In this document: in pieces, positions 1 to 64,000 of the stretch | How the letters are laid out: every line of letters starts with the position of its first letter | Position numbering within the stretch: position 1 is the first letter of the stretch | Assembly: GCA_964531475.1 (NCBI GenBank) | Contig: CAZHCS010000001.1 | Coordinates: forward strand, 14,712-78,711 | Source of the DNA: an uncultured Candidatus Saccharibacteria bacterium | Lineage (GTDB): Bacteria; Patescibacteriota; Minisyncoccia; Phycocordibacterales; CSBR16-119 | Reading direction: 5' to 3' | DNA: 64,000 nt | Notes under the pieces: generated by a model | The model's input: only the letters and a program-made list of their open reading frames with translations | Database searches by the model: none | What the model was told of the DNA's origin: nothing | Program-made: the position numbers and the translations under genes

Positions 1-108
1 CGAGCCATGTATATGGGTGCGGTCGGACGCGTCCACGTATGATGTCTCGAAGGTAGGGCAGATTTCCGACGATAGCAAGTCCGGCGGCGATGATCGCAAT
101 GGTTAATT

Positions 109-993
109 TCATACAGATCTATTGTACCAAGTTATTCTGTTGTCTTTGCGAAACCATGTGCGCTGTCTTTTTGCGTACTGCCAGATTTTCGTCTTGAGAA
201 TATCTTTCATTTCGTCTTCCGAAATTTTACCCTGGAGGAACTTCGCAATGTAGCGGTATTCTAGTCCGAAGTTTTCAAGTCTTTCCCAAGAGACTCCTCC
301 GCCAGCTGGCGGATTCGCATGGAGTTTTCTTACCTCATCTACCATGCCAAGTTCGAGGCGCTTCTCGATACGTTTGGCAATGCGCTCTTTCAAGATTTCG
401 TCAGGGAAGTCGAGACCGATGAGCTCGAAATCATAGTTCTGTGGGCCGTATTTCACTGCAGGAATGACGCCGAGGGCGCGTCCGAGCTCAATAGCGCGGA
501 TAACCCGGCGTTTGTTTTCTGTGTCGATTTTTGCGCCTTCTTCTTTTGGGATGCTTAGCAGGATTTCTTGGAGTTCTTCTAGGCTTTTTCCTTGGAGCTC
601 TTTGCGAAGTATCGGATCGGCCGGAGCGGCGGGGAAAACTGGGTTATCGACGACGGCCTGGATGAAGTACCCCGTTCCGCCGCAAATGATGGGTGTCTTG
701 CCGCGAGAGAGAATTTCTTCGATTTTTTCAAAAGCGAGTCTTTGGTATTCCTCAACAGAAAAATCTTCATGCGGATCGCGAATATCTAGGAGGTGGTGGG
801 GAACACCTTTCATTTCTTTGTGGGTTATTTTCCCAGTACCAAGATCCATCCCGCGGTACACTTGGCGTGAGTCGGCCGAGATGATTTCGCCTCCGCCAGC
901 TGGCGGATTGAGCTCCAAAGTCAAATTTACAGCGTAATCAGATTTACCAGTCGCTGTCGGGCCGAGGATGATGTAAACTTTTGGCTTTTCCAT
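109..993 (-). CDS. miaA: tRNA dimethylallyltransferase (MiaA)
   Basis: 294 aa. N-terminal P-loop IILGPTATGKS and the ISADSRQVYRGMDLGTGK motif are typical of MiaA. It carries two in-frame NPPAGGG inserts. Confidence 0.85.
   Translation of the reverse strand: MEKPKVYIILGPTATGKSDYAVNLTLELNPPAGGGEIISADSRQVYRGMDLGTGKITHKEMKGVPHHLLDIRDPHEDFSVEEYQRLAFEKIEEILSRGKTPIICGGTGYFIQAVVDNPVFPAAPADPILRKELQGKSLEELQEILLSIPKEEGAKIDTENKRRVIRAIELGRALGVIPAVKYGPQNYDFELIGLDFPDEILKERIAKRIEKRLELGMVDEVRKLHANPPAGGGVSWERLENFGLEYRYIAKFLQGKISEDEMKDILKTKIWQYAKRQRTWFRKDNRITWYNRSV
296..315 (-). repeat. P1 palindromic insert CCTCCGCCAGCTGGCGGATT (copy 1), in-frame in miaA
   Basis: A 20-nt sequence identical to 890-909. Its 14-bp core CCGCCAGCTGGCGG is a perfect palindrome. 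On the coding strand it encodes NPPAGGG. Confidence 0.8.
890..909 (-). repeat. P1 palindromic insert (copy 2), in-frame in miaA
   Basis: Identical to 296-315. It encodes LNPPAGGGE, inserted just before the conserved IISADS motif. Confidence 0.8.
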
Positions 994-1074
994 ATGGTTG
1001 ACAATACAGGAAAAATTCTTAGAATCAAAGCGTACCGTTTACTTCACCGTCCTCATCCTCGGACAAGAAAACCT

Positions 1075-1500
1075 CTACGAGGTACCCCCCCCGAGAAAGT
1101 AGTCCGGGTCGTAAGGAGTAGCGACCCAGTTGGCGTGAATCGATTGAACGGATAGTCCGCAGTGATGCGATGCATTCCCGAATATCGATTGGACAACATA
1201 CCGGTTTCCGGTGCAATAAGCCAAGATCTGGAAAAACGACTCTAGGTACACCATTTCTTTTTCTCCGTTCTTTGAATGTTTAGCACGAATAAGCGACATC
1301 TTTTGGTGAGCGCTAGCATCTCTGGCACGCGAATGGCCAATAACCTTTACGAGTAAGACGAAGATCCGGTCACACGGATTGGAGGTCGATATGTACAGCG
1401 GTACCGCTCTGCATGTCCCGTCAAAGGGAAAGTATTTAGATGTTTCGTGCAAGCCATGCGACACGGTTTCGTATGGTGGGCGTATCAGAGGCGGATCCAT
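1075..1500 (-). CDS. hypothetical protein
   Basis: 141-aa ORF with no motif I recognise. Confidence 0.3.
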   Translation of the reverse strand: MDPPLIRPPYETVSHGLHETSKYFPFDGTCRAVPLYISTSNPCDRIFVLLVKVIGHSRARDASAHQKMSLIRAKHSKNGEKEMVYLESFFQILAYCTGNRYVVQSIFGNASHHCGLSVQSIHANWVATPYDPDYFLGGGTS

Positions 1501-1775
1501 TGCGGTCCGCCTCTTCGTTTTAATGATGATTATCCGCTTGACACTTATTTTGAAAGGAGTAGTATTTATCCATAACCCGCTGCTCTCTACGGGAGAGCAT
1601 GGGGCGGTTCTTTGGAAGCCTAGGCTTTTTCAGGTCAATCGAGCCTGTGCGCGCAATGCGGCGGAGTTTTTACTTCGCTGATCACCTAACACGCATCGAT
1701 TGGTTTTTGGACTAGTCAGCGGACCTTGTGCCCGTGAGCTCAAGGGAATTCTGGGAACCATGTGCCCCAAAGCAA

Positions 1776-1811
1776 AAAGGGCGACTGCGCAAGCAGTCGC
1801 CCTTTGTTTTT
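1776..1811. terminator. intrinsic terminator hairpin (bidirectional)
   Basis: GGGCGACTGC-gcaa-GCAGTCGCCC followed by TTTGTTTTT. It lies downstream of tRNA-Leu on the minus strand. Confidence 0.6.
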
Positions 1812-1812
1812 G

Positions 1813-1894
1813 TGCCGGAGAGAGGAATCGAACCTCCACCCCTTTCGAGACACGATTTTGAGTCGTGCGCGTCTACCAATTCCGCCACTCCGGC
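1813..1894 (-). tRNA. tRNA-Leu(CAA)
   Basis: On the minus strand: GCCGGAG acceptor, D-arm GCGGAATTGGTAGACGC, anticodon stem CACGA/TCGTG with loop CTCAAAA (anticodon CAA), a long variable arm, T-arm GGAGGTTCGATTCCTCT. No CCA is encoded. Confidence 0.8.
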
Positions 1895-1970
1895 AAAGAT
1901 GGAGAAATTCTACTTCACTTTCCCCTAAAATACAACTACTCCTCGTAGTCTTGTATGCTAAAATATCCTC

Positions 1971-2993
1971 ATGCAAAAAAGCGATCTGGTTTCTGAATCG
2001 ATATATTTCATCGAAGTCGACAAAATAGTCCCAAACCCTTATCAGCCTCGACGCGAGTTTGACGAGGCGCGACTCAAAGATTTGGCCGACTCTATACGCC
2101 AATATGGCGTTTTACAACCGCTCGTAGTTTCGCGGCTTGAAAGTCCGAACGACCATGGCGGTTTTTCGGTAACATATGAACTTATCGCCGGCGAACGCAG
2201 GCTTCGCGCTTCGCGCCTTGCCGGTCTCTCACAGGTTCCGGCCGTCATCAGAAAAGAGCAGGATCCGATGATGAAGCTCGAGCTCGCCATCATCGAAAAC
2301 CTGCAGCGCGAGGATTTGAACCCAATAGATCGTGCGCGATCTTTTATGCGTCTTGCGACAGAATTTAATCTCTCACATGCTGAAATCGGTAGAAAGGTGG
2401 GCAAGTCACGCGAATACGTTTCGAATAGTTTGCGCATGTTACAGATGCCGCAAGAGATCATCGACGGCTTGTCTGCGGGAAAAATAAACGAAGGTCACAC
2501 CCGCCCGCTTTTGATGCTAAATGATCGTCCCGAAGAACAAGCAGTACTCTTTAAAGAGATCGTTTACAAGAAAATGACGGTTCGCGAAGCAGAACGTATT
2601 GCTCGAGGTATTGCCAAGGAAAAGGTAAGGAAGCATGAACTTTTGCCTGATCCAGAAATCGAAGAAATGCAGAATCGTTTGCAAGAATCCTTGGGCACGC
2701 GCGTACATATCGATCGCAAAGACGTTGGGGGCAAGATCACGATAGACTTTTTCTCACGGCAGGATCTAGAAGATTTGCTGCGCTTGCTAGAGTCCGGAGA
2801 GGCAACCGGTGTAGACAAGTTGACACGTCATATCGAAAGCCAGCCAGTTGCTACCTTAACAGAAGCCGCTCCCGCGCCGGCTACGACCGATGTACTCGAG
2901 GAAGCAGAAATGCTCGATGATCGTTCTGTTGAAGAAAAGAAAAAATCAGAAGAAGATACCGACTTGTATAGTATTACGAATTTCTCGCTCTAG
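1971..2993 (+). CDS. parB: chromosome partitioning protein ParB/Spo0J
   Basis: 340 aa. Contains the ParB box LIAGERRLRASRLAGL and a helix-turn-helix. No adjacent parA. Confidence 0.85.
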   Translation: MQKSDLVSESIYFIEVDKIVPNPYQPRREFDEARLKDLADSIRQYGVLQPLVVSRLESPNDHGGFSVTYELIAGERRLRASRLAGLSQVPAVIRKEQDPMMKLELAIIENLQREDLNPIDRARSFMRLATEFNLSHAEIGRKVGKSREYVSNSLRMLQMPQEIIDGLSAGKINEGHTRPLLMLNDRPEEQAVLFKEIVYKKMTVREAERIARGIAKEKVRKHELLPDPEIEEMQNRLQESLGTRVHIDRKDVGGKITIDFFSRQDLEDLLRLLESGEATGVDKLTRHIESQPVATLTEAAPAPATTDVLEEAEMLDDRSVEEKKKSEEDTDLYSITNFSL

Positions 2994-2999
2994 TCACGA

Positions 3000-4454
3000 T
3001 TAGCGGAAGCGGTTCATAAATTTATTGAGGAGGCTGTTCTCGTCGAGATAGCGACGAATATGGCGGCGTGCAAGCGTAGTTTTGGCGGCGTCGAGCCATT
3101 TGCCATTTGGAACAGCTTTTTCGTTTGTTTCGACGACTACAATGTCGCCGTTGTGGAGTTTTGTATCCAATTTTGAATATTTGCCGTTTACTTTTGCACC
3201 ACTTGCATGGTTGCCTATATCGGAATGGATGGCGTAAGCAAAGTCGATTACCGAAGATTGCTCGGGTAGGTCGATAACGGCGCCTTTGGGGGTAAATACG
3301 AAGATACGTTTTGAGAAAAAGTCTATTTTAAGATTTTCCAAAAAGGCTGATGGTTTGGCAACGTTTTTCTGCAACTCTTTGAACTGTTCAATCCAGCCCG
3401 TGTGGGTTTGGTTTTTATTGAAACCTTCTTTGTAGGCGAAAAAAGAGGCTATACCATGCTCGGCCTGCTCGTGCATCTTAGGCGTTCTTATTTGTATTTC
3501 TACTACTCCGCCTTCGCCAGTGAAAATTGTCGTGTGCAGGCTCTTGTAGCCGTTCGGCTTTGGAAGGGCAATGAAATCTTTGATGCGACCAGGTACTGGC
3601 TTCCAAAGACCATGTATGATCCCGAGCGCCTGATAGCAGGTTTCGATAGTAGGAACAATGATGCGCAGCGCGACAATATCATAGACTTTGTCTATATCCA
3701 TGTCGCGCTTTTTTAATTTTTTATAAAGGCTATAGGTGCCCTTGACGCGTGAGCTAGTGCCAATGATAGGGACATTGTGCTTTTCGAATTCGCCCATCAG
3801 TGTTGCTCGAACATGTTCGAGATGGCTCTCGTCGCTGCGGCTTTTATGGCGGAGCAGATCTTCGACTTCGGCCGCTTCTTTGGGAAATGCGTAGGGGAAG
3901 GCTAAGTCCTCGAGCTCGCCTTTTAGTCTCCACATGCCGAGTCGGTTTGCCATCGGAGCGTGAATCTCGATAGTTTCGAGCGCGATACGTTTTTGCTTGT
4001 TTGGCGGCACGTGTTGGAGTGTTTGCATGTTGTGAAGCCTGTCTGCCAATTTGACCATGATGACGCGGACATCTTCGGCCATGGCGACGAAAAACTTGCG
4101 CAAGCTTTCGACATGGCGCTCTTCACCCCGGTATTTGACCTTGCCGAGTTTGGTTACGCCGTTTACTAGGAACAAAACGTCTGGGCCGAATTCGCGCTCG
4201 ACGTCTTCTTCGGTCGCGCGACCGTCTTCGATAGTATCGTGCAAGAGTCCGGCGATTATGGTTTTTACATCGGCACCGAGTCCGGCTAAAATTTTTCCGA
4301 CCTCGAATACATGATTGAAATACGGTTCGCCGCTGGCACGTTTTTGCCCGTCGTGAGCTTTTTCGGCAAAGTCATAGGCACGCCGGATCCAGGTTTGATC
4401 TGTTTCGCTTGGCGGGTTTGGCATTTTTGAGTAGATTTCATCGACGCGGGTCAT
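3000..4454 (-). CDS. rel: bifunctional (p)ppGpp synthetase/hydrolase Rel (RelA/SpoT family), C-terminally short
   Basis: HD hydrolase motif (HDTIEDG), synthetase motif (RIKDFIALPKPNGYKSLHTTI) and a TGS domain are present. The ACT domain is absent. The likely start is MTRVDE at 4454; the ORF-track start is 4496. Confidence 0.85.
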   Translation of the reverse strand: MTRVDEIYSKMPNPPSETDQTWIRRAYDFAEKAHDGQKRASGEPYFNHVFEVGKILAGLGADVKTIIAGLLHDTIEDGRATEEDVEREFGPDVLFLVNGVTKLGKVKYRGEERHVESLRKFFVAMAEDVRVIMVKLADRLHNMQTLQHVPPNKQKRIALETIEIHAPMANRLGMWRLKGELEDLAFPYAFPKEAAEVEDLLRHKSRSDESHLEHVRATLMGEFEKHNVPIIGTSSRVKGTYSLYKKLKKRDMDIDKVYDIVALRIIVPTIETCYQALGIIHGLWKPVPGRIKDFIALPKPNGYKSLHTTIFTGEGGVVEIQIRTPKMHEQAEHGIASFFAYKEGFNKNQTHTGWIEQFKELQKNVAKPSAFLENLKIDFFSKRIFVFTPKGAVIDLPEQSSVIDFAYAIHSDIGNHASGAKVNGKYSKLDTKLHNGDIVVVETNEKAVPNGKWLDAAKTTLARRHIRRYLDENSLLNKFMNRFR

Positions 4455-4495
4455 GGAGCCTATTATACATGATTTTTCTAGCCTATCGCTCCGCA

Positions 4496-4563
4496 AAACT
4501 GTGTTTCTTTACCCTGCGGGAGCGTGTCTGCGCACTAGGTCCTCGGGTTCAGAAACACAGTTT
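4496..4563. other. 13-bp inverted repeat (AAACTGTGTTTCT / AGAAACACAGTTT) enclosing a 42-nt loop, in the rel-lepA divergent intergenic region
   Basis: The two arms are perfect reverse complements. Possible regulatory RNA structure or operator. Confidence 0.5.
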
Positions 4564-4605
4564 TACTTCGCTGCGACCCTTTATTTTTCGTCATTTTCTG
4601 GTAAT

Positions 4606-6420
4606 ATGCAGATATTCATGGACCTCCGCCATATCCGCAATTTCAGCATTATCGCCCATATCGACCACGGGAAAAGCACCCTGGCCGATCGTCTTTTGGA
4701 ATTGACCAATACTATTGAAAAGCGAAAGATGCAAGACCAGGTCCTCGACAACATGGAGCTCGAACGCGAGCGTGGCATCACGATCAAGATGCAGCCGGTT
4801 AGAATGCAGCACAATGTTGATGGGCAGGATTATGTTTTTAATCTCATCGACACCCCGGGGCATATCGACTTTTCCTACGAAGTCTCCCGCGCCCTAAATG
4901 CCGTCGAAGGCTCTATACTGCTCGTTGACTCAACTCAGGGTGTCCAGGCTCAGACTTTTACGACTCTTGGGATGGCGCAAAAATCTGGGCTTACTATTAT
5001 TCCTGTATTATCGAAAATCGACTCTCCGCTTTCACGTGTAGACGAGGTCAAGGCCGAAGTTGCTAAGGTATTGCAGTGTTCGGAAGACGAAATACTTTGC
5101 GTTTCGGGTCGCACCGGAGAAGGTGTGTCGAAGTTGCTCGAAGAGATAGTTCGTCGTGTACCGGCGCCAAAACAAGAATCTATCCAGGACGGACTACGTT
5201 CGCTCGTGTTTGATTTTCAATATTCAAATCACAAGGGAGTCATTGTTTATGTTCGCGTCACCGATGGACAAGTTAAAAAAGGCGATACTCTCATATTTAC
5301 ATCGGCCAAAGAAAAATTTATTGCACTCGAAGTTGGGACGTTTAGTCCAAGCCCGGTTGCCAAGGACATTTTATCTGCTGGCGAGATTGGCTATATCGTG
5401 ACTGGTATCAAAAAGCCCGGTATCGCATCGGTTGGCGACACAGTCACGCTCGAGAAAAAGCCGCTCCCAGCTTTGCCAGGCTATATGACGCCACGGCCGG
5501 TCGTCTGGGCGTCTGTATATCCGGAAAGTCAGGATGATTTTGACGAACTGCGCGCGTCGCTCGGGAAATTGAAGCTCTCTGATTCGTCGCTGACATACGA
5601 AGAAGAATCGAGCGGTGCGCTCGGGCGAGGTTTTCGCTGCGGACTGCTTGGTATGCTGCACTTGGAGATTATTACAGAGCGATTAAAACGTGAATTTAAT
5701 CTTGCTCTTGTAGTTACGACACCTTCTATAACTTACCGGGTAAAATATCGCAACGGCAAGGAAGAAATGATCTATTCGCCGCATACTTTTCCAAACGATG
5801 GAGATATATCCGAAGTTTCGGAGCCTTGGGTGACAGTTAAGATAATAACCCCGACTGATTATTTGGGTCCTATAATGACTCTTCTTTTCGAACACGAGGC
5901 CGAAGCAAAAGACGTCGAGAATTTTGGTGATAATCGTGGCGCGCTTCTTGTTGAGATGCCGCTTCGAGAGATGATGCGTAACTTTTTTGATAATTTGAAA
6001 TCCGTTTCGTCAGGCTACGCGTCTATTTCGTACGAGATTGGCGAGTATCGTCCAGCTGATGTTGTGCGGCTTGATATCCTCGTCGCTGATGAACCGATCA
6101 TGGCATTCGCTCGCGTCGTCTCGCGTCGTCGTGTTCAAGAAGAAGCTGAACAGGCGGTGCAAAAACTCCACGCTGCGCTCCCGCGACAAATGTTCGTGGC
6201 GAAAATCCAAGGCAAGGCTCTAGGGCGCATATTGGCGTCGGAAACTCTCAAGGCTTTTAGGAAAGATGTCACTCAGCATATGTATGGTGGCGATATCACT
6301 CGTAAAATGAAGCTGCGCGAAAAACAAAAGAAAGGTAAGAAAAAAATGGCCGACCGCGGCAAGGTTAATATCCCGCATGAGGTGTTCTTGAAGATGATGA
6401 GAGGGGGAAGCGACAATTAG
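4606..6420 (+). CDS. lepA: elongation factor 4 (LepA)
   Basis: MQIFMDLRHIRNFSIIAHIDHGKST and a GTPase domain. The ORF-track start at 4453 is an upstream in-frame extension. Confidence 0.9.
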   Translation: MQIFMDLRHIRNFSIIAHIDHGKSTLADRLLELTNTIEKRKMQDQVLDNMELERERGITIKMQPVRMQHNVDGQDYVFNLIDTPGHIDFSYEVSRALNAVEGSILLVDSTQGVQAQTFTTLGMAQKSGLTIIPVLSKIDSPLSRVDEVKAEVAKVLQCSEDEILCVSGRTGEGVSKLLEEIVRRVPAPKQESIQDGLRSLVFDFQYSNHKGVIVYVRVTDGQVKKGDTLIFTSAKEKFIALEVGTFSPSPVAKDILSAGEIGYIVTGIKKPGIASVGDTVTLEKKPLPALPGYMTPRPVVWASVYPESQDDFDELRASLGKLKLSDSSLTYEEESSGALGRGFRCGLLGMLHLEIITERLKREFNLALVVTTPSITYRVKYRNGKEEMIYSPHTFPNDGDISEVSEPWVTVKIITPTDYLGPIMTLLFEHEAEAKDVENFGDNRGALLVEMPLREMMRNFFDNLKSVSSGYASISYEIGEYRPADVVRLDILVADEPIMAFARVVSRRRVQEEAEQAVQKLHAALPRQMFVAKIQGKALGRILASETLKAFRKDVTQHMYGGDITRKMKLREKQKKGKKKMADRGKVNIPHEVFLKMMRGGSDN

Positions 6421-6422
6421 TA

Positions 6423-6450
6423 TTGACTTTTAATAAGACTTGTGTATAAT
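6423..6450 (+). promoter_or_regulatory. sigma70-type promoter (TTGACT-16-TATAAT)
   Basis: -35 TTGACT at 6423-6428 and -10 TATAAT at 6445-6450, 17 nt before the ATG at 6468. Confidence 0.5.
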
Positions 6451-6467
6451 GTTCAAAAACGAACATC

Positions 6468-7271
6468 ATGCACATCGTAAGGATCATACCAGCAAGTGAA
6501 AAGGGCTTTGCAGGGCTACTCGAAGTTGCAGCTACGGGTGACAGGATTTATCTCGGTACCGAGCAAGATCTTGGTGACATTCATGTTGCAACATGGGGGC
6601 TTGGCAAACGTGGCCCCATCGTTGCCGTTGGCAACCAGCTCAAGTACTTCAATGGCAGCACTATTTATGTGGGCCTTGACGAGGGCGAGCAATGGCAACC
6701 GGCTGGCGATGGAGTCGTTGTGAGGAAGCCAGAGGGCTTCTACTATATCGACGAGAACAAGGGCAACCGGCCCATCTGCACTATCGTGAACCGGCGCGCA
6801 TGGCAAGTATCCCAGACAGGGGTGCTGATCGATGAGGGCTCGGATGACGAGCTCATGCTGGTCGAATACGGATTCGACGGCAGTCGCAAGGTCCACTTTA
6901 TTTCTGAGAAAGGCTCGGAGGACGCAGCTGCGGCCAGTTGGGCAGCACATCACACAGAAGGTGTCCTCGTCGACATTGGGAATCATGAGGGGTACAAGGT
7001 CGCTCACGTGATCAATAATGGTAATCGAGTCATCGTTTACGACGAGCTCAAGCATGGACCGGTTGATGAAGGCAGTTGGTATGCGCACCCAATTGGTATC
7101 GTAGGTTTACGATCGGGTGAGTTGCGAGTCAGCGACGAAGCCGGTACTCGCCTACTTTCCAAGGGCGACTGGGGCCGCTGTCTGGTTTCAACCCCGACCT
7201 TGCCTGGTGTTCTGTACGTTGCGCGTGAGAACTACAAGGATGTCTACTACTTTCTCGTTCACAAGGACTGA
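6468..7271 (+). CDS. hypothetical protein (GC-richer than surroundings)
   Basis: 267-aa ORF with no recognisable motifs. It has its own consensus promoter and terminator. Confidence 0.5.
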   Translation: MHIVRIIPASEKGFAGLLEVAATGDRIYLGTEQDLGDIHVATWGLGKRGPIVAVGNQLKYFNGSTIYVGLDEGEQWQPAGDGVVVRKPEGFYYIDENKGNRPICTIVNRRAWQVSQTGVLIDEGSDDELMLVEYGFDGSRKVHFISEKGSEDAAAASWAAHHTEGVLVDIGNHEGYKVAHVINNGNRVIVYDELKHGPVDEGSWYAHPIGIVGLRSGELRVSDEAGTRLLSKGDWGRCLVSTPTLPGVLYVARENYKDVYYFLVHKD

Positions 7272-7292
7272 AGGTTGCTCCTTTTGAAAAAG

Positions 7293-7320
7293 CCCCCGAT
7301 TCGTCGGGGGTCTTTTCTTT
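7293..7320. terminator. bidirectional intrinsic terminator
   Basis: CCCCCGA-ttcg-TCGGGGG followed by TCTTTTCTTT, with an A-run on the other side. It serves the convergent 6468 gene and the small minus-strand ORF. Confidence 0.7.
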
Positions 7321-7352
7321 GCGCTAACGGCCAATGGCTCATAGCTAACGGC

Positions 7353-7459
7353 TACCTGAAAATCGGCGCGTAGAGGAGGATCATCGAGATGATAACCACA
7401 ACTGCGAGTACCGACCAGGCGACCTGAATCTTTTTCTTGTGCTTAGGATTGAACATCAT
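7353..7459 (-). CDS. small hydrophobic peptide (35 aa, MMFNPKHKKKIQVAWSVLAVVVIISMILLYAPIFR)
   Basis: Too short for the ORF track. A TTGCCC-17-TATAAT promoter (plus-strand 7469-7497) precedes it, and it shares the convergent terminator with the 6468 gene. Confidence 0.4.
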
Positions 7460-7489
7460 AACGGGGTCATTATACGTGTTTTGGTCTTA

Positions 7490-7518
7490 TTGGGCAACAG
7501 GGATAGCTTTGGTATAGT
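7490..7518 (+). promoter_or_regulatory. promoter-like TTGGGC-17-TATAGT, 6 nt upstream of the ATG at 7525 (leaderless)
   Basis: Face-to-face with the minus-strand promoter of the small ORF. Confidence 0.4.
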
Positions 7519-7524
7519 AGGGCT

Positions 7525-7905
7525 ATGTCGAGTCTCAAAAAACAGCGTTTAGTGAGTCGTTTGGCGCGTTCGCCAATGTCTTATGTCACCCTGTTTTTGT
7601 TATCCGCACTTTTTATTTGGAGTGCTACAGGGGCATATAGTAAAAGCCGTTTGGCGAAAGAGCGGCTCGAGAGTGCCAGAGGGCGCCTTTTGGCTATGGA
7701 AGAACAGCGGAGCAAGCTTGCCGCTGACTTGGAGTATGCCAACACGCCTTTTGGCGAGGAAAAAGCTCTGCGTGAGAAATTTAATGTCGTCAAAGAAGGT
7801 GAAAACGTAATAATGATAGTCGAAGAAGAACCTGTGGCTGAAACCAAGACTACAGAAAATATGGGCCGCTTCGAGGCCTGGCTCCGTAAAATCTTTGGAC
7901 GATGA
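7525..7905 (+). CDS. septum formation initiator-like protein (FtsL/DivIC/FtsB family)
   Basis: 126 aa. Short N-terminus, one transmembrane segment, then a coiled-coil (LAKERLESARGRLLAMEEQRSKL). Confidence 0.5.
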   Translation: MSSLKKQRLVSRLARSPMSYVTLFLLSALFIWSATGAYSKSRLAKERLESARGRLLAMEEQRSKLAADLEYANTPFGEEKALREKFNVVKEGENVIMIVEEEPVAETKTTENMGRFEAWLRKIFGR

Positions 7906-7959
7906 TTTTCTTTTACGTTCTGGTATAATGCGGTGACATTAGTAATTAAGATATTCACT

Positions 7960-8220
7960 ATGAAATCAGTCAGCATTTATACGACTCCAACCTGCCATTT
8001 TTGCCAGATGGCCAAAGAATTTTTCAAGGCAAATGGTGTCGAATATAGCGAGTACAATGTTGCCGGTGACGAGGCGAAGCGCGCCGAGATGATAGAAAAG
8101 TCAGGACAGATGGGTGTGCCGGTTATTTTTGTCGGTGAAGATATGGTTATTGGTTTTAACGAGCCAAAGCTCAAGACACTTCTAGCTGACCAGATGGGCG
8201 GCATGCAGGCCGCAGCCTAA
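7960..8220 (+). CDS. glutaredoxin-like protein (NrdH/Grx family)
   Basis: MKSVSIYTTPTCHFCQ contains a CxxC active site; thioredoxin fold. An extended -10 (TGgTATAAT) lies at 7921-7929. Confidence 0.7.
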   Translation: MKSVSIYTTPTCHFCQMAKEFFKANGVEYSEYNVAGDEAKRAEMIEKSGQMGVPVIFVGEDMVIGFNEPKLKTLLADQMGGMQAAA

Positions 8221-8258
8221 GTGGTCGGAGTGCGGACGATATGCTAGGATGTCCGCGC

Positions 8259-8330
8259 GCCCCCATAGTTCAATGGATAGAACAGTTCCGTCCTAAGGAG
8301 TAGATGTACGTTCGATTCGTACTGGGGGCA
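8259..8330 (+). tRNA. tRNA-Arg(CCT)
   Basis: GCCCCCA/TGGGGGC acceptor, D-arm GTTCAATGGATAGAAC, anticodon loop GTCCTAA (anticodon CCT), T-arm GTACGTTCGATTCGTAC. No CCA encoded. Confidence 0.8.
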
Positions 8331-8375
8331 CACAAGCACAAAATTCCGCGTAAGCGGAATTTTGTGCTTGTGTGC
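8328..8375 (+). other. perfect 22-bp stem hairpin (GTAA loop) overlapping the last 3 nt of tRNA-Arg
   Basis: GCACACAAGCACAAAATTCCGC-GTAA-GCGGAATTTTGTGCTTGTGTGC. No U-tract follows. Confidence 0.7.
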
Positions 8376-8405
8376 CGGCCGCATAAATATGCTAAAATAT
8401 TACCC

Positions 8406-8675
8406 ATGGACGAAAAGGAATTCCGCGATCTGAAGGAGACTGTGCTAGATACGCACAGGATGGTCTCTCGGCTCTATAAATTCGAGAAAAATCGCCGCCT
8501 GTGGCGCGCCTTGAAATTCATTCTCCTAACTGTTATTATCGTTGGGGCGTATTACGCCGCTCTGCCTTTTTTCAAGCGGGTCTTGGATACCTATAACAGT
8601 TTTTCGTCGGGGGTGACGAATATCCAAAACTTCCAATTCCCGTGGCAGAAAGATGCTTCAGCCGAAGCGCAATAA
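8406..8675 (+). CDS. hypothetical small membrane protein
   Basis: 89 aa from MDEKEFRDL, with one predicted transmembrane segment (ILLTVIIVGAYYAALPFF). Confidence 0.4.
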   Translation: MDEKEFRDLKETVLDTHRMVSRLYKFEKNRRLWRALKFILLTVIIVGAYYAALPFFKRVLDTYNSFSSGVTNIQNFQFPWQKDASAEAQ

Positions 8676-8676
8676 T

Positions 8677-8692
8677 ACCAACGCTCAGATAG
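8677..8692 (+). repeat. 16-bp direct repeat ACCAACGCTCAGATAG (copy 1)
   Basis: Identical to 9044-9059. The second copy spans the first 10 nt of tRNA-Phe. Confidence 0.75.
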
Positions 8693-8757
8693 GCCCGACG
8701 CAGGACCGGGTCCTGGTCGGGCTCCCGACATCCGATTGGCGCAATCGGATCGTCGGG
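8693..8757 (+). other. two consecutive strong hairpins sharing CCCGAC/GTCGGG arms
   Basis: GCCCGACGCAGGACCGGGTCCTGGTCGGGC, then CCCGAC-ATCCGATTG-gcg-CAATCGGAT-c-GTCGGG. Confidence 0.6.
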
Positions 8758-8789
8758 ACTCAGTACGATTCAATTAAGATATAAGTTGT

Positions 8790-9059
8790 ATGGCTTGGGT
8801 TTACATACTTAGTACTGAATCGGGTAAGTATTACATCGGTAGTACAGAAAATATCACCCAAAGATTGAAACACCATAAAGGTGGGTTCACACCAAGTACT
8901 AAGTCTATGGTGTTTAAAGATTGCCTCCTAACCCAAGAATACCAGACTCTTGGCGAAGCAAGATTGATTGAGAAGAGGCTAAAAAGTTTTAAGCGTCGAG
9001 ATTACATTGAAAAAATAATCAAAGACGGGTATATTAGAATACAACCAACGCTCAGATAG
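8790..9059 (+). CDS. GIY-YIG nuclease family protein (URI-domain, COG2827-like)
   Basis: 89 aa. YILSTESGKYYIGSTENITQRLKHHK is a GIY-YIG motif. The stop codon TAG lies inside the 5' end of tRNA-Phe. Confidence 0.75.
   Translation: MAWVYILSTESGKYYIGSTENITQRLKHHKGGFTPSTKSMVFKDCLLTQEYQTLGEARLIEKRLKSFKRRDYIEKIIKDGYIRIQPTLR
9044..9059 (+). repeat. 16-bp direct repeat ACCAACGCTCAGATAG (copy 2, overlaps tRNA-Phe 5' end)
   Basis: See copy 1 at 8677-8692. Confidence 0.75.
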
Positions 9060-9125
9060 CTCAGTTGGTAGAGCATTCCCCTGAAGAGGGAAGGGTCGCC
9101 AGTTCGAACCTGGCTCTGAGCACCA
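9050..9125 (+). tRNA. tRNA-Phe(GAA)
   Basis: GCTCAGA acceptor, D-arm TAGCTCAGTTGGTAGAGC, anticodon stem TTCCC/GGGAA with loop CTGAAGA (anticodon GAA), T-arm. CCA is encoded. Confidence 0.85.
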
Positions 9126-9130
9126 AAATC

Positions 9131-9160
9131 AAGAAAGGCCTCCATATGGAGGCCTTTCTT
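9131..9160. terminator. perfect palindromic bidirectional terminator
   Basis: AAGAAAGGCCTCC-ATAT-GGAGGCCTTTCTT, between tRNA-Phe (+) and hsp20 (-). Confidence 0.7.
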
Positions 9161-9165
9161 GATGT

Positions 9166-9675
9166 TTATCGTGATTTTACCCTTACCTTCGTCCTTCGTT
9201 TCTTGTCGATCTTTGGCAGACGGATAATGATTAGACCATTTTTTTCGGTTGCGATAGTGGTTTCTGGGTCGATCTCCTCTGGCAGCATAATTGTTCTAGT
9301 GAACGAGCCCCAGTATAGTTCACGGTGTATGTAGTCTCCTTGTTCGGCAATAGAGCCTTCTTTGCGTGATCCTGATATTACCACCATGTCGCGCGAAATG
9401 TCTATGTCCAAATCTTCTGGTTTTACTCCGGCGGCCATAGCCTTGACCACTACTTCGTCCGGTGTCTGGTACACGTCAACGGCTAGTTCGCTCGCGACAT
9501 CTTCGGATTCTTCCCATTCGCGCATACTAAAATCGGTATCTTCTTCGGAAATAGCCAATCGTTTACCGCCGCGTTCTGGCAATGTCGTGTCAGAATTTTC
9601 CGCGTCATCTTCATCCATGTCTCGAAGCGATAGTCCGCCGGTTAATTTTTGAAAAAATGATCTTTTTTTAAACAT
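9166..9675 (-). CDS. Hsp20/alpha-crystallin family small heat-shock protein
   Basis: An alpha-crystallin domain (VDVYQTPDEVVVKAMAAGVKPEDLDIDIS, GSFTRTIMLPEEID) with an acidic N-terminus. Confidence 0.85.
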   Translation of the reverse strand: MFKKRSFFQKLTGGLSLRDMDEDDAENSDTTLPERGGKRLAISEEDTDFSMREWEESEDVASELAVDVYQTPDEVVVKAMAAGVKPEDLDIDISRDMVVISGSRKEGSIAEQGDYIHRELYWGSFTRTIMLPEEIDPETTIATEKNGLIIIRLPKIDKKRRTKVRVKSR

Positions 9676-9687
9676 ACGAGTACGTGA

Positions 9688-10368
9688 TTATGCTCTTCGT
9701 AATTGTTCGAAGAGGAGCAATACGATAATCGTCACTCCCCACAGAAGGCTGAACACGCCGAACAGTCCTTTGTCGCTACCAATTATAAGAAAATTAAAGA
9801 TAGAGTGCAAGGAAATTGCGGCTATAAGTCCAATAACTAAGAATGTTTTCTTTAAAAACCAGCCGCGATAAAATGAAAGTCCGAGTGCTATACCGATCAT
9901 GCCGCTTGCGACCGCGTGCAAAAGCATTGCACCCAAGAATCTAAAGTTACCAGTGAGCAAACTAACAGTCGCGTCTCCGAGTGCGACCGGATCGACTAGA
10001 AAGAGTGCGTTTTCCATGGCGGCAAAACCGAGCGCGCCAGTTATGAGGTATATGGCAAAGTCGACCGGCTCATCAGCGCTAGAGCTTTTTAGCGCGACAA
10101 AGAGCACGGCCACGTATTTAATAACTTCTTCGATGGCGGCCCAGGCTATAGTAAGTGCGCGCTTGTCATGAATGAGTCCTTCGACGAAGTTTTCTAGTGG
10201 CAAGACGACAAAAACACTGCCCATGCCTATTAGAAATGTCAGAAGTAGAATACCGCGTGGCTCTGGGTGTTCGTCGTCTTCGCGCAGCCAGAACCAAAGC
10301 CATAAGAACGCAGGAACAAGTCCTCCAGCCAGAGAGATTAAGCCTACTTTGAGATTGAGATCGGCCAC
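9688..10368 (-). CDS. PrsW-family intramembrane protease-like membrane protein
   Basis: Polytopic membrane protein with EExxK-like (AAIEEVIKY), FxxxE (FAAMEN) and HxxxN/H (LLHAVASG) motifs. Overlaps the valS 3' end by about 25 nt. Confidence 0.55.
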   Translation of the reverse strand: MADLNLKVGLISLAGGLVPAFLWLWFWLREDDEHPEPRGILLLTFLIGMGSVFVVLPLENFVEGLIHDKRALTIAWAAIEEVIKYVAVLFVALKSSSADEPVDFAIYLITGALGFAAMENALFLVDPVALGDATVSLLTGNFRFLGAMLLHAVASGMIGIALGLSFYRGWFLKKTFLVIGLIAAISLHSIFNFLIIGSDKGLFGVFSLLWGVTIIVLLLFEQLRRA

Positions 10369-12515
10369 TCTTCAATTATAAGCAATTTCTCGGGATTTCC
10401 GTTGTGGATGAGCTGCCAGATCTCTTCGGTCACGAACGGCATAAACGGGTGGAGTGTTTTTAGACAATTGCGAAGAAGCGTATGGAGTGTGCGTTTTCGT
10501 GACGCGGCTTCTGGGCCAGCGAGTACAGATTTACTGTCTTCCAAAATCTTGTCGGCCAATTCGTTCCAGATGTAGTGGTAAATCTTTTCGCTCGCGAGGT
10601 GTAGGCGCATGGCTTCCATATCTGCAGTAATATCGCCAAGGATTTCCATCTGTGCGTTGAGTAGTTTCTGATCGGCTTCTGCGAGGGCAGAGTTCATATC
10701 TGGCGCGTCGGCGTTTTGTAGGATAAAACGCGTAATGTTCCAAACTTTGTTCGCGAAGTTCTTGTAGCCTTTGATTTTGTTCTCGTCGATGCGCATGTCG
10801 GTGCCGGGTGCTGTGCCGACAAGTAAAGCCATACGAGCAGCGTCGGTGCCGAATTTCGCTGCAACCTCTACAGGGTCGAGACCATTTCCGAGTGATTTGC
10901 TCATCTTGCGACCTTTGGCATCACGGACGGTTCCGTGGAGATAAACGTATTTAAAAGGAACTTCTCCTAGTACGTATTCAGTCATGAGAATCATGCGGGC
11001 GATCCAGAAGAACAAGATCTCGTAGCCGGTCTCGAGGACATTCGTCGGATGAAAGAATTTGAGATCCTCGGTTTTCTCTGGCCAGCCGAGCGTTGAAAAT
11101 GTCCAAAGCGCGGACGAGAACCATGTGTCGAGTGTGTCTTCGTCCTGCGACCAGCCTTCACCTTCGGGCGCGCTGATGCCGCAGTGGATTTCTCCGCCCT
11201 TGTACCAAACAGGAATTCGGTGCCCGTACCAAATCTGCCTGGAAATGCACCAATCGCGCAAATTGTCGATCCAGTGAAAATACGTCTTTTCGAAAAAGTC
11301 GGGGAGGATTTTGATCCGGCCGTCGGTAACAGGGTCGCGGGTGAGGTCCTTGAGTGTTTTTGTGTCGCGGCCTGGAATATCCTTGTTCACGGCGACGAAC
11401 CACTGGAGTTTTGGCAACGGTTCGACAATTCCGTTCGTGCGTTCGGCAGTGCTGACGTTTTGTTTTACGGATTCTTCTTTTTCAAGCAAGCCCTGATCTC
11501 GGAGCCATGCGACAATCACTTCACGCGCTTCGGTTGTCTTCTTGCCGAGAATTTCAACGCCCCCGACGGACATTTTGGCGTATTCGTTGATGACGGGAAT
11601 TATTGGCAAATTATTCTTCTCGGCAATTTCCCAGTCGATCATGCTGTGAGCCGGCGTGACGCCGAGCGCGCCCGTGCCGAATTCCATAGCAACCGATTCG
11701 TCAGCGATGATTTTGATCGACAATTTCACTCCACAGAAATCATCCACTACATAGGTCTTGCCTATGTAATCTTTGTATCGCGCATCGTCAGGGTGTACGG
11801 CCACGGCGACATCGCCGACTTTTGTTTCGGGGCGAGTCGTGGAGATGCTGATAGGGAAGTCTTTTGAGTATTTGAACGTATAGAGCTTTGCTTCCCGCTC
11901 TTCATACACGATTTCGTCGTCAGAAATTGTCGTCTGACCTTTTGGGTCCCAGTTGACGATCCGGTGCGCGCGGTAGATGAGCCCGTCGTCATACATTTTT
12001 TTGAAGACCGTGTTGACGGCGAGATTTCTTTTTTCATCAAGTGTAAACGCTTCGCGCGACCAATCGCACGACGCACCGAGCGTTTTGACTTGCGAGACTA
12101 TGGTGTCATGGGAATTTTGTGCAAATTCGCGGACGCGTCGCAATAATTCCTCGCGACCCAAATCGTGACGTGACTTGCTTTCGCTTTTCTGGATTTCTTT
12201 TTCGACTTTGGACTGCGTGGCGATAGCGGCGTGGTCGGTCCCGGGGAGCCAGAGTGTACGTTTGCCGCGCATGCGTTGGAAACGGATGAGCGTGTCTTGG
12301 ATTGTCGTGCCGAGTGCGTGGCCCATATGTAGGACTCCAGTCACGTTTGGTGGCGGCATCATGATTGTAAATGGTTCTGGGCGATCGCCAGGCAAATTGT
12401 CAGGATTAAAATAGCCGGATTCTTCCCACAGCTTGTAGATGCGAGATTCGGTGTTTTGTGGATCATATGCCGAGAGGAATTTCTCGGGAATATTGGGGAA
12501 TTGCTTTTCAGTCAT
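10344..12515 (-). CDS. valS: valine--tRNA ligase (short form without C-terminal coiled-coil)
   Basis: HMGH (VLHMGHALG), KMSKS, and the TTRPET motif characteristic of ValRS. 723 aa. Confidence 0.85.
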   Translation of the reverse strand: MTEKQFPNIPEKFLSAYDPQNTESRIYKLWEESGYFNPDNLPGDRPEPFTIMMPPPNVTGVLHMGHALGTTIQDTLIRFQRMRGKRTLWLPGTDHAAIATQSKVEKEIQKSESKSRHDLGREELLRRVREFAQNSHDTIVSQVKTLGASCDWSREAFTLDEKRNLAVNTVFKKMYDDGLIYRAHRIVNWDPKGQTTISDDEIVYEEREAKLYTFKYSKDFPISISTTRPETKVGDVAVAVHPDDARYKDYIGKTYVVDDFCGVKLSIKIIADESVAMEFGTGALGVTPAHSMIDWEIAEKNNLPIIPVINEYAKMSVGGVEILGKKTTEAREVIVAWLRDQGLLEKEESVKQNVSTAERTNGIVEPLPKLQWFVAVNKDIPGRDTKTLKDLTRDPVTDGRIKILPDFFEKTYFHWIDNLRDWCISRQIWYGHRIPVWYKGGEIHCGISAPEGEGWSQDEDTLDTWFSSALWTFSTLGWPEKTEDLKFFHPTNVLETGYEILFFWIARMILMTEYVLGEVPFKYVYLHGTVRDAKGRKMSKSLGNGLDPVEVAAKFGTDAARMALLVGTAPGTDMRIDENKIKGYKNFANKVWNITRFILQNADAPDMNSALAEADQKLLNAQMEILGDITADMEAMRLHLASEKIYHYIWNELADKILEDSKSVLAGPEAASRKRTLHTLLRNCLKTLHPFMPFVTEEIWQLIHNGNPEKLLIIEEWPISISK

Positions 12516-12551
12516 TTCGAAATTCTAACACAGGTCAGCGCGGTGCATCAT

Positions 12552-12580
12552 TTGACTTTTATTATTTAGTGTTGTAATCT
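12552..12580 (+). promoter_or_regulatory. promoter-like TTGACT-17-TAATCT
   Basis: -35 at 12552-12557 and -10 at 12575-12580; ATG at 12600. Confidence 0.45.
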
Positions 12581-12599
12581 TTTGCCAAAACAACTGAAC

Positions 12600-13568
12600 A
12601 TGACACAAGAAGGAGCGGATTTTTTCGCACTGAAGATAGGTTCTGGAGCGTCGACGCCGCTCGACGGAGGCATGATACGCCTCATTAAGGCGCGGCTAGC
12701 CGAGGTTTCAGCCAGAAACCCTCATCGCACGCCTATCATTGCTGTTTCTGCTCTTGCAGGTGCGACCGATAGTCTGCATCAGGCATACGAAGCTGCTTGT
12801 GAGACGGATTTCATGGGTGCTGATGATCTGTTATCGCAGATAATGAAGAATCACCGACATGTGTGGGCCGGACTGAGTTCGTCATTGAAGGCAGACAGTT
12901 CTCTTGGTATACAGCTTCGGAAAAGCTTGGCAAACGTGCATCAGCAGGCAGCTAAGACGATTGAGCGTATAGGAGAGACAGAAGGTTCTGCCTCCTTGAG
13001 TAGCTTGCATGCGAAAATGCTTTCGTACGGAGAGGTCATGGCGTTGGAGATCTTTGACTACGCCTTTACCGCGTGCGGGTATGGTGTCGGATGTATTCCG
13101 GCGACCAAATTCATCCGTGCGGCGAGCAACCACCCCGGCGCGCTGAGCTATGTCGATGTTGCAATCAATTGGGGCGCGAGCAAGGAGATGCTGATGTGCG
13201 CACTTGGTTCTTTTCAAACATCGGCTTGCCAAGGCAACCCAAGCGAGCATCAATTGGTGCTGACTCAGGGCTTCATCGGCTCTGACGAGCAAGGCGAAGT
13301 GGTAACGCTTCCAAGGGAAGGCAGTGATCTGACGGCGGTGTTCATCGCTTCGGTCGTAGGCTCAAAGGCTCATCTCTTGAAGAACGTCAATCAGGAAACT
13401 GGCTTGCCCAAGCAAATGAGTCATGCGGAACTCGCAGCTCATCAGAGCAGGCTTGGTACGCACCTTGTCTGCATGCAGGCTATCGAGGCCGCAATTGAGC
13501 AAAATGTCGATATCGAAATCATCGACACCAGGACAGGCGAAACGTACCTGTCTGCGATGAGGCCGTAG
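12600..13568 (+). CDS. aspartate kinase (catalytic domain only, no ACT domains)
   Basis: The segment VLTQGFIGSDEQGEVVTLPREGSDLTAVFIA matches the LysC catalytic core (ITQGFIGS...TTLGRGGSDYTA). It has the amino-acid-kinase fold. Confidence 0.6.
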   Translation: MTQEGADFFALKIGSGASTPLDGGMIRLIKARLAEVSARNPHRTPIIAVSALAGATDSLHQAYEAACETDFMGADDLLSQIMKNHRHVWAGLSSSLKADSSLGIQLRKSLANVHQQAAKTIERIGETEGSASLSSLHAKMLSYGEVMALEIFDYAFTACGYGVGCIPATKFIRAASNHPGALSYVDVAINWGASKEMLMCALGSFQTSACQGNPSEHQLVLTQGFIGSDEQGEVVTLPREGSDLTAVFIASVVGSKAHLLKNVNQETGLPKQMSHAELAAHQSRLGTHLVCMQAIEAAIEQNVDIEIIDTRTGETYLSAMRP

Positions 13569-13622
13569 TACATGATGAAGAAGCGGCGGGCCGAAGGCCC
13601 GCCGCTTTTCTTTTCTATAATT

Positions 13623-14801
13623 TTACAAACTCCAATTTGGATCTGCGACGATAGTTGCAAGTTCGGGAAATGCTTTGCCACTTCGTATCAAAAAAAATCC
13701 GGCTATCGCTATCATGAGAGAATTGTCAGTCGATAGATCGTGGTCGGGGAAAACGACTTGGGTTCCAGGGAATTCCGCCCCGGCCATTTCCGTTAGGCGC
13801 TCTTTGATATATGTGTTCGCCGACACGCCGCCACCGACTATTAGAGTTGTTGCGCCGAATTCGGCTACCGCATCGCGTGTTTTTTTCACCAAAACATCGG
13901 TTACGGCCGTTTCGAATTCGCGCGCGACATCGCATTTTGTTTGTTCGTCCATTTCGCCGAGTTTTTTTACGAGATACAGAACCGAGGTTTTGATTCCGGA
14001 AAATGAAAAACTATAATCCCCCGAATTGATCATTGGCCTTGGCAAACTAATATCCGCGCGCGTGACGCCGCGTTTTGCAAGTTCAGAAACTTTTGGTCCG
14101 CCAGGGTAGGGTAACCCCAGAAGTCGCGCGACTTTGTCGAACGCCTCACCGACAGCGTCGTCTTTGGTCGCACCGATTTTTGTACATGCAAGGAAGTCGT
14201 TCATGACGACGAGCTCGGTATGGCCGCCAGAAATGAGAAGCGATATCGCAGGGAAGCGGAGGTTTGATATGTCTAGGGTTTGCGGCGTGTTTGGTGTCGC
14301 GGTGATGAGTGTCGAAAGCGCGTGCCCGTGCATATGGTTTGCCGGCATGACGGGTATGTCCCAGATTAGCGAGAGAGCTTTTGCGAAGTTGATACCGACC
14401 CACAATGCTGGTGCGAGTCCAGGACCAGCAGTGACGACGATAGCGTCAAGCGCTGGGCGTTCGATTGTGTTCGCGATTTCGAGCACCACGTCAGCCATTT
14501 TGCCTTCGCGCTCAAGGAGCCTTCTGATCTCATCCGGCCCAGTATTCAAGGTCGAACCTTGAATACTTGGATGATACATATCGGCCTGCTTCAAGCATTC
14601 GACGAAAATCGGCGGCAAGTTTTTAGCGTGTTCTCGCTTGGCCAAGTTAGGATAGACGCCGCCGAATTCGCGATGTATGTCGATCTGCGAGCGGACTACG
14701 TTCGCGAGTACGGTAAAAGTCGCCGTATTGTCCGTTTCGACGACGTCGAGGATAGAAATCGCGGTTTCGTCGCAGGATGTTTCGATAGAGAGAAGCTTCA
14801 T
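13623..14801 (-). CDS. tsaD: tRNA N6-adenosine threonylcarbamoyltransferase TsaD
   Basis: LSIETSCDETAIS, GGVSAN, LGLPYPGGP. It contains an in-frame P2 insert (PSIQGSTLNT). Confidence 0.9.
   Translation of the reverse strand: MKLLSIETSCDETAISILDVVETDNTATFTVLANVVRSQIDIHREFGGVYPNLAKREHAKNLPPIFVECLKQADMYHPSIQGSTLNTGPDEIRRLLEREGKMADVVLEIANTIERPALDAIVVTAGPGLAPALWVGINFAKALSLIWDIPVMPANHMHGHALSTLITATPNTPQTLDISNLRFPAISLLISGGHTELVVMNDFLACTKIGATKDDAVGEAFDKVARLLGLPYPGGPKVSELAKRGVTRADISLPRPMINSGDYSFSFSGIKTSVLYLVKKLGEMDEQTKCDVAREFETAVTDVLVKKTRDAVAEFGATTLIVGGGVSANTYIKERLTEMAGAEFPGTQVVFPDHDLSTDNSLMIAIAGFFLIRSGKAFPELATIVADPNWSL
14541..14571 (-). repeat. P2 palindromic insert AGTATTCAAGGTCGAACCTTGAATACTTGGA (copy 1), in-frame in tsaD
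   Basis: 31 nt identical to 25745-25775. The 11-bp stem AGTATTCAAGG/CCTTGAATACT with TCGAA loop is a perfect hairpin. It encodes PSIQGSTLNT. Confidence 0.85.
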
Positions 14802-14915
14802 CTCGTTAGAAACAGGTCGCGGTCTTTGCGCTACCTATTTTGTTAATTCTAAAAATTTTCATGTAGATTATTGTGATCCGAATTTACTCAGCAAGTGACC
14901 GTGGTTTCTAACGGG
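14802..14915 (-). repeat. leader element bounded by inverted repeats (U element, copy 1), abutting the tsaD start codon
   Basis: Arms CTCGTTAGAAACAGGTCGCGGTC and GACCGTGGTTTCTAACGGG flank about 72 nt of AT-rich DNA. It is homologous to 26525-26639. Confidence 0.75.
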
Positions 14916-14983
14916 ACTCATGGACGACACTTTACATTTCTTTTCGCTTCCTGTAAAGTCTTGGCAAACAAAACGTACTTCAC

Positions 14984-15682
14984 ATGAGCATACTCGAAGA
15001 CAAGCCTCGGTTAAGGGGGATTCTTAATTCCCTGAGGAATGACCACGTCCTTGTTATTACAGGTCAGTCAGGAGCAGGTAAGGACACCTTGGTGAAAAGC
15101 ATTACGTCTGTTGCGCCAAAACGTTTCCGTGCCTGCTATGTCGGGACCGGCGAAGAGTTCCGGCGGAACATGCCTAAGTTTTCCCGGGCGATGCGCAGAC
15201 GTATTCAATCAATTAATGACGCTGGTGAACTCCAAGACCCGCTGAATGCTGTGACGCAGGTCGTCAATAAGATCCTGCATCACTGGAACGGCGTAGATCT
15301 TCTGATACTTGAAGGCTCACCGCGAACGAAAGACGAAGCAGTATATCTCTACAAATACATCATGAGATTCCTGAAGCGTCGGATCGTTCTCGTGAACTTG
15401 GTCATCAGCGACGAGCTTTCCATTAAGCGTATGGAGGAGCGCAATGAAAAAGATCGCCTTGCCGGACGAGAGCCACGCAAGGATACCGCTACTCCGGAAG
15501 CACGACAGGCGAAAGCGGCTTACTACCATGAGCAGGTTGTCCCCGCTGTTGAATATCTCGAAGGGCTTCCTCGAACAGAGGTTGCAGTCATGAGTATTCG
15601 CGTCGATGAGATGTCAATCAGAGAAGTGTTGGAGGAGGTGCTCTGTAGTATGCCAGATATCTTGGAGATGTCATTGGCATGA
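14984..15682 (+). CDS. adenylate kinase-like P-loop NMP kinase family protein
   Basis: Walker A VITGQSGAGKDT. GVDLLILEGSPRT resembles the Adk LLDGFPRT motif. Divergent. Confidence 0.45.
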   Translation: MSILEDKPRLRGILNSLRNDHVLVITGQSGAGKDTLVKSITSVAPKRFRACYVGTGEEFRRNMPKFSRAMRRRIQSINDAGELQDPLNAVTQVVNKILHHWNGVDLLILEGSPRTKDEAVYLYKYIMRFLKRRIVLVNLVISDELSIKRMEERNEKDRLAGREPRKDTATPEARQAKAAYYHEQVVPAVEYLEGLPRTEVAVMSIRVDEMSIREVLEEVLCSMPDILEMSLA

Positions 15683-15726
15683 ACATTCTACGCGAAAAGC
15701 CGGACCAATGGTCCGGCTTTTGTGCT

Positions 15727-16701
15727 TCAACGTTCTCCTCGTTTTTTTCGAATGAGCTCCATGATCTGATACGCGTTCAGTGCTGCACCCTTGCGTAGGT
15801 TATCCGCGACGATCCACAAGTGTACGCCGTGCTCGCAGCTCTCGTCTCGACGGATACGCCCGATCAAGACCTTGTCGTCACCTACCGTGTTTATAGGCAT
15901 TGGATAGATGTTGTCGCTTGGGTCATCGTGGACAACCACGCCAGGATTAAACGCGAGTTGGCGTTTGATGTTCGGGATATCGAACGAATCTTCGAATTCG
16001 ATATTGACCGACATGCCGTGACAGCGTGGTATAGGTACGCGGACCGCCGTGGCGCTGATGCGCAAATTCTTGTCGCCGAGAATCTTGCGCGTCTCCTTGA
16101 CGATCTTCTCCTCTTCCTTGGTGTAACCGTTTGGGAGAAATTTATCGCAAGCGGGGATGAGGTTTTCGTCAATTTGGAACGGGTACGGACCCTTTGGGCG
16201 CTTGTTGTTGCGTTCGGCCCGAAGCTGCGCGAGCGCTTCTTTACCCGAACCGCTGACGCTTTGGTACGTCGAGACGAGTACGCGTTTGATAGGGAAGATC
16301 TCCCCAATTGGCGCGAGCGCCATGACGAGCTGGGTCGTGGTGCAGTTAGGATTCGCAACGAGCGTTTCGAGGCCGTCCAAGATATCTCCGTTGACCTCGG
16401 GTATCACAAGAGGTACGTGTTCGTCCATACGAAACGCGTCGGACTTGTCGATAATGGTCGATCCGACCGCCCGGAACTGCGGTATGATTTCGTGTGCGGC
16501 GTCGGCGTTGACCGCCAGGAAGACATAGCGGGGTTTCGCCTTTAGGGCCGTCTCGACTGAGACGTAGCCATTGCGGCGGTCGTCCATGTTGCGGGATACG
16601 GCCAGGAAGTCACCGCTTCTGATATAGTGTTCGGACAGGATTCGGCAGAATTCCTTGCCCACCAGGCCGGAGGCGCCTATGACGGCAATGTCGTTTTTCA
16701 T
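15727..16701 (-). CDS. asd: aspartate-semialdehyde dehydrogenase
   Basis: VIGASGLVG NAD-binding motif; STYQSVSGSG contains the catalytic Cys region. 324 aa. Confidence 0.85.
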   Translation of the reverse strand: MKNDIAVIGASGLVGKEFCRILSEHYIRSGDFLAVSRNMDDRRNGYVSVETALKAKPRYVFLAVNADAAHEIIPQFRAVGSTIIDKSDAFRMDEHVPLVIPEVNGDILDGLETLVANPNCTTTQLVMALAPIGEIFPIKRVLVSTYQSVSGSGKEALAQLRAERNNKRPKGPYPFQIDENLIPACDKFLPNGYTKEEEKIVKETRKILGDKNLRISATAVRVPIPRCHGMSVNIEFEDSFDIPNIKRQLAFNPGVVVHDDPSDNIYPMPINTVGDDKVLIGRIRRDESCEHGVHLWIVADNLRKGAALNAYQIMELIRKKRGER

Positions 16702-16747
16702 GGTTCTGGGTTTCGAACCACTATAGCTTTTTTGGGACGAAAGTAAA

Positions 16748-16775
16748 TTGCCAAAAATATAAGAAATGGTATACT
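16748..16775 (+). promoter_or_regulatory. promoter-like TTGCCA-16-TATACT upstream of tRNA-Glu
   Basis: -10 at 16770-16775; the tRNA starts at 16792. Confidence 0.4.
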
Positions 16776-16791
16776 CTTCCTGTTTTTAGAC

Positions 16792-16863
16792 GGCCCCATC
16801 GTCTAACGGTTAGGACAGCGGGTTTTCAATCCGTTAATCGGAGTTCGATTCTCCGTGGGGTCA
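16792..16863 (+). tRNA. tRNA-Glu(TTC)
   Basis: D-arm TCGTCTAACGGTTAGGACA is Glu-like. Anticodon loop TTTTCAA (anticodon TTC). T-arm CGGAGTTCGATTCTCCG. The acceptor has one GU pair. No CCA encoded. Confidence 0.7.
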
Positions 16864-16907
16864 CAAAGCGAGCAAAGCAAGCAATTTGCTTTGCTTGCGG
16901 TCGCTTT
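16862..16907 (+). other. compound hairpin directly after tRNA-Glu
   Basis: Outer arms CACAAAGCGA / TCGCTTTGTG (10 bp) enclose an imperfect palindrome. Confidence 0.5.
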
Positions 16908-17002
16908 GTGAAGCCGCAGCGATGTTTTTGTTTGAGTCCAAAGGACGAAAGGCAAAAACCGCGAGGCGGGGTCGCGCAAAATTTCCGTCAGGAAATTTAT
17001 GT

Positions 17003-17031
17003 GTGACACAGGCTTCACATTAAAGTAAAAT
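17003..17031 (+). promoter_or_regulatory. promoter-like GTGACA-17-TAAAAT upstream of tRNA-Val
   Basis: -35 at 17003-17008 and -10 at 17026-17031; the tRNA starts at 17040. Confidence 0.4.
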
Positions 17032-17039
17032 ACAAAAAT

Positions 17040-17112
17040 GCGCGGTTAGCTCAGTTGGTAGAGCGACCCCTTGACGTGGGGTAGGCCACAGGTTCGAGTC
17101 CTGTATCGCGCA
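17040..17112 (+). tRNA. tRNA-Val(GAC)
   Basis: GCGCGGT acceptor, D-arm TAGCTCAGTTGGTAGAGC, anticodon stem ACCCC/GGGGT with loop TTGACGT (anticodon GAC), T-arm ACAGGTTCGAGTCCTGT. No CCA encoded. Confidence 0.85.
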
Positions 17113-17161
17113 CACGAGGAGCATCGCGACGAGTGCGCGATAAGCAACAAACTGCTTTTTC
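17105..17161 (+). terminator. hairpin including the tRNA-Val 3' acceptor strand, plus a weak terminator
   Basis: ATCGCGCAC...GTGCGCGAT (9 bp), then AGCA-acaaac-TGCT followed by TTTTT. Confidence 0.45.
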
Positions 17162-17336
17162 TGACGCCTGGACGAGAACGACTTTTATGTACGATCCGCC
17201 GAGTAGGCGGATAGGTGTATTTGACAAATTTGATTATATATGCTAGTTTATAACCAAGTTGAACACGCGACCGAGGAACCTACCGAATCATGAAGATGAG
17301 GAGCGATTCTGAAGCGCACAAAAATTCAACGAGAGA

Positions 17337-17978
17337 ATGTCGGATCATAATCTAAGGTTTTACTTTCAGCCTGACCGCCTGAAAGATGACAGTGTCATCA
17401 GTCAAGTCAGGGCGTGGCCCTCGGTTGAGATGGGGCGCGAGGGGGACGAGAGTTTCCTTCAAATCAGCCATGATCACTTGGTTGACTTGCCTCACGAGCT
17501 CATCCCGCCAGGCCTCCCTGCACTGTTCCGGAGAATTGGAACAGGCAAGGTATCACTGAAGTCGATCTATCGCGATCCTCATCCGAGACTTAAAGATGGC
17601 CTTTACATCGTCGGAAGGGTCAAGGTCTCGAGGCTTGGTTTCGGGTACCTGGCATTTGGTGAGAACCACCTGGCTGTGATTCGTGCCTACAAGACTGTCA
17701 TCGCTGGAGGTACGATTGATTTAGCGATCTACCAGTCTGACACAGTGTTGCGTAAGCAGCTCGGTCGATTGGGTGCCGCAAACGATCAGCTTCGTCACGA
17801 GGCCAAAGAACGTGGCGCCAAGTTCGCTGAGGTGGTAAACAATGGCATCAAGGGCATGGTCCAGGTAGGCGAAAAGCTCAATGCTCTCTATGATGAGGTC
17901 GAGTGGTATCGCCTGCCTTTCTGGGAACGCTGGTTTACTCCGCGCCCCACAAAGAACGTTCGGGAATCCCGGACGTGA
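17337..17978 (+). CDS. hypothetical protein (GC-richer)
   Basis: 213-aa ORF with no recognisable motif. Confidence 0.45.
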   Translation: MSDHNLRFYFQPDRLKDDSVISQVRAWPSVEMGREGDESFLQISHDHLVDLPHELIPPGLPALFRRIGTGKVSLKSIYRDPHPRLKDGLYIVGRVKVSRLGFGYLAFGENHLAVIRAYKTVIAGGTIDLAIYQSDTVLRKQLGRLGAANDQLRHEAKERGAKFAEVVNNGIKGMVQVGEKLNALYDEVEWYRLPFWERWFTPRPTKNVRESRT

Positions 17979-18053
17979 AGCTGACAGCGTCAGCCCTTAC
18001 CTGATCGTCATCTCGTTGAAGAAAAGCCACCGCTTACGGTGGCTTTTCTCGTG

Positions 18054-18983
18054 TTAACTATTTTTATGCAGATACATGTAGATATCTTCGAGCGCTCGGA
18101 CAGCATCGCCAGCAGCGATGTTGTTTTGGTGATACAGAACGTCGGCGCAGTCACCAGCCGCCCAGATACCAGGGACATTGGTCATTTGCGAGCGCGGATC
18201 GGTCTTGATGCGCTTGTAGGCATCGAGCTCGACAACACCTTCGACAAAGCTCGTGTTCGGAATCTGACCTATTTCTACGAAGATACCTGTGACAGGAAGC
18301 GTCTGTTCGCCTTCGGGTGTTTTGATCTTTATACCGGTTACAAATTTCTCGCCCATTATTTCTGTCACTTCGGCGTTCATGATGGCTTTTGCTTTTGGGT
18401 TAGCCAAAACTTTTTCAACGGTTATTTCATCCGCGCGAAATTCTGCCGAGCGTTGGATGATAGTTACAGACTTGCAGTAAGCAAGAAGTTGCGCTGCTGT
18501 TTCAAGTGCGGCGTTGCCACCGCCAAGTACCGCGACATCTTGGCCGGAGAAAATCGGTCCATCGCACGAAGCACAGTACGTGAGACCTTTGTGTTCAAGT
18601 GCATCGGCGCCCGGAATTGATGAGTCGAGCTTTCTGCGGCCCGAACCGGAAGCGACGAGGACGGCGCGAGTAGAAAATTCTTCGCCGTTTTCAGTCTTTA
18701 CGACAAAATTATTTAGATCGGATTTCGATATAGAGGTGACGATGGCGGATTTTGTCTGTAGAAATTCGCCAACGTAATAGTCAACATGCGATTTGAGACT
18801 CTTGGCAAGATCCGCACCAGAAATTTCTGGCGTACCGATCCAGTTGTAGATCTTTTCCGAAACAACGGATTGGCCGCCCCATTCAGAGGCAATCATGAGA
18901 GTTTTTAATTGTTTTCGCGCAGCGTATACGGCTGCAGAAGTTCCAGCGGGCCCGCCGCCGATGATTATCAAATCGTATGTCAT
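18054..18983 (-). CDS. trxB: thioredoxin-disulfide reductase
   Basis: FAD motif DLIIIGGGPAG, redox-active CASCDG, NADPH motif VAVLGGGNAALE. Start taken at MTYDL. Confidence 0.85.
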   Translation of the reverse strand: MTYDLIIIGGGPAGTSAAVYAARKQLKTLMIASEWGGQSVVSEKIYNWIGTPEISGADLAKSLKSHVDYYVGEFLQTKSAIVTSISKSDLNNFVVKTENGEEFSTRAVLVASGSGRRKLDSSIPGADALEHKGLTYCASCDGPIFSGQDVAVLGGGNAALETAAQLLAYCKSVTIIQRSAEFRADEITVEKVLANPKAKAIMNAEVTEIMGEKFVTGIKIKTPEGEQTLPVTGIFVEIGQIPNTSFVEGVVELDAYKRIKTDPRSQMTNVPGIWAAGDCADVLYHQNNIAAGDAVRALEDIYMYLHKNS

Positions 18984-19056
18984 GCGAAGAAGTATAGCAT
19001 ATTTGCTTTTTCGGCTCATTCGGCTAATATCTGCTTAAACTTCAAAACTGAAAACG

Positions 19057-19842
19057 ATGCTTAGAAGGCACTATATCGGTGTAACTGGTATTACAAGTCC
19101 CTATCAGACGACCTCGCTTCTGCGAAGCCTGACGCGTTCTGATTATGATCTGATGATCGGAATATTGGTATCGAGTAGAAGCTTGGCAGGGCGACCAGCT
19201 CTTCGGTGTCCAGATCGTTACCCAGCCAAGGTCCGTCCGATTGTCGAAGGTACAAAGAGCGAGCGTGTGCTCAAGATCTTGCACTATAGCGGCCCAAACG
19301 ACCCAAACCTCTTCGGGGCAGATCTTACGTATATGCACAATTCGTGGGGAACGAATAGTCGTGGCATCCACGGATATCAGTTCAACATGGTCTGGCCTGA
19401 TGCCGACGTGCTTGCTCGCTACAAGGAGACAATGCCGGAAAAGGTAATGATCCTACAAGTTGGCAAGGATGCGCTTAGGATGGTGAATGACGATCCGAAA
19501 TCACTCATCAAGCGATTACAGCAGTATCCTCACGGGCTCTTTGATGCAGTGCTGATTGATAAGTCAATGGGTTCGGGCGAAGTGTTCAACCCCGGCTTTG
19601 TGGCTCCGTTTGTCAAAGAGATCGCTGAAAGCAATCTCGACCTGTCGACGGTTGTGGCTGGCGGCCTAGGCCCCGGGACGATGGATCGGCTCGAGCGTTT
19701 GGTCGAACTCTGCGACGGCTATCGTTTCAGTATTGATGCCGAAGGCCGGCTCCGTGACAATGTCGATCGCCTTGTCATCCAAAAGGCAAGGATATACATG
19801 CGCGAGGCACAGCGCATGCTACTTGGCCCCAATGCTCTTTAG
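19057..19842 (+). CDS. TIM-barrel protein, phosphoribosylanthranilate isomerase (TrpF)-like
   Basis: The N-terminal YIGVTGIT, a DKSMGSGEVF phosphate-binding-like stretch and VVAGGLGPGTMDRLERL match the TrpF pattern. No other trp genes are present here. Confidence 0.35.
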   Translation: MLRRHYIGVTGITSPYQTTSLLRSLTRSDYDLMIGILVSSRSLAGRPALRCPDRYPAKVRPIVEGTKSERVLKILHYSGPNDPNLFGADLTYMHNSWGTNSRGIHGYQFNMVWPDADVLARYKETMPEKVMILQVGKDALRMVNDDPKSLIKRLQQYPHGLFDAVLIDKSMGSGEVFNPGFVAPFVKEIAESNLDLSTVVAGGLGPGTMDRLERLVELCDGYRFSIDAEGRLRDNVDRLVIQKARIYMREAQRMLLGPNAL

Positions 19843-19845
19843 CAG

Positions 19846-19877
19846 AAACCCCCTCGATGAGGGGGTTTCGTGTTTCG
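19846..19877 (+). terminator. intrinsic terminator
   Basis: AAACCCCCTC-gatg-AGGGGGTTT followed by CGTGTTTCGG. Confidence 0.6.
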
Positions 19878-19908
19878 GAAAAGAAAAACCCCGCTGATGA
19901 GCAGGGTT
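19877..19908 (-). terminator. intrinsic terminator for the minus-strand lipoprotein gene
   Basis: Minus strand: AACCCTGCTCATCAGCGGGGTT followed by TTTCTTTTCC. Confidence 0.55.
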
Positions 19909-19994
19909 CTCTATGGCGCCGGTAATCCAGGTGTGAGTGCCTTGGATTTCCATACCATTCATTGTGGAATCGACCATGTGGCCAAATCTCTTCT

Positions 19995-20240
19995 CTATCT
20001 CCTTATCCTCTGCTCGTGGCATGCGATCTGAAACCGCAACATTCCAACCTCTTCTTGCAGACTCCGGTTTTCACGTCTACAGTTGGCAAGCTCTTCCAAG
20101 CATGCTCCGTACTGCTTATAGTCAACAGAGTCTTCTCGTGTTTGCTGTGTGGTCTCACTAACGTGTACCGCCGGTCCGGGATTGTCTGGGTGACAGCTTG
20201 TAAGGAAAAGTATCATACTTCCGAACAGGAGTGTTTTCAT
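19995..20240 (-). CDS. small lipoprotein (hypothetical)
   Basis: MKTLLFGSMILFLTSC gives a signal peptide with an LTSC lipobox. 81 aa. Confidence 0.5.
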   Translation of the reverse strand: MKTLLFGSMILFLTSCHPDNPGPAVHVSETTQQTREDSVDYKQYGACLEELANCRRENRSLQEEVGMLRFQIACHEQRIRR

Positions 20241-20351
20241 GGCGTTTGGTTTTAATATAAAATAGCACACCTATGATCGAAAGTAAATAAAAGCAGAAAA
20301 TCGCCCTCTGGCGATTTTCTGCTCTAGCCATTAGAAGCTAGTGACTATTCA

Positions 20352-21533
20352 CTACTTTTTGCGCCGCAAAAAGCTTGGCACAGCGCTCCAGTCATCATCG
20401 TCTTTCGAATCATCTGAAAATGCGTCGTCGATGATTTCGATCGAGTCTTTCGAAGCTGGAATGAAGTCGTCGTCGGAAGTTTCTGGTTCTGGCTTCTTTG
20501 ACTTTTTTTCTGGCAACTCAGCGACTTTTTTGACTTCCATTTCGGCTTGGGCCTGGAAGAGTGATTTGCGCGGAGAATCGGTCGGGAAGCCTGTAGCGAT
20601 GACAGTGATGCGGATTTCGCCTTTCTTGAGCTTCTCGTCGCGGGTCGTACCAAAGATAACTTTGGCATCCGGGTCGATCGACTCGGTGATGATTTTGGCG
20701 GCAGTTTGAACTTCCTGGATACCCAAATCTTCGCCGCCAGCGATAGAAAAGAGAACACCCTTTGCGCCGTTGATAGATATCTCGAGAAGTGGTGAGTTGA
20801 TGGCGCGGAGCGCGGCTTCTTCGGCGCGGTTGTCGCCACCGGCCTTGCCAATACCCATGAGCGCGCTGCCGGCGTCGGCCATGATAGCCTTGATGTCGGC
20901 GAAGTCGACGTTGATGATGCCCGGCGTAGTGATGAGGTCGGTTATACCTTCGACAGCCTGGCGCAAGACTTCGTCGCACATAGCAAACGCGTCTTTAAAT
21001 GTTGTTTCTTTGTCAGAAATGGCGAGCAGGCGGTCGTTTGGAATAACAACGATAGCGTCGACTTCTTTTTCGAGTTCTTTGATGCCGACTTCGGCGAGGC
21101 GACCGCGATGCGCGCCTTCAAATGCAAATGGACGCGTGACTACGGCGACAGTGAGAATGCCTTGTTCTTTGGATGCACGAGCAACTATCGGTGCTGCGCC
21201 GGTGCCGGTGCCGCCGCCCATACCGCAGGCGATAAAGACCAGGTCAGAGCCTTTGGTCACGTCTTGGATTTCAGCTTTGGTTTCTTCGGCAGCGCGCTTG
21301 CCGACTTCTGGGTTCATGCCAGCGCCAAGGCCTTTGGTCAAATTCTTACCAAGATTTATTTTCTTTGTTGCGAGGGATTTGTGGAGATCCTGGACGTCGG
21401 TATTCATGGCGATAAATTCGACGCCGCCGACTTTCGAATTCACCATGTGATTCACGGCATTGTTACCCGAGCCGCCGACGCCGATCACTTTGATCCGCGC
21501 GAATGTCTCGATGTCAGGGTTTAATTTGGCCAT
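20352..21533 (-). CDS. ftsZ: cell division protein FtsZ
   Basis: GGGTGTG tubulin signature (GMGGGTGTGAAPIVA); the N-terminus IKVIGVGGSGNNAV. The plus-strand ORFs overlapping this gene are spurious. Confidence 0.95.
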   Translation of the reverse strand: MAKLNPDIETFARIKVIGVGGSGNNAVNHMVNSKVGGVEFIAMNTDVQDLHKSLATKKINLGKNLTKGLGAGMNPEVGKRAAEETKAEIQDVTKGSDLVFIACGMGGGTGTGAAPIVARASKEQGILTVAVVTRPFAFEGAHRGRLAEVGIKELEKEVDAIVVIPNDRLLAISDKETTFKDAFAMCDEVLRQAVEGITDLITTPGIINVDFADIKAIMADAGSALMGIGKAGGDNRAEEAALRAINSPLLEISINGAKGVLFSIAGGEDLGIQEVQTAAKIITESIDPDAKVIFGTTRDEKLKKGEIRITVIATGFPTDSPRKSLFQAQAEMEVKKVAELPEKKSKKPEPETSDDDFIPASKDSIEIIDDAFSDDSKDDDDWSAVPSFLRRKK

Positions 21534-21591
21534 AAATTAATGTTTAGTGTCGTTGCTAAGCTGTGCCAAGTATATTACCAGAATTTAGGGA

Positions 21592-21619
21592 TTGTCAAAG
21601 GAGGGGGGCAACATTGACA
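21592..21619. promoter_or_regulatory. symmetric divergent promoter region (ATTGTCAA ... TTGACAAT)
   Basis: An inverted TTGACA pair. The minus-strand TTGACA-15-TAATAT serves ftsZ; the plus-strand TTGACA at 21614-21619 serves the 21668 ORF. Confidence 0.45.
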
Positions 21620-21667
21620 ATACAGGTTTTTATATGGTAATTTCTGGCAAAACAAAACAAAGGTGCC

Positions 21668-22183
21668 ATGACAAAACAGCGCAATTTTACCTGCAGGCTT
21701 GGAGGGACGCCTATCGCCGAGCAAATGCAATCGATGGAGGCTTCCGGTTTCGAGTTCAGTCGCGGAGCCGTTCAGTTTTTTGAGGACACTATTTCGAGCG
21801 ATAAAAGAGTTGCTCGTATCCGTTTGGTTACTCCCAAAGATCTGGGATTGGTTGATGAGGTCGCGGCCGGCTTCGATCTGCCTGTCGTTATCGAGCAGGC
21901 AAGGGCGAAAGGATATCTGCCGTGTCACCCGGAAGTCGCTCTTCATTTGCGTCGCAGGTTCAAGGGTGATGAGCAATCGGCGCACTATCCTTGGGGAGAC
22001 ATTGTTCTTGTCGTAACAAAGCGAAGCTTGCTTCCCGAGCCCAACACGCTGGTAGTCGGTGAGACTACTCAAGATCCGGATGAGTCAAAGGAGCTGAAGA
22101 TCCTGACAACAAATGAAGGGGAGTCTTCGAGACTGACCTCGGTGTATCTCAATCAGCTGTTGGCTTTCGAGGTCGGAGTCTGA
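21668..22183 (+). CDS. hypothetical protein, antisense-oriented between ftsA and ftsZ
   Basis: 171 aa with protein-like composition. It has its own terminator at 22192-22226. The overlapping minus-strand ORF 21575-22072 is Ser/Arg/Cys-rich and likely spurious. Confidence 0.45.
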   Translation: MTKQRNFTCRLGGTPIAEQMQSMEASGFEFSRGAVQFFEDTISSDKRVARIRLVTPKDLGLVDEVAAGFDLPVVIEQARAKGYLPCHPEVALHLRRRFKGDEQSAHYPWGDIVLVVTKRSLLPEPNTLVVGETTQDPDESKELKILTTNEGESSRLTSVYLNQLLAFEVGV

Positions 22184-22191
22184 CACATTTG

Positions 22192-22226
22192 AAAGCCGCG
22201 TGGTCACAGACCGCGCGGCTTTTTCA
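22192..22226 (+). terminator. intrinsic terminator
   Basis: AAGCCGCGTGG-tcacaga-CCGCGCGGCTT followed by TTTT. Confidence 0.6.
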
Positions 22227-22260
22227 TTTCGTGCTACTTACTACTCTCTACCTGCTTACG

Positions 22261-23424
22261 CTATGGCATGAGCTGCTTGCCAATGCCGCTACCAAGTTTT
22301 TTCAAACTATGCCAAATGTGCGAAAAGATATTTGGATAATCATTACCGCGGCGTTCGGTTTCTTTGCCTGACATGGCGAGTCCATAGGCGACGAACCAAG
22401 TTGGGTCTATGGTGTTTTTGCTTTTGAGGCCGTTTACTTTTGATGGCAAACCGAGGATGCGTTTGGCCACGTCTTCGATACCTTTTATACTCGCCGCGCC
22501 GCCGATGATGATTGCACCCGCTGGCAAGCGTTCATCACGGTTTATTTTTTTCAAAAACTTGCCGACGACGTCGAATATCTCGTGTACGCGTCCGGCAATT
22601 ATGTCATCAATTTTTTTCTGAGGCATGTCGGTGGTGGTGCGGCCTAGCTTCAAGCCTTCGGCTTCTTCGAGCGCGATCTTGAGCCCGAGTGCTAGGTCGT
22701 TGGTGATATTGTTCGAGCCTATCGGGAAAACTTTTAGTGAAATGATATTGCCGTCTTCGAAAACTATGACCGATGTCGTTTCGTCACCAATATCGACCAA
22801 AATACAGCCAGCAAAACGTTCGCGGTCGTCGAGGGCCGTCGTCGATGCGGCGATAGGCGAAGCGACGACGTCGACGACATCGATCCCGGCAGCGTTGACG
22901 GCCGAAACAATGTCTTCGAGATGTTGATTGCCACAGGCGATGAAAAGCGAGGTTATCTCGAGTCGTACGCCGCGAAGACCCTCTATTTTGCCATAGACTT
23001 CGCGGCCATCGAGTTTGTGTATGACTGGCACTGTTTCGATAATGCGCTTGTTTGGAACTTTTAAATTTTGTTCGCTGTCTTTGATGGCTTTTTCGATATC
23101 GAAATTGGTTACTTCATTGTCGGCACGGGAAATGATGGCCGAACCACGAGCGACTTTTGATTCGAGCGTAATGCCTCCGACAGAAACAGATGCTTCGCGG
23201 ATTTTGATACCAGAGCTCACTTCGGCCTCGCGCGCGGCTTCGGCAATAGTTTTGATAAGTTCTTTCTGGTCGTGGACGAAGCCGCGCGCGAGGCCTCGGG
23301 TTTTCGTCATGCCGGTACCGATAATACGCGACGTTTTCTTGTCGCGCTCTGCGCCATGCTCGACAACCATGATCCGTGTGGTCGAGCAACCGATATCTAT
23401 TCCGACGGTAACGTTTTTAGCCAT
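22261..23424 (-). CDS. ftsA: cell division protein FtsA
   Basis: Actin-like ATPase: VGIDIGCSTTRI, DIGDETTSV, IGGAAS. Transcribed co-directionally with, and upstream of, ftsZ. Confidence 0.85.
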   Translation of the reverse strand: MAKNVTVGIDIGCSTTRIMVVEHGAERDKKTSRIIGTGMTKTRGLARGFVHDQKELIKTIAEAAREAEVSSGIKIREASVSVGGITLESKVARGSAIISRADNEVTNFDIEKAIKDSEQNLKVPNKRIIETVPVIHKLDGREVYGKIEGLRGVRLEITSLFIACGNQHLEDIVSAVNAAGIDVVDVVASPIAASTTALDDRERFAGCILVDIGDETTSVIVFEDGNIISLKVFPIGSNNITNDLALGLKIALEEAEGLKLGRTTTDMPQKKIDDIIAGRVHEIFDVVGKFLKKINRDERLPAGAIIIGGAASIKGIEDVAKRILGLPSKVNGLKSKNTIDPTWFVAYGLAMSGKETERRGNDYPNIFSHIWHSLKKLGSGIGKQLMP

Positions 23425-23458
23425 TGGTGTGGAGGAAAACCGCAGGCTTTTGGCAATA

Positions 23459-23851
23459 TTAAAAACCGAAACTCTTCATCAAGCGTTTTTCCTTGGCTTC
23501 CATTGTACTACCGTGCCGCTGTCCGGCCAAATGGAGCATACCGTGGATAACTAAAAAGGCGACATGTTGATTACATCCGCGACCATACAACAGGCATTCG
23601 GCCTTGGCTGCGGCGAGCGAGATGACGATTTCTCCCGAATTTTTTGAGAGCGGGAAAGACAGGACATTTATATGCGTTGGATCTCCTTTGTAAGTTTGCG
23701 AGAGTTCGCGCATTTTTGCCGTCGAGACAAATGAAATGGAAAGTTCGTATTTTGGTCCCAAGATTTCTTTATACAATTCGGCAAAAGGCACTCGAGGAAG
23801 AGTGCCTTTGGTCATATTAGAGACGTCCAAATTTTCGGCGCCGCGAAACAT
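23459..23851 (-). CDS. ybeY: rRNA maturation endoribonuclease YbeY
   Basis: HGMLHLAGQRH matches the YbeY HxxxHxxxxxH metal-binding motif. 130 aa. Confidence 0.7.
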   Translation of the reverse strand: MFRGAENLDVSNMTKGTLPRVPFAELYKEILGPKYELSISFVSTAKMRELSQTYKGDPTHINVLSFPLSKNSGEIVISLAAAKAECLLYGRGCNQHVAFLVIHGMLHLAGQRHGSTMEAKEKRLMKSFGF

Positions 23852-24078
23852 TAGGCGATCTTGCCGAGCTTCTTGAGACGCGCGTATTCGGCGCGGCGCT
23901 CGAGTCGTTTGAGAGCGTTTTTCTTGTTTACGAATGCCGATGGAAGGCGCTTTGCATAGCGACCTTCTTTGACATGTTTTACGATGCCAGATTCGCGGAC
24001 GCGGCGCGAAAAGCGGCGCATAACAGATGCGCTAGATTCGGTGCCGTTCTTTTTGATTTCGATGACTGTTCGTGCCAT
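23851..24078 (-). CDS. rpsU: 30S ribosomal protein S21
   Basis: MARTVIEIKKNGTESSASVMRRFSRRV...KRLERRAEYARLKK. Start taken at MARTV. Confidence 0.8.
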   Translation of the reverse strand: MARTVIEIKKNGTESSASVMRRFSRRVRESGIVKHVKEGRYAKRLPSAFVNKKNALKRLERRAEYARLKKLGKIA

Positions 24079-24127
24079 AGGTTTGCCTAAGATACCATAT
24101 GATGAAAAATGGTGCAATAGCAGGGCG

Positions 24128-24164
24128 GGGAAAGCAAAAGCCGCCCACGTTTGACGTGGGCGGC
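24128..24164 (-). terminator. intrinsic terminator
   Basis: GCCGCCCACG-ttga-CGTGGGCGGC with a T-run on the minus strand. Confidence 0.7.
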
Positions 24165-24171
24165 TGGTGTG

Positions 24172-24699
24172 CTAGGCGACTTGTTCCTCGAGCTTGCCGT
24201 ACTTGGCAGCGAAGGTGCGGATCCCGTCGATGAGATCAGCGGACGGTTCATCCTTCTTACTGTATAGTGTGTAGCGCTCGGGGCCACTCCTGCCGAATCT
24301 TAGGTTGATGTGTCCTGCGCTTTCCCTAACGCTTTTAGTTGCATGATAAGGGAGATTGAGACGAACGAGTTCGCTGATGACCTGATTCGCTTCAGGACTG
24401 CCGTGATGCTGCATAAAAATGAGCGGTATCCGGCTTCTCCACGCCATGTTCGGCAAAAAATCATCAGTAGGCTCAAGATCCAGCATAGTCGCGAGTTTCC
24501 GGACAGTTTCTTCTGGTATCGTCTGCAGCCTGATCAGTAGTCTGCCGCTGTCTTTAGGTTCCTCACTGTCTGGTCCGCAAGCGCCAAGTCGCATTTCGTG
24601 GTCTGATGGATCGAACGTGAGCACATAGTCGTATTTCCTCACGTGTGCCTCGAAGAAATGCTCAGTTGCAAGAAAAGTTCCGAGAAGGATTGAGCTCAT
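24172..24699 (-). CDS. hypothetical protein
   Basis: 175-aa ORF with its own terminator and no recognised motif. Confidence 0.45.
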   Translation of the reverse strand: MSSILLGTFLATEHFFEAHVRKYDYVLTFDPSDHEMRLGACGPDSEEPKDSGRLLIRLQTIPEETVRKLATMLDLEPTDDFLPNMAWRSRIPLIFMQHHGSPEANQVISELVRLNLPYHATKSVRESAGHINLRFGRSGPERYTLYSKKDEPSADLIDGIRTFAAKYGKLEEQVA

Positions 24700-24762
24700 G
24701 TATTGTAAAGTTTTGGTTCGGCTGTACGATACGTGAACCCTTTGTGATTGTCAAACGTTAAG

Positions 24763-24783
24763 ACTAGAGGTCCGACCTCTAGT
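24763..24783. repeat. P3 palindrome ACTAGAGGTCCGACCTCTAGT (21 nt, odd-centred perfect), 2 nt downstream of the priA-like stop codon
   Basis: Shares the 13-nt core GAGGTCCGACCTC with the in-frame palindrome in mnmA (36192-36216). Confidence 0.75.
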
Positions 24784-24784
24784 C

Positions 24785-26524
24785 CTAGAGCATCTCCGGG
24801 TTGATCCGGATCTGCCAATCGGGGCCGAGAGAGGCGAGGATGCTCGAGAGATGCGGGTTTTGGAATAATTCGTTCCATTCATTCTTTGCGAGCTTCATGA
24901 CGATGACGGTTTCAAATGCCTTGCCGCGTTTGATTCGGCGTGGGAGCGGGGACCAGTCGGCGAGCATGGTGAGGAGTGGTGCAGCGACGCTTTCGAAATC
25001 GTCTTTTGGAGGGATACGCGACAAGCGGACGATCGTGCCAAATGGCGGATAGCTAAACTTTTCTCGCATGAGTTTTTCTGATTCGTAAAATTTTGCGAGG
25101 TCACCACTTGTCGCGGCAATGATGGCTGGCGTGCTTGGTTCGCGGGTTTGGAGAAATACATTATCGGATAGTTTTCCGATGGCCAGCGCGAGACGGAGCA
25201 TCTTTTCATACACACGAAATGACGGAAGCGAGAGAAGTGCGTCCATGGAAATGACGGCAGCGACATCGAGGCGTTTCTCGAGGTACGGCAACGCGAGTTC
25301 CGTACCGACGAGAATCGCATTATTCGACGCGTAAAACTTTTCGATGACCTCGCGGACTTTTTTGTCAGTTTTGACTGTGTCGCCGTCGATTTGAAAAATT
25401 TCTTTTTTCGGAAATAGTTTTTCTGCTTCTTGTGCCACTGTGTCCGTGCCGATACCGAGCGAATCGAAATTCCAACTGTCGCATATAGGGCAGCGTGTGC
25501 GAGTGTCTAGTACAGTGTTAGTGAGTGGGTTGATTAGTATACGCTGGCCGCCACGTTCACGAAGTGCGAGCGGTGTATCGCCGTCTTTTAATATGTGTCC
25601 GCAATCGTGACAGACGACAGAGCTCGCCAAGCCTTTTTTGAGCGAAAAGAGAAATGCGTGCTTTGATTCGCGAACAGCTTCGAACACTGCGCTTGAAAAG
25701 ATAAAACTTTTCTTATATCGCGCTTCCTTATCACTCATGTCGCAAGTATTCAAGGTCGAACCTTGAATACTTGGAATCGGGAGATATTGTTCGACGATCG
25801 TTTCGAGTGTCGTTGGATTTTCAAATATAAGTTTTGTGTTTAGGGATTTTGCAAGTAGTCGAGCAAAGACGCGCAGGTCGAAATAGGGACGCTTGATTGT
25901 GCGGTAGGCGGCGTTGCCTTCGTCGTGAATGATGATGGTGCCAAGATCGTGTCGTGGTGTGAAAAGAAAAGTTGGCGTCATAACGACGGTAATAGGATTT
26001 GTGCACTCTAATATTTCCTTGTAACGGGCGAAAAGAGTTTTCTTGCGCAAGCTTCCATGAATAATGAATGTTCTATCGAGGTCGAACTTCGATAGATTTT
26101 CATAAAGTTTTTCGGCGGCGCGGACGGTCGGCGCGATATGAAAGATAGTTGTGCCGACCGTCCGCGCCGCCGGTTTCGGCAACTCTTGGTGCTTGGTCAA
26201 GAACTCCGACGGAATAAAATAATTGATGATCTGGCCCAAGTTTCCAGCCGAAAAATCACGCGCGGCGCGGCACCCTTCGAAAAATTCTCTATAGAAGGGT
26301 GCCGCGCCGCGCTTCTCGCGCACTTTCCGTAATGCAAAATCAGAACCTTTGACATCTATCTTTCTTTTCGCCAAGTCGTCAACCGCGACTACTAGTGCAT
26401 CATAGGTTTTTTTTCGTATGTCTATAGACACGATATCGCCGACACTAATATCTTTGGACGAAAAATAGGTGAGCGAGTCTTTCGCGACTTTGTCGGTGAT
26501 TGGTGAGACTTCGATAAGCTTCAT
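24785..26524 (-). CDS. primosomal protein N' (PriA)-like, with degenerate helicase motifs
   Basis: The N-terminal 3'-DNA-binding-like region and the Cys-rich zinc-binding region (CHDCGH...CPICDSW) align to PriA. HIAPTVRAA stands where Walker A GxGKT should be, and IIIHDEG replaces DEEH. It carries an in-frame P2 insert. Confidence 0.55.
   Translation of the reverse strand: MKLIEVSPITDKVAKDSLTYFSSKDISVGDIVSIDIRKKTYDALVVAVDDLAKRKIDVKGSDFALRKVREKRGAAPFYREFFEGCRAARDFSAGNLGQIINYFIPSEFLTKHQELPKPAARTVGTTIFHIAPTVRAAEKLYENLSKFDLDRTFIIHGSLRKKTLFARYKEILECTNPITVVMTPTFLFTPRHDLGTIIIHDEGNAAYRTIKRPYFDLRVFARLLAKSLNTKLIFENPTTLETIVEQYLPIPSIQGSTLNTCDMSDKEARYKKSFIFSSAVFEAVRESKHAFLFSLKKGLASSVVCHDCGHILKDGDTPLALRERGGQRILINPLTNTVLDTRTRCPICDSWNFDSLGIGTDTVAQEAEKLFPKKEIFQIDGDTVKTDKKVREVIEKFYASNNAILVGTELALPYLEKRLDVAAVISMDALLSLPSFRVYEKMLRLALAIGKLSDNVFLQTREPSTPAIIAATSGDLAKFYESEKLMREKFSYPPFGTIVRLSRIPPKDDFESVAAPLLTMLADWSPLPRRIKRGKAFETVIVMKLAKNEWNELFQNPHLSSILASLGPDWQIRINPEML
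25745..25775 (-). repeat. P2 palindromic insert (copy 2), in-frame in the priA-like gene
   Basis: Identical 31 nt to 14541-14571. Encodes PSIQGSTLNT within ...EQYLPIPSIQGSTLNTCDMS... Confidence 0.85.
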
Positions 26525-26639
26525 CCCGTTAGAAGCAGGTCGCGGTCATTCCGCAAACTGCTTTGGTTAGAATTGTAATTTTTACTTGTTTTGCAATCAT
26601 AGATTTTATCGATATCCCGTGACCGCGGCTTCTAACGGG
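26525..26639 (-). repeat. leader element bounded by inverted repeats (U element, copy 2), abutting the priA-like start codon
   Basis: Arms CCCGTTAGAAGCAGGTCGCGGTCA and TGACCGCGGCTTCTAACGGG. The internal AT-rich part is about 60% similar to copy 1. Confidence 0.75.
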
Positions 26640-26676
26640 ATTCATAATGCCATTCTACCATTTCCAGCAAACAAAA

Positions 26677-26698
26677 AGCCCCGAGCGCGCTCGGGGCT
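26677..26698. terminator. perfect palindromic terminator
   Basis: AGCCCCGAGC-GC-GCTCGGGGCT, with a T-run on the minus strand. Confidence 0.65.
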
Positions 26699-26699
26699 T

Positions 26700-27197
26700 T
26701 CAGTACGTAGCAAGGACTTGTTGCACCATGACCCAACGATGCTCTTTGCGGTCACGTTGACCCTTGTTACAGGGGTAGAAATATGAGTGATAGGTGCAGT
26801 AAATCGGCATCTCCCATGTTTCATTCGGTGATCGGAATGCGAGGCAGCTTCGGTGGTTGGATTCTGTCGTAGGCTTAGCGAGATCGGCCATGCATATCAA
26901 GATCTTGTCGGCGATATCGAAATTGCGACTACTTATAACCGACGTAAAGAATCTGAATTGTTGCCTATCCACGGGTACCATGTTTAGAGCTGCAAGTTTG
27001 CTCGCGTAGTTGCCCGGTTCGAAGGTGCTGATACTTATCAGAAAAAGCGGTAGACGGGTCAAGCGCAAGGGCTCGACTTTCGTCTTGAAAATCGGCTCGG
27101 TTACGCGATCCATCTTTATTGGTTTTGCTTCATCTATACCACATTCCTTCCCAAAAAAGAACCGCCCGAGCCGGCGATTGTCAATAGTCGTGTACAA
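26700..27197 (-). CDS. hypothetical protein
   Basis: 165-aa ORF. The C-terminus is His/Cys/Tyr-rich (WEMPIYCTYHSYFYPCNKG). Confidence 0.4.
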   Translation of the reverse strand: MYTTIDNRRLGRFFFGKECGIDEAKPIKMDRVTEPIFKTKVEPLRLTRLPLFLISISTFEPGNYASKLAALNMVPVDRQQFRFFTSVISSRNFDIADKILICMADLAKPTTESNHRSCLAFRSPNETWEMPIYCTYHSYFYPCNKGQRDRKEHRWVMVQQVLATY

Positions 27198-27227
27198 ATT
27201 CCCAAAATGCTATACTCCGTTTATCTT

Positions 27228-28241
27228 ATGCAATTCTTCTCGAAAAAAATCGGCATTGATTTGGGGACGGCCAATATCCTGGTTTTCGTGCCTGGCAAAG
27301 GTGTTGTTTTGAACGAGCCGTCAGTTGTCGCCGTGAACGAACAGGACAATAGGATCGTCGCTATCGGCGAAGAGGCCAAGCAGATGATTGGCCGCACGCC
27401 CGACAACATCGTTGCATATCGACCAATGAAAGACGGCGTGATTGCCGACTATCGCGTGACCGAAGCCATGCTTAAATATTTTATCGGCAAAGCTTTGGGT
27501 AAATTTTCGCTCTGGAAGCCAGATGTTATGGTTTCGGTCCCAGCAGGAATCACTTCGACCGAGCGTCGCGCTGTCGTCGAGGCTACTATAAAAGCTGGTG
27601 CAAAGAATGCATATATCGTCAAAGAGCCGATTCTCGCCGCTATCGGCGCGGGCATTCCCATTTATCAGAGTCAGGGCCACATGATTGTCGATATCGGTGG
27701 AGGTACGACCGACGCGGCGGTGATTTCACTCGGCGGCATAGTCGCCTCGAACTCGGTCAAAGTCGCGGGGGATAAAATAGACGCAGCTATTGCTGACTAC
27801 ATTAAAAAAACATTCAACCTCGCTATCGGCGATCGCACGGCCGAACAGGTGAAAATGAAAATAGGAAGCGCGGTACCAATGGAAGAACCGCTCGTCGCCA
27901 CAATCAAAGGCCGCGATTTCGTACAGGGCTTGCCGCGCACGGCGCAGGTCACGACGAATGAGATCGTCAAAGCCATCGACAAAGAATTGCGTGCCATTGT
28001 CAAAGCTATCAAAGACGTCTTGCAAGAAACTCCGCCAGAACTCGCCTCTGATATTATTGATCACGGTATTATTCTAACTGGCGGATCGTCGATGCTGCGC
28101 AATTTGCCCGAGCTTATTTATCAGAAAACTGGTGTCAAAGCCCGCGTTGCTGACGAACCGCTCTACTGCGTCGTGCGGGGGACTGGTGTTGCGCTCGAAC
28201 ATTTGGACACGTACAAACGTTCTATCATTTCAAAACGCTGA
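27228..28241 (+). CDS. mreB: rod shape-determining protein MreB
   Basis: KKIGIDLGTANILVFVPGKGVVLNEPSVVA is an actin-like ATPase signature. Start taken at the second ATG (MQFFSKK). Confidence 0.9.
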   Translation: MQFFSKKIGIDLGTANILVFVPGKGVVLNEPSVVAVNEQDNRIVAIGEEAKQMIGRTPDNIVAYRPMKDGVIADYRVTEAMLKYFIGKALGKFSLWKPDVMVSVPAGITSTERRAVVEATIKAGAKNAYIVKEPILAAIGAGIPIYQSQGHMIVDIGGGTTDAAVISLGGIVASNSVKVAGDKIDAAIADYIKKTFNLAIGDRTAEQVKMKIGSAVPMEEPLVATIKGRDFVQGLPRTAQVTTNEIVKAIDKELRAIVKAIKDVLQETPPELASDIIDHGIILTGGSSMLRNLPELIYQKTGVKARVADEPLYCVVRGTGVALEHLDTYKRSIISKR

Positions 28242-28255
28242 TATACTATAAAGGT

Positions 28256-28921
28256 ATGATCGAAGCACTTGCAAACGGCATCAACCATCACGCCTACTTG
28301 CTTGAAGGCGATATCGAGCCGTCGTACGAGGCACTTTTGAAAACTCTTACCATGCTCGAAGTCGCGACGCTCGGCAATCCGGATCTCTTTATCAAAGACT
28401 ACGAAAACTTGCTCATCGACGACGTTCGCGAGATCAAAGACTTCGAAGCCGAATCTCCTTTTCACAAGCACGGACGCAAGATAGTTATTTTAAAGACGCG
28501 CATGTTTTCCTATCCGGCGCAGAATGCGCTTTTAAAAGTTTTCGAAGAGCCGCGTCCGGGCGTTGTATTTTTTCTAATACTGCCGGATTCGAGCAAACTG
28601 TTTCCGACTCTTCGTTCGCGCTTGTTCGCCGTGTCGGGACGCTTCGCTGCCGATGATCAGTTACGCGAAGACGCCCGGGCTTTCCTCGCGATGGACAAGA
28701 AGCAGCGACTCGAATTCATAAAAGTTTTTACTGATATGGAATCAAAACCGCTCCTCAAAGAAAAGTCGGTAAAGTTTTTAAATTTCCTCGAGAAAGAGAT
28801 TGCAAATGGTAAGGCAGGGGACAAGAAAAAAGCCGAAGAGCTCTATCTTGCCAAGAAATATGTCGGTGACCAGGGTTCAAGCCCAAAGATACTTTTGGAG
28901 CATGTTGCGGTGACGGTGTAG
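28256..28921 (+). CDS. holB: DNA polymerase III delta' subunit-like (HolB)
   Basis: An AAA+ clamp-loader fold is inferred. The QNALLKVFEEPRP motif matches the delta'/gamma-tau sensor motif. Confidence 0.6.
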   Translation: MIEALANGINHHAYLLEGDIEPSYEALLKTLTMLEVATLGNPDLFIKDYENLLIDDVREIKDFEAESPFHKHGRKIVILKTRMFSYPAQNALLKVFEEPRPGVVFFLILPDSSKLFPTLRSRLFAVSGRFAADDQLREDARAFLAMDKKQRLEFIKVFTDMESKPLLKEKSVKFLNFLEKEIANGKAGDKKKAEELYLAKKYVGDQGSSPKILLEHVAVTV

Positions 28922-28950
28922 GGCGCGTATTTCGGCATATTTTGGGGTAC

Positions 28951-28978
28951 TTGACAAGAATTTCAATCCGTGTATAAT
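28951..28978 (+). promoter_or_regulatory. consensus sigma70 promoter TTGACA-16-TATAAT
   Basis: -35 at 28951-28956 and -10 at 28973-28978. Confidence 0.55.
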
Positions 28979-29027
28979 ACTTCCGAAACTTCAGAGCAAT
29001 TCCGCCCTGGAGAAAAACCAAAGTTCC

Positions 29028-29543
29028 ATGAAAGTGAAAGCACTGCTGATCGCGGTGGCCCTCGCGGCTATCGCTCCGGTGTCGGCCTCGCCGCCGCCGG
29101 ATAATCCTGAACGCCATTTCTGCTTCGAAGACAAGTTGGACTACGCGATGATCAAGGACGACGCCAGCCCATTCGGCTTCCGCTACAGCACCATGCTGGT
29201 GGTCCTCGAGAACAAGTACAGCGCCGCAACGGCCGTGCTGTCCGCCCCGGACCCCGGGGTGCCGCCCGACGTCGGGTGGAACTGTTCCAGCGATATCATC
29301 TACAGCCAATCCGATTTCAACTTGAACCTCAACAGCAGTTGCCAAGCGGCCGTGATGTGGATGGACCCCGACGTGGGCATCAGCGCATCGCAGAAGTACG
29401 CCTTGGTTGAAGAAAGTGATCAGCAGTTCGGCCCGAGGTGCTCACATGAGAGCGCCGGCCTACCCAGTGCAAGCACCAGTGTGGTGGTGAGCGATGCGCC
29501 CTTGCAGGCGAACGTCGCGCCGCGACCGGTGTGGCGATGTTAG
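29028..29543 (+). CDS. secreted cysteine-containing protein (hypothetical), markedly GC-rich
   Basis: Signal peptide MKVKALLIAVALAAIAPVSA. Strong G/C at third codon positions, unlike neighbouring genes. Has its own promoter and terminator. Confidence 0.55.
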   Translation: MKVKALLIAVALAAIAPVSASPPPDNPERHFCFEDKLDYAMIKDDASPFGFRYSTMLVVLENKYSAATAVLSAPDPGVPPDVGWNCSSDIIYSQSDFNLNLNSSCQAAVMWMDPDVGISASQKYALVEESDQQFGPRCSHESAGLPSASTSVVVSDAPLQANVAPRPVWRC

Positions 29544-29641
29544 AGCGTCGCCGAAAAGCACGTGTCTGTAGCGCGATTTCCAAGACGAAACTACTAAGTT
29601 TCCAGAGCAAACACTTGGCAGTCAAGCGAAAGACATGTGGA

Positions 29642-29680
29642 GAGCCCCAGCATTCGTACGCTGGGGCTTTTTTCTTTTTT
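29642..29680 (+). terminator. intrinsic terminator
   Basis: GCCCCAGC-attcgtac-GCTGGGGC followed by TTTTTTCTTTTTT. Confidence 0.7.
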
Positions 29681-29709
29681 AAAAATTATTTTTCTGCTAC
29701 AATTACTCC

Positions 29710-30264
29710 ATGAGTTACAACTTTTCTGCTTTCAAAGACGCTGTTGTTAAGGCGCAAGAATGGCTTGCCAAAGAATACGCGAGCCTGCACACCGGCCAGG
29801 CGAGCCCAAACGTCTTGGACGGTATCTTTGTCGATTCTTACGGCACCAAGCAGCCGCTTCGTAACGTTGCGTCCATTTCCATCGAAGATCCAAAAACACT
29901 TCGCGTCGTACCGTGGGATAAGCAGCAGGTCAAAGAAATAGAAAAAGAAATCATTACCTCGGACCTCGGGCTTTCGGTCGCTGTTGATCAGACAGGCATG
30001 CGCGTTATCTTCCCAATGCTCACGACAGAAAACCGCGAGAAATTGGTAAAGATAGTCAAAGCAAAGCTTGAAGACGCGCGCGTGACTATTAAAAAAAATA
30101 GGGAAGACGTTGTTCGTGATATAGACCGCGCTGCGCGCGAAGGCGGCATGTCCGAAGACGAAAAACTGCGCGCCAAAGAAGAGCTACAGAAATTAGTTGA
30201 CGACGGCAACGCAAAACTTGAAGAGCTTTTCCGCGCCAAAGAGTCGGTGGTCATGGGCAAATAA
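29710..30264 (+). CDS. frr: ribosome recycling factor
   Basis: 184 aa. LRVVPWDKQQVKEIEKEI and IRDIDRAAREGGMSEDEK are typical of RRF. Confidence 0.9.
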   Translation: MSYNFSAFKDAVVKAQEWLAKEYASLHTGQASPNVLDGIFVDSYGTKQPLRNVASISIEDPKTLRVVPWDKQQVKEIEKEIITSDLGLSVAVDQTGMRVIFPMLTTENREKLVKIVKAKLEDARVTIKKNREDVVRDIDRAAREGGMSEDEKLRAKEELQKLVDDGNAKLEELFRAKESVVMGK

Positions 30265-30267
30265 TCT

Positions 30268-31359
30268 GTGTCGATTATCCTTTTCATTTTTATATTGGCC
30301 GTTCTTATTATCGTGCATGAGTACGGGCACTTTATTGTGGCTAAAAAGGGCGGTATTCGCGTCGACGAATTCGGACTCGGATTCGGCCCGCGGCTTGCTC
30401 GACTTTTTCGTAGAAAAGGAACTGACTTTACTTTGAACGCGCTTCCGTTTGGGGGCTTCGTCAAGATTTATGGCGAAAATCCCGACGACGTTGATCCAGA
30501 CAGTCTCGATCGCAAGCGTTCGCTTGCGGCCAAACCTAGGTGGCTTCAGGCGCTAGTGCTTTTTGCCGGACCTTTCATGAATTTTTTCTTCGCGTGGCTA
30601 GTCATTTTGGTGAGCCTGTGGATTGGACTACCGACAACGATTGGCGACAATATGGACAGTCGGTTCGTATATGAAGAGTCTTCTATAGTGACGCAAGTCA
30701 TGCCGGGTTCTCCAGCCGAAATTTCTGGCCTTCGTCCGGGAGACAAGATTTCGACAATAATTATTGATGACGCCGCACCTCTTGAACATGTCGACGCAAA
30801 AACTTTGCGCGAACTTGTCTTGGAAAATCCTGATGGGACATTTACTCTTACTATTGATAGTGAAATGCCAAAGACACACACACTCGTACCGACAGATATC
30901 GGCGGTGAAAAGCTTCTTGGCGTCGGCATTAATACTTTTGGTATATATAGACCAGGAATTTGGCGTGGCTTCGTCGAAAGTTTCCGATTCACCGGTATCA
31001 TGATCGCCGGCATTGCCGATGCGTTGCTTGATTTGGTTGTCGGGGCATTCCGCGGTACAGCTGATATTTCAAATCTATCTGGCCCGATAGGTATTGTAGG
31101 CATGGTTGGTGACGCCAGTCGCATGGGGCTAGTATATATATTGTCTTTTGTGGCGATAATTTCTATCAATTTGGGAGTTATAAATCTCATACCTTTTCCA
31201 GCGCTTGATGGGGGACGACTACTATTTTTACTTATCGAAAAAGTCATCGGCAGGCGACTAAATTCTGGCGTTGTAAACATGGTCAACGTTGTTGGTTTCG
31301 GGTTACTGATACTTCTTATGGTTTTTGTTAGTTATCAGGACGTCATGAGGCTTCTCTAG
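30268..31359 (+). CDS. rseP: RIP metalloprotease RseP (site-2 protease, M50)
   Basis: HEYGHF HExxH motif in TM1, a PDZ domain, and the LDGG motif near the C-terminus. Confidence 0.85.
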   Translation: MSIILFIFILAVLIIVHEYGHFIVAKKGGIRVDEFGLGFGPRLARLFRRKGTDFTLNALPFGGFVKIYGENPDDVDPDSLDRKRSLAAKPRWLQALVLFAGPFMNFFFAWLVILVSLWIGLPTTIGDNMDSRFVYEESSIVTQVMPGSPAEISGLRPGDKISTIIIDDAAPLEHVDAKTLRELVLENPDGTFTLTIDSEMPKTHTLVPTDIGGEKLLGVGINTFGIYRPGIWRGFVESFRFTGIMIAGIADALLDLVVGAFRGTADISNLSGPIGIVGMVGDASRMGLVYILSFVAIISINLGVINLIPFPALDGGRLLFLLIEKVIGRRLNSGVVNMVNVVGFGLLILLMVFVSYQDVMRLL

Positions 31360-31457
31360 GGCCACTTGACAACTATTTGACACTAAAATGGATTGATGAT
31401 AGTATGGGGCTACACATGACGGGCCTCCGGGCCTTATTTATCAAGTAATAGAGATAC

Positions 31458-32486
31458 ATGGCAATTATTTCATTCCGACCAAAACAGGTCAGCAAAAAAC
31501 TCCTATCCGTTCTCAAGGACAGGTCGTTCGACGTTATCGCCAACCGCTACGGTTTGACAGACGACAGCGAACGCAAGACGCTCGAGGCTATCGGCGGCAA
31601 ATACGGAATTACTCGCGAACGTGTTCGTCAGATCGAGAATGCGGCGCTTGCTTCCATTAGAAAGTCCAAAGAAATGGAAGAGTCGAAAGAGGTTTTCGAC
31701 GAACTTCGCACTGTCCTAAATGGTCTTGGCGTTGTTGTAGAAGAAGACGAACTTCTCTCTCATATTGCCAAGGACAAGGCTACTCAGAATCACGTGCATT
31801 TGTACCTTGTTTTGGGTGACGAATTCACAAAGCATAAAGAAGATGATGACTTCAGAGCACGATGGTCTCTTTCACACGACGTCGTGGATCGTGTTCACGA
31901 AGCACTTGAAAAACTCTACTCCTCTCTTGGTGACGACGAACTTGTGACCGAGACAAAAATCATCGAAAAGTTTTTGAGCCATGTCAAAGACTTGTCGGAA
32001 GAACAGCGCGATGAAGAGATAATCCGTCGCTGGCTTCGCTTGTCGAAAAATATCGGCAAGAACCCGCTTCACGAGTGGGGACGCGCCGATTCTAAAAACG
32101 TCAAAACGCGCGGCGTCAAGGACTACACGTACCTCGTCATGCGCAAGCACGGCGAACCGATGCACTTCCGTGAAGTCGCCGAAGCCATCACCAAAACTTT
32201 CAACCGAAAGACTTTGGCGGCCACTACGCATAACGAACTCATCAAGGACCCTCGTTTCGTTCTCGTTGGCCGAGGTCGCTACGCTTTGAAGGAATGGGGA
32301 TACAAGCCTGGAATTGTTCGTGAAGTTATTGCTTCGATCATCAAAGAAAATGGTCCGATGACCAAAGACGAGATCGTCGACGCAGTTTTGAAGGAACGAT
32401 TCTTGAAGCGAAACACCATCTTGGTCAACCTCCACAACGCAAAATATTTCAAGAAGACCAAAGACGGCAAATATACGAACGCGTAA
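31458..32486 (+). CDS. sigma-70 region-4-like HTH domain protein with an unknown C-terminal domain
   Basis: The N-terminal DVIANRYGLTDDSERKTLEAIGGKYGITRERVRQIENAALASIRK closely matches sigma70 region 4. There is no region 2. Confidence 0.5.
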   Translation: MAIISFRPKQVSKKLLSVLKDRSFDVIANRYGLTDDSERKTLEAIGGKYGITRERVRQIENAALASIRKSKEMEESKEVFDELRTVLNGLGVVVEEDELLSHIAKDKATQNHVHLYLVLGDEFTKHKEDDDFRARWSLSHDVVDRVHEALEKLYSSLGDDELVTETKIIEKFLSHVKDLSEEQRDEEIIRRWLRLSKNIGKNPLHEWGRADSKNVKTRGVKDYTYLVMRKHGEPMHFREVAEAITKTFNRKTLAATTHNELIKDPRFVLVGRGRYALKEWGYKPGIVREVIASIIKENGPMTKDEIVDAVLKERFLKRNTILVNLHNAKYFKKTKDGKYTNA

Positions 32487-32550
32487 AGAAACTCACAAAA
32501 GCCGCGCGCCGAAAGGCGCGCGGCTTTTGTCTTGATGCTATAATATTTCC

Positions 32551-33795
32551 ATGTTCCCAGGAATGGAGGCTATAACTTTGCCGACAGCCGAGATTATCGA
32601 GCGTTCACTCTCGCTCATTTTGTATTTGGCGCCATTACTTCTTATACCGCTTGGCTGGCGACTTTGGGTTGAGCATAGAAACGCGGACTGGATCTCGAAT
32701 ATAAAATGGATACTAATAGAAGTTAAAATCCCGCGTGATATTTACAAGTCGCCACAAGCCATGGAAATGGCACTTGGCAACGCACTTCTTCAGGGCGGCG
32801 GTGTCGGTGAGCGCTATAAGCGATATTGGGAGGGCAGGGTACTTTTTTGGTTTTCACTCGAAATTATTTCTACCGAAGGTGACATACATTTTTATATTCG
32901 TGCGCCAAAGCAGTTTAGGAACGTGATTGAGAGTCAGATTTACGCTCAGTATCCCGAAGCCGAAATAGGCGAGGTCGCTGACTACACGCTGCCAGTGCTC
33001 GCTTCTATGCGCGAAGAAGAGTGGGCTATGTGGGGCACCGAATTCAAGTGCACAAAAGAAGAGGCTTATCCTATCCGAACATATGCCGACTTCGGACTCG
33101 ACAAGCCTATATCCAAAGCCGAAGACGCAGCCGGATTAATCGATCCAATAACCCCACAGATTGAGTGGATGGGTACAATGAAGAAAGACGAGCATGTTTG
33201 GTTTCAAATCATCGTGCGCGCATCCAAAGACAGTTTTTCGACGGGTGGCTTGTTTCCGAAAAAAGTTGATTGGAAAACCCGTGCAAAAAATGTCATTAAA
33301 GAGATCCAGGAAAAATATGACTCAACAGACTCGATTGAGCTTTTGGGTAAGCGCCTGAAAATGTCCAAGACCGAGCAAGAAGCTATTGCGGCTATTGAGC
33401 GTAGTCTAAGTAAACCAGCTTTTGATATAGGAATGCGCGCCATATATTTGGCCAAGAAGCCAGCATTTCGTGGGGAAAATATCACAGGTCTTACCATGAT
33501 GTTGCGACAATACGGCTCTGGACATTTGAACAGTTTTGCGCCGACGCGCTCGACGGACTTTCCAAATCCATGGGATGACCCATCAGGAAAGAAAAAGCTC
33601 GAGCTAAAAAGGAACATGCTCCATGCGTACATCGACCGAGGCTGGTTTTATCCGCCGCACAAGCGTCCGCATTTTGTTTTGACATCAGAAGAGCTCGCTA
33701 CGGTATTTCATTTTCCTGGTCGTGTTTCGACTACGCCTACGTTCAAGAGAATCGAGTCAAAAAAATCCGAACCTCCAGTCAATTTGCCTGTCTAA
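32551..33795 (+). CDS. hypothetical membrane-associated protein
   Basis: 414 aa with an N-terminal hydrophobic segment and no recognised motif. The start codon is uncertain. Confidence 0.45.
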   Translation: MFPGMEAITLPTAEIIERSLSLILYLAPLLLIPLGWRLWVEHRNADWISNIKWILIEVKIPRDIYKSPQAMEMALGNALLQGGGVGERYKRYWEGRVLFWFSLEIISTEGDIHFYIRAPKQFRNVIESQIYAQYPEAEIGEVADYTLPVLASMREEEWAMWGTEFKCTKEEAYPIRTYADFGLDKPISKAEDAAGLIDPITPQIEWMGTMKKDEHVWFQIIVRASKDSFSTGGLFPKKVDWKTRAKNVIKEIQEKYDSTDSIELLGKRLKMSKTEQEAIAAIERSLSKPAFDIGMRAIYLAKKPAFRGENITGLTMMLRQYGSGHLNSFAPTRSTDFPNPWDDPSGKKKLELKRNMLHAYIDRGWFYPPHKRPHFVLTSEELATVFHFPGRVSTTPTFKRIESKKSEPPVNLPV

Positions 33796-33798
33796 ACC

Positions 33799-34788
33799 AT
33801 GTACGACTTTATTTCGCCCGAACCTATCGATCGTCCGCGTTCTCGTTGGAAACGCGTGCTTGCCATAGGATTGATCATAATCGGAGGCATTGCTCTTGGA
33901 CAAGCATTTACACCACCTTCGGCCTTTCCGGCTGACACGGTTATTACAATCGAACAAGGTCAGAGTCTCGGCTCGATCGCGCGCAACTTTGAAGACAAGG
34001 GGCTAGTCCGTTCGGCCGGTATTTTTGAAACACTTGTTGTTTTGGTCGAAGGAGACAGGGGTATTGCGGCCGGTGATTATGTTTTTGAAGTTCCGGTCAA
34101 TGCTCTTGAACTTGCGCGGCGCGTCACTGGTTCGGACTTTGGTATAGGCAAGATTTCGGTGACCCTGCCGGAAGGTTTGACTATTGCCGAGATGGCTAGC
34201 GTGCTCGACGCCAAGCTCTCTAATTTTGATGCGGCAGCATTTGTGTCCGCAGCAAAACCTTCAGAAGGGTATCTTTTTCCTGACACGTATTATTTTTTTG
34301 CCACAACCGATGCGCCCAAGGCGATCGAAATGCTCAAGAAAACTTTTGATAAAAAGGTGACGCGCGGACTTGCGGCGGATTTCGCCGTAAGTCCGCGCGC
34401 TATGACGGACATAATTATTATGTCTTCTATTGTCGAGGCCGAAGCGCATGGTTCCTACGAAGAGAAGCGCATGATTGCTGGCATTTTGTGGAAACGCCTA
34501 GATGAGAAAATGCGCCTACAGGTAGACGCCACGCTTGCATACGTGACAGGGCGCGGCTCTGCCGAGCTTACTATTGCCGATCTTGAAGATGATCATCCTT
34601 ACAACACTTACACACGTTTTGGGCTCCCGCCGACGCCTATCGGCAATCCCGGACTCGACTCTATTCGTGCTGCGCTTGATCCCAAGCCTTCAGAATACTA
34701 CTTTTATCTCCATGACAAAGATGGTACGATACGATACGCGAAAAATTTTGAAGAGCACAAGAAAAACATCGCAACATATTTGAAATAA
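33799..34788 (+). CDS. mltG: endolytic murein transglycosylase MltG (YceG-like)
   Basis: N-terminal TM, then YLFPDTYYF and GLPPTPIGNPG motifs of the YceG family. Confidence 0.85.
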   Translation: MYDFISPEPIDRPRSRWKRVLAIGLIIIGGIALGQAFTPPSAFPADTVITIEQGQSLGSIARNFEDKGLVRSAGIFETLVVLVEGDRGIAAGDYVFEVPVNALELARRVTGSDFGIGKISVTLPEGLTIAEMASVLDAKLSNFDAAAFVSAAKPSEGYLFPDTYYFFATTDAPKAIEMLKKTFDKKVTRGLAADFAVSPRAMTDIIIMSSIVEAEAHGSYEEKRMIAGILWKRLDEKMRLQVDATLAYVTGRGSAELTIADLEDDHPYNTYTRFGLPPTPIGNPGLDSIRAALDPKPSEYYFYLHDKDGTIRYAKNFEEHKKNIATYLK

Positions 34789-34792
34789 TCAC

Positions 34793-35338
34793 ATGCGCAA
34801 ACACAACCTTGCATTCGTTGATATTGAAACGACTGGATTTGATCGAGAAAAACACGAGATTATCGAGCTCGGACTTGTTTTAGTTCGCCAAAAAGGTGAT
34901 CTTGGAAAAGATTTTGAAATCATCGAAGAGGTTGAATATAAGATTAGGCCAGAACATATCGAAACCGCTGATCCGCAATCTCTAAAAGTAAACGGTTACG
35001 AGCCTGGCGCCTGGATTTTCGCGAGTTCTCTTGCCGACGTAATGAAGGCTTTTGCTGAAAAAACAAAAGATGCGATATTTGTTGCGCACAATCTTACTTT
35101 TGACTATTCGTTCATCGAGCGCGCATTTGAAAAGACTGGCGTCGAAAACAAACTCTTTTATCCCAAGCTCGACACTATTTCCATGGCCTATGCCAAACTC
35201 CACGCTAATCCGCTTGTCGACAAATTTCGTTTGCAGAAATTATGCGAATATTTTGGCGTAGAAAATGCCAAGGCTCACACCGCTCTCGCTGATGCCCGCG
35301 CCCTCTTCGAGGTTTATCAAAAACTGATGCAGTTGTAA
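34793..35338 (+). CDS. DEDDh 3'-5' exonuclease (DnaQ/epsilon-like)
   Basis: Exo I FVDIETTG, Exo II VAHNLTFDYSF, Exo III HTALADARAL. Confidence 0.75.
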   Translation: MRKHNLAFVDIETTGFDREKHEIIELGLVLVRQKGDLGKDFEIIEEVEYKIRPEHIETADPQSLKVNGYEPGAWIFASSLADVMKAFAEKTKDAIFVAHNLTFDYSFIERAFEKTGVENKLFYPKLDTISMAYAKLHANPLVDKFRLQKLCEYFGVENAKAHTALADARALFEVYQKLMQL

Positions 35339-35377
35339 GTGCTTCCAAATTATCGCTTTTTGTTCTAGAGTGTCCGC

Positions 35378-36448
35378 ATGGGTGAAGTGCGCAAGAAAAA
35401 GGTATTCGTCGGCGTTTCGGGCGGAGTGGATAGCTCTGTGTCTTTGGCGCTCCTGCGAGACCAAGGCTATGACGTTGTTGGTTGCTTCATAAAGACCTGG
35501 CAGCCGGATTTTGTCACTTGCACATGGAAAGAAGAGCGCCGAGATGCTATGCGCGTATGCGCCAAACTAGGTGTCCCGTTTGTCATGATTGATGCAGAAG
35601 CCGCTTATCGTGACCACGTCGGTAAATATTTCATCGACGAATACAAGGCTGGCCGGACACCTAATCCCGACGTAATGTGCAATCGCGAAATAAAGTTCGG
35701 TATTTTTTTGGATTACGCGCTCGCGCACGGAGCCGACTACGTAGCCACGGGTCACTATGCGCAAACGGAAGCAGTAAACAACAAGCATTACTTACTAAGG
35801 GCGGGGAAAGACGAGGCAAAGGACCAGAGTTATTTTTTGTGGACGCTCACACAAGAACAACTATCAAAAATAATATTTCCCATTGGACATCTGCAAAAAT
35901 CAGAAGTCCGTAAGATTGCTGCAAAATATGATTTATTGACGGCAACTAAAAAAGATTCACAAGGCGTTTGTTTTTTAGGACCAATCGATATGAAAGAATT
36001 TCTCGCACACTATATCGACAAAAAACGCGGAGACGTTCTCGATGTAGATGGAAATGTCATTGGTTATCATGACGGCGCGCTATTTTTCACGCTCGGTGAA
36101 CGCCACGGTTTTATTATTACAAAAAAAGGTAGCGACGATACTCGGCTATACGTCGTTGACCGCAATCTTGCTGACAATACTATTACGGTCGCTGGTCGAG
36201 GTCCGACCTCGACCAGAGGCTTGCGGACCGAGATACGGATTGAAAATTGGAATTGGATCCAAAAACCAGAAAATGGCAAGATTTATGGGGCCCGTATTCG
36301 CTACCAACAACCCCTTCAGGCGTGCCGTGTAGAGGGCGAGATGGTCATATTTGATCAACCGCAGGAAGCCGCGGCGCCTGGGCAGTCGTGTGTCGTTTAT
36401 GATGCAGGAGTTTTGATAGGGGGAGGTATTGTAGGCCGTAGCTCTTGA
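35378..36448 (+). CDS. mnmA: tRNA-specific 2-thiouridylase MnmA
   Basis: PP-loop VFVGVSGGVDSSV, catalytic-Cys region, C-terminal barrel. Contains the in-frame P3 palindrome insert (AGRGPTSTRG). Confidence 0.9.
   Translation: MGEVRKKKVFVGVSGGVDSSVSLALLRDQGYDVVGCFIKTWQPDFVTCTWKEERRDAMRVCAKLGVPFVMIDAEAAYRDHVGKYFIDEYKAGRTPNPDVMCNREIKFGIFLDYALAHGADYVATGHYAQTEAVNNKHYLLRAGKDEAKDQSYFLWTLTQEQLSKIIFPIGHLQKSEVRKIAAKYDLLTATKKDSQGVCFLGPIDMKEFLAHYIDKKRGDVLDVDGNVIGYHDGALFFTLGERHGFIITKKGSDDTRLYVVDRNLADNTITVAGRGPTSTRGLRTEIRIENWNWIQKPENGKIYGARIRYQQPLQACRVEGEMVIFDQPQEAAAPGQSCVVYDAGVLIGGGIVGRSS
36192..36216 (+). repeat. P3 palindrome CTGGTCGAGGTCCGACCTCGACCAG (25 nt, perfect), in-frame in mnmA
   Basis: Shares the core GAGGTCCGACCTC with 24763-24783. 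Confidence 0.8.
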
Positions 36449-36591
36449 CAAAATTTTCAAAAGCCGTAGGATACCTCGTAGGTGCAGTGTGCGTTGGCAT
36501 GCTGAAGGTGCGGGCGGGCGTGTTTTTGCCGAATGTGAAGTTGAAAATAGTGAAGTTGTCGGATTTTTACGCTGACAGACCCAAACCTTAC

Positions 36592-36623
36592 AACCCTCGC
36601 CCATCAGCGGGGGTTGTTTCTTT
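36592..36623 (+). terminator. intrinsic terminator (mnmA) overlapping the alaS -35
   Basis: AACCCTCGC-ccatca-GCGGGGGTT followed by GTTTCTTT. Confidence 0.55.
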
Positions 36624-36641
36624 GGGGCTATGCCGTATACT
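36614..36641 (+). promoter_or_regulatory. promoter-like TTGTTT-16-TATACT, 7 nt before the alaS ATG (leaderless)
   Basis: -10 at 36636-36641; ATG at 36649. Confidence 0.45.
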
Positions 36642-36648
36642 AAATGCC

Positions 36649-38328
36649 ATGGAAAGCGCAGTTATCCGCAAGAAATTCTTGCAATTTTTTGAATCAAAAG
36701 GGCATACAACTATCCCCTCGGCCTCGCTAGTACCAGTCGGGGACTCGTCGGTACTCTTTACGACTGCTGGTATGCAGCCACTAGTACCGTATCTTTTAGG
36801 TGCGTCGCATCCTGCTGGTACGCGCCTAACTAGCGCGCAAAAGTGCGTCCGCACGGGCGATATCGACGACATCGGCGATAATCGTCACCTTACTTTTTTT
36901 GAAATGCTTGGTAACTGGTCGCTCGGCGATTATTTCAAAGACGAATCGATTGCTTGGAGCTACCAATTTTTGACTAACAAAGACGTCGGGCTCGGTCTTG
37001 ATCCGTCGCGGCTCTACGTCACTTGTTTCGAGGGCGACGAGAGTGCGCCGCGTGACGAGGAATCTAAATCTATCTGGATGAAGGCCGGCATTCCCGAGTC
37101 GCGGATCTATTTCTTGGGCAAAGACGATAACTGGTGGGGACCAGGCGACAATGGTCCGTGCGGACCAGATACAGAAATCTTTTATGATGTTACTGGCAAG
37201 CTTGGCGAGCTTTCGCATGAACAGTTTCTCTTGGCACAAAAGAGCGAACAAGTTATCGAGATCTGGAATAACGTTTTCATGGAGTATGAATCGCGCGACG
37301 GCAAAGTTGTTGGTAAACTCGCGCAGAAAAATGTCGATACGGGCATGGGTCTTGAGCGCATTACCGCTGTTGTCAACGGCAAGACGAGCGTCTACGATAC
37401 CGACCTCTTTAGTAGTGAATCAACAAAAGAAGATAGAGTCGTAGCTGACCATGTAAAAGCCGCCCTCTTTCTAATATCTGATGGTGTTTTACCAGGAAAT
37501 ACTGGTCAAGGATATATTGTTCGTCGCTTGATTCGTCGTGCGGTTAGGTTTTCCAAAGAACCGCTTGTAGACAAGATTAATGCAGTCAAGAAATTGTATG
37601 CGGGAATTTATGAACTCGACGATCATGGAGAGATAGAAAAAGAAGAGGCAAAGTTTCGCACGACGCTCGAGAAGGGTATGAAAGAGTTTGAAAAAGGCGA
37701 GCGCGATGCATTTGTATTGTTCACGTCTTACGGTTTTCCATTCGAGATGACCGAAGAACTTGCTCGTGAGCGCGGAGAAACTCTATCGAAATCCGATTTC
37801 GATATGAAAATGGCCGAGCATCAAAAGCTCTCACAGTCTGCTTCCGCCGGCATGTTCAAGGGCGGACTTGCGAATCATAATGAAGCGACGATCAAGCTCC
37901 ATACAGCGCATCACTTACTTCTCGCCGCACTTCAGCAAGTGCTCGGTCCCGAGGTAAAACAGCGGGGAAGCAATATTACCGAAGAGCGCCTGCGCATCGA
38001 TTTCTCATTCGACCGCAAGATGACCGACGAAGAGAAGAAGCGTGTCGAAGATATCGTGAACGACGCCATTTCGCGTGACTTGAAAGTTATTCGCCGAGAA
38101 ATGACGCGTGATGAAGCCGAAAAGATCGGCGCGCAGATGGAGTTTGGTGCAAAATACGGTGATACGGTTTCGGTTTACTTTATCGAAAACGAAAACGGGG
38201 AAGCTTTTAGCAAGGAGTTCTGTGGTGGGCCTCATGTCGAACATACTGGCAAACTCGGTCATTTCAAGATTCAAAAAGAAGAAGCCTCGAGCCAGGGCGT
38301 CCGACGAATCAAAGCAGTTTTGGGATAA
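36649..38328 (+). CDS. alaS: alanine--tRNA ligase (short form: catalytic plus editing domain, no C-terminal oligomerisation domain)
   Basis: KKFLQFFESKGHTTIPSASLVP, FTTAGMQPL, and the editing motif HTAHHLLLAAL. 559 aa from MESAV; the ORF-track start at 36445 is an upstream extension. Confidence 0.85.
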   Translation: MESAVIRKKFLQFFESKGHTTIPSASLVPVGDSSVLFTTAGMQPLVPYLLGASHPAGTRLTSAQKCVRTGDIDDIGDNRHLTFFEMLGNWSLGDYFKDESIAWSYQFLTNKDVGLGLDPSRLYVTCFEGDESAPRDEESKSIWMKAGIPESRIYFLGKDDNWWGPGDNGPCGPDTEIFYDVTGKLGELSHEQFLLAQKSEQVIEIWNNVFMEYESRDGKVVGKLAQKNVDTGMGLERITAVVNGKTSVYDTDLFSSESTKEDRVVADHVKAALFLISDGVLPGNTGQGYIVRRLIRRAVRFSKEPLVDKINAVKKLYAGIYELDDHGEIEKEEAKFRTTLEKGMKEFEKGERDAFVLFTSYGFPFEMTEELARERGETLSKSDFDMKMAEHQKLSQSASAGMFKGGLANHNEATIKLHTAHHLLLAALQQVLGPEVKQRGSNITEERLRIDFSFDRKMTDEEKKRVEDIVNDAISRDLKVIRREMTRDEAEKIGAQMEFGAKYGDTVSVYFIENENGEAFSKEFCGGPHVEHTGKLGHFKIQKEEASSQGVRRIKAVLG

Positions 38329-38373
38329 TGTTTTCAACTTCTTTGTCGCGCAGGTTTGGCGTATACTGGACGC

Positions 38374-39507
38374 ATGTTGTTTTCTTCTCGTAAAGAAGAG
38401 TTTGTGCTCGTGCTTGATATTTCGTCGGGAAGCGTCGGCGGCGCGTTCTTTTTAAAACGTCCGTACGCGCCGCCGTTTGTGGTCGAGTCTGTCCGTACAG
38501 TTTTGCCGCTTCGCGAAGAACTCGATACCGCGCGTCGCACGGCCGACATGCTTCGTGCCGTCGACGAAACTTGTCGTCAGTTACAGCGTTCTATAGCTCG
38601 CCGTCCGGATAAAATAGTTTGTTTGCTTGCGACACCTTGGGCTTATGGTCATGTGCGTTCAATAGCTTACCAGGCCGAAGAATTTTCCGTCACTGAAAAA
38701 CGCATCCGCACTCTTGTTGATGCCGAAATGGATAGATTTCGTTCCGAGTGGCAAAATCTTTCCGAAATCATAGACAAGCGTGTAATCAAAGTCTCGCTGA
38801 ACGGTTACACTATCGAGCGACCGCATGGCAAGCGTGCACGTACTCTTGATATCGATATTTTTGCGAGCTTAAGTGATGGCCGGCTTATTGCTAGGCTCGA
38901 AGAAACTATTCACAAGACATTCAAGGCCAAAATCGCTCTCATGTCCCGCACCGCGGCAGATTTTATCGCTGTGCGAGACATGTTCGAACTCCAAAACGAC
39001 TTCATAATACTAAGAGTTGGAGAAGATACCTCAGAGGTTTCGGTTATGAGAGACGACTGTTTGGTCGGCACGGCATTTTTCCCATTTGGGACCCAAGGCG
39101 TCGCGCGATCGGTCGCCGCCGCGCTTGGTATTTCGACGACACGCGCCGCTTCGCTTCTTGCTACTTATCGCCTTGGACTTTTAGATGAGGATCACGCAAC
39201 ACGATTTATAGACTCACTAGAACATATTGGAATAGATTGGTTGCGAGAGCTCGCTGGTATCTTGGTACGGCTAGTACCTGATCGCCATATACCGCATGCG
39301 GTTTTCGTAGTTGCAAGTGACGAAATGGATACATGGTTCCGATCTTTGGTTTCTATTTCACGTATCCCGGAATTCACACTAAGCTTTGATGATTTCCATG
39401 CTATACTTGCTGACAAGAAGACGCTGGCGCAGTTTGCCGAATTCCGTTCCGGCGTCGAGAAAGATCCGTCGCTTATTATGGCGGCGGCAGTCATAAATCG
39501 TCTATGA
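38374..39507 (+). CDS. actin-like ATPase family protein (PilM/FtsA-like), tentative
   Basis: N-terminal phosphate-1-like LVLDISSGSVGGAFF. Otherwise divergent. Confidence 0.3.
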   Translation: MLFSSRKEEFVLVLDISSGSVGGAFFLKRPYAPPFVVESVRTVLPLREELDTARRTADMLRAVDETCRQLQRSIARRPDKIVCLLATPWAYGHVRSIAYQAEEFSVTEKRIRTLVDAEMDRFRSEWQNLSEIIDKRVIKVSLNGYTIERPHGKRARTLDIDIFASLSDGRLIARLEETIHKTFKAKIALMSRTAADFIAVRDMFELQNDFIILRVGEDTSEVSVMRDDCLVGTAFFPFGTQGVARSVAAALGISTTRAASLLATYRLGLLDEDHATRFIDSLEHIGIDWLRELAGILVRLVPDRHIPHAVFVVASDEMDTWFRSLVSISRIPEFTLSFDDFHAILADKKTLAQFAEFRSGVEKDPSLIMAAAVINRL

Positions 39508-40799
39508 CACCTATGCAAAAAAATTACATACACGACATCAAGCCATCAGGCCGCACTCAAAAGCGCCGAGAGGCATTTCATCGTGCTCACGAAAGGCGCA
39601 TGCACGAAGTAGAAGAAACTTACGACGATCGTCGTTATGAATCTGGCGGAGGAAGTTCTCGCGGAATGTGGTACATCGCAGCGTTTGCGTTGGCAGCGCT
39701 TGTCTTTGCTCTTACGTATGTCTTTGCTGGCGCAACAATAACAGTCACGCCGCGTACCGGTTCTGTAGAGCTATCCGGCCCGATTCTCGCAGAAAAGGAA
39801 TCTCGCAATGGTCTTTCTTTCGAGATGCTAGTTTTAGACGCAGAAGAAAGTTCAAGTGTAGCCGCAGGTGAAAAGCGCTATGTCGAGCGCAAGGCAACCG
39901 GACGAGTTCGACTTTTCAATGATCATTCTTCCTCTCCACAAAAACTTCTAATAGATACTCGTCTTGAAAGTCCCGAAGGACGTATTTACAAAACCAAGAC
40001 CCCAGTGACGATACCTGGACAGACTATTGCAGGAGGTAAAAAGACTCCGGGTTCTGTCGAGGTAGATATATACGCCGATGAGGCTGGCGAAGCTTACAAC
40101 ACTACAGAATCTGATTTCAAAATAGTCGGCTTTAGAGGTTCTCCAAAGTATGAACATTTTTATGCTCGCTCCATTACTCCGATAAGCGGTGGTTTTCGCG
40201 GAGACACTTATGATATTGGCGATGATGTTTTGGCTAGCGAGACAGAAAGGCTTCGTGCTGAGCTTCGTGAAAAACTCGTAGAGCAGGCCGGAGCGGAGTT
40301 ACCGACTGACTTTGTAATGTACGAAGACGTCGCCACATTCTTGTTTGACGAACCAGTAGTCGAAGAGGGATCCGATGGCTCTGTTGTGGTTCGCCAGGGC
40401 GGTGTCATGAACGCAGTAATATTCAAAGAGTCCGATCTTACAGACGCTATCGTCGATCGTGTTATTGCCGACAAAGAAGACAATCAAGTACGCATTCCTA
40501 ATATAAGAGAGTTAACCATAATGCTTGATCCTAAGAGTGTAATAACCGATCCAGAATCCATGACAGACATAAAACTTTTGATAGATAGTCGTGTCGAGGT
40601 GGTTTGGGAAGTAGAAGAAGCCGCCATAAAAGAGGCTTTGGCTGGGTCAAAGAAGCGGACATTTGATAGCACGATGCTTTCCTTCAAGAACATAGACAAA
40701 GCGGAACTCAAATTAAAACCATTCTGGAGATCGTCGTTACCCGAAAAGGTGGGATCAATAAAGATTATAAATACGCTGGAAAACGGTGATCAAATTTGA
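39504..40799 (+). CDS. hypothetical single-pass membrane protein
   Basis: 431 aa. Basic cytoplasmic N-terminus, TM (WYIAAFALAALVFALTYVFAG), large extracytoplasmic domain. Start overlaps the upstream gene's stop. Confidence 0.4.
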   Translation: MTPMQKNYIHDIKPSGRTQKRREAFHRAHERRMHEVEETYDDRRYESGGGSSRGMWYIAAFALAALVFALTYVFAGATITVTPRTGSVELSGPILAEKESRNGLSFEMLVLDAEESSSVAAGEKRYVERKATGRVRLFNDHSSSPQKLLIDTRLESPEGRIYKTKTPVTIPGQTIAGGKKTPGSVEVDIYADEAGEAYNTTESDFKIVGFRGSPKYEHFYARSITPISGGFRGDTYDIGDDVLASETERLRAELREKLVEQAGAELPTDFVMYEDVATFLFDEPVVEEGSDGSVVVRQGGVMNAVIFKESDLTDAIVDRVIADKEDNQVRIPNIRELTIMLDPKSVITDPESMTDIKLLIDSRVEVVWEVEEAAIKEALAGSKKRTFDSTMLSFKNIDKAELKLKPFWRSSLPEKVGSIKIINTLENGDQI

Positions 40800-40836
40800 C
40801 CACCATCGTTATTCCTGATACCATCTTAGCGACCTG

Positions 40837-41055
40837 ATGAAAGACGACCCAAATACAATAGTCGTAGTAGGCAGTGTGACAGAGTCCTTGCCTAACGCGA
40901 CATTTCGCATAGAGCTCGATGATGACCATAAGATAATGTTGGCTTATTTGTCTGGCAAGATGCGCAAATTCCGCATCAAGATAGTTATCGGCGATCGGGT
41001 TGAAGTGGTTACCGACGTTTCAAGGGAAAAGGGGAGGATTACAAGGAGGCTGTAG
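40837..41055 (+). CDS. infA: translation initiation factor IF-1
   Basis: S1 fold; VTESLPNATFRIELDDDHKIMLAYLSGKMRKFRIKIVIGDRVEV. Confidence 0.9.
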   Translation: MKDDPNTIVVVGSVTESLPNATFRIELDDDHKIMLAYLSGKMRKFRIKIVIGDRVEVVTDVSREKGRITRRL

Positions 41056-41180
41056 GCGAGATTTACCACCCTTTATACTTTTCCAGGAAAATATGGGGTA
41101 AGGACTTGCATTATTTTCTCTTTCGGGTTACTATAGGGACTCCTTAAATTTATTAGGACTTTTATCACGTTTTAGCATCC

Positions 41181-41303
41181 ATGAAGATCAAGGCTTCGAT
41201 CAAAAGAAAGAATCTCGCCCAGGGCGATCAGCTCGTCCGACGCCGTGGCAAGATCTTCCGGATCAACAAGAAAAATCCTCGTCGTAAAGCACGACAGGGC
41301 TAG
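41181..41303 (+). CDS. rpmJ: 50S ribosomal protein L36, cysteine-free variant
   Basis: MKIKASIKRKNLAQGDQLVRRRGKIFRINKKNPRRKARQG (40 aa). Sits in the conserved infA-rpmJ-rpsM position. Not in the ORF track because it is under 60 aa. Confidence 0.7.
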   Translation: MKIKASIKRKNLAQGDQLVRRRGKIFRINKKNPRRKARQG

Positions 41304-41316
41304 TATTATTTTCGAT

Positions 41317-41697
41317 ATGCGTATTGCAGGTATCACCATAAAGGATGAGCAGCGTGTAGAGATAGGCCTAACAGGCCTTTTTGGTGTCGGACGTTCACGC
41401 GCCCACGCCATATTGGATGAAGCGGGCGTCGATTACGGAAAAAAGTCTAAAGACTTGACTACCGACGAAGAGAACGCCATCCGTAAAGCTGTTGAGAAAT
41501 ACAATATCGAAGGTAATTTGAAGCGTGAAGTCTCGGCAAATATCAAGCGCTTGAAGGACATCGGCTCTTATCGAGGGTCTCGTCATGCCAAGCACTTGCC
41601 GTCTCGTGGTCAACGCACCAAGACCAACTCACGCACGATCCGAGGCAACGTCCGAAAGACCATGGGCAGCGGACGCGTAACAGCAACTAAGACATAG
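41317..41697 (+). CDS. rpsM: 30S ribosomal protein S13
   Basis: MRIAGITIKDEQRVEIGLTGLFGVGRSRA. Confidence 0.9.
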   Translation: MRIAGITIKDEQRVEIGLTGLFGVGRSRAHAILDEAGVDYGKKSKDLTTDEENAIRKAVEKYNIEGNLKREVSANIKRLKDIGSYRGSRHAKHLPSRGQRTKTNSRTIRGNVRKTMGSGRVTATKT

Positions 41698-41701
41698 TCC
41701 T

Positions 41702-42127
41702 ATGGGCAAGAAACGAATTGTAAAATCCGGCGCATCGTCGGAATCAAAAGCAAAAGCTGCATCAAAGGTCTCCAAGAAAAAAGTTTCCGAGGGCATTCTT
41801 TATGTGGAAGCAACTTTTAACAACACCAAAGTCTCTTTGACAGACAGGAAGGGCAACGTTCTTTTCTGGTCTTCATCCGGAAGCCTCGGTTTTAAAGGGG
41901 CCAAAAAGGGCACGCCTTTCGCCGCTGCAAAAGTAGGTGAAGTCTTGGCAGAAAAGGCTGAGATGGTCGGCATGAAAGAGGCTGACGTGGTCGTCAAAGG
42001 TGTTGGTACGGGCCGCGAATCTGCTATCAGATCTTTTATGTCTCGAGGTGTAGAGATAACCTCCATTAAAGACAGAACCCCGGTCCCACACAATGGACCA
42101 AAGGCGCCTAAGCCGCGCCGAGTGTAA
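41702..42127 (+). CDS. rpsK: 30S ribosomal protein S11
   Basis: GILYVEATFNNTKVSLTD...KGAKKGTPFAAA. Confidence 0.9.
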   Translation: MGKKRIVKSGASSESKAKAASKVSKKKVSEGILYVEATFNNTKVSLTDRKGNVLFWSSSGSLGFKGAKKGTPFAAAKVGEVLAEKAEMVGMKEADVVVKGVGTGRESAIRSFMSRGVEITSIKDRTPVPHNGPKAPKPRRV

Positions 42128-42161
42128 GCTAAGCATTATTGTTTAAGTATCCGATTGAGTT

Positions 42162-42764
42162 ATGAAACTAGGGCCAAAATATAAAATCGCACGACGTCTC
42201 GGCGCTGCTGTCTTTGATAAGACGCAGGGTCAGAAATTCGCGCTCGCTGAAGCCAAAAATACAAAAAAAGGCGGCAAGCGCAAGCAGTTGTCCGAATACG
42301 CCCAGCAGCTTTTGGAGAAGCAGCGCATTCGATATACCTACAATATCACCGAAAAACAGTTTGAAAATTACGTAAAAGAAGCTCTCGCTACTCGAGAGGG
42401 TTCTTCGGCTGATGTTTTGCGCGAGCTTCTCGAGGTGCGCTTGGACAACGTTGCATACCGCATCGGCCTTGCTCCGACGCGTCAGGCGAGTCGCCAGCTA
42501 GTTTCGCACGGCCATCTTGCGGTCAATGGACGCAAGACCACTGTTCCGTCATACCGACTAAAGATCGGCGACGTTGTTTCGGTGCGCGAAGGTTCGAAGA
42601 AGAGTGTTATGTTCGCCGATATCGCAAAGAAGATAGAAAAGGCAGTCGTGCCCGTCTGGCTATCTTTCGATGCTGGCGCGATGACCGGAGGAATTAAACA
42701 GAAGCCGACCAAAGAAGGCGCGATCCTAGACTTTGCCCGCGTCCTTGAATTCTATAGCCGCTAA
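42162..42764 (+). CDS. rpsD: 30S ribosomal protein S4
   Basis: MKLGPKYKIARRLG... with an S4 domain (RLDNVAYRIGLAPTRQASRQLVSHGHLAVNG). Confidence 0.9.
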   Translation: MKLGPKYKIARRLGAAVFDKTQGQKFALAEAKNTKKGGKRKQLSEYAQQLLEKQRIRYTYNITEKQFENYVKEALATREGSSADVLRELLEVRLDNVAYRIGLAPTRQASRQLVSHGHLAVNGRKTTVPSYRLKIGDVVSVREGSKKSVMFADIAKKIEKAVVPVWLSFDAGAMTGGIKQKPTKEGAILDFARVLEFYSR

Positions 42765-42783
42765 ACATTATTCATAATCATAA

Positions 42784-43776
42784 GTGCGTATGGTTGAATC
42801 AAACATCATTTTGCCGTCGAAGCCGAGACTTGTCTCCGAAGAGGGGAATAAAGGCGTTTACGAAATCGACAATCTGTACCCTGGCTATGGTCACACCCTG
42901 GGTAATTCGCTCCGCCGCATAATTCTTTCGTCGCTTCCGGGCGCCGCTATTACGAGCTTGAAAATCGACGGAGTCGATCATGAGTTCGCTGTTATGGATG
43001 GCGTCAAGGAAGACGTTTTGAATATCATATTGAACCTCAAGAAAATCCGTTTCAAAGTCGCGACCAGTGAACCTCAGATGGTCACTCTAAAATGGAAAGG
43101 TGTCGGCACCGTCAAGGCAAGCGATATCGAAGTTCCAGGCCAGGTTGAAGTTTTGACTCCAGACCAGTACATTTGTGAAGTCACGGACAAGAAAACCGAA
43201 ATCACGATGGAGATCTATATACAAAAAGGTCTAGGTTATGTTTCCAAAGAAGACATCCAAAAAGAAAAAATGTCGATCGGCCATATCGCAGTCGACGCTA
43301 TATTTACACCTGTTCGTCGCGTAGCTTACGAGGTTGAAAACATGCGCGTTGGTGATTCGACAAACTACAACCGCTTGCGTGTCTCTGTCGAAACTGACGG
43401 AACATACACACCTCGTGAAGCAGTTGAGCGTGCAATCGAGATCATGATACTCCAGCTCCAGTCTATTCACGATTTCAAAGGTCTTGATGAGAAGCCACAG
43501 GAACTAATTGACGCTGTCGAGCAGGAGATCAAAGACGTTCAGGGAGAAAAAGAATCCGCAGAAGGTGAAGACGAAAAAGAAATTATGAAAACTCGTATCG
43601 AGGACCTTAATCTCTCGACTCGCACCCTAAACGCTCTCACAAATGCTAAAATCCGCACTGTCGGAGGCATTGCTAGAAAGTCGGCTGACGACTTGCTAGC
43701 GGTGGACGGCATGGGCGACAAGGGACTTCAGGAAATCAAGAGGACCTTGAGTAATTTTGGAATTCTGCTAAAGTAG
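42784..43776 (+). CDS. rpoA: DNA-directed RNA polymerase subunit alpha
   Basis: Alpha-NTD ([23 protein letters not shown]) and alpha-CTD ([23 protein letters not shown]). Confidence 0.9.
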   Translation: [330 protein letters not shown]

Positions 43777-43796
43777 GGCAACTGTAATAAACCAGT

Positions 43797-44153
43797 ATGA
43801 GACATCACGATAACAAGCGAAAATTTGGAAGGACCAGGAACGTGCGGAACGCGCTCATCAAGAGCTTGGCTCTTTCGCTTGTAATCCACGGCCGAATCCA
43901 GACGACCGAAGCCAAAGCCAAAGAACTTCGTCCGTTTATCGAGAAATTGGTCACTCGTGCCAAGTCCGGCACGTTGGCTGATCGCCGCACGATCGTTTCT
44001 CGCCTTATGAACCGCGCTCCGGAGACAAAGATTTTGGTCGAAGAAGTGGCTCCTAAATTCAAAGACGTTGCTGGAGGTTACACTCGCATCATGAAGCTCC
44101 CTCCGCGAAAGTCTGACGGAGCCAAGATGGCGCTTATAGAATTTGTAAAATAA
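43797..44153 (+). CDS. rplQ: 50S ribosomal protein L17
   Basis: MRHHDNKRKFGRTRNVRNALIKSLA... Confidence 0.9.
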   Translation: MRHHDNKRKFGRTRNVRNALIKSLALSLVIHGRIQTTEAKAKELRPFIEKLVTRAKSGTLADRRTIVSRLMNRAPETKILVEEVAPKFKDVAGGYTRIMKLPPRKSDGAKMALIEFVK

Positions 44154-44154
44154 T

Positions 44155-44499
44155 ATGCAGTACGTCATCGATGCAACTAACAAGAAATTGGGACGAGTCG
44201 CACAGGAAGCGGCTAGCATTCTCATGGGCAAGAACGATGCTTCGTTTGAGCGCCAGACCCTTTCTTCCAACAAGGTCGTAATTGAAAACGCTTCGAAAGC
44301 TGACATTTCTGACTCAAAGAAAGAAAATGTCGAATACGAGCGATACTCTGGATATCCAGGCGGTCTCGTCTACGAAAAGATGAAGCGCACGATCGAAAAG
44401 AAAGGGTACGCAGAAGTTTTCCGTTATGCAGTCATGGGTATGCTACCGGCCAATCGTATCGCCGACAAGATGATGAAGAATTTAACTGTCAAAGAATAA
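44155..44499 (+). CDS. rplM: 50S ribosomal protein L13
   Basis: YVIDATNKKLGRVAQEAASILMGK. Confidence 0.85.
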   Translation: MQYVIDATNKKLGRVAQEAASILMGKNDASFERQTLSSNKVVIENASKADISDSKKENVEYERYSGYPGGLVYEKMKRTIEKKGYAEVFRYAVMGMLPANRIADKMMKNLTVKE

Positions 44500-44500
44500 T

Positions 44501-44908
44501 ATGTCCGCTACTAAAGAACGATATTTTGAAGCCGTTGGACGCAGGAAAACTGCGACTGCTCGCGTACGCATCACACCGGCCGCCAAGGCGTCTTTCATCG
44601 TCAACGACAAGCTCTTGACCGAGTATTTCTCTGTCACTGACTTGCATGACATTGCTGGTGAAGCTTTTGCCAAGCACAAGCTCGACAAGAAGTTCGCTGT
44701 CACGGCGAAAGTAATGGGCGGAGGCATCAATGCTCAGGCCGAAGCGATTCGTCTTGGCATTACACGTGCTCTCGTCAAATTCGACGCCGAGCTCCGCAGC
44801 CCGCTCAAAAAGCTAGGACTCTTGAAGCGCGATCCGCGCGCTCGCGAACGCCGCAAGGCTGGTCTCGCGCAAGCTGCTCGAAAGAGGAAGCAGTGGAGCA
44901 AGCGTTAG
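44501..44908 (+). CDS. rpsI: 30S ribosomal protein S9
   Basis: GGGINAQAEAIRLGITRALV and the C-terminal RKAGLAQAARKRKQWSKR. Confidence 0.9.
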   Translation: MSATKERYFEAVGRRKTATARVRITPAAKASFIVNDKLLTEYFSVTDLHDIAGEAFAKHKLDKKFAVTAKVMGGGINAQAEAIRLGITRALVKFDAELRSPLKKLGLLKRDPRARERRKAGLAQAARKRKQWSKR

Positions 44909-44954
44909 TCCTGCGAAGCCTTGGCGAAGAAGGATTAACGAAATATTCACAAAA

Positions 44955-44975
44955 AGCCCCGCGAGGGGCTTTTTG
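44955..44975 (+). terminator. intrinsic terminator after rpsI
   Basis: AGCCCC-gcga-GGGGCT followed by TTTT. Confidence 0.7.
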
Positions 44976-45023
44976 CTTGACGCATTTAGGTAATTAAGGT
45001 AAGTTGGGCAAAACCTTACAACC

Positions 45024-45557
45024 ATGGGACTTTTCAGCTTTCTAGCTACTGAACGTAGACAAAAGAGTAAACAGGCTGCTCTTGAAACGCAGTGGGAGAA
45101 GAACAGTGAATACATCCATCGGATCATCGATGGTCACTATCATTTGGCCTCGGAAATCTCCGAAGAAGAAAAGGCAATGTCGAAAAAGTCTTTCGATGCT
45201 TGGATGAGAAAGGAGTATGAAAGTTGGCAAGCCGTTCCCCGGCAGACACACCAAAGGAGAATGGAGGCAATTGAAGAAAACCTTCCGAACAACTTTATGT
45301 GGAAGGAGTGGAGAGAAGGTGAAGTTCTTGAAGAAGTGTTTCTCAATGCTTTCACTGAGCCGTTCCCTTCGACCCATGATATGCCTGAGTGGGCAGTTTC
45401 TACGAAGGTCGCCGATCTACTGATCTTGAAGGACGTCTCGATCAGGGATTCTACGAACTATCGTGTGAAGATCAGGCATCACTATGTGAACCACAACATG
45501 ATCAAGGGGATCATCCAGTTCGATCTCTATAAGCTGGAGACTTACGCGAATAATTGA
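45024..45557 (+). CDS. hypothetical protein
   Basis: 177-aa ORF bracketed by two terminators. No recognised motif. Confidence 0.45.
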   Translation: MGLFSFLATERRQKSKQAALETQWEKNSEYIHRIIDGHYHLASEISEEEKAMSKKSFDAWMRKEYESWQAVPRQTHQRRMEAIEENLPNNFMWKEWREGEVLEEVFLNAFTEPFPSTHDMPEWAVSTKVADLLILKDVSIRDSTNYRVKIRHHYVNHNMIKGIIQFDLYKLETYANN

Positions 45558-45573
45558 CCTCACCAAGGTTGAA

Positions 45574-45598
45574 GGCGCTCCGCACGGGGCGCCTTTTT
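45574..45598 (+). terminator. intrinsic terminator
   Basis: GGCGCTCC-gcac-GGGGCGCC followed by TTTTT. Confidence 0.65.
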
Positions 45599-45657
45599 CG
45601 TTTCTTAATACCTAATACTTACTACTTACTATTTACTTCGTGCTAAAATAAAAATCT

Positions 45658-47328
45658 ATGACCCAAGCTGAAGCTCTCCAAATCCTCAAAACCGGCGCCA
45701 ACGTTTTCCTGACCGGTGCGCCGGGTGCGGGCAAGACGTATGTGCTCAATCAGTACATCAAGTACTTGAAAGAACATGACATTCCCGTTGCGGTTACGGC
45801 TTCGACCGGTATCGCCGCAACGCACATTGGCGGCGTGACAATACATTCGTGGTCGGGTATTGGCGCGCGCGACAGTATTTCCGATATAGAGGCCGACGCT
45901 CTCGAAGGCAAGCATTACCTCTGGAAGCGTTACGAAAAAACTAAAGTCCTCGTCATCGACGAGATATCCATGCTCTCGGCCGGGCTTCTGGATGCCGTCA
46001 ATAAAGTTTGTCGTGGGTTCAAAAGAAATACGGCACCTTTTGGAGGAATGCAGGTGGTTTTTGTTGGCGACTTTTTTCAGCTTCCGCCGATTACAAAAAA
46101 AGGCGACGAACCAAAATTCGCGTTTGAGTCCGAGGCCTGGAAAGAAACCAATCCGCTCGTGCTCTACATCACCGAACAGCACCGCCAAGAAGACGATACA
46201 CTTTTGTCTGTTCTCGATCGTATTCGTCGTGGCGACATAGAAGACGAATTCGTCGACCTATACGACCGCCTAAACGTCGAGCTGCCCGACACGACGCGCG
46301 CCACGCGGCTCTTTACGCACAATGTCGACGTCGACGGGCTCAATGCCGAAGAGCTAGACAAACTAGACGACGAAGAGCGTTACTACGAAATGGAAACGGA
46401 GGGCAAAGAAAATCATGTCGAGCGACTCATCGCTTCATGTCTTTCGCCCGAACAACTGTGTCTCAAGCGCGGAGCCGTTGTCATGTGCACGAAGAATAAT
46501 TTTGACAAAGGTTTCGTCAACGGTACGCTCGGCGAAGTGACCGATTTTGAAGACGATACAGATTTTCCTATCATCACTACCAACGACGGTCGGCAGATTG
46601 TAATCGAGCCCGACGAGTGGGCGATCCAAGACGGCGATAAACGGCTGGCGGTTATTCGCCAAGTGCCGCTTCGTCTTGCCTGGGCTATTACCGTACACAA
46701 GAGTCAGGGCATGAGCCTCGATGCTGCGCAGATTGACCTCGGGCGCGCGTTCGAATTCGGCCAGGGTTATGTCGCGCTATCGCGAGTGCGGACGCTCGCG
46801 GGCCTCTCGCTCCTTGGGTTCAACGCAAATGCATTGATGGTTCATCCGAAAGTCATGCAGGAAGACGCTCGCTTGCGCAAAAAATCCGAAGACATCGCGG
46901 CGTATCTGGGCACAAAGAGTGAAGAAGACATGAAAAAATCCCACGAAGAATTCATAACTCGTGTTGGCGGCTCGATCGACGTTATCGACCTGGCCGCGCG
47001 GGAAGCCGAAGATGAACGCATTTCAACTTTTGAAAAAACAAAGCGCATATTACTCGAAGGCAAATCTATTGCCGAGATCGCAACAGAGCGCGGCCTGACC
47101 GACCAAACGGTTATCGACCACTTGGAAACGCTCGTCGACAAAGGTCTCATTTCCGTCGACAAGCTTGATCACATCCGTCCCAAGACGCGCGCTTTTGCCG
47201 ACCTGGTAGCGACATTTCAATCCGTTTACGACGCAACAGGGGAGACGAACCTCGCGCCGGTCAAACGCAAGGCTCCAAAAGCCTCGTACCGCGACATTCA
47301 ATTGGCCCGCATTTTCCTGAATAAATAA
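45658..47328 (+). CDS. PIF1/RecD-like ATP-dependent DNA helicase with a C-terminal HTH domain
   Basis: Walker A GAPGAGKT, PIF1 signature VVFVGDFFQLPPI, Walker B VLVIDEISM. The C-terminal ILLEGKSIAEIATERGLTDQTVIDHLETLV is HTH-like. Confidence 0.7.
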   Translation: MTQAEALQILKTGANVFLTGAPGAGKTYVLNQYIKYLKEHDIPVAVTASTGIAATHIGGVTIHSWSGIGARDSISDIEADALEGKHYLWKRYEKTKVLVIDEISMLSAGLLDAVNKVCRGFKRNTAPFGGMQVVFVGDFFQLPPITKKGDEPKFAFESEAWKETNPLVLYITEQHRQEDDTLLSVLDRIRRGDIEDEFVDLYDRLNVELPDTTRATRLFTHNVDVDGLNAEELDKLDDEERYYEMETEGKENHVERLIASCLSPEQLCLKRGAVVMCTKNNFDKGFVNGTLGEVTDFEDDTDFPIITTNDGRQIVIEPDEWAIQDGDKRLAVIRQVPLRLAWAITVHKSQGMSLDAAQIDLGRAFEFGQGYVALSRVRTLAGLSLLGFNANALMVHPKVMQEDARLRKKSEDIAAYLGTKSEEDMKKSHEEFITRVGGSIDVIDLAAREAEDERISTFEKTKRILLEGKSIAEIATERGLTDQTVIDHLETLVDKGLISVDKLDHIRPKTRAFADLVATFQSVYDATGETNLAPVKRKAPKASYRDIQLARIFLNK

Positions 47329-47409
47329 GGGTTTTCCACAGGCCATTGACATTTGGTTATTCTTTGTTGTATAATCTGGACAAAACCTGCACCCCAAAAA
47401 CGCTACACC

Positions 47410-48201
47410 ATGAAAAATGCGACAATTGCCCTGTTGCTACTGGCGCTGTGCGCGCCAGTGAACACTTCGGCTCAGATCGTGTTCGGTCTGTCGTCTGCGC
47501 AAAATGCCGATTGTACGAACAAGGGTTCGATCAATCTTTCCGTCGTCCCTCAGGTCGGCGGATCGTACGCGATCAACCTTTTCTCAAGCGGCTTCCTGAC
47601 GCAGATCAATGGCACCGAGTCGATCGTCGACTCGACGCTCGAGATGCTGCCAGGTACTGTTACCGGCAATGCCACGTTCTATGACAGCCTTGGCATGTGG
47701 GCCGCGAGCTACCAAGTGATCCCGCTCATCGTCTCGCAAACGTGTGTTGTAACTGTCGCCTGCGAAGGCAACGCGACCGTTATCCATCCGTCGAACGGAG
47801 AGGTGACGTTCCATGTCAACGGTGAAGTTTTCGAGGGCGAAGAAGATCTCGAGCTCACAGTTGATACAGCGAACGTCCAAGTCTACACCGGTTATGGGGT
47901 CCAAGTGTTCTCACAAACAGTGTACGACACCTGCGGCACCACGACCGGCACGCCCGAGCGGCCCGAACGCCCTGCGCCGACAGTCTTTCCGAATCCAGCG
48001 ACAGACGGCTCCGTGACCATCCTGGCCGAAGGCTACGATGAGTACGCGATCTACGACGTGCTCGGCGAGCTGCGTCAGAGCGCCCGCTTCGAAATGAGTG
48101 GGAAAGCGATCATCGATCTGCGAGGCTTTCCGAGCGGTCGTTACATCGCGCATGTGTCGTCGGCAACGGCGCATCACATTATCCGCTTCGTGGTCTTGTA
48201 G
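47410..48201 (+). CDS. secreted protein with SprB-like repeat and T9SS-type C-terminal sorting domain (Bacteroidota-type)
   Basis: Signal peptide MKNATIALLLLALCAPVNTSAQ. CTNKGSINL...GGSYAINL resembles an SprB repeat. The C-terminal VFPNPATDGSVTI...IDLRGFPSGRYIAHV resembles the Por secretion tail. GC-richer. Confidence 0.55.
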   Translation: MKNATIALLLLALCAPVNTSAQIVFGLSSAQNADCTNKGSINLSVVPQVGGSYAINLFSSGFLTQINGTESIVDSTLEMLPGTVTGNATFYDSLGMWAASYQVIPLIVSQTCVVTVACEGNATVIHPSNGEVTFHVNGEVFEGEEDLELTVDTANVQVYTGYGVQVFSQTVYDTCGTTTGTPERPERPAPTVFPNPATDGSVTILAEGYDEYAIYDVLGELRQSARFEMSGKAIIDLRGFPSGRYIAHVSSATAHHIIRFVVL

Positions 48202-48310
48202 CTACCTACATCTTGCAAGCCGTCCTCTTAGAGGGCGGCTTGTTTGCTTGTGATTGACTTTTCACACTCGGGAGCGCAAGATGATCTTGGACCAACTAAA
48301 ACCCTGCTCC

Positions 48311-49393
48311 ATGAAAATTTTTTCCTTCCTCGCGATGCTCGCGACGCCTTTTCTGGCCTTTGGCCAAACAGTGAACTGGATGCCGTACGAACGCCCTGGC
48401 GATTGTGCTGGTAATGGTACCGGGATCATCTACGACTTGTGGGACCCGGATGGCATTATCCTAAACCCTGCTACCGCGTATATCGTGAGCTACTACGGTG
48501 CTGGCGATTCGCTTGGCCTACCGATCGACACCTTTGGGCTTGTCACTGGTGAATTCCATGACTCGATTCCATTGCCATCGATCAATATCTCGACGCACAA
48601 TGTCGACTCTAGCCATCGTGCGACCGTGTACTACCAATACTTCGAGTGGATGATCATGGCTGCTGTGGACTGGCAGCAATCGATATTTGTCGACTCGCTT
48701 ACGATGGAGTGCGACATAGTCGAAGTCTGTCACGGCGACTCTGTACAGACGAATGGCGGCGTCGGTGTGTGGTTCCAGAATATGGCGCCGCTTGGCGTCG
48801 GAACGTCAGTCGATATTTCTGACACCGGCACTGTAGTGCTTGTTCCCGAACTTCTCTACACGGGCCGATATGACAACTGGACACCCATCATGCAATTTGT
48901 CGATCCGACTTGGGCTTCGGCAGCTGTCATGCACACCTGTGACAACCAGCATACCGGAGCTATTATGGTGTTGCCTGATGGAACCTCTCCATACGTTTAT
49001 AGTCTAAACGGCGTAAACAGCAATTTCCCCGTGTTTCCTGGATTGGATGCCGGTACCTATGTTGTAAGCGTTAGCGACTCAGACGGATGCAATATCGAAT
49101 TCGAAGAGATCGTGCTCGATACGTGTGATGTAATTACGAGCATCTCGGAAAATGTCGTTACCGAAAATCCGAAGCTCTACCCGAACCCAGCGAGCGATAT
49201 CGTTTACGTTATCGTCGAAAGCTTTAGTTCTTACGAGCTACACGATTACGCGGGACGAATCGTTGCATCTGGCACACTCGCGGAAGGGAAGAATGTTCTC
49301 GAGGTATCGACTCTTGCAGCTGGCGCGTACCGCGTGCTGCTTCGGTCGAGCGATGGGCGCACATCTCCTGCTACGTTTGTGGTCGCGAGGTGA
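48311..49393 (+). CDS. secreted protein with SprB-like repeats and T9SS-type C-terminal sorting domain
   Basis: Signal peptide MKIFSFLAMLATPFLAFGQ. CDNQHTGAIMVLPDGTSPYVYSLNG...LDAGTYVVSVSDSDGC is a good SprB-repeat match. The C-terminal LYPNPASDIVYV...STLAAGAYRVLL is CTD-like. Confidence 0.6.
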   Translation: MKIFSFLAMLATPFLAFGQTVNWMPYERPGDCAGNGTGIIYDLWDPDGIILNPATAYIVSYYGAGDSLGLPIDTFGLVTGEFHDSIPLPSINISTHNVDSSHRATVYYQYFEWMIMAAVDWQQSIFVDSLTMECDIVEVCHGDSVQTNGGVGVWFQNMAPLGVGTSVDISDTGTVVLVPELLYTGRYDNWTPIMQFVDPTWASAAVMHTCDNQHTGAIMVLPDGTSPYVYSLNGVNSNFPVFPGLDAGTYVVSVSDSDGCNIEFEEIVLDTCDVITSISENVVTENPKLYPNPASDIVYVIVESFSSYELHDYAGRIVASGTLAEGKNVLEVSTLAAGAYRVLLRSSDGRTSPATFVVAR

Positions 49394-49519
49394 GGTGAAC
49401 TTTCAAAGAGAGGCGGCGCGGGCAAAGCCCGCGCCGCTTTTTCTATCCCAAGCATCAGACATTGACAAGAAACAATAAAGATGATAAAGTACCATACAAA
49501 CCTACGTAAAAAACGTACC

Positions 49520-49918
49520 ATGAAAAAAGCAGGCCTTGTGGCACTTCTCATTGTTCTCTGCAGCTTCGGCTCGCAGTCCGACGCATCAGACCTCATCCAA
49601 AAGCGAATCACAGCTGGCGAGCGCTTTCTGTCGTTATTCGACTCGATACCGCGTTTGCGAGACAATTCCACAGAGGGTATCTATGCCATGCATTACGCTC
49701 GTGTAGTTAGTTATGCCATTGATAGCTTTGACGAAGCCATTCCTCAAGCGCGTCTCTGTGAAGAAATGAGTCGGGTGGAATGCCTGTCGCCCGAGCAGAG
49801 CAAGATGCTGAAAGAGCAGACCAGTATCGTGTTGGGCGAGATGCAGAATGATCTCAACACGATGATGGCGTACACCGATTCACTCTCCCTGCTTGTCAGG
49901 ACTGCGAAGAAGAAGTAG
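49520..49918 (+). CDS. hypothetical secreted protein
   Basis: Signal peptide MKKAGLVALLIVLCSFGSQSDA. 132 aa from the internal ATG. Confidence 0.4.
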   Translation: MKKAGLVALLIVLCSFGSQSDASDLIQKRITAGERFLSLFDSIPRLRDNSTEGIYAMHYARVVSYAIDSFDEAIPQARLCEEMSRVECLSPEQSKMLKEQTSIVLGEMQNDLNTMMAYTDSLSLLVRTAKKK

Positions 49919-49963
49919 CTTGAGCGTACGAATAGCAAAGAGCGTCCTCCGGGACGCTCTTTT

Positions 49964-50482
49964 CTATTGCAGGCCGAAACTTTCGATTAGAGATTTCTCA
50001 GTAACGGGATCGATATGCTGCGTGACGACGATCATGATTTCGTCGTGGAGACCGAGATCGTTTTTAATATTAAGGAAGAGATGTTCGAAAGGGTATGGCG
50101 AGACCCAGACAGAATTTTTCATACAGAGAAATCCTGCTTTCTTGAGGATATAGCGGATTGAGTCGCGCTCGCTCTTGCGGCTCTCCGGCAGGTCGAGTAT
50201 AACCATGCGCCAAAAGCCATCCCAGCGCGTGTCGACGAGAGATTTCGGGTTCGAGAGCTTTATGGAGCGTAGTTTTTGGCGACCCTCGGGGGTGAGGCGG
50301 AGGAATGACGACTGCGCTGTTTCTAGTTCCTCGACCAAGCCGGCCTCGGAAAGGTTCTTGAGGCTCCTGGTCATAGCATAACGGTCTTTGGCCTCGGGAG
50401 GGGTCAAATTTTCGCGATTTACAGCCTTTTTGCCGGCCAATTTTTCCAATATTTCTTCTTGGATCTTGGACTTTCTTGACAT
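49964..50482 (-). CDS. PaaX-like winged-helix transcriptional regulator (paralog 1)
   Basis: N-terminal wHTH, then C-terminal WDGFWRMVILDLPESRKSERDSIRYILKKAGFLCMKNSVWVSPYP matching PaaX_C (WDGxW..V...P.....R...R..L...GFG....VW..P). Confidence 0.55.
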   Translation of the reverse strand: MSRKSKIQEEILEKLAGKKAVNRENLTPPEAKDRYAMTRSLKNLSEAGLVEELETAQSSFLRLTPEGRQKLRSIKLSNPKSLVDTRWDGFWRMVILDLPESRKSERDSIRYILKKAGFLCMKNSVWVSPYPFEHLFLNIKNDLGLHDEIMIVVTQHIDPVTEKSLIESFGLQ

Positions 50483-50515
50483 GCATAAAAACTAACATAT
50501 AATACGGCCATTAGC

Positions 50516-50568
50516 AAGTTTTCCACGGACGTGAAAAACTTGTCAAAATTATAAACATAGTCTATACT
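50516..50568 (+). promoter_or_regulatory. grpE promoter (TTGTCA-17-TATACT, leaderless) overlapped by a 12-bp inverted repeat AAGTTTTCCACG-ga-CGTGAAAAACTT
   Basis: -35 at 50540-50545 and -10 at 50563-50568; grpE ATG at 50575. The IR at 50516-50541 has one mismatch. No canonical CIRCE element. Confidence 0.5.
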
Positions 50569-50574
50569 TTAGCC

Positions 50575-51147
50575 ATGTTAGACAAAAATGATGATAATTT
50601 TGAACCCGAAATAGAGTTTACCCCGTCAAACGGGGCAGGCGAAGACGATGTCGAGGAGTATGTTGGGGATAAGCTGAAAAAGCTCCGGCAAGACCTGAAG
50701 GACGCCAAAGCCGAATCGACTAAAAATTTGGACGGCTGGCAGCGAGCTCTCGCCGACTATGCGAACCTCCAAAAGACCTCGAACGAGCAGCTCAAAGAGC
50801 TCAAGAATTATGTTCTCGAAGGTTTTGTCGAAGAACTTCTCCCGACACTCGATGCGTTCGACATGGCCATGAAGAACAAAGAGACCTGGGAGTCTGTTTC
50901 AGAAAATTGGCGCAAGGGAATCGAATACATCTACAGCCAGCTCAAAGGCGTGCTCGAAAATAACGGAGTTCAAGCGATAGAAAACGCTCACGAGAAGTTC
51001 AACCCGGACTTGCATCACGCGATCGAAGAAATAGAAACAGACGACGCATCAAAAGATCACACTATCTCAGAAATCGTTCAGAAAGGGTACAAGAGTCCAA
51101 AAGGAGTCATCCGTCCAGCGAAAGTAAAAATATTTATCAAAAAATAA
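50575..51147 (+). CDS. grpE: nucleotide exchange factor GrpE
   Basis: Coiled-coil N-terminus, then the GrpE core ([23 protein letters not shown]...[10 protein letters not shown]). Confidence 0.85.
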
Positions 51148-51169
51148 TTATCAATCTAACAAAAACTAT

Positions 51170-53053
51170 ATGTCAAAAATCATTGGAATCGATTTGGGAA
51201 CAACAAACTCGGCAGTCGCCATCATTGAGGGTGGTCAGCCGAAGATCATAGAAAACGCCGAAGGCATGCGCACCACGCCGTCTATTGTCGCACTCGCGAA
51301 AAATGGCGATACGATGGTCGGTGTTACGGCCAAGCGCCAGTCCATCACGAACCCGAAGAACACGATCTACCAGATCAAGCGCTTCATTGGCCACAACTTC
51401 GACGAACCAGAAGTACAGAAAGACATCAAAGCTATTCCGTTCGAGACTCGCAAGGGTTCGACAGGCGGTATCGAGGTTAAATTCGGCGACGACTGGAAGC
51501 GTCCAGAGGAAATCTCGGCGATGATCCTCCAGAAGATCAAGTCTGATGTCGAAGCAAAACTCGGCACGAAAATCACCGAAGCGGTTATCACCGTTCCGGC
51601 ATACTTCAACGACGCGCAGCGCCAGGCGACCAAAGACGCCGGCAAGATCGCTGGACTTGACGTCAAGCGCATCATCAACGAGCCGACAGCGGCAGCTCTC
51701 GCATACGGCTTCAACAAGAAAAAGGATGAAAAGATTGTCGTCTTCGACTTCGGCGGCGGTACATACGACGTCTCTATTCTCGAAGTTTCCGAAGATACTA
51801 TCGAAGTAAAGTCTACCGACGGCGACGCACACCTTGGAGGCAAGGATATCGACCAGAAGATCATGGATTGGCTCGCCGAAGGCTTCCAGAAGGAAAACGG
51901 TATCGATTTGCGCAAGGATCCTTTGGCCAAGCAGCGTCTCGATGACGCGGCTGAGAAGGCGAAAATCGAGCTTTCTACGGCTGTTCAGTCAGAGATCAAT
52001 ATCCCGTTCATTACTTCGGGCGAAGCCGGGCCTCTTCACCTTGTTCGCACGATGAAGCGTGCCGAACTCGAAGAGCTTTGCCGCGAGTTCATCGACCGCG
52101 CTATGGAGATCACCAAGCGCGCTATGGAAGCTTCACCATTCAAAATTTCTGAAATCAACGAAGTTATTCTTGTCGGTGGACAGACTCGCATGCCAGCCAT
52201 CCAGGAAGCTGTCGAGAAATTCTTCGGGAAGCGTGTAAATCTTTCGGTCAACCCAGACGAAGTCGTAGCACTCGGCGCCGCTATCCAGGGAGGCGTTCTC
52301 CAGGGCGACGTCAAAGACGTTTTGCTTCTCGACGTTATCCCGCTATCGCTCGGTATAGAAACTCTCGGCGGTGTCGCGACAAAACTTATCGAAAAGAACA
52401 CGACTATCCCTGCCTCTAAGTCACAGGTCTTCTCGACCGCGGCTGACAATCAGACTTCGACCGAAATCCATATCGTTCAGGGTGAACGACCGATGGCAAC
52501 TGACAACAAGTCACTTGGCCGATTCGTTCTCGAAGGTATCCCGCCAGCACCACGCGGCGTGCCGCAGATTGAAGTTACGTTCGACATCGATGCGAATGGA
52601 ATTCTAAATGTGAAGGCGAAGGACAAAACTTCTGGCAAAGAACAGTCTATTCGTATCGAAGCGTCTTCAGGACTCACAGACGAAGAGATCAAAAAGATGC
52701 AGAAAGACGCGGAGCTTAACGCCGAAGCGGACAAGAAAAAGAAAGAGCTTGTCGATATCAAGAACAATGCTGAGATGACAATCTTTACCGCCGAAAAGGC
52801 GATGAAAGACGCCGAAGGCAAGATTGGCGATGATGTAAAGAAGTCTGTCGAAGAAAAAGTCGCGAAGCTTAAAGAAGTGAAAGAATTGCCAGATCACCAC
52901 ACTGATGACGGCGGACGCTTGAAGTCTGCGACAGAAGAGCTTATGACTGAGATGCAGAAGATTGGTGAGGCGATGAGTAAAGCGCAACAGTCAGAACCAA
53001 AGAAGGAAGACGGAACGCAGGAAGCGGAGGTTGTTGACGATAAGAAAGAGTAG
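51170..53053 (+). CDS. dnaK: molecular chaperone DnaK (Hsp70)
   Basis: [18 protein letters not shown] and all other Hsp70 signatures are present. 627 aa. Confidence 0.95.
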
Positions 53054-53064
53054 AAACGAAACCA

Positions 53065-53082
53065 CCCCGGCAATTGCCGGGG
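53065..53082. terminator. perfect palindrome CCCCGGCAATTGCCGGGG between dnaK (+) and the minus-strand membrane-protein gene
   Basis: A T-rich run follows on the minus strand only. Confidence 0.5.
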
Positions 53083-53104
53083 CTGGGTCGTTGAATGGTG
53101 CTCG

Positions 53105-53374
53105 TCAGGCTTGCGGACCGACTAGCTTCCTGTCTATGAAGCTGATGAATTGATCTGCCTTTCTTTCCACCCAATGTCTTGCCATTGTTAGGATGAAGAC
53201 AAGGTTAAAGAAGGGCCAAGCGAATACTCCGATGGAGATCCTCAAGGATCGATCACCGAAGATCAGAACAGACATCAGAAGTCCGATGTCGAGCAACAGG
53301 ACAATGGCCAAGCCAATCGCGTTGTGGCGTTCTTCCTTAGGAAGTTGACGGAATTTCTGGAAGAGCTTTTTCAT
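53105..53374 (-). CDS. hypothetical small membrane protein (PLD-N-terminal-domain-like)
   Basis: Two predicted TM segments (AIGLAIVLLLDIGLLMSVLIF; IGVFAWPFFNLVFILTMA). Confidence 0.4.
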   Translation of the reverse strand: MKKLFQKFRQLPKEERHNAIGLAIVLLLDIGLLMSVLIFGDRSLRISIGVFAWPFFNLVFILTMARHWVERKADQFISFIDRKLVGPQA

Positions 53375-53419
53375 GGGTTAGTATGTTGTTCGAGAAATTT
53401 TTATCATATAATACAAATA

Positions 53420-54304
53420 ATGTCAAAAGACTATTACAAAATTCTCGAGGTTGATAAGGGCGCTTCAAAAGAAGAGCTGAAGAAAGCTTTTCGCAAAAAG
53501 GCGCACGAGTATCATCCGGACAAGCAAACTGGTAACGAAGCCAAGTTCAAAGAAGTAAACGAGGCTTACCAGGTTCTCTCTGATGACCAGAAGCGTGCAC
53601 AGTATGACCGTTTCGGAAGCGCAGGGCCGCAGTTCGGTGGACAGGGGGGCCAAGGCTTCGGCGGCTTTGACTTTGGCGGATTCAACATCAACTTCGACGG
53701 CTTCGGCAATGGTCAAGAATTCGACCTAAACGACATCTTCTCCGCATTCGGCGGCGGAGGGTTCGGCGGGCGACGCGTTCGAAAAGGGCGAGACATTATC
53801 CTCGGGCTTACGCTGTCATTCAAAGAATCCGTTCAGGGCGTCTCCAAGACCATCAAGATCCCATCAAACAGCGTTGAGAAGGCCAAGGGCGACGTTACAG
53901 TCAAAATCCCAGCTGGTATCGAAACAGGCCAAATGATGAAAGTCGCCGGCTTCGGTGAGCCTATGGAGGGCGGTCAATCGGGTGACCTTTTGCTCAAGAT
54001 TTATGTCGAGTCTCACAAGAGTCTGCGTAAAGAGGGAATACATATCGTTACGGATCTGTCCGTAAAACTCACCGACGCGATCCTCGGCGCAACGTATGAT
54101 GTGGAGGGCGTTGAAGGCCCGATCAAAATAAAAATCCCGAAAGGCATCCAAACCGGCAAAATCCTCCGCATCCGCGGCGCCGGCGTCCAAGCGGGCCGCT
54201 TCCAACACGGCGACCTTCTCGTCGTCATCACTGTCGAAATCCCAGAATCACTTTCTCGCGAACAAAAACGTATCATCGAAGATCTTCAAAAATCTGGATT
54301 ATAA
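53420..54304 (+). CDS. dnaJ: J-domain co-chaperone DnaJ/CbpA-type lacking the Cys-rich zinc-finger domain
   Basis: J domain DYYKILEV...HEYHPDK and a G/F-rich region. There are no CxxCxGxG repeats. C-terminal substrate-binding domains are present. Confidence 0.8.
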   Translation: MSKDYYKILEVDKGASKEELKKAFRKKAHEYHPDKQTGNEAKFKEVNEAYQVLSDDQKRAQYDRFGSAGPQFGGQGGQGFGGFDFGGFNINFDGFGNGQEFDLNDIFSAFGGGGFGGRRVRKGRDIILGLTLSFKESVQGVSKTIKIPSNSVEKAKGDVTVKIPAGIETGQMMKVAGFGEPMEGGQSGDLLLKIYVESHKSLRKEGIHIVTDLSVKLTDAILGATYDVEGVEGPIKIKIPKGIQTGKILRIRGAGVQAGRFQHGDLLVVITVEIPESLSREQKRIIEDLQKSGL

Positions 54305-54348
54305 TCAAGATTATGTTTTTATTGACCCTCTCTTCTCATTATTTCTTG

Positions 54349-54388
54349 TGGTGATTATATCTAACCATATGTTAGAATATAATCACCA
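54349..54388 (+). promoter_or_regulatory. palindromic operator-like site TGGTGATTATAT-N16-ATATAATCACCA overlapping a TATAAT box and the ATG of the PaaX-like paralog 2
   Basis: 12-bp perfect arms. The inner part is nearly palindromic (CTAACCATATGTTAG). TATAAT at 54378-54383. Confidence 0.5.
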
Positions 54389-54963
54389 TGAAGATTGAAA
54401 AGGGGAGGGAAAATTTAGACTACAAGGAAATAATTCTGAAGTCTGTTTTGGTCGTGGGAATTATCGGAGTTGCTATGGTTGCGCCGAATGCGTTGCAGGT
54501 GGTTAAGTTTTTCGAAAAGGATAAGGGTTACAAGGAGCGTAAGTATGCCCTCAACAAAAAGATTTTTGTTTTAGAGAGAAACGGATTTATAAAATTTGTT
54601 TCGAGAGGCGACAAGAAGTTCGTGACACTTACGTCAAAAGGGAGGAAAGAGATCGAGAAGTATCTTTTAAATGATCTAGAGATTAAAAGACCGAAACGGT
54701 GGGACAAGAAATGGCGGATTGTTAGTTTCGATATCAAGAATACGCGAACGCCACTTAGAAATTTATTTCGGCACCATCTAAAACGGCTTGGATTTGTCCA
54801 ATATCAGAAGAGTATCTGGATCCATCCTTTTGAATGCGAAGAGGTGATTATTATGATGAAGTCGTATTTCAAATTTGGCAAAGAGGTGATGTATATTGTT
54901 GCTGAGCATCTAGAGAATGACAAAAAATTAAAACAAGAATTCAACCTTATTTCATACACGTAG
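54388..54963 (+). CDS. PaaX-like winged-helix transcriptional regulator (paralog 2), strongly AT-rich
   Basis: WDKKWRIVSFDIKNTRTPLRNLFRHHLKRLGFVQYQKSIWIHPF gives the same PaaX_C pattern as 49964-50482. Much lower GC than the surroundings. Confidence 0.55.
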   Translation: MKIEKGRENLDYKEIILKSVLVVGIIGVAMVAPNALQVVKFFEKDKGYKERKYALNKKIFVLERNGFIKFVSRGDKKFVTLTSKGRKEIEKYLLNDLEIKRPKRWDKKWRIVSFDIKNTRTPLRNLFRHHLKRLGFVQYQKSIWIHPFECEEVIIMMKSYFKFGKEVMYIVAEHLENDKKLKQEFNLISYT

Positions 54964-55085
54964 ATTTCTACCATATGTATAATTATTACGTATGAAGAGA
55001 ATGAATAATTGAAGGGTGAATTCTAAATTTATATAAACGAAAAGCCACCCATGGGCGATGGCTTATCGCGTTGGGTGGCTACGGT

Positions 55086-55571
55086 TCAGTTCGATTTTCT
55101 ATACGCCATGATCTGGTCGATCTCGCGGCGAAAGAATTTCTGGAACTCTTCCCAGGTCCATGATCCCGCGGAGCGTATACAGGTCTCACGTGGCGGTGAA
55201 ATGAGTGTGACCCCGGTTGCTAGCACTTCTCGTTTAGTCTGTCTTATGATGCAGACATGGATATCTACAAAGTAGACGGTGTCCTTCTCTTTCACGTTGA
55301 TCCGTCGATACCATGAACCTCCATTCGCCGGGTTCTCGATCATCTCCAGATCAACCTCGTCCTTCTTGGTAGTGTCCGCATAGATGGCGTATTTCCCACT
55401 ATCCAATGCGAAATCGTATCCGAAAAGGGGATTCCTACCAGGACGTTCATGGGCTGTATTAGCGGCCTGGAGCAGTTCGTCGAAGTTGGTTGCGATCCGC
55501 AGAGTGTCTTGGGCGCAACTGAAAACGGGGAGCAGCAGACCCATTATAAGGGTCTTGAAAATCTTGTTCAT
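55086..55571 (-). CDS. hypothetical lipoprotein
   Basis: Signal peptide with lipobox-like LPVFSCAQ. 161 aa. Confidence 0.45.
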   Translation of the reverse strand: MNKIFKTLIMGLLLPVFSCAQDTLRIATNFDELLQAANTAHERPGRNPLFGYDFALDSGKYAIYADTTKKDEVDLEMIENPANGGSWYRRINVKEKDTVYFVDIHVCIIRQTKREVLATGVTLISPPRETCIRSAGSWTWEEFQKFFRREIDQIMAYRKSN

Positions 55572-55630
55572 GTCCTGTTGGGTTTGGAAATATAGTAGCA
55601 GAGGTATCGATGATTGTCAAGACTGAAGGC

Positions 55631-56992
55631 TTATATTTTTCTTATCTCAAAATCTTCTCCTTTGTCGAGGATTTCGTATCCAAGTTTTGTGATTTGATCA
55701 CGAAGTTCGTCGGATTTGGCCCAGTCTTTGGCGAGACGTGCGGTATTGCGGGCGCGGGCGAGCTCTAGGACGTCTGTCGGGATTTCGTCTTTGACCCACG
55801 ACTGCATTCCAAGCCCAAGGACGCGGTCCATGTCTAGCAATGTCGCTTTTTTGTCAGCATCGAGTATCTCTTTGTCATTTGCGACTTCCCAAAGAACTGC
55901 CAAAGCTTTCGGAGTATTCAAATTGTCTTCCAGAGATTCTGTGAAGTGTTTCGTAAACGCATGATTGACCGCGCCTGTGTCGGGAAGACTCATATAAATA
56001 TTTTTGAGCTTCTTCAAGGCATTTTGCGCAGCCTCGAGCGCCTCCCATGTGAAATTCGCAAGGCTTCGGTAGTTCGTCTGCAAGAGGAAATATCGGTAGT
56101 CGGCAGGGGAGAAACCTTTTTCTTCGAGGGTTCTTAGGTAAATATCATTTCCAAGAGACTTCGATATCTTTTGGTTGTCGATGTTTAGAAACGCATTGTG
56201 CATCCAGAAATTGACGAACGCTTTACCAGTCGCGTTCTCGGACTGAGCGATCTCGTTGTTGTGGTGGATTGGAATATGGTCGATTCCGCCCGTGTGAATG
56301 TCGAAATGCTCGCCTAAATATTTCATCGACATACCGGAGCACTCAATATGCCAGCCAGGGAAGCCCTTGCCCCACGGAGTCTCCCAGCCCATTTCGGAGT
56401 TGAATTTCCAAAGTGCGAAGTCGCGCGGGCTCTTCTTCTCGGTGTTCGCTTCTATGCGTGCTTCTTTTTCTTCGGACAATCCGCCAAGTGCGCCATAGTT
56501 TGTATCTTTTGATGTATCGAAATAAAGTCCGTCTGAAGTTTTGTAAACAAAACCTTTTTCTTCGAGTTTTTTTATTATCTCGATATCTTCTTCGATATGA
56601 TCCGTCGCGCGAGGAAGAACGTCTGGCAAAATAATATTGAGTTTCTTCAAATCTTCGACAAATGCCGTTTCGTATTTGAGCGCGACTTCTTTCATGGCCT
56701 CAATCGTCATTGGCAGACCTTCACGCTTTAGCGCTTTTGTCATTTTGTCATCGCCGTCGTCTCCGTCAGAAACCAAATGTCCGACGTCGGTGATATTCAT
56801 CACATGTTTTACACGTAGGCCTTCGTATTGAAGAGCTCGTTTTAAAATATCAGCAAAAACGTATGAGCGGAGGTTGCCTATATGGGCGTAGTTGTAAACC
56901 GTCGGGCCGCAGGAATACATGGAAACCTCGCCTTCTTTTATCGGCTTGAATTCTTCCTCTTTTTTCGTGAGGGTGTTGTAAACCTTTAACAT
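55631..56992 (-). CDS. cysS: cysteine--tRNA ligase
   Basis: MYSCGPTVYNYAHIGNLRS (HIGN), KISKSLGN (KMSKS), and the Cys/His zinc-binding residues of CysRS. Confidence 0.9.
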   Translation of the reverse strand: MLKVYNTLTKKEEEFKPIKEGEVSMYSCGPTVYNYAHIGNLRSYVFADILKRALQYEGLRVKHVMNITDVGHLVSDGDDGDDKMTKALKREGLPMTIEAMKEVALKYETAFVEDLKKLNIILPDVLPRATDHIEEDIEIIKKLEEKGFVYKTSDGLYFDTSKDTNYGALGGLSEEKEARIEANTEKKSPRDFALWKFNSEMGWETPWGKGFPGWHIECSGMSMKYLGEHFDIHTGGIDHIPIHHNNEIAQSENATGKAFVNFWMHNAFLNIDNQKISKSLGNDIYLRTLEEKGFSPADYRYFLLQTNYRSLANFTWEALEAAQNALKKLKNIYMSLPDTGAVNHAFTKHFTESLEDNLNTPKALAVLWEVANDKEILDADKKATLLDMDRVLGLGMQSWVKDEIPTDVLELARARNTARLAKDWAKSDELRDQITKLGYEILDKGEDFEIRKI

Positions 56993-57004
56993 GGGGCTAT
57001 TCTA

Positions 57005-57937
57005 TCACAACAGCTTCTTGCCTTTGAAGTAGATGAACATAATGAGTCCAATAAGGCTCATAAGGATGAGGACTAGTAGAAAATCACTCATATCCTTGAT
57101 GATAAGGACTTCGTCGGGCATGTTCATGCTAAAGATACCGGTGATGAGGGTGATAGGGAGCAGGGTGAACGTCATGATGGTCAGGGTCTTGATGGTTTGG
57201 CCGGTCTTGGTGTTCAAGAGAGCGTCGTTGGTCTCGCGCAAATCGTCTAGTATCTCTTTGCCGACCTCGAGAGTGTTCTTAACCCGGTTGTATTCGGACA
57301 TGATGATACCCATGTTGTAGTCGAACATGTTGCCGAAGAGGTCTTTGGCGGCACCTTCGAACGAGGCTAGGATTTCGCCGTGGTGGCGGAGTGCTTGCTT
57401 GAAGTTTAAGAATTTCCTGTTCGTGCTCGAGATGATCTCGACGGACTCGGCCTGCTTGCCGCGGAAAATATTATCTTCGATATTTTTTAGCGAGTAGTTT
57501 ATGTCTTCAAGTTTCTCTAGGGAATCTTTGTAGAGCTCTTTCATGAGGTGGATGAAGAGGTACCCAGCGTGATCGCCGATATTGTTTTTGTCGAGGAAGC
57601 TCTCGCGGTCAAAGAGGCGAGAGAAATTATGCAACGGGTCTATTTTTTCGTAGCGGGTCGTGATGATGAAATTCTTGCCGATGACGAAGTCTATTTCTTG
57701 TTCGGAGTTGCGCTCGCGACCCTCGCCGATGACAGGGAAATGGAGCACTAGGTAGACGATTTTGAGCTTTTCATAGTAGTCGACTTTTGACCGCAGGGTG
57801 TTGGTACCGAGTTCTTCGGCCATAAGCTCCGGCAAACCGAACTGGTCGCGGATATCCGTGATTTCAGCAAAGGTTGGCGACTCTAAGTCGATCCAGGTAA
57901 CATTCCTGTATTTGTATTTTGAGACCATGACAGGCAA
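57005..57937 (-). CDS. corA: CorA-family magnesium transporter
   Basis: Cytoplasmic N-domain, two C-terminal TM helices, and a GMN-like signature (FSMNMP) at the end of TM1. Confidence 0.75.
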   Translation of the reverse strand: MPVMVSKYKYRNVTWIDLESPTFAEITDIRDQFGLPELMAEELGTNTLRSKVDYYEKLKIVYLVLHFPVIGEGRERNSEQEIDFVIGKNFIITTRYEKIDPLHNFSRLFDRESFLDKNNIGDHAGYLFIHLMKELYKDSLEKLEDINYSLKNIEDNIFRGKQAESVEIISSTNRKFLNFKQALRHHGEILASFEGAAKDLFGNMFDYNMGIIMSEYNRVKNTLEVGKEILDDLRETNDALLNTKTGQTIKTLTIMTFTLLPITLITGIFSMNMPDEVLIIKDMSDFLLVLILMSLIGLIMFIYFKGKKLL

Positions 57938-58029
57938 ATTATAGCACCCGGCGGTGCCACCGGGTTCAAAAAACAGGGGAAATCCCAGGGGGTTGCAAAT
58001 TTTATCCCATGATGTAGAATATGGGCCTT

Positions 58030-58347
58030 ATGCAATTCGCAGTTATCAAAACAGGAGGAAAGCAATACAAAGTCGCCGAAGGCGATATGCTCAAGGTTGA
58101 AAAGCTTTCGGGCGATTTCGCCAAGGGCGACAAAGTCGTCTTTGAGGAGGTTTTGATGGTAGGTGACGATACGTCTGCAAATGTCGGCACGCCGACGCTC
58201 GCCGGCAAGAAGGTAGAGGCTGTTTTCGAGGCCGCTGGACGCGCCCAGAAGATCGACGTCATCAAGTACCGTGCCAAGTCTAACTACTACAAGAAGCGCG
58301 GTCACCGACAGCCTTTTTCAAAGGTCAAAATCACTAAAATAGGCTAA
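58030..58347 (+). CDS. rplU: 50S ribosomal protein L21
   Basis: MQFAVIKTGGKQYKVAEGDMLKVEKL... Confidence 0.85.
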   Translation: MQFAVIKTGGKQYKVAEGDMLKVEKLSGDFAKGDKVVFEEVLMVGDDTSANVGTPTLAGKKVEAVFEAAGRAQKIDVIKYRAKSNYYKKRGHRQPFSKVKITKIG

Positions 58348-58360
58348 AACAAAGATAGAA

Positions 58361-58390
58361 AAGGCCGTCCGAAAGGACGGTCTTTTCTCT
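58361..58390 (+). terminator. intrinsic terminator
   Basis: CCGTCC-gaaa-GGACGG followed by TCTTTTCTCT. Confidence 0.55.
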
Positions 58391-58437
58391 TGACTTTTTA
58401 ATATAAATGTGTTAGTTTATAGGAAAACATAACGACT

Positions 58438-58845
58438 ATGAAGCACCTTCTCACCGCCATTACGGCGATCATTCTCAGCTGCACGAACGTCTTCGCCCAG
58501 AGCAACTCTGTGAACCAGGCGCCGACCTGCTATCGGTCAATGGATCCGGAATTGGTCAACCAGTACGTGCCAGGTTCTGCACCGTCGATCGACAGCCTGG
58601 AGGTTTCTCCTCTTGGCCAAGACACACTGTTGGTTTCCTTCAATGTTTCCTCGGTGTGTTACCCGGTGTACTTCCATGACGAGACCAACGCCCGCATCGA
58701 CAGCACGTTCTCTGACGGCCGGACTGATATCCGTTTGTGCTACGCGCTCAACGATGTCGGCCAGTATTCCTACTGGTTCAGCGCCAGCAACACCCGGGGC
58801 AAGACGGTTGAAAGCAGGAACCCGAATAGGGTCCCAAAGAAGTAA
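58438..58845 (+). CDS. small secreted protein (hypothetical), GC-richer
   Basis: Signal peptide MKHLLTAITAIILSCTNVFAQ. 135 aa with four Cys. Confidence 0.5.
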   Translation: MKHLLTAITAIILSCTNVFAQSNSVNQAPTCYRSMDPELVNQYVPGSAPSIDSLEVSPLGQDTLLVSFNVSSVCYPVYFHDETNARIDSTFSDGRTDIRLCYALNDVGQYSYWFSASNTRGKTVESRNPNRVPKK

Positions 58846-58847
58846 CA

Positions 58848-58900
58848 AAGGCCTAGGGCCTTGGAAGCTCTCGCTCGCGCGAGGGCTTCTTCTTTTATTT
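58848..58900 (+). terminator. tandem hairpins followed by a T-run
   Basis: AAGGCC-tag-GGCCTT, then GAAGCTCTCGC-tcgc-GCGAGGGCTTC, then TTCTTTTATTT. Confidence 0.55.
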
Positions 58901-59506
58901 CCTACTCGCAAATGCGTTCTCGAACGTTTCTTTATCTGAATATTCGAGTTCGGTACCGGTGGAGAGTCCGCGGCCGAGGATGGAAATCTTGATCCCAAAA
59001 TTTTTAAGTTCTTCTTGTAGATATTCGAGTGTGTATTCGCCCTGCGGGTTGAGTGAAAGTCCCAAGATTATCTCTTTGAGTTCTCCAGCGTCAATCTTTT
59101 TCTTTATGACATTTTTTAATTCACTCACGCGTACGAATTCTGTCGGTGTTTTTGATAGGACTGGGATCGAGCCGCCGAGGACGAAATAGAGACCTTTGTA
59201 AAAATGCATGCTCTCGAGGTTTTCGAGATCGGAATCTTTCTCGACGACAAGGAGAAGCGAACGGTCGCGGTTCGGGTCACGGGCGATGGGCGAGAGATTT
59301 TGTTTTGGGTCTTCGGAATAAAAATATTGGAATGACTCTTGGCAGATGCGGATATTGTTTTTGAGCCGAGCAATCGCGTCCGAGAGCTCGCGTACATAGC
59401 CAGAATTTTTACGCAATAGAAAATAGACGAAGCGTTTTGCTTGACGGCGACCGACGCCGGGAAATTTTTCAAAGAGTTCGGCGAGTTTTGTTATAGAGTC
59501 ACTCAT
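58895..59506 (-). CDS. recR: recombination protein RecR with a degenerate zinc-finger
   Basis: HhH FPGVGRRQAKRFVYFLL, a Toprim domain (LLLVVEKDSDLENLE...YFVLGG) and the C-terminal RecR domain. Only one Cys sits where the C4 finger should be. Confidence 0.8.
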   Translation of the reverse strand: MSDSITKLAELFEKFPGVGRRQAKRFVYFLLRKNSGYVRELSDAIARLKNNIRICQESFQYFYSEDPKQNLSPIARDPNRDRSLLLVVEKDSDLENLESMHFYKGLYFVLGGSIPVLSKTPTEFVRVSELKNVIKKKIDAGELKEIILGLSLNPQGEYTLEYLQEELKNFGIKISILGRGLSTGTELEYSDKETFENAFASRK

Positions 59507-59508
59507 GG

Positions 59509-60903
59509 TTAGAAGTCTTCAAGGCTGTTTTTGCTTGCAGAAGGTACGCCGGCGTAGTCGGCGCCTTTTTCGACCGATAGGAAAGTGGAATTTTTTTCGT
59601 CGAAATACAGGTCGACTTTACCGACCGGACCGTTGCGGTGTTTTTCGATCAGGATTTCAGCCATGCCGGTTGATTCGGCGTCGGTACGGGTACCGGTGCG
59701 GTCTTCACGGTGGATAAACATGACAACGTCGGCGTCTTGTTCGATGGATCCCGAGTCGCGTAGGTCGGAGAGGCGTGGTTTGCCGCCGCGGCTTTCGACT
59801 GCACGAGAAAGCTGCGATAGCGCAAGGACGGGTACGTCGAGTTCGCGGGCGAGGCCCTTTAGAGAGCGCGAAATTTCTGTCACTTGGTTAACCATACTGT
59901 CGTAATTTTTCGTCGTGTTCATGAGCTGCAAGTAGTCGACAACGATAAGTCCAAGACCGAACTCACTCTTGAGGCGTCGCGCCACAGACTTCATCTTGAT
60001 GATACTGTTGCCGGCCTGGTCGTCGATATAAATCGGCGCACTCGAGAGCTCGTTTAGAGAGTCGCGGATTTTGGAGAACTCATCTTCGCGAGTAATTTTT
60101 CCAGTGCGGAGTTTCCAGGCGTCAACTTTGGCATGAGCAGAAAGCATGCGCTGGGTCAGCTGCTGCGAGCTCATTTCCAAAGAAAAGATACCGACCGGGA
60201 TTTTGTGTTGGACGGCGGCATTTCTCGCAATATCAAGCGCAAGCGTCGTCTTACCAACCGATGGTCGCGCTGCCAAGATAATGAGGTCTGATTTCTGGAG
60301 GCCTGCCAACATATTGTCGAGACTCGGATAGCCAGTCGGGACGCCGCGCATGCCGCCCTTGTCGTTGTGGAGCTTTTCTATCTCTTCCCAGGTTTGCATT
60401 AGGCTTTGCTTGAGCGATACGAAGTTTTGACCCTTTGGGTCGCTGGTCACAGAAAAGACTTTTTTCTCGGCATCGTCCATGATAGTTTCGACATCTTCGT
60501 CGCTTTCGGAAAAACCGATGGTCGCCAAGTGTTCACCAGCCTCGATGAGCTTGCGCATCAATGCCTTTTTGTAGACGATTTTGGCGTAGTGTTTGATATT
60601 GGCCGAAGCTGGGACCGAGTTAGTTAGGTCGGCCAAGTATGCGCGACCGCCGACTTGTTCGAGTTGGCCACGATTTTTGAGACTGGTTGAAAGCGAGAGT
60701 AAGTCGATCGGTTCGTTTTTGGAAAACAGATCTATCATGGATTTCCAAATAATGCGATGCTTTTCGGCGTAGAAAGAATCTGCCTGGATAATGTCCACGA
60801 CTTCGTTCAGTGCGTACGGTGAAAGCATGATAGAGCCGAGTGTTGCTTGTTCGGCGTCTAGGTCGTGAGGCGGGATGCGATTAGAGATTTTTGGTTCGGC
60901 CAT
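59509..60903 (-). CDS. dnaB: replicative DNA helicase DnaB
   Basis: N-terminal DnaB domain, Walker A ILAARPSVGKTTLALD, RecA-like core. Confidence 0.9.
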   Translation of the reverse strand: MAEPKISNRIPPHDLDAEQATLGSIMLSPYALNEVVDIIQADSFYAEKHRIIWKSMIDLFSKNEPIDLLSLSTSLKNRGQLEQVGGRAYLADLTNSVPASANIKHYAKIVYKKALMRKLIEAGEHLATIGFSESDEDVETIMDDAEKKVFSVTSDPKGQNFVSLKQSLMQTWEEIEKLHNDKGGMRGVPTGYPSLDNMLAGLQKSDLIILAARPSVGKTTLALDIARNAAVQHKIPVGIFSLEMSSQQLTQRMLSAHAKVDAWKLRTGKITREDEFSKIRDSLNELSSAPIYIDDQAGNSIIKMKSVARRLKSEFGLGLIVVDYLQLMNTTKNYDSMVNQVTEISRSLKGLARELDVPVLALSQLSRAVESRGGKPRLSDLRDSGSIEQDADVVMFIHREDRTGTRTDAESTGMAEILIEKHRNGPVGKVDLYFDEKNSTFLSVEKGADYAGVPSASKNSLEDF

Positions 60904-60988
60904 GAGGGGATTGTAGCACGGAGCGGCGGGCCCGGGGCCCGCCGCTTCAATTGGGGAAAGAGTGGAAAATGGGGAAAAACATTTGGTA

Positions 60989-61017
60989 TTGACAAAAGAC
61001 TTGTGGTAGGGTATACA
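60989..61017 (+). promoter_or_regulatory. promoter-like TTGACA-17-TATACA
   Basis: Upstream of the ORF at 61043. Confidence 0.4.
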
Positions 61018-61042
61018 AGAACAAAACCAGAACCCCTAAACC

Positions 61043-61501
61043 ATGGCAATCAGAAAGAAACTCCCGAAGCCTCATGGCGGAAAAGCGGCCCGTCACGAAC
61101 TTAGTCGTCTTGATCGACACGAGCAAGAGCCTATTCGGCAACTTCTCGCAGAGGTCGAAATGCCTCTTGTAGCAAAGACTGCTCCCAGGTACGAGCTTGT
61201 TACCTCTTCAGATCAAGGTGTGGACGATGACACGCGGCATGTTACCGAAGGCGAAGGCGAATCGGCGTCTGGTCTTGATTTCGAGATCTCACAGATGTTC
61301 CGGGATTACTACGGATGCCAGCAAGAAGTCATCAGTGCAGGCAATTCGCGGAGAGCCAATACTGTTCCGACCACTGGTACGGAAAGTGATTCGCCGCGTC
61401 GTGGGAAGCCAGCCAACTTGGCCAAGGCCGTCATTGGGAGCAAGGTTGGTCTGAGAAGTGGCAGGATCCATCCCAACCAGATACCGATGAGTAAAATGTG
61501 A
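61043..61501 (+). CDS. hypothetical protein
   Basis: 152-aa ORF with no recognised motif. Confidence 0.4.
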   Translation: MAIRKKLPKPHGGKAARHELSRLDRHEQEPIRQLLAEVEMPLVAKTAPRYELVTSSDQGVDDDTRHVTEGEGESASGLDFEISQMFRDYYGCQQEVISAGNSRRANTVPTTGTESDSPRRGKPANLAKAVIGSKVGLRSGRIHPNQIPMSKM

Positions 61502-61586
61502 AGATCAGGATCTTCAGCAAGAGCCAGACGAACTACGTCTGGCTCTTTCTTTTGTACCCAGTAGAAAATCTGGTAAAATTACGCTT

Positions 61587-62570
61587 ATGGAAAAAAAGAT
61601 TCTAGTCTCAGGCATCAAGCCAACGGGCGCACTCCACATTGGTAATTATTTCGGCGCAATGAAGCAATTTGCAGACCTCTCGCAATCAAACGAGTACGAT
61701 GTTCGTATTTTTCTTGCAGATTATCATGCGCTCACGAGCGTGCACGATAAATCACTTTTGCAAAAGCTTTCTTTTGATGCTGTCTGTGCGTATCTCGCTA
61801 TCGGTCTTGATCCAAAAAAAGTATTACTCTATCGTCAGTCGACACTCCCAGAGCACACAGAGCTCACTTGGATGTTTAATAATCTAGTAACTATGCCATG
61901 GCTCGAGCGCGCACACGCATACAAAGACGCTTTGGCTAAAGGAAAAGAGATAAATGTGGGCACGTTCGACTACCCGGTTCTTATGGCGGCCGATATTCTC
62001 ATGTACGATGCCGATGTTGTGCCAGTCGGCAAAGATCAGATCCAGCACGTCGAGATGGCGCGGGAAATTGCCGACAAGTTTAACAACACTTTTGGCGAGA
62101 CATTCAAACGCCCTAAAGAGCTCGTGGTCAAAGACGTTGAGACTGTTCCTGGTATCGATGGGCAAAAGATGTCGAAAAGCTATGGTAACGTAATTCCGCT
62201 TTTTGGCACCGATGACGAGATCAAAAAAGCAATCATGGGTATTGTGACGGACTCGAAAGCGCCTGAAGAGAAAAAGATTGCCGAAGAAAATAATATCTAC
62301 AAGATTTTCAAACTCATCGCGACGCCTGAAGAACGGGAAGTGATGCGTGCGGGTTTCGAGAACGGCGGCCTCGGCTACGGCGACGCGAAAAAGATGTTGC
62401 TCGAGAAATTTATTAGTTACTTCGCACCGATGCGCAAGGCTTATCAGAAATATCAGGATAATCCGAAAAAAGTTTTTGCAATTCTCCAGAAAGGTGAAAA
62501 GAAGGCGCGGAAAATAGCTGAAAAGAAGATGGAGACGGTGCGAAAACTCGTCGGCTTGCGCCCGTCGTAA
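61587..62570 (+). CDS. trpS: tryptophan--tRNA ligase
   Basis: SGIKPTGALHIGNYFG (HIGH) and KMSKSYGN. Confidence 0.9.
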   Translation: MEKKILVSGIKPTGALHIGNYFGAMKQFADLSQSNEYDVRIFLADYHALTSVHDKSLLQKLSFDAVCAYLAIGLDPKKVLLYRQSTLPEHTELTWMFNNLVTMPWLERAHAYKDALAKGKEINVGTFDYPVLMAADILMYDADVVPVGKDQIQHVEMAREIADKFNNTFGETFKRPKELVVKDVETVPGIDGQKMSKSYGNVIPLFGTDDEIKKAIMGIVTDSKAPEEKKIAEENNIYKIFKLIATPEEREVMRAGFENGGLGYGDAKKMLLEKFISYFAPMRKAYQKYQDNPKKVFAILQKGEKKARKIAEKKMETVRKLVGLRPS

Positions 62571-62630
62571 GTCTGGTATAATGGGGACTGTCGTCCATTA
62601 CGGGCGAACACTTATAATTTTACATACGAT

Positions 62631-62834
62631 ATGAAAAATCTTGTTACATTTTTGGTCATCGCTATAGTTATTATTGCCGTTGTCGCCATCATAAAACGCC
62701 CAGGCGATGATATGAATAATGGTGCTGCGGGTACGATGCCGGAAGGAAGCGATATGACCGACAATGGTATGGTCGGAGGTGATGCTGCGGTAGAAGTAGA
62801 GCTTGGCGGCCAGGGGGATACAACGGCCCAGTAA
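62631..62834 (+). CDS. hypothetical small membrane protein
   Basis: N-terminal TM (LVTFLVIAIVIIAVVAII), then a Gly/Asp-rich tail. Confidence 0.35.
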   Translation: MKNLVTFLVIAIVIIAVVAIIKRPGDDMNNGAAGTMPEGSDMTDNGMVGGDAAVEVELGGQGDTTAQ

Positions 62835-62843
62835 AATGATAAC

Positions 62844-62888
62844 GAAGCCGGGCTGGGGTGATGCAAAGCATCACCCCAGCCCGGCTTC
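62844..62888 (+). terminator. long perfect hairpin terminator (21-bp stem, AAA loop)
   Basis: GAAGCCGGGCTGGGGTGATGC-aaa-GCATCACCCCAGCCCGGCTTC followed by TTGCTTTTCC. Confidence 0.7.
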
Positions 62889-62917
62889 TTGCTTTTCCAA
62901 GAAGTATATGGTATTAT
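62889..62917 (+). promoter_or_regulatory. promoter-like TTGCTT-17-TATTAT
   Basis: Upstream of the DEAD-box helicase gene. Confidence 0.35.
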
Positions 62918-63007
62918 GTCGGCATCAATCCTCTCTATGATTTCCGAAGTAATGTTCGATGTTCTCAGGGACTATTGATCACTTACTATCGTTAATCAAC
63001 AAATATA

Positions 63008-64000
63008 ATGTATACCATCAGTACCGATGGCCAGAATCGTGGCCAGTCTTCGTCTCGTCGCGCACCTTCTTTTTCCAAGAACCGTGGCGGTTTCCGCTCT
63101 GGCGGCTCGGCGCGTCGCGTGGCACCAGTGCGAGGAAAACGCAAATTTGCAGCCTTTGACGTCGAGGGCATGCTTCGTACTAAAAAGTCCACTAGTTCGA
63201 CACCTGTCGCAGATGTGGCTATTCGTCACACCTTTGCTGATTTTGGTTTTGGACCAAGTCTTCAGAAAAATCTTGCAGCCAAGAACTACATTGTTCCGAC
63301 TCCAATCCAAGATCAGGCTATTCCGTTTGCGCTTCTTGGCCGCGATGTTGTTGGCCGTGCCAACACGGGTACTGGCAAGACAGCTGCATTTTTGTTGCCA
63401 CTCATCGAAAAGATAGGCAAGAGTCGAGGCGAACGCGTATTGATACTTGCTCCGACTCGAGAACTCGCCCAGCAAATCGACAAGGAATTTCGTGGTTTTG
63501 CAACGGACATGCGTTTGCGTTCAGCACTTTGTGTCGGTGGTATGCCGATCAATGCTCAGATCCGCGACTTGTCGTATGGTCCTAATTTTGTCATCGGTAC
63601 ACCGGGACGTATTGCCGACTTGGCTGAACGCGGAAAAATAGTTTTCGCAAAATTCCAAAACATCGTTCTCGATGAAGTCGACCATATGTTAGACATGGGC
63701 TTTATTGATCCGATAACAAAAATATTAAAGGCTATCGCCCCAGTTCGTCAGTCACTTTTTTTCTCGGCGACCATGCCAGAAAATATCCGCACGCTCGTTA
63801 GTAAATTTACTACGAATCCAGAACATATCGAGATAGCTTCACGCACAAGTGTTGAAAGCATTGACCAAAGCATTGTAAAGGTCCGCGACGAGGCTCATAA
63901 GTTTTCAGAACTTTCGGCAATTCTCTCCGAACCGGACCACAAAAAAGCTATCATCTTTACCGAAACAAAGCGTTCGGCTGATCGTTTGGCGCGAGACCTT
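63008..64000 (+). CDS. DEAD-box ATP-dependent RNA helicase (partial; continues beyond the window)
   Basis: Arg/Gly/Ser-rich N-terminus, Q-motif region, Walker A ANTGTGKTAAF, PTRELA, DEVD (DEAD variant), SAT. Open to the window end in frame 2, so it is absent from the complete-ORF track. Confidence 0.8.
   Translation, partial: MYTISTDGQNRGQSSSRRAPSFSKNRGGFRSGGSARRVAPVRGKRKFAAFDVEGMLRTKKSTSSTPVADVAIRHTFADFGFGPSLQKNLAAKNYIVPTPIQDQAIPFALLGRDVVGRANTGTGKTAAFLLPLIEKIGKSRGERVLILAPTRELAQQIDKEFRGFATDMRLRSALCVGGMPINAQIRDLSYGPNFVIGTPGRIADLAERGKIVFAKFQNIVLDEVDHMLDMGFIDPITKILKAIAPVRQSLFFSATMPENIRTLVSKFTTNPEHIEIASRTSVESIDQSIVKVRDEAHKFSELSAILSEPDHKKAIIFTETKRSADRLARDL

Follow-up and report, generated by a model that had tools for sequence, protein, structure and literature searches.

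The T9SS sorting tail is usually taken as a marker of outer-membrane secretion in Bacteroidota/FCB bacteria. Cargo proteins bearing a type-A C-terminal domain (CTD) comprise, for example, RemA and RemZ of Flavobacterium johnsoniae, adhesins of the SprB family, the gingipain RgpB and the mirolase of Tannerella. Most secreted proteins of the Bacteroidetes have, in addition, a glutamine after the signal-peptide cleavage site. For the CPR bacteria, an outer membrane is given in the literature as a "proposed absence", and their envelope has been proposed to be monoderm.

The locus described here consists of two adjacent genes on the + strand, gene A (47410..48201, 263 aa) and gene B (48311..49393, 360 aa), within a stretch of DNA of 64,000 nucleotides that was analysed as a whole (the window). 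Both genes had been recognised from the sequence alone, and the same calls were obtained in an independent Logan assembly. As in the type-A T9SS cargo of Bacteroidota, each product would combine a Sec signal peptide, a beta-rich passenger and a CTD of ~70 aa with PNP and GxY motifs; furthermore, B has an adhesin-type repeat, a glutamine follows the cleavage site, and the A tail, in a low-confidence model, superposes on solved CTDs. Unlike this cargo, A and B are encoded on the chromosome of a member of the Paceibacteria, in a group proposed to be monoderm and with no reported T9SS, their passengers are orphans, and the proteins are small. They also differ from SprB and RemA, whose repeats form long arrays, in that B possesses one sub-threshold repeat. 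What has to be explained is a conserved T9SS tail in that locus of a CPR chromosome which varies most between strains, in a cell for which no outer membrane and no T9SS are expected: either the domain does a second job that has gone unrecognised, or it indicates a molecular link between a clade of Paceibacteria and T9SS-bearing hosts.

Gene architecture and sorting tails

Gene A is preceded by a promoter-like site (47346..47375, + strand; TTGACA, 18 nt, TATAAT) which matches the sigma-70 consensus at 12 of 12 positions, and a leader of 34 nt without a Shine-Dalgarno sequence separates this site from the ATG. Such a sequence is absent from 41 of the 42 genes of the window; foreign translation signals were considered and rejected, because Shine-Dalgarno sequences are lacking genome-wide. 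The A protein begins with a predicted signal peptide (residues 1-21, …NTSA|Q), followed by a variable beta module (residues ~22-110) and by a conserved core (residues 111-190) that includes the invariant VACEGNATVIHPSNGEVTFHVNGE; after the core comes the CTD (residues 192-263; 47983..48198, + strand), with the motifs FPNPATD and SGRYI and the end RFVVL. Beyond the stop codon lies a terminator-like hairpin (48215..48243, + strand) of 13 pairs followed by a T-rich tail, which is conserved in strain L082. The B protein starts with a predicted signal peptide (residues 1-18, …AFG|Q), and its N-terminal domain (residues 19-205) is an orphan that is rich in beta structure and contains Cys. There follow a single SprB-type repeat (residues ~206-272; 48926..49126, + strand; C-x-G…SPYVYS…LDAGTYVVSVSDSDGC), a linker and a CTD (residues 289-360; 49175..49390, + strand) with the motifs YPNPASD and AGAYRV and the end TFVVAR. 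The gene is followed by a GC-rich hairpin (49413..49437; 11 G-C pairs, then TTTTT on the + strand), likewise conserved in L082, which looks like a terminator for B, possibly acting in both directions.

The signal peptides, which the sequence-only reading had claimed for both proteins, were judged from a hydropathy scan plus the presence of small residues at -1 and -3. Hydrophobic N-terminal segments are found at residues 5-23 and 3-21, respectively, each with small residues at these two positions and with no other membrane segment in the protein, in agreement with that claim. Every member of the A and B families has Gln at +1 after the signal peptide, as under the Bacteroidetes Q-rule. As regards anchoring signals, neither protein has a second membrane segment, an LPXTG motif or a lipobox, and after cleavage of the signal peptide A and B could simply be released.

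The Por-secretion CTD, also claimed for both proteins, is recovered above the curated cut-offs by PF18962 (34.1 bits for A and 32.5 for B; cut-off 27) as well as by TIGR04183, Por_Secre_tail (32.1 and 31.0 bits; cut-off 23), with matches that finish 1-8 residues before the stop codon. The tails of the nine relatives tested also exceed the cut-offs (31.4-46.2 bits), and in an alignment of B-family CTDs with Bacteroidota-type CTDs the P.P and G.Y columns are invariant. In sequence, the B tail aligns with the C-terminus of the lipase in PDB entry 7pzj_A (~57 residues, 299-355 of 366; E 6.6e-7). The structures of A and B were modelled with AlphaFold2 from shallow alignments: the B model is unusable (mean pLDDT 34.7) and the whole A model is poor (mean pLDDT 46.5), and cautious use was made of the A tail only, which is modelled as seven strands with a pLDDT of 60-75. 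This low-confidence model superposes on solved T9SS CTDs, with TM-scores per target of 0.77 for 8glk_D and 0.70 for 8qb1_A, and its domain-sized PDB matches are to T9SS CTDs and DUF3244 only, at weak E-values of 3e-3 to 2e-2. Judged by profile scores, motifs and position, A and B do end in genuine T9SS sorting domains of type A.

The same reading had placed SprB-like modules in both proteins. This stands for B, in the form of one repeat below the family threshold, and fails for A and for the N-terminal part of B, which show no significant SprB-type module (E 0.04-0.3); SprB repeats in A were thus rejected, neither PF13573 nor the repeat comparisons being significant. The B module matches three to six separate repeats in each of three SprB-annotated proteins, all of which carry PF13573 (P0003, P0004 and P0005; E per repeat from 1e-5 to 6e-8), and a small repeat HMM matches residues 215-260 of B at 1.8e-8. 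Of the two profiles named in that reading, TIGR04183 recognises both proteins and PF13573 neither, even at E<=10; on the orthologues of B, PF13573 scores 24.6, 21.6, 19.0 and 15.0 bits, all under its gathering threshold of 28 bits. There are no tandem arrays of SprB repeats, B having one copy and A and the L082 allele of B zero.

A GTDB scan with B gave no relative. When metagenomes were scanned with the A alignment, the one contig recovered was JACCDJ, which was already known, and the A profile retrieved nothing meaningful from the PDB at the sequence level. An exhaustive HMMER search of 1.84 billion representatives with the N-terminal domain of B yielded one unrelated repeat protein and five relatives of ~350 aa, at least three of which come from the locus of the A-B clade itself.

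Chromosomal setting and distribution of the pair

The window belongs to the core chromosome of a Paceibacteria (CPR) bacterium. The best 80 relatives of its DnaK all belong to Patescibacteria/Paceibacterota MAGs (67-95% identity), and the gene order from S13 through DnaJ is common to the window and to L048, L002, L003, L086 and L090; marker-protein affinity and conserved synteny thus agree in assigning the host genome to the Patescibacteria/Paceibacteria. The slot occupied by A and B is bordered on one side by the rpsI end of the ribosomal-protein genes and on the other by PaaX-grpE-dnaK. The recognisable genes of the window are all housekeeping genes, and two PaaX-like genes are found among the window genes. 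A prophage or mobile element was rejected, as no integrase or transposase family occurs among the scanned neighbours.

Contigs from no fewer than five further datasets (at least six in all) carry the tandem pair, again at this chromosomal site. The source read sets are SRR13355622, SRR13355621, SRR29010201, SRR23592395, ERZ27275549, SRR5278607 and SRR33541897. The pair and its A-B junctions recur in the independent assemblies L001, L082, L086, L087 and L090-L092, B alone is present on the short contigs L093-L095, and the neighbours are Paceibacteria genes wherever flanks are available. All six B alleles are intact, and full-length intact copies occur across a clade whose GrpE has diverged to ~70%. 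In the next-nearest relatives (L002, L048 and L003) the pair is missing from the same slot, and the CTD HMM, which recovered its positive controls, gave zero matches across 80 other Paceibacteria loci totalling 1.44 Mb. Relatives carry different cargo in the slot, which is a hot spot of plasticity. A-B is a fast-evolving locus, resident in a narrow clade, and not a recent acquisition by a single genome.

The presence of an unexpected domain could in itself suggest that a chimeric contig or contamination has put Bacteroidota genes into a CPR bin. Against this, the pair has syntenic Paceibacteria genes on both flanks, an independent assembly reproduces positions 47117-49439 at 100% identity, and the same arrangement is met in ENA, NCBI and several Logan assemblies; moreover, the promoter style, the lack of Shine-Dalgarno sequences and the codon usage agree with the genome. 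A chimeric assembly was rejected as refuted by the independent assemblies, and the chance that we attach to an artefact of this kind is practically nil.

A signal peptide, a passenger and a type-A tail are also the exact architecture of T9SS cargo, and our inspection of the genome covers 64 kb, so that A and B could be ordinary cargo of a lineage that does possess an outer membrane and a T9SS, with their genes in another part of the genome. This is an extremely improbable explanation, given that both DnaK and the synteny shared with 80 Patescibacteria MAGs place the organism in the Paceibacteria. Among the 50 window proteins scanned there is no T9SS or outer-membrane family, as the sequence-only reading had noted for the genomic context, a statement that holds within these 64 kb; the Pfam tables for L086 and L090 list no such family either. 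A literature search for a T9SS or a T9SS sorting domain in Patescibacteria/CPR found nothing relevant and no discussion of a T9SS in CPR bacteria. The cell most probably lacks an outer membrane and, by extension to its whole genome, a T9SS, in which case the tail could not serve here as an outer-membrane translocation signal.

Strain variability and ancestry

When the window is compared with strain L082, a cassette that covers most of B (48318..49251, + strand) shows no DNA similarity, and its flanks in L082 (47218-48317 and 49252-49446) are 96-97% identical. At the protein level, the N-terminal domains of the two B alleles are ~30% identical, and the SprB-type module is lacking in that of L082. 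With respect to L086, DnaK, PaaX and CysRS are 99.2%, 98.8% and 97.8% identical, in contrast to 74% for A (dN 0.54 in the N-terminal module) and 35% for B. In addition, A is a mosaic of allele segments, and the first gene of L090 (303 aa) encodes an unrelated orphan passenger with a related tail. The passengers of A, of B and of this gene are all orphans, that of L090 having been used in a homologue search that addressed a possible import of passengers from Bacteroidota.

Constant ends that enclose a middle part replaced between near-identical strains, a mosaic gene A and a divergence far above that of the adjoining housekeeping genes are traits that the locus shares with strain-variable surface-protein loci, such as the variable genes for adhesins or antigens known from many bacteria. 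It differs from these loci in that, in an unsystematic look at the surroundings, silent cassettes, repeats, invertases and diversity-generating retroelements were not noticed. The variation looks like allelic exchange within a population, and not like a programmed switch.

From a compositional perspective, both genes had been described as GC-richer than their surroundings, which is correct for A (57.3%, z = +2.1, the mean over genes being 49.6%) and was rejected for B (52.1%, z = +0.7). The codon usage of A and B is ordinary for the host genome. Outside the clade, the homologues of B are only proteins carrying both PF13573 and PF18962, and the one that was examined has a further SprB/CTD protein as its neighbour, in a metabolically rich genome that is not of CPR type; this association of SprB repeat and CTD, together with the non-CPR context, makes it plausible that the A-B family originated in the Bacteroidota/FCB, from a lineage that would have acted as donor. 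The proposed acquisition from Bacteroidota is hence retained as regards a plausible origin, and abandoned as regards a recent gain by a single genome.

In the sequence-only reading, A and B might also be non-functional passengers. They would then be decaying or neutral genes from a Bacteroidota donor, with products that are unsortable and without function. The GC content of A, the location in a plastic slot with differing cargo and the rarity of the family would all be in keeping with such a fate. However, the copies have stayed full-length and intact in at least six datasets despite the divergence of GrpE, gene A has its consensus promoter, terminators are present, the codon usage is ameliorated, and the A tail is under purifying selection. 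For this tail, dN/dS is 0.012/0.216 (~0.06) against L086 and 0.061/0.62 (~0.10) against L087, a level equally expected of any folded domain; the tail of B, at a deeper divergence, has a mean identity of 36% and is not better kept than the other domains of this protein (28-41%). A passive origin and persistence of this kind is strongly disfavoured, and we regard it as very improbable.

Possible roles of the retained tail

The reading that we prefer, with a probability of about 0.55, is that A and B are functional, Sec-exported, strain-variable proteins of surface or adhesin-like type and of FCB/Bacteroidota ancestry, whose tail has been kept for a role other than transport by a T9SS of the cell itself. 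An ancestor of the narrow Paceibacteria clade would have acquired the A-B family, which would since have been kept at one chromosomal site, and both products would be exported via Sec as all-beta extracellular proteins. The signal peptide and the beta-sandwich of the type-A CTD would have been retained, with the passenger between them evolving very fast or being swapped by recombination. Most likely, the tail would be a retained module that keeps the protein on the cell surface or serves for recognition by a partner, and the variable passenger, which in B includes the adhesin-type SprB repeat, would contact other cells or surfaces under diversifying pressure. A repurposed surface protein had already been put forward as an option from the sequence alone, and it is the one favoured by the evidence, the description in terms of SprB repeats fitting B only.

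The pair resembles the host-interaction proteins proposed for epibiotic Patescibacteria in being lineage-specific, fast-evolving and, as predicted from the signal peptides, secreted, in a reduced genome whose genes are for the most part housekeeping genes. It differs from the proposed CPR surface proteins (pili, adhesins and large surface proteins) in that no known family of these was matched.

Alternatively, the T9SS being exploited might be that of a host: a CPR cell living on a Bacteroidota member or another T9SS-bearing organism would use the tail as a tethering ligand, either for the epibiont itself or for an effector. The tail is canonical and conserved, yet its own cell should have no reader for it; the Gln at +1 of the signal peptides is Bacteroidota-like, and a hypervariable passenger between constant ends would suit an arms race or a host-specificity locus. 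In solved structures of the translocon, the CTD binds extracellular loops of PorV (PMC10994853), and the A tail, in its low-confidence model, superposes on the PorV-bound CTD 8glk_D. In the known pathway, however, the encounter of the CTD with PorV takes place within the pore of SprA, with which the CTD makes large contacts too (PMC10994853); binding from the outside is putative. Moreover, literature searches for the sample accessions returned nothing that would point to a habitat or a host, and a tail acting as ligand gives no clear reason for the diversification of the passenger. Exploitation of a host T9SS is, on balance, unlikely.

In a broader form, the tails may have been kept because they are read, either through docking to surface-exposed T9SS carrier or attachment proteins (PorV, PorU/PorZ) of a Bacteroidota host, or by an undescribed pathway of the monoderm CPR cell that anchors its cargo, a proposal that we judge to be just as unlikely. 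If docking were true, the secretion address of the host would be the attachment handle of the epibiont, and a host phylum would be named for a lineage of Paceibacteria. To our knowledge, the hosts of the Paceibacteria and their mechanisms of attachment are largely unknown, and a clade-specific pair of predicted secreted proteins with a Bacteroidota signature offers a concrete and testable handle on both. The locus also calls for caution in annotation, as the label "T9SS type A sorting domain-containing protein" does not by itself mean that the organism has a T9SS.

The last gene of the variable slot is gene C (49520..49918, + strand; 132 aa from MKKAGLV…), which corresponds to the further secreted ORF that had been noted downstream of the pair. 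It belongs to no Pfam or NCBIfam family, and its N-terminal hydrophobic leader, consistent with a signal peptide, is left unscored by the simple hydropathy scan. Its product is 40% identical to that of the ORF (118 aa) which L090 has at the equivalent position, and the L086 counterpart is unrelated. A promoter-like sequence motif precedes gene C at 49462-49490.

Domain architecture and expression signals of the pair

Genes A (47410 to 48201, +, 263 aa) and B (48311 to 49393, +, 360 aa) each encode a protein with an N-terminal hydrophobic, signal-peptide-like segment and no second membrane segment beyond it. Both proteins end in a tail scoring above the curated cut-offs for the T9SS type-A sorting domain, namely 27 bits for PF18962 (A 34.1, B 32.5) and 23 bits for TIGR04183 (A 32.1, B 31.0). 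Both tails contain the PNP and GxY motifs and finish with a basic/hydrophobic strand; the tail of B is also similar to the C-terminal part (~57 residues, 299-355 of 366) of a lipase with known structure (7pzj_A, E 6.6e-7). The signal peptides and sorting tails assigned to both genes by a sequence-only reading are thus confirmed, as is the further secreted ORF it placed after B: gene C (49520-49918), whose small product has a hydrophobic leader at its N-terminus.

The same reading had placed SprB-like repeats in both proteins, which holds for B only; of the two HMMs it had named, TIGR04183 is above threshold in both proteins, but PF13573 (SprB) has no match in either even at E<=10. The single SprB-type repeat of B (residues about 206-272) was recognized against several individual repeats in each of three PF13573-bearing, SprB-annotated proteins (P0003, P0004, P0005; per-repeat E 1e-5 to 6e-8) and by a small repeat HMM (1.8e-8); B orthologues score 15-24.6 bits against PF13573 at the same position, below its cut-off of 28. 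Neither the repeat comparison nor the repeat HMM found a significant SprB-type module in A or in the first 200 residues of B. Residues about 125-151 of B (48683-48763; SLTMECDIVEVCHGDSVQTNGG) match 18 tandem repeats of P0014, a 1218-aa repeat protein with the pattern GCDSIIVLDL…EVCFGDS…WNG, a sequence likeness which hints that the orphan N-terminal domain of B may also derive from an adhesin-type repeat.

A sigma-70 consensus promoter with a 12/12 match precedes A (47346-47375), a hairpin terminator follows it (48215-48243), and an 11-pair GC hairpin with a T run lies 3' of B (49413-49445). The codon usage of both genes is that of the genome. The GC-richness claimed for the two applies to A (57.3%, GC3 70%, z = +2.1) but not to B (52.1%, z = +0.7).

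A CPR genome and its envelope

When DnaK was compared with GTDB species genomes, its 80 best relatives all came from MAGs of the Patescibacteria, Paceibacterota or Parcubacteria type (<=95% identity), and the order of the genes agrees with that in other Paceibacteria MAGs. All recognizable window genes are housekeeping: S13, S11, S4, S9 and RpoA; GrpE-DnaK-DnaJ; CysRS, TrpRS, AlaRS and a further class-I aminoacyl-tRNA synthetase (10344-12515); FtsZ, FtsA, MreB, DnaB, RecR, ParB and RelA; two PaaX-like genes and five tRNAs are also present. No T9SS or outer-membrane family occurs among the 50 window proteins scanned, which bears out the paradox of T9SS tails in a context without T9SS, and from these 50 proteins of the 64-kb window we infer that the system is missing from the whole genome. 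That A and B are true cargo of a lineage possessing T9SS is hardly credible. The literature proposes that Patescibacteria lack an outer membrane; in such a cell the tail could not serve as a signal for translocation.

Alternatively, the tail may act as a ligand that binds T9SS carrier or attachment proteins displayed on the surface of a Bacteroidota host. What makes this plausible is that solved complexes show CTDs bound to the extracellular loops of PorV (PMC10994853) and that the predicted model of the A tail superposes on a PorV-bound CTD (structure models of A and B are poor). The CTD-PorV contact of the known pathway occurs inside the SprA pore, and we regard this explanation as unlikely.

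Large conserved ORFs without a Pfam family also occur in the window: two of 383 and 431 aa (38356-40799, +), directly upstream of infA and rpsM and kept in the related contig L086, one of 414 aa with one N-terminal membrane segment (32551-33795, +) and one of 579 aa (24785-26524, -). Shine-Dalgarno sequences are absent in 41 of the 42 window genes checked (starts at, e.g., 1971, 32551, 45658, 59509-60903 (-) and 61587). In many window genes a TGnTAnAAT-like -10 box ends 6-9 nt 5' of the ATG, a spacing which suggests that leaderless or near-leaderless mRNAs may be widespread.

Distribution and turnover at one chromosomal slot

Several further assemblies have the tandem pair at the corresponding chromosomal site: L082 (SRR29010201; helicase end, A, B), L086 (56-kb contig of SRR23592395; S13…S9, A, B, small ORF, PaaX, GrpE, DnaK), L087 (NCBI metagenome assembly; L13, S9, A) and L090-L092 (ENA ERZ27275549, SRR5278607, SRR33541897; S9, 160-aa ORF, PaaX-like, 303-aa CTD protein, B-type protein, small ORFs, then in L090 only PaaX, GrpE, DnaK), while the short contigs L093-L095 carry further B alleles. 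All relative proteins tested pass the PF18962 threshold. This recurrence, together with an independent Logan assembly reproducing 47117-49439 at 100% identity with identical calls of A and B, leaves practically no room for an assembly artefact. In the next-nearest genomes (L002, L048, L003) the slot lacks the pair and holds other cargo (a 127-aa secreted ORF, a 178-aa ORF assigned to no family, a 202-aa ORF), and a CTD HMM that recovers positive controls absent from its training has no match in the 1.44 Mb scanned of 80 further Paceibacteria genomes. Exhaustive HMMER search with the B N-terminal domain against 1.84 billion representatives returned, apart from one unrelated repeat protein, five relatives about 350 aa long, and at least three (P0002, P0013, P0015) belong to the clade's own locus; the A family has four known relatives, to which a metagenome scan added none.

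Between L086 and the window, DnaK (99.2%), PaaX (98.8%) and CysRS (97.8%) are nearly identical, A and B share 74% and 35% identity, and C is unrelated. The signal peptide and C-terminal half of A are conserved, residues 22-118 have strongly diverged (dN 0.54, dS 1.3), and A alleles are mosaics. For the A tail, dN 0.012 and dS 0.216 against L086, with dN 0.061 and dS 0.62 against L087, give a dN/dS of about 0.06-0.10, which would also be expected of any folded domain. L082 is 96% identical across the helicase end, A and the A-B spacer; similarity is wholly gone from 48318 to 49251, that is, from the seventh base of B to mid-tail, and then returns at 97%. In P0002, the allele found there instead, the N-terminal domain is homologous (about 30% identity) and the SprB-type repeat is missing, and in L090 the first gene fuses an unrelated orphan passenger to a related tail. 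Across six B alleles every domain persists (identity averages 28% in the N-terminal domain, 41% in the repeat and 36% in the tail), and all six have Gln directly after the signal peptide. Export signal and tail are constant, and the payload between them turns over.

The sequence-only reading had allowed that A and B are non-functional. Such neutral passengers, which we consider very improbable, are at odds with copies kept intact across the clade, with the expression signals, with the ordinary codon usage and with the purifying selection acting on the tail. The explanation we favor, at a probability of about 0.55, is that A and B are exported by Sec and vary between strains as surface or adhesin-like proteins. 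Their tail would be kept as a module for envelope retention or recognition by a partner, and whatever the cell touches would exert diversifying pressure on the passenger; an anchoring mechanism is not apparent in either protein. We found no literature linking T9SS or its sorting domain to CPR bacteria. The CPR genome described here houses canonical type-A tails that are conserved and strain-variable: a T9SS sorting domain living outside its secretion system, and a lead, open to testing, on what a Paceibacteria clade attaches to.

The slot itself (44909-49963, rpsI to a PaaX-like gene) is a plasticity hot spot. Its PIF1-type helicase with a C-terminal HTH_40 domain (45658-47328) and 177-aa orphan ORF (45024-45557) are present in the window, L048 and L003 and absent in L086, L090 and L002. 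Over 35801-57823, DNA identity to L086 is about 70-72% in the ribosomal-protein and RpoA stretch, 91% in AlaRS and 91-96% over PaaX-DnaK-DnaJ and CysRS-CorA, a mosaic which suggests frequent homologous recombination between diverged populations.

Ancestry and neighboring secreted proteins

Every A- and B-family member has Gln right after the predicted signal-peptide cleavage site (47470-47475, 48362-48367), as do several unrelated secreted ORFs of the clade (58438-58845 (+), 55086-55571 (-) and ORFs of L086 and L090). By a crude heuristic, [AGS]Q occurs in the c-region of 11/19 candidate signal peptides from the window, L086 and L090 and of 15/137 from another 80 Paceibacteria loci (p = 1e-5 by Fisher's test, which treats homologues as independent). 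The pattern resembles the "Q-rule" of Bacteroidetes (PMC5837995); much of the clade's secretome may be of Bacteroidota origin, or the clade may have a glutaminyl cyclase. Outside the clade the only homologues are proteins that combine SprB with a CTD; the gene surroundings of one are metabolically rich and non-CPR. Architecture, these homologues and the Gln at +1 after the signal peptide speak for an ancestry in FCB/Bacteroidota, as had been proposed; no donor lineage was identified.

A 171-aa secreted ORF (29028-29543, +; signal peptide …PVSA/SPPPD) has the window's highest GC (61.4%, GC3 79.5%) and no family match, and is another candidate foreign or fast-evolving secreted protein. Small PaaX_M proteins (Cas2-like middle domain) occur at 49964-50482 (-) and 54388-54963 (+) of the window and at 2070-2624 and 6516-7034 of L090. 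They flank grpE-dnaK-dnaJ, L090 and L092 have an extra copy directly upstream of the CTD gene pair, and these proteins may regulate the heat-shock genes or the variable locus.

Follow-up and report, generated by a model that had tools for sequence, protein, structure and literature searches.

Repressors of chaperone operons that act through a palindromic operator are known as a class. In actinobacteria, Helicobacter and Deinococcus, the operon of dnaK is controlled by HspR, a repressor of the MerR family that is subject to feedback by DnaK; such feedback is possible for the regulator described here (reg1) as well. The HspR/HAIR system shares with our locus a dedicated regulator linked to dnaK and an inverted-repeat operator at the dnaK promoter, but HspR has an unrelated fold, hspR closes the dnaK operon instead of being divergent from it, and HAIR (CTTGAGT-N7-ACTCAAG) is unlike the reg1 operator. 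The HrcA/CIRCE system resembles our locus in its position next to grpE-dnaK and in having a palindrome located after the promoter start and ahead of the first gene. However, hrcA is co-directional and first in its operon, HrcA is roughly twice as long as reg1, which carries no HrcA domain, and CIRCE is absent from the loci studied here. A parallel in arrangement is RheA-hsp18 of Streptomyces albus, where the gene of an autoregulating repressor, which is an intrinsic thermosensor, is divergent from a single chaperone target and the repressor binds inverted repeats in the intergenic region that both genes share. RheA differs from reg1 in protein family and in target gene.

The protein family of reg1 is known from PaaX, which represses the paa operons and responds to phenylacetyl-CoA. 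As a repressor PaaX competes with RNA polymerase, and its operator is given as TGATTC-N27-GAATCA (PMC9493321). PaaX and reg1 have in common an N-terminal winged helix, seen for reg1 in its AF2 model, followed by a Cas2-like middle domain (PF20803), and PaaX structures are the best fold matches of reg1. Divergent promoters and autoregulation, described for PaaX (PMC9493321), are predicted for reg1 too. PaaX differs in that it has a PaaX_C domain and half-sites about 27 bp apart, against 2 bp for reg1, and in that the target of reg1 is dnaK.

In this study, we propose that a PaaX-like protein is dedicated to the control of dnaK in Patescibacteria. This large radiation is for the most part uncultured and has very few transcription factors, and its gene regulation is almost uncharted. 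What is new here is the combination, together with the architecture and the taxon. A preliminary description of this DNA had held the arrangement to be undescribed, and among the papers searched we found none relevant to PaaX-like control of dnaK or to chaperone regulation in Patescibacteria.

Gene Organization Around dnaK

The window, i.e., the whole analyzed stretch of 64,000 nucleotides, contains the following elements around dnaK:

49481-49918, plus strand: ORF convergent with reg1
49931-49968: hairpin with 17-nt arms, between this ORF and reg1
49964-50482, minus strand: reg1, whose 172-aa product combines a winged helix with a Cas2-like domain (PaaX_M, PF20803 match)
50575-51147, plus strand: grpE (PF01025 at 1.1e-39)
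51170-53053, plus strand: dnaK, the conserved target in the proposed reg1 system
53055-53092: terminator-like hairpin behind dnaK
53105-53374, minus strand: 89-aa ORF between dnaK and dnaJ
53421-54304, plus strand: dnaJ, with its preferred start at the ATG of 53421; the product has a J domain, a G/F region and a C-terminal domain
54388-54963, plus strand: reg2, 191 aa (PF20803 PaaX_M at 3e-17)
beyond reg2, both minus strand: 161-aa ORF, then cysS

The preliminary description had pointed out a divergent PaaX-family protein adjoining grpE and a second PaaX-like paralog behind dnaJ, and both are borne out by their domain matches. The run grpE-dnaK-dnaJ that it named needs one correction: since a terminator-like hairpin and the 89-aa ORF on the opposite strand intervene, dnaJ lies outside the grpE-dnaK operon in this genome. 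The hairpin at 53055-53092 is probably the terminator that closes the grpE-dnaK unit; the terminator-like sites scored there by a promoter/terminator scan (53083-53064 and 53068-53047) are minus-strand sites that face the convergent ORF (53105-53374). The hairpin at 49931-49968 is probably a bidirectional terminator. dnaJ has its own upstream region, where no reg1 operator is present, and its product has no zinc-finger match. The intergenic region between reg1 and grpE measures 92 bp.

The other genes of the window are housekeeping genes (LepA, ValS-type and AlaS tRNA synthetases, FtsZ/FtsA, MreB, RpoA, DnaB, RelA/SpoT). No paa catabolic genes lie near reg1, its neighbors being grpE, dnaK and ribosomal and other housekeeping genes, and an Rfam scan of the window and 10 further loci returned tRNAs only.

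The absence of CIRCE, already asserted for this locus along with that of hrcA, holds in a wider sample. The CIRCE consensus (TTAGCACTC-N9-GAGTGCTAA) has no match in the window at up to three mismatches, and its core has none in 80 dnaK loci. No HrcA was found among the approximately 35 larger ORFs scanned in the window, nor an hrcA beside grpE, the separate grpE following rpsI. hrcA could be located elsewhere in these genomes.

The Reg1 Protein

Reg1 matches PF20803 (PaaX_M) at 2.7e-21 and 75.9 bits (cutoff 24). There is no Pfam match to PaaX_C, the chain stopping at residue 172, about seven residues past the PaaX_M match, and none at E<=0.1 to PF07848, the Pfam N-terminal domain of PaaX. Against the PaaX equivalog TIGR02277 it scores 36.9 bits, far under the cutoff of 264.55. 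Reg2, which shares 27% identity with reg1 (E 4e-22), likewise lacks PaaX_C and stays far under this cutoff, and HrcA families are absent from the Pfam and NCBIfam matches of both proteins. In the AF2 model of reg1 (pLDDT 85), a winged helix is joined through a linker helix to a beta-alpha-beta-beta-alpha-beta domain. PaaX (8a39) ranks first among its Foldseek matches (E 3.3e-5), together with the Jannaschia PaaX-like protein 3l09 and Rv0674 (3kfw) at the top ranks, while a PDB sequence search with the reg1 family profile gave nothing significant, only marginal winged-helix matches at E>=0.02. The architecture, a predicted winged helix plus a Cas2-like dimerization domain, corresponds to PaaX without its ligand-binding C-terminal domain.

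Homologs of reg1 (356 found) come from Parcubacteria, Paceibacteria and Nomurabacteria MAGs, with orthologs reaching down to about 50% identity. On this basis the window itself derives from a Patescibacteria genome of the Paceibacteria type. Its best-conserved part is the Cas2-like domain, above the winged helix (WDGxWR, LDLPExRKSER, LRYxLKKAGF, KNSxW). In the wider family, where most proteins have 180-195 aa, the representatives number 4,098 (E<=1e-3) or 1,427 (E<=1e-10); of these, a small subset of about 20 clusters at E<=1e-30 forms the orthogroup linked to dnaK. Proteins of the reg1 type are named PaaX, MarR, 'Cas2' or hypothetical in databases, and for the subfamily now carrying the first three of these labels the present analysis provides a candidate function.

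Conservation of the Pair of reg1 and dnaK

A profile built from 22 reg1 orthologs and run over species-representative genomes detected relatives in at least 568 species, and the best 80 of these species-level matches provided the genome loci in which synteny and operators were counted. In 75 of the 80 loci, dnaK or grpE-dnaK lies upstream of the reg1 ortholog on the opposite strand (tblastn; dnaK 70-94% identical). The remaining five end within 700 nt of the reg1 ortholog, so that all 75 loci with enough upstream sequence show a divergent dnaK. The synteny of the window extends to its relatives.

The other members of the chaperone cluster are far less constant. grpE-dnaK faces reg1 in nine loci and in the window; elsewhere dnaK alone faces reg1 and grpE is found at another place, usually directly 3' of rpsI. 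dnaJ is seldom near the pair in the 80 loci, and the flanking genes differ even between the closest relatives. As dnaK is constant while grpE, dnaJ and the other neighbors vary, the conserved unit consists of reg1 and dnaK. With the gene order around the pair otherwise so fluid, it is unlikely that the linkage persists passively in more than 500 species.

A Single Putative Palindromic Operator

The region between reg1 and grpE contains a putative operator and three promoters:

50476-50503, plus strand: P2 of grpE-dnaK, TTGACA (50476-50481), 16 nt, TATAAT (50498-50503), a 12/12 match
50489-50517, minus strand: P_reg of reg1, -35 TTGCTA (reverse complement of 50512-50517), 17 nt, extended -10 TGtTAGTTT (reverse complement of 50489-50497)
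50515-50542: putative operator CAAGTTTTCCACG-GA-CGTGAAAAACTTG, 13-nt arms with one mismatch and a 2-nt spacer
50540-50568, plus strand: P1, TTGTCA (50540-50545), 17 nt, TATACT (50563-50568)

The inverted repeat at 50515-50542 is unique in the window, where 0.01 matches are expected by chance. Its placement over the grpE -35 in the preliminary description is correct in that it overlaps the TTG of TTGTCA; the repeat itself is imperfect. All intergenic regions hold one such palindrome, and across loci the consensus reads CAAGTaTTTCGYG-NN-CRCGAAAtACTTG (28 bp), with the core ATTTCRYG-NN-CRYGAAAT. A position weight matrix of 33.7 bits finds one operator per locus, at 21-44 bits, in 79 of the 80 species, the one without it being a truncated locus. 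The repeat is accordingly a regular part of the orthologous promoters. The half-site TaTTTCGYG resembles the PaaX boxes of the E. coli K-12 paaZ-paaA region (TGATTCGCG and TGATTCGTG, reading TGATTCGYG), a likeness that we take as a lead only.

A search for further sites, through which a wider chaperone regulon would become visible, yielded none. No second operator of at least 12 bits is present in about 900 kb of genome loci (shuffled sequences: 0-1), and the operator of the window (27.9 bits) is its sole site of at least 10 bits. In an unbiased scan, metagenome contigs matching the motif pattern provided 120 loci with 116 matrix sites, 76 of them by reg1 and/or dnaK. Three of the other 40 are on contigs that also bear reg1, and the 20 top-scoring of the remainder lie mostly within ORFs, on contigs of 44-68% G+C; the 20 inspected look like chance matches in unrelated contigs and were discarded as extra operators away from dnaK. 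Among the 120 metagenome loci there is no second site in a Patescibacteria context. Within the loci searched, the operator is carried only by the dnaK (or grpE-dnaK) promoter and by the promoter of reg1 itself. In the sequences compared, synteny and the conserved operator lend good support to one part of the PaaX-like control of chaperones proposed earlier, a dedicated regulator at the dnaK locus. The wider regulon is not supported by them.

Since a transcript from P2 would carry the repeat at about +5 to +32, with a 13-bp stem possible, the repeat might alternatively work at the RNA level, as a hairpin of the P2 leader (a thermometer, attenuator or stabilizer), with reg1 as an unrelated neighbor. 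The pattern of variation argues for a protein-binding site instead. Four symmetric positions are nearly invariant, and particular bases are kept without drift of the G-U type. Pairing is not: many pairs are merely 47-68% complementary, and Y16 and R21 vary independently between the arms, with a C/A mismatch in 17 of 74 cases. In the clade of the window, a symmetric double change (G-to-A and C-to-T) affects the same position of both half-sites. Invariant bases, unmatched pairs and symmetric change together indicate a degenerate operator of a dimeric protein and not a selected hairpin. In addition, the stem would lie at least 30 nt from the start codon at a variable distance, a T-run is missing, Rfam has no match, and a hairpin leaves unexplained both the strict co-occurrence with reg1 and the fixed spacing of the repeat to the reg1 start codon (27-28 nt in most loci). 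We therefore judge an RNA role with reg1 as a bystander to be highly improbable; the pair statistics and the missing T-run were the grounds for rejecting a hairpin or terminator.

Promoter Architecture

P2 is the strongest promoter match of the region and lies upstream of the repeat. Its start is predicted near 50510, which would place the operator at about +5 to +32. An equivalent (TTGACA-16/18-TATAAT/TATACT/TATATT, at least 10/12) is present in 68 of 78 sites, with 5-11 nt between the end of the -10 and the operator. The -35 of P2 overlies the start codon of reg1, TTGACA being the reverse complement of the reg1 start sequence, which in most species is ATGTCAAG. At every recognized Ser2 start the Ser2 codon is TCA, compared to 14% of the Ser codons elsewhere in the same genes, and species with a differing reg1 start keep TGTCAA just 5' of the ATG. 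Judged by its conservation in 68 of 78 sites and the extreme synonymous-codon bias at codon 2, P2 is under selection. In two loci (L010 and L078), insertions part reg1 from dnaK; the operator and P2 remain on the dnaK side, and a consensus P2 can be read there although no reg1 gene follows.

P1, whose -35 shares TTG with the operator, ends its -10 6 nt before the grpE ATG, so a leaderless mRNA is predicted. The preliminary description had named a strong leaderless grpE promoter; P1 is indeed present, but its equivalent is recognizable in only 53 of 78 sites, about two thirds, and the more widely conserved P2 had been missed.

On the opposite strand, P_reg lies wholly inside P2 and its -35 has 3 bp in common with the operator. 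Across species its -10 keeps TAnnnT, in many cases with TG in front; the spacer measures 17 nt and the -35 falls in the regulator-proximal arm. The ATG follows 6-7 nt past this -10 (6 nt in the window), hence the reg1 mRNA is predicted to be leaderless as well. Because P_reg and P2 share one DNA segment, each on its own strand, RNA polymerase would be able to use only one of them at a time.

Measured from the starts of P1 and P_reg, the core of the operator is found at about -38 to -55, a place that would suit activation as well as repression. Reg1 might thus bind the same operator and activate, recruiting RNA polymerase to P1 and/or P_reg from between their -35 elements; the operator centre is then about -46 from both starts, upstream of the core promoters, and the -35 of P_reg is often weak (TTGTAT). 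A centre at -46.5 matches neither the usual class I nor the usual class II spacing of activators. Moreover, P2, the most conserved promoter on the dnaK side, has the operator in a repressor position; P1 and P2 are both near consensus, so that no activator is needed; and PaaX, the closest characterized relative, is a repressor. For these reasons, activation appears unlikely, and the operator at +5 to +32 of P2, the quality of the promoter consensus and the PaaX precedent point to a repressor.

It is also conceivable on paper that reg1 controls only itself, or that it serves a nuclease- or toxin-like role through its Cas2/VapD-like domain, next to dnaK without controlling it. The higher conservation of the Cas2-like domain compared to the winged helix, weak Cas2 matches in reg2 and a wider family of which the roughly 1,400 clusters at E<=1e-10 are mostly not beside dnaK would fit such a role. 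In the split loci, however, the operator and P2 stay with dnaK and not with reg1, and in every species the operator overlaps the promoters on the dnaK side. We consider this explanation improbable too.

Proposed Mechanism of dnaK Control

The linkage of regulator, operator and dnaK and the geometry of the promoters can be read directly from the sequences, and at this level reg1 displays the hallmark of the known chaperone repressors, an inverted-repeat operator over a chaperone promoter linked to the regulator gene. Its DNA binding, the sign of regulation and the signal are what we infer from them. Reg1 is very probably a regulator of the main chaperone gene dnaK in hundreds of Patescibacteria species. 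More specifically, we find it likely that reg1 binds DNA as a homodimer, is dedicated to dnaK and represses through its single operator by blocking P2 and P1.

According to this model, a reg1 dimer would bind the lone palindrome between reg1 and grpE-dnaK, whose core lies just 3' of the P2 start and meets the -35 elements of P1 and P_reg, one at each side. From this position, bound reg1 would block transcription of grpE-dnaK and probably of reg1 too. Upon heat or protein-folding stress, DNA binding would be lost and dnaK released, either because the repressor is intrinsically labile or through titration of DnaK as a co-repressor, as in HspR. The candidates for the signal that suggest themselves by analogy with RheA, CtsR and HspR are intrinsic thermolability and titration of DnaK. 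The label of a heat-shock regulator comes only from the identity of the target, as no other stress gene with the site was found in the loci searched.

The significance lies in a specific pairing of regulator, operator and target, with relatives of the regulator in at least 568 species, the best 80 of which were examined. If the model is true, it adds a fifth, non-homologous bacterial chaperone control to those by sigma-32, HrcA, HspR and CtsR. The compact promoter-operator cassette, with leaderless mRNAs predicted on both sides, is suited to heterologous tests.

The Paralog reg2

The motif ATATGTTAG had been noted upstream of both paralogs and within a palindrome at reg2, and it is found there: as the reverse complement of 50492-50500 and at 54367-54375. 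It corresponds to the extended -10 (TGnTAnnnT) of promoters that are near-leaderless, the ATG following at 6-9 nt in each case, and a shared operator of reg1 and reg2 was rejected on these grounds. The promoter of reg2 has a palindrome of its own:

54349-54388: perfect palindrome TGGTGATTATAT-N16-ATATAATCACCA at the reg2 promoter, 12-nt arms, enclosing ATATGTTAG

Its outer hexamers, GGTGAT and ATCACC, are 26 bp apart, so that its geometry differs from that of the reg1 operator, and no other copy occurs in the window. In orthologous reg2 promoters, CATATGTTA (the extended -10) is kept between 6-nt arms 26 bp apart, and the outer arms differ by species yet stay complementary (GGTGGT/ACCACC in L202, ACACTT/AAGTGT in L204).

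The earlier inclusion of reg2 in chaperone control is not supported. With a palindrome solely at its own promoter in the window and nothing that ties it to chaperones, reg2 was rejected as a co-regulator, and it is probably an autoregulated paralog. The order dnaJ-reg2 is confined to a subclade, several relatives carrying reg2 orthologs of 64-82% identity after dnaJ, for example L204, where reg1 and grpE-dnaK-dnaJ-reg2 are contiguous; the two fetched genome loci L001 and L002 gave no reg2 match. In proteins of the reg2 type, a conserved hydrophobic N-terminal motif (VAPNALQ) replaces the first helix of reg1.

A far-reaching extension, which we offer tentatively and regard as rather doubtful, is that a whole class of Patescibacteria controls Hsp70 via a hitherto unrecognized stress sensor of the winged-helix/Cas2 fold, acting by thermolability or DnaK titration on a toggle of the fully overlapping, opposed P2 and P_reg with one operator, and that the much larger family of paralogs of about 190 aa with a hydrophobic N-terminus represents Patescibacteria-specific one-component regulators based on the Cas2 fold.

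Elements around grpE and dnaK

Loci carrying orthologues of reg1, the PaaX_M protein gene divergent from grpE-dnaK, were fetched from species genomes (L001-L080, the best 80 of at least 568 hits). In six of them (L022, L041, L046, L048, L071 and L077), some 90 nt of the dnaK 5' leader, which runs from the palindromic operator to the dnaK start, form a conserved element. An example of such a leader is:

L048 5731-5936, minus strand: dnaK leader from operator to dnaK start

Within the element, which is confined to this subset of species, the motifs GCGAACTGCTCG and CTGYGCAAG are conserved and a predicted hairpin carries compensatory changes at 16 of its 31 pairs. Rfam contained no match for the element, which may represent a structured leader RNA. 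A small conserved hairpin, AAATCCCGATCCGATAATCGGGGTT, lies immediately upstream of dnaK in the leaders of L012, L015, L028, L033, L044 and L072.

An insertion of about 125 nt separates the promoter from grpE in L001, L002, L004 and L005, and is absent from the window and L003. Its edges form an inverted repeat (CCCGTTAGAGAT...ATCTCTAACGGG); it may be a MITE-like element or a leader structure. Two loci harbor an inserted P-loop kinase-like gene of about 175 codons, which by its position would belong to the regulated unit:

L001 4702-5226: between grpE and dnaK
L078 1358-1894: between operator and dnaK

Where grpE does not adjoin dnaK, it is usually located immediately downstream of rpsI, encoding ribosomal protein S9 (38 genome loci within L010-L080), suggesting that the separate grpE is co-transcribed with ribosomal protein genes rather than placed under stress control.

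DnaJ and the reg2-type paralogs

Window 53421-54304: dnaJ (J domain, G/F region and C-terminal domain)

The encoded protein lacks the zinc-finger (CxxCxGxG) region, and its match to the DnaJ_bact model is split in two pieces. Since the -10 element (TATAAT) ends 7 nt upstream of the ATG, dnaJ may also be leaderless.

The N-termini of the reg2-type paralogs (the window gene at 54388-54963, downstream of dnaJ, and family A2) contain a strongly hydrophobic segment with the conserved pattern IILKxxxxVGxxxVAxVAPNALQ, which resembles a membrane anchor. Public records label many of these proteins 'CRISPR-associated endonuclease Cas2', an annotation that is probably wrong.

Other genes of the window

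Window 47353-48201, plus strand: secreted-looking protein with T9SS type A sorting domain (TIGR04183)
Window 48254-49393, plus strand: secreted-looking protein with T9SS type A sorting domain (TIGR04183)
Window 31458-32486, plus strand: 342-aa protein with N-terminal sigma-70 region 4 and a HARE-HTH / RNA polymerase delta-like domain

Although encoded in a Patescibacteria genome, the first two proteins match TIGR04183 (cutoff 23 bits) with scores of 31.8 and 30.8 bits. The G+C content of the window peaks across this stretch (0.52-0.53 at 47353-49393), and both genes were possibly acquired from Bacteroidota. The domain architecture of the 342-aa protein is unusual.
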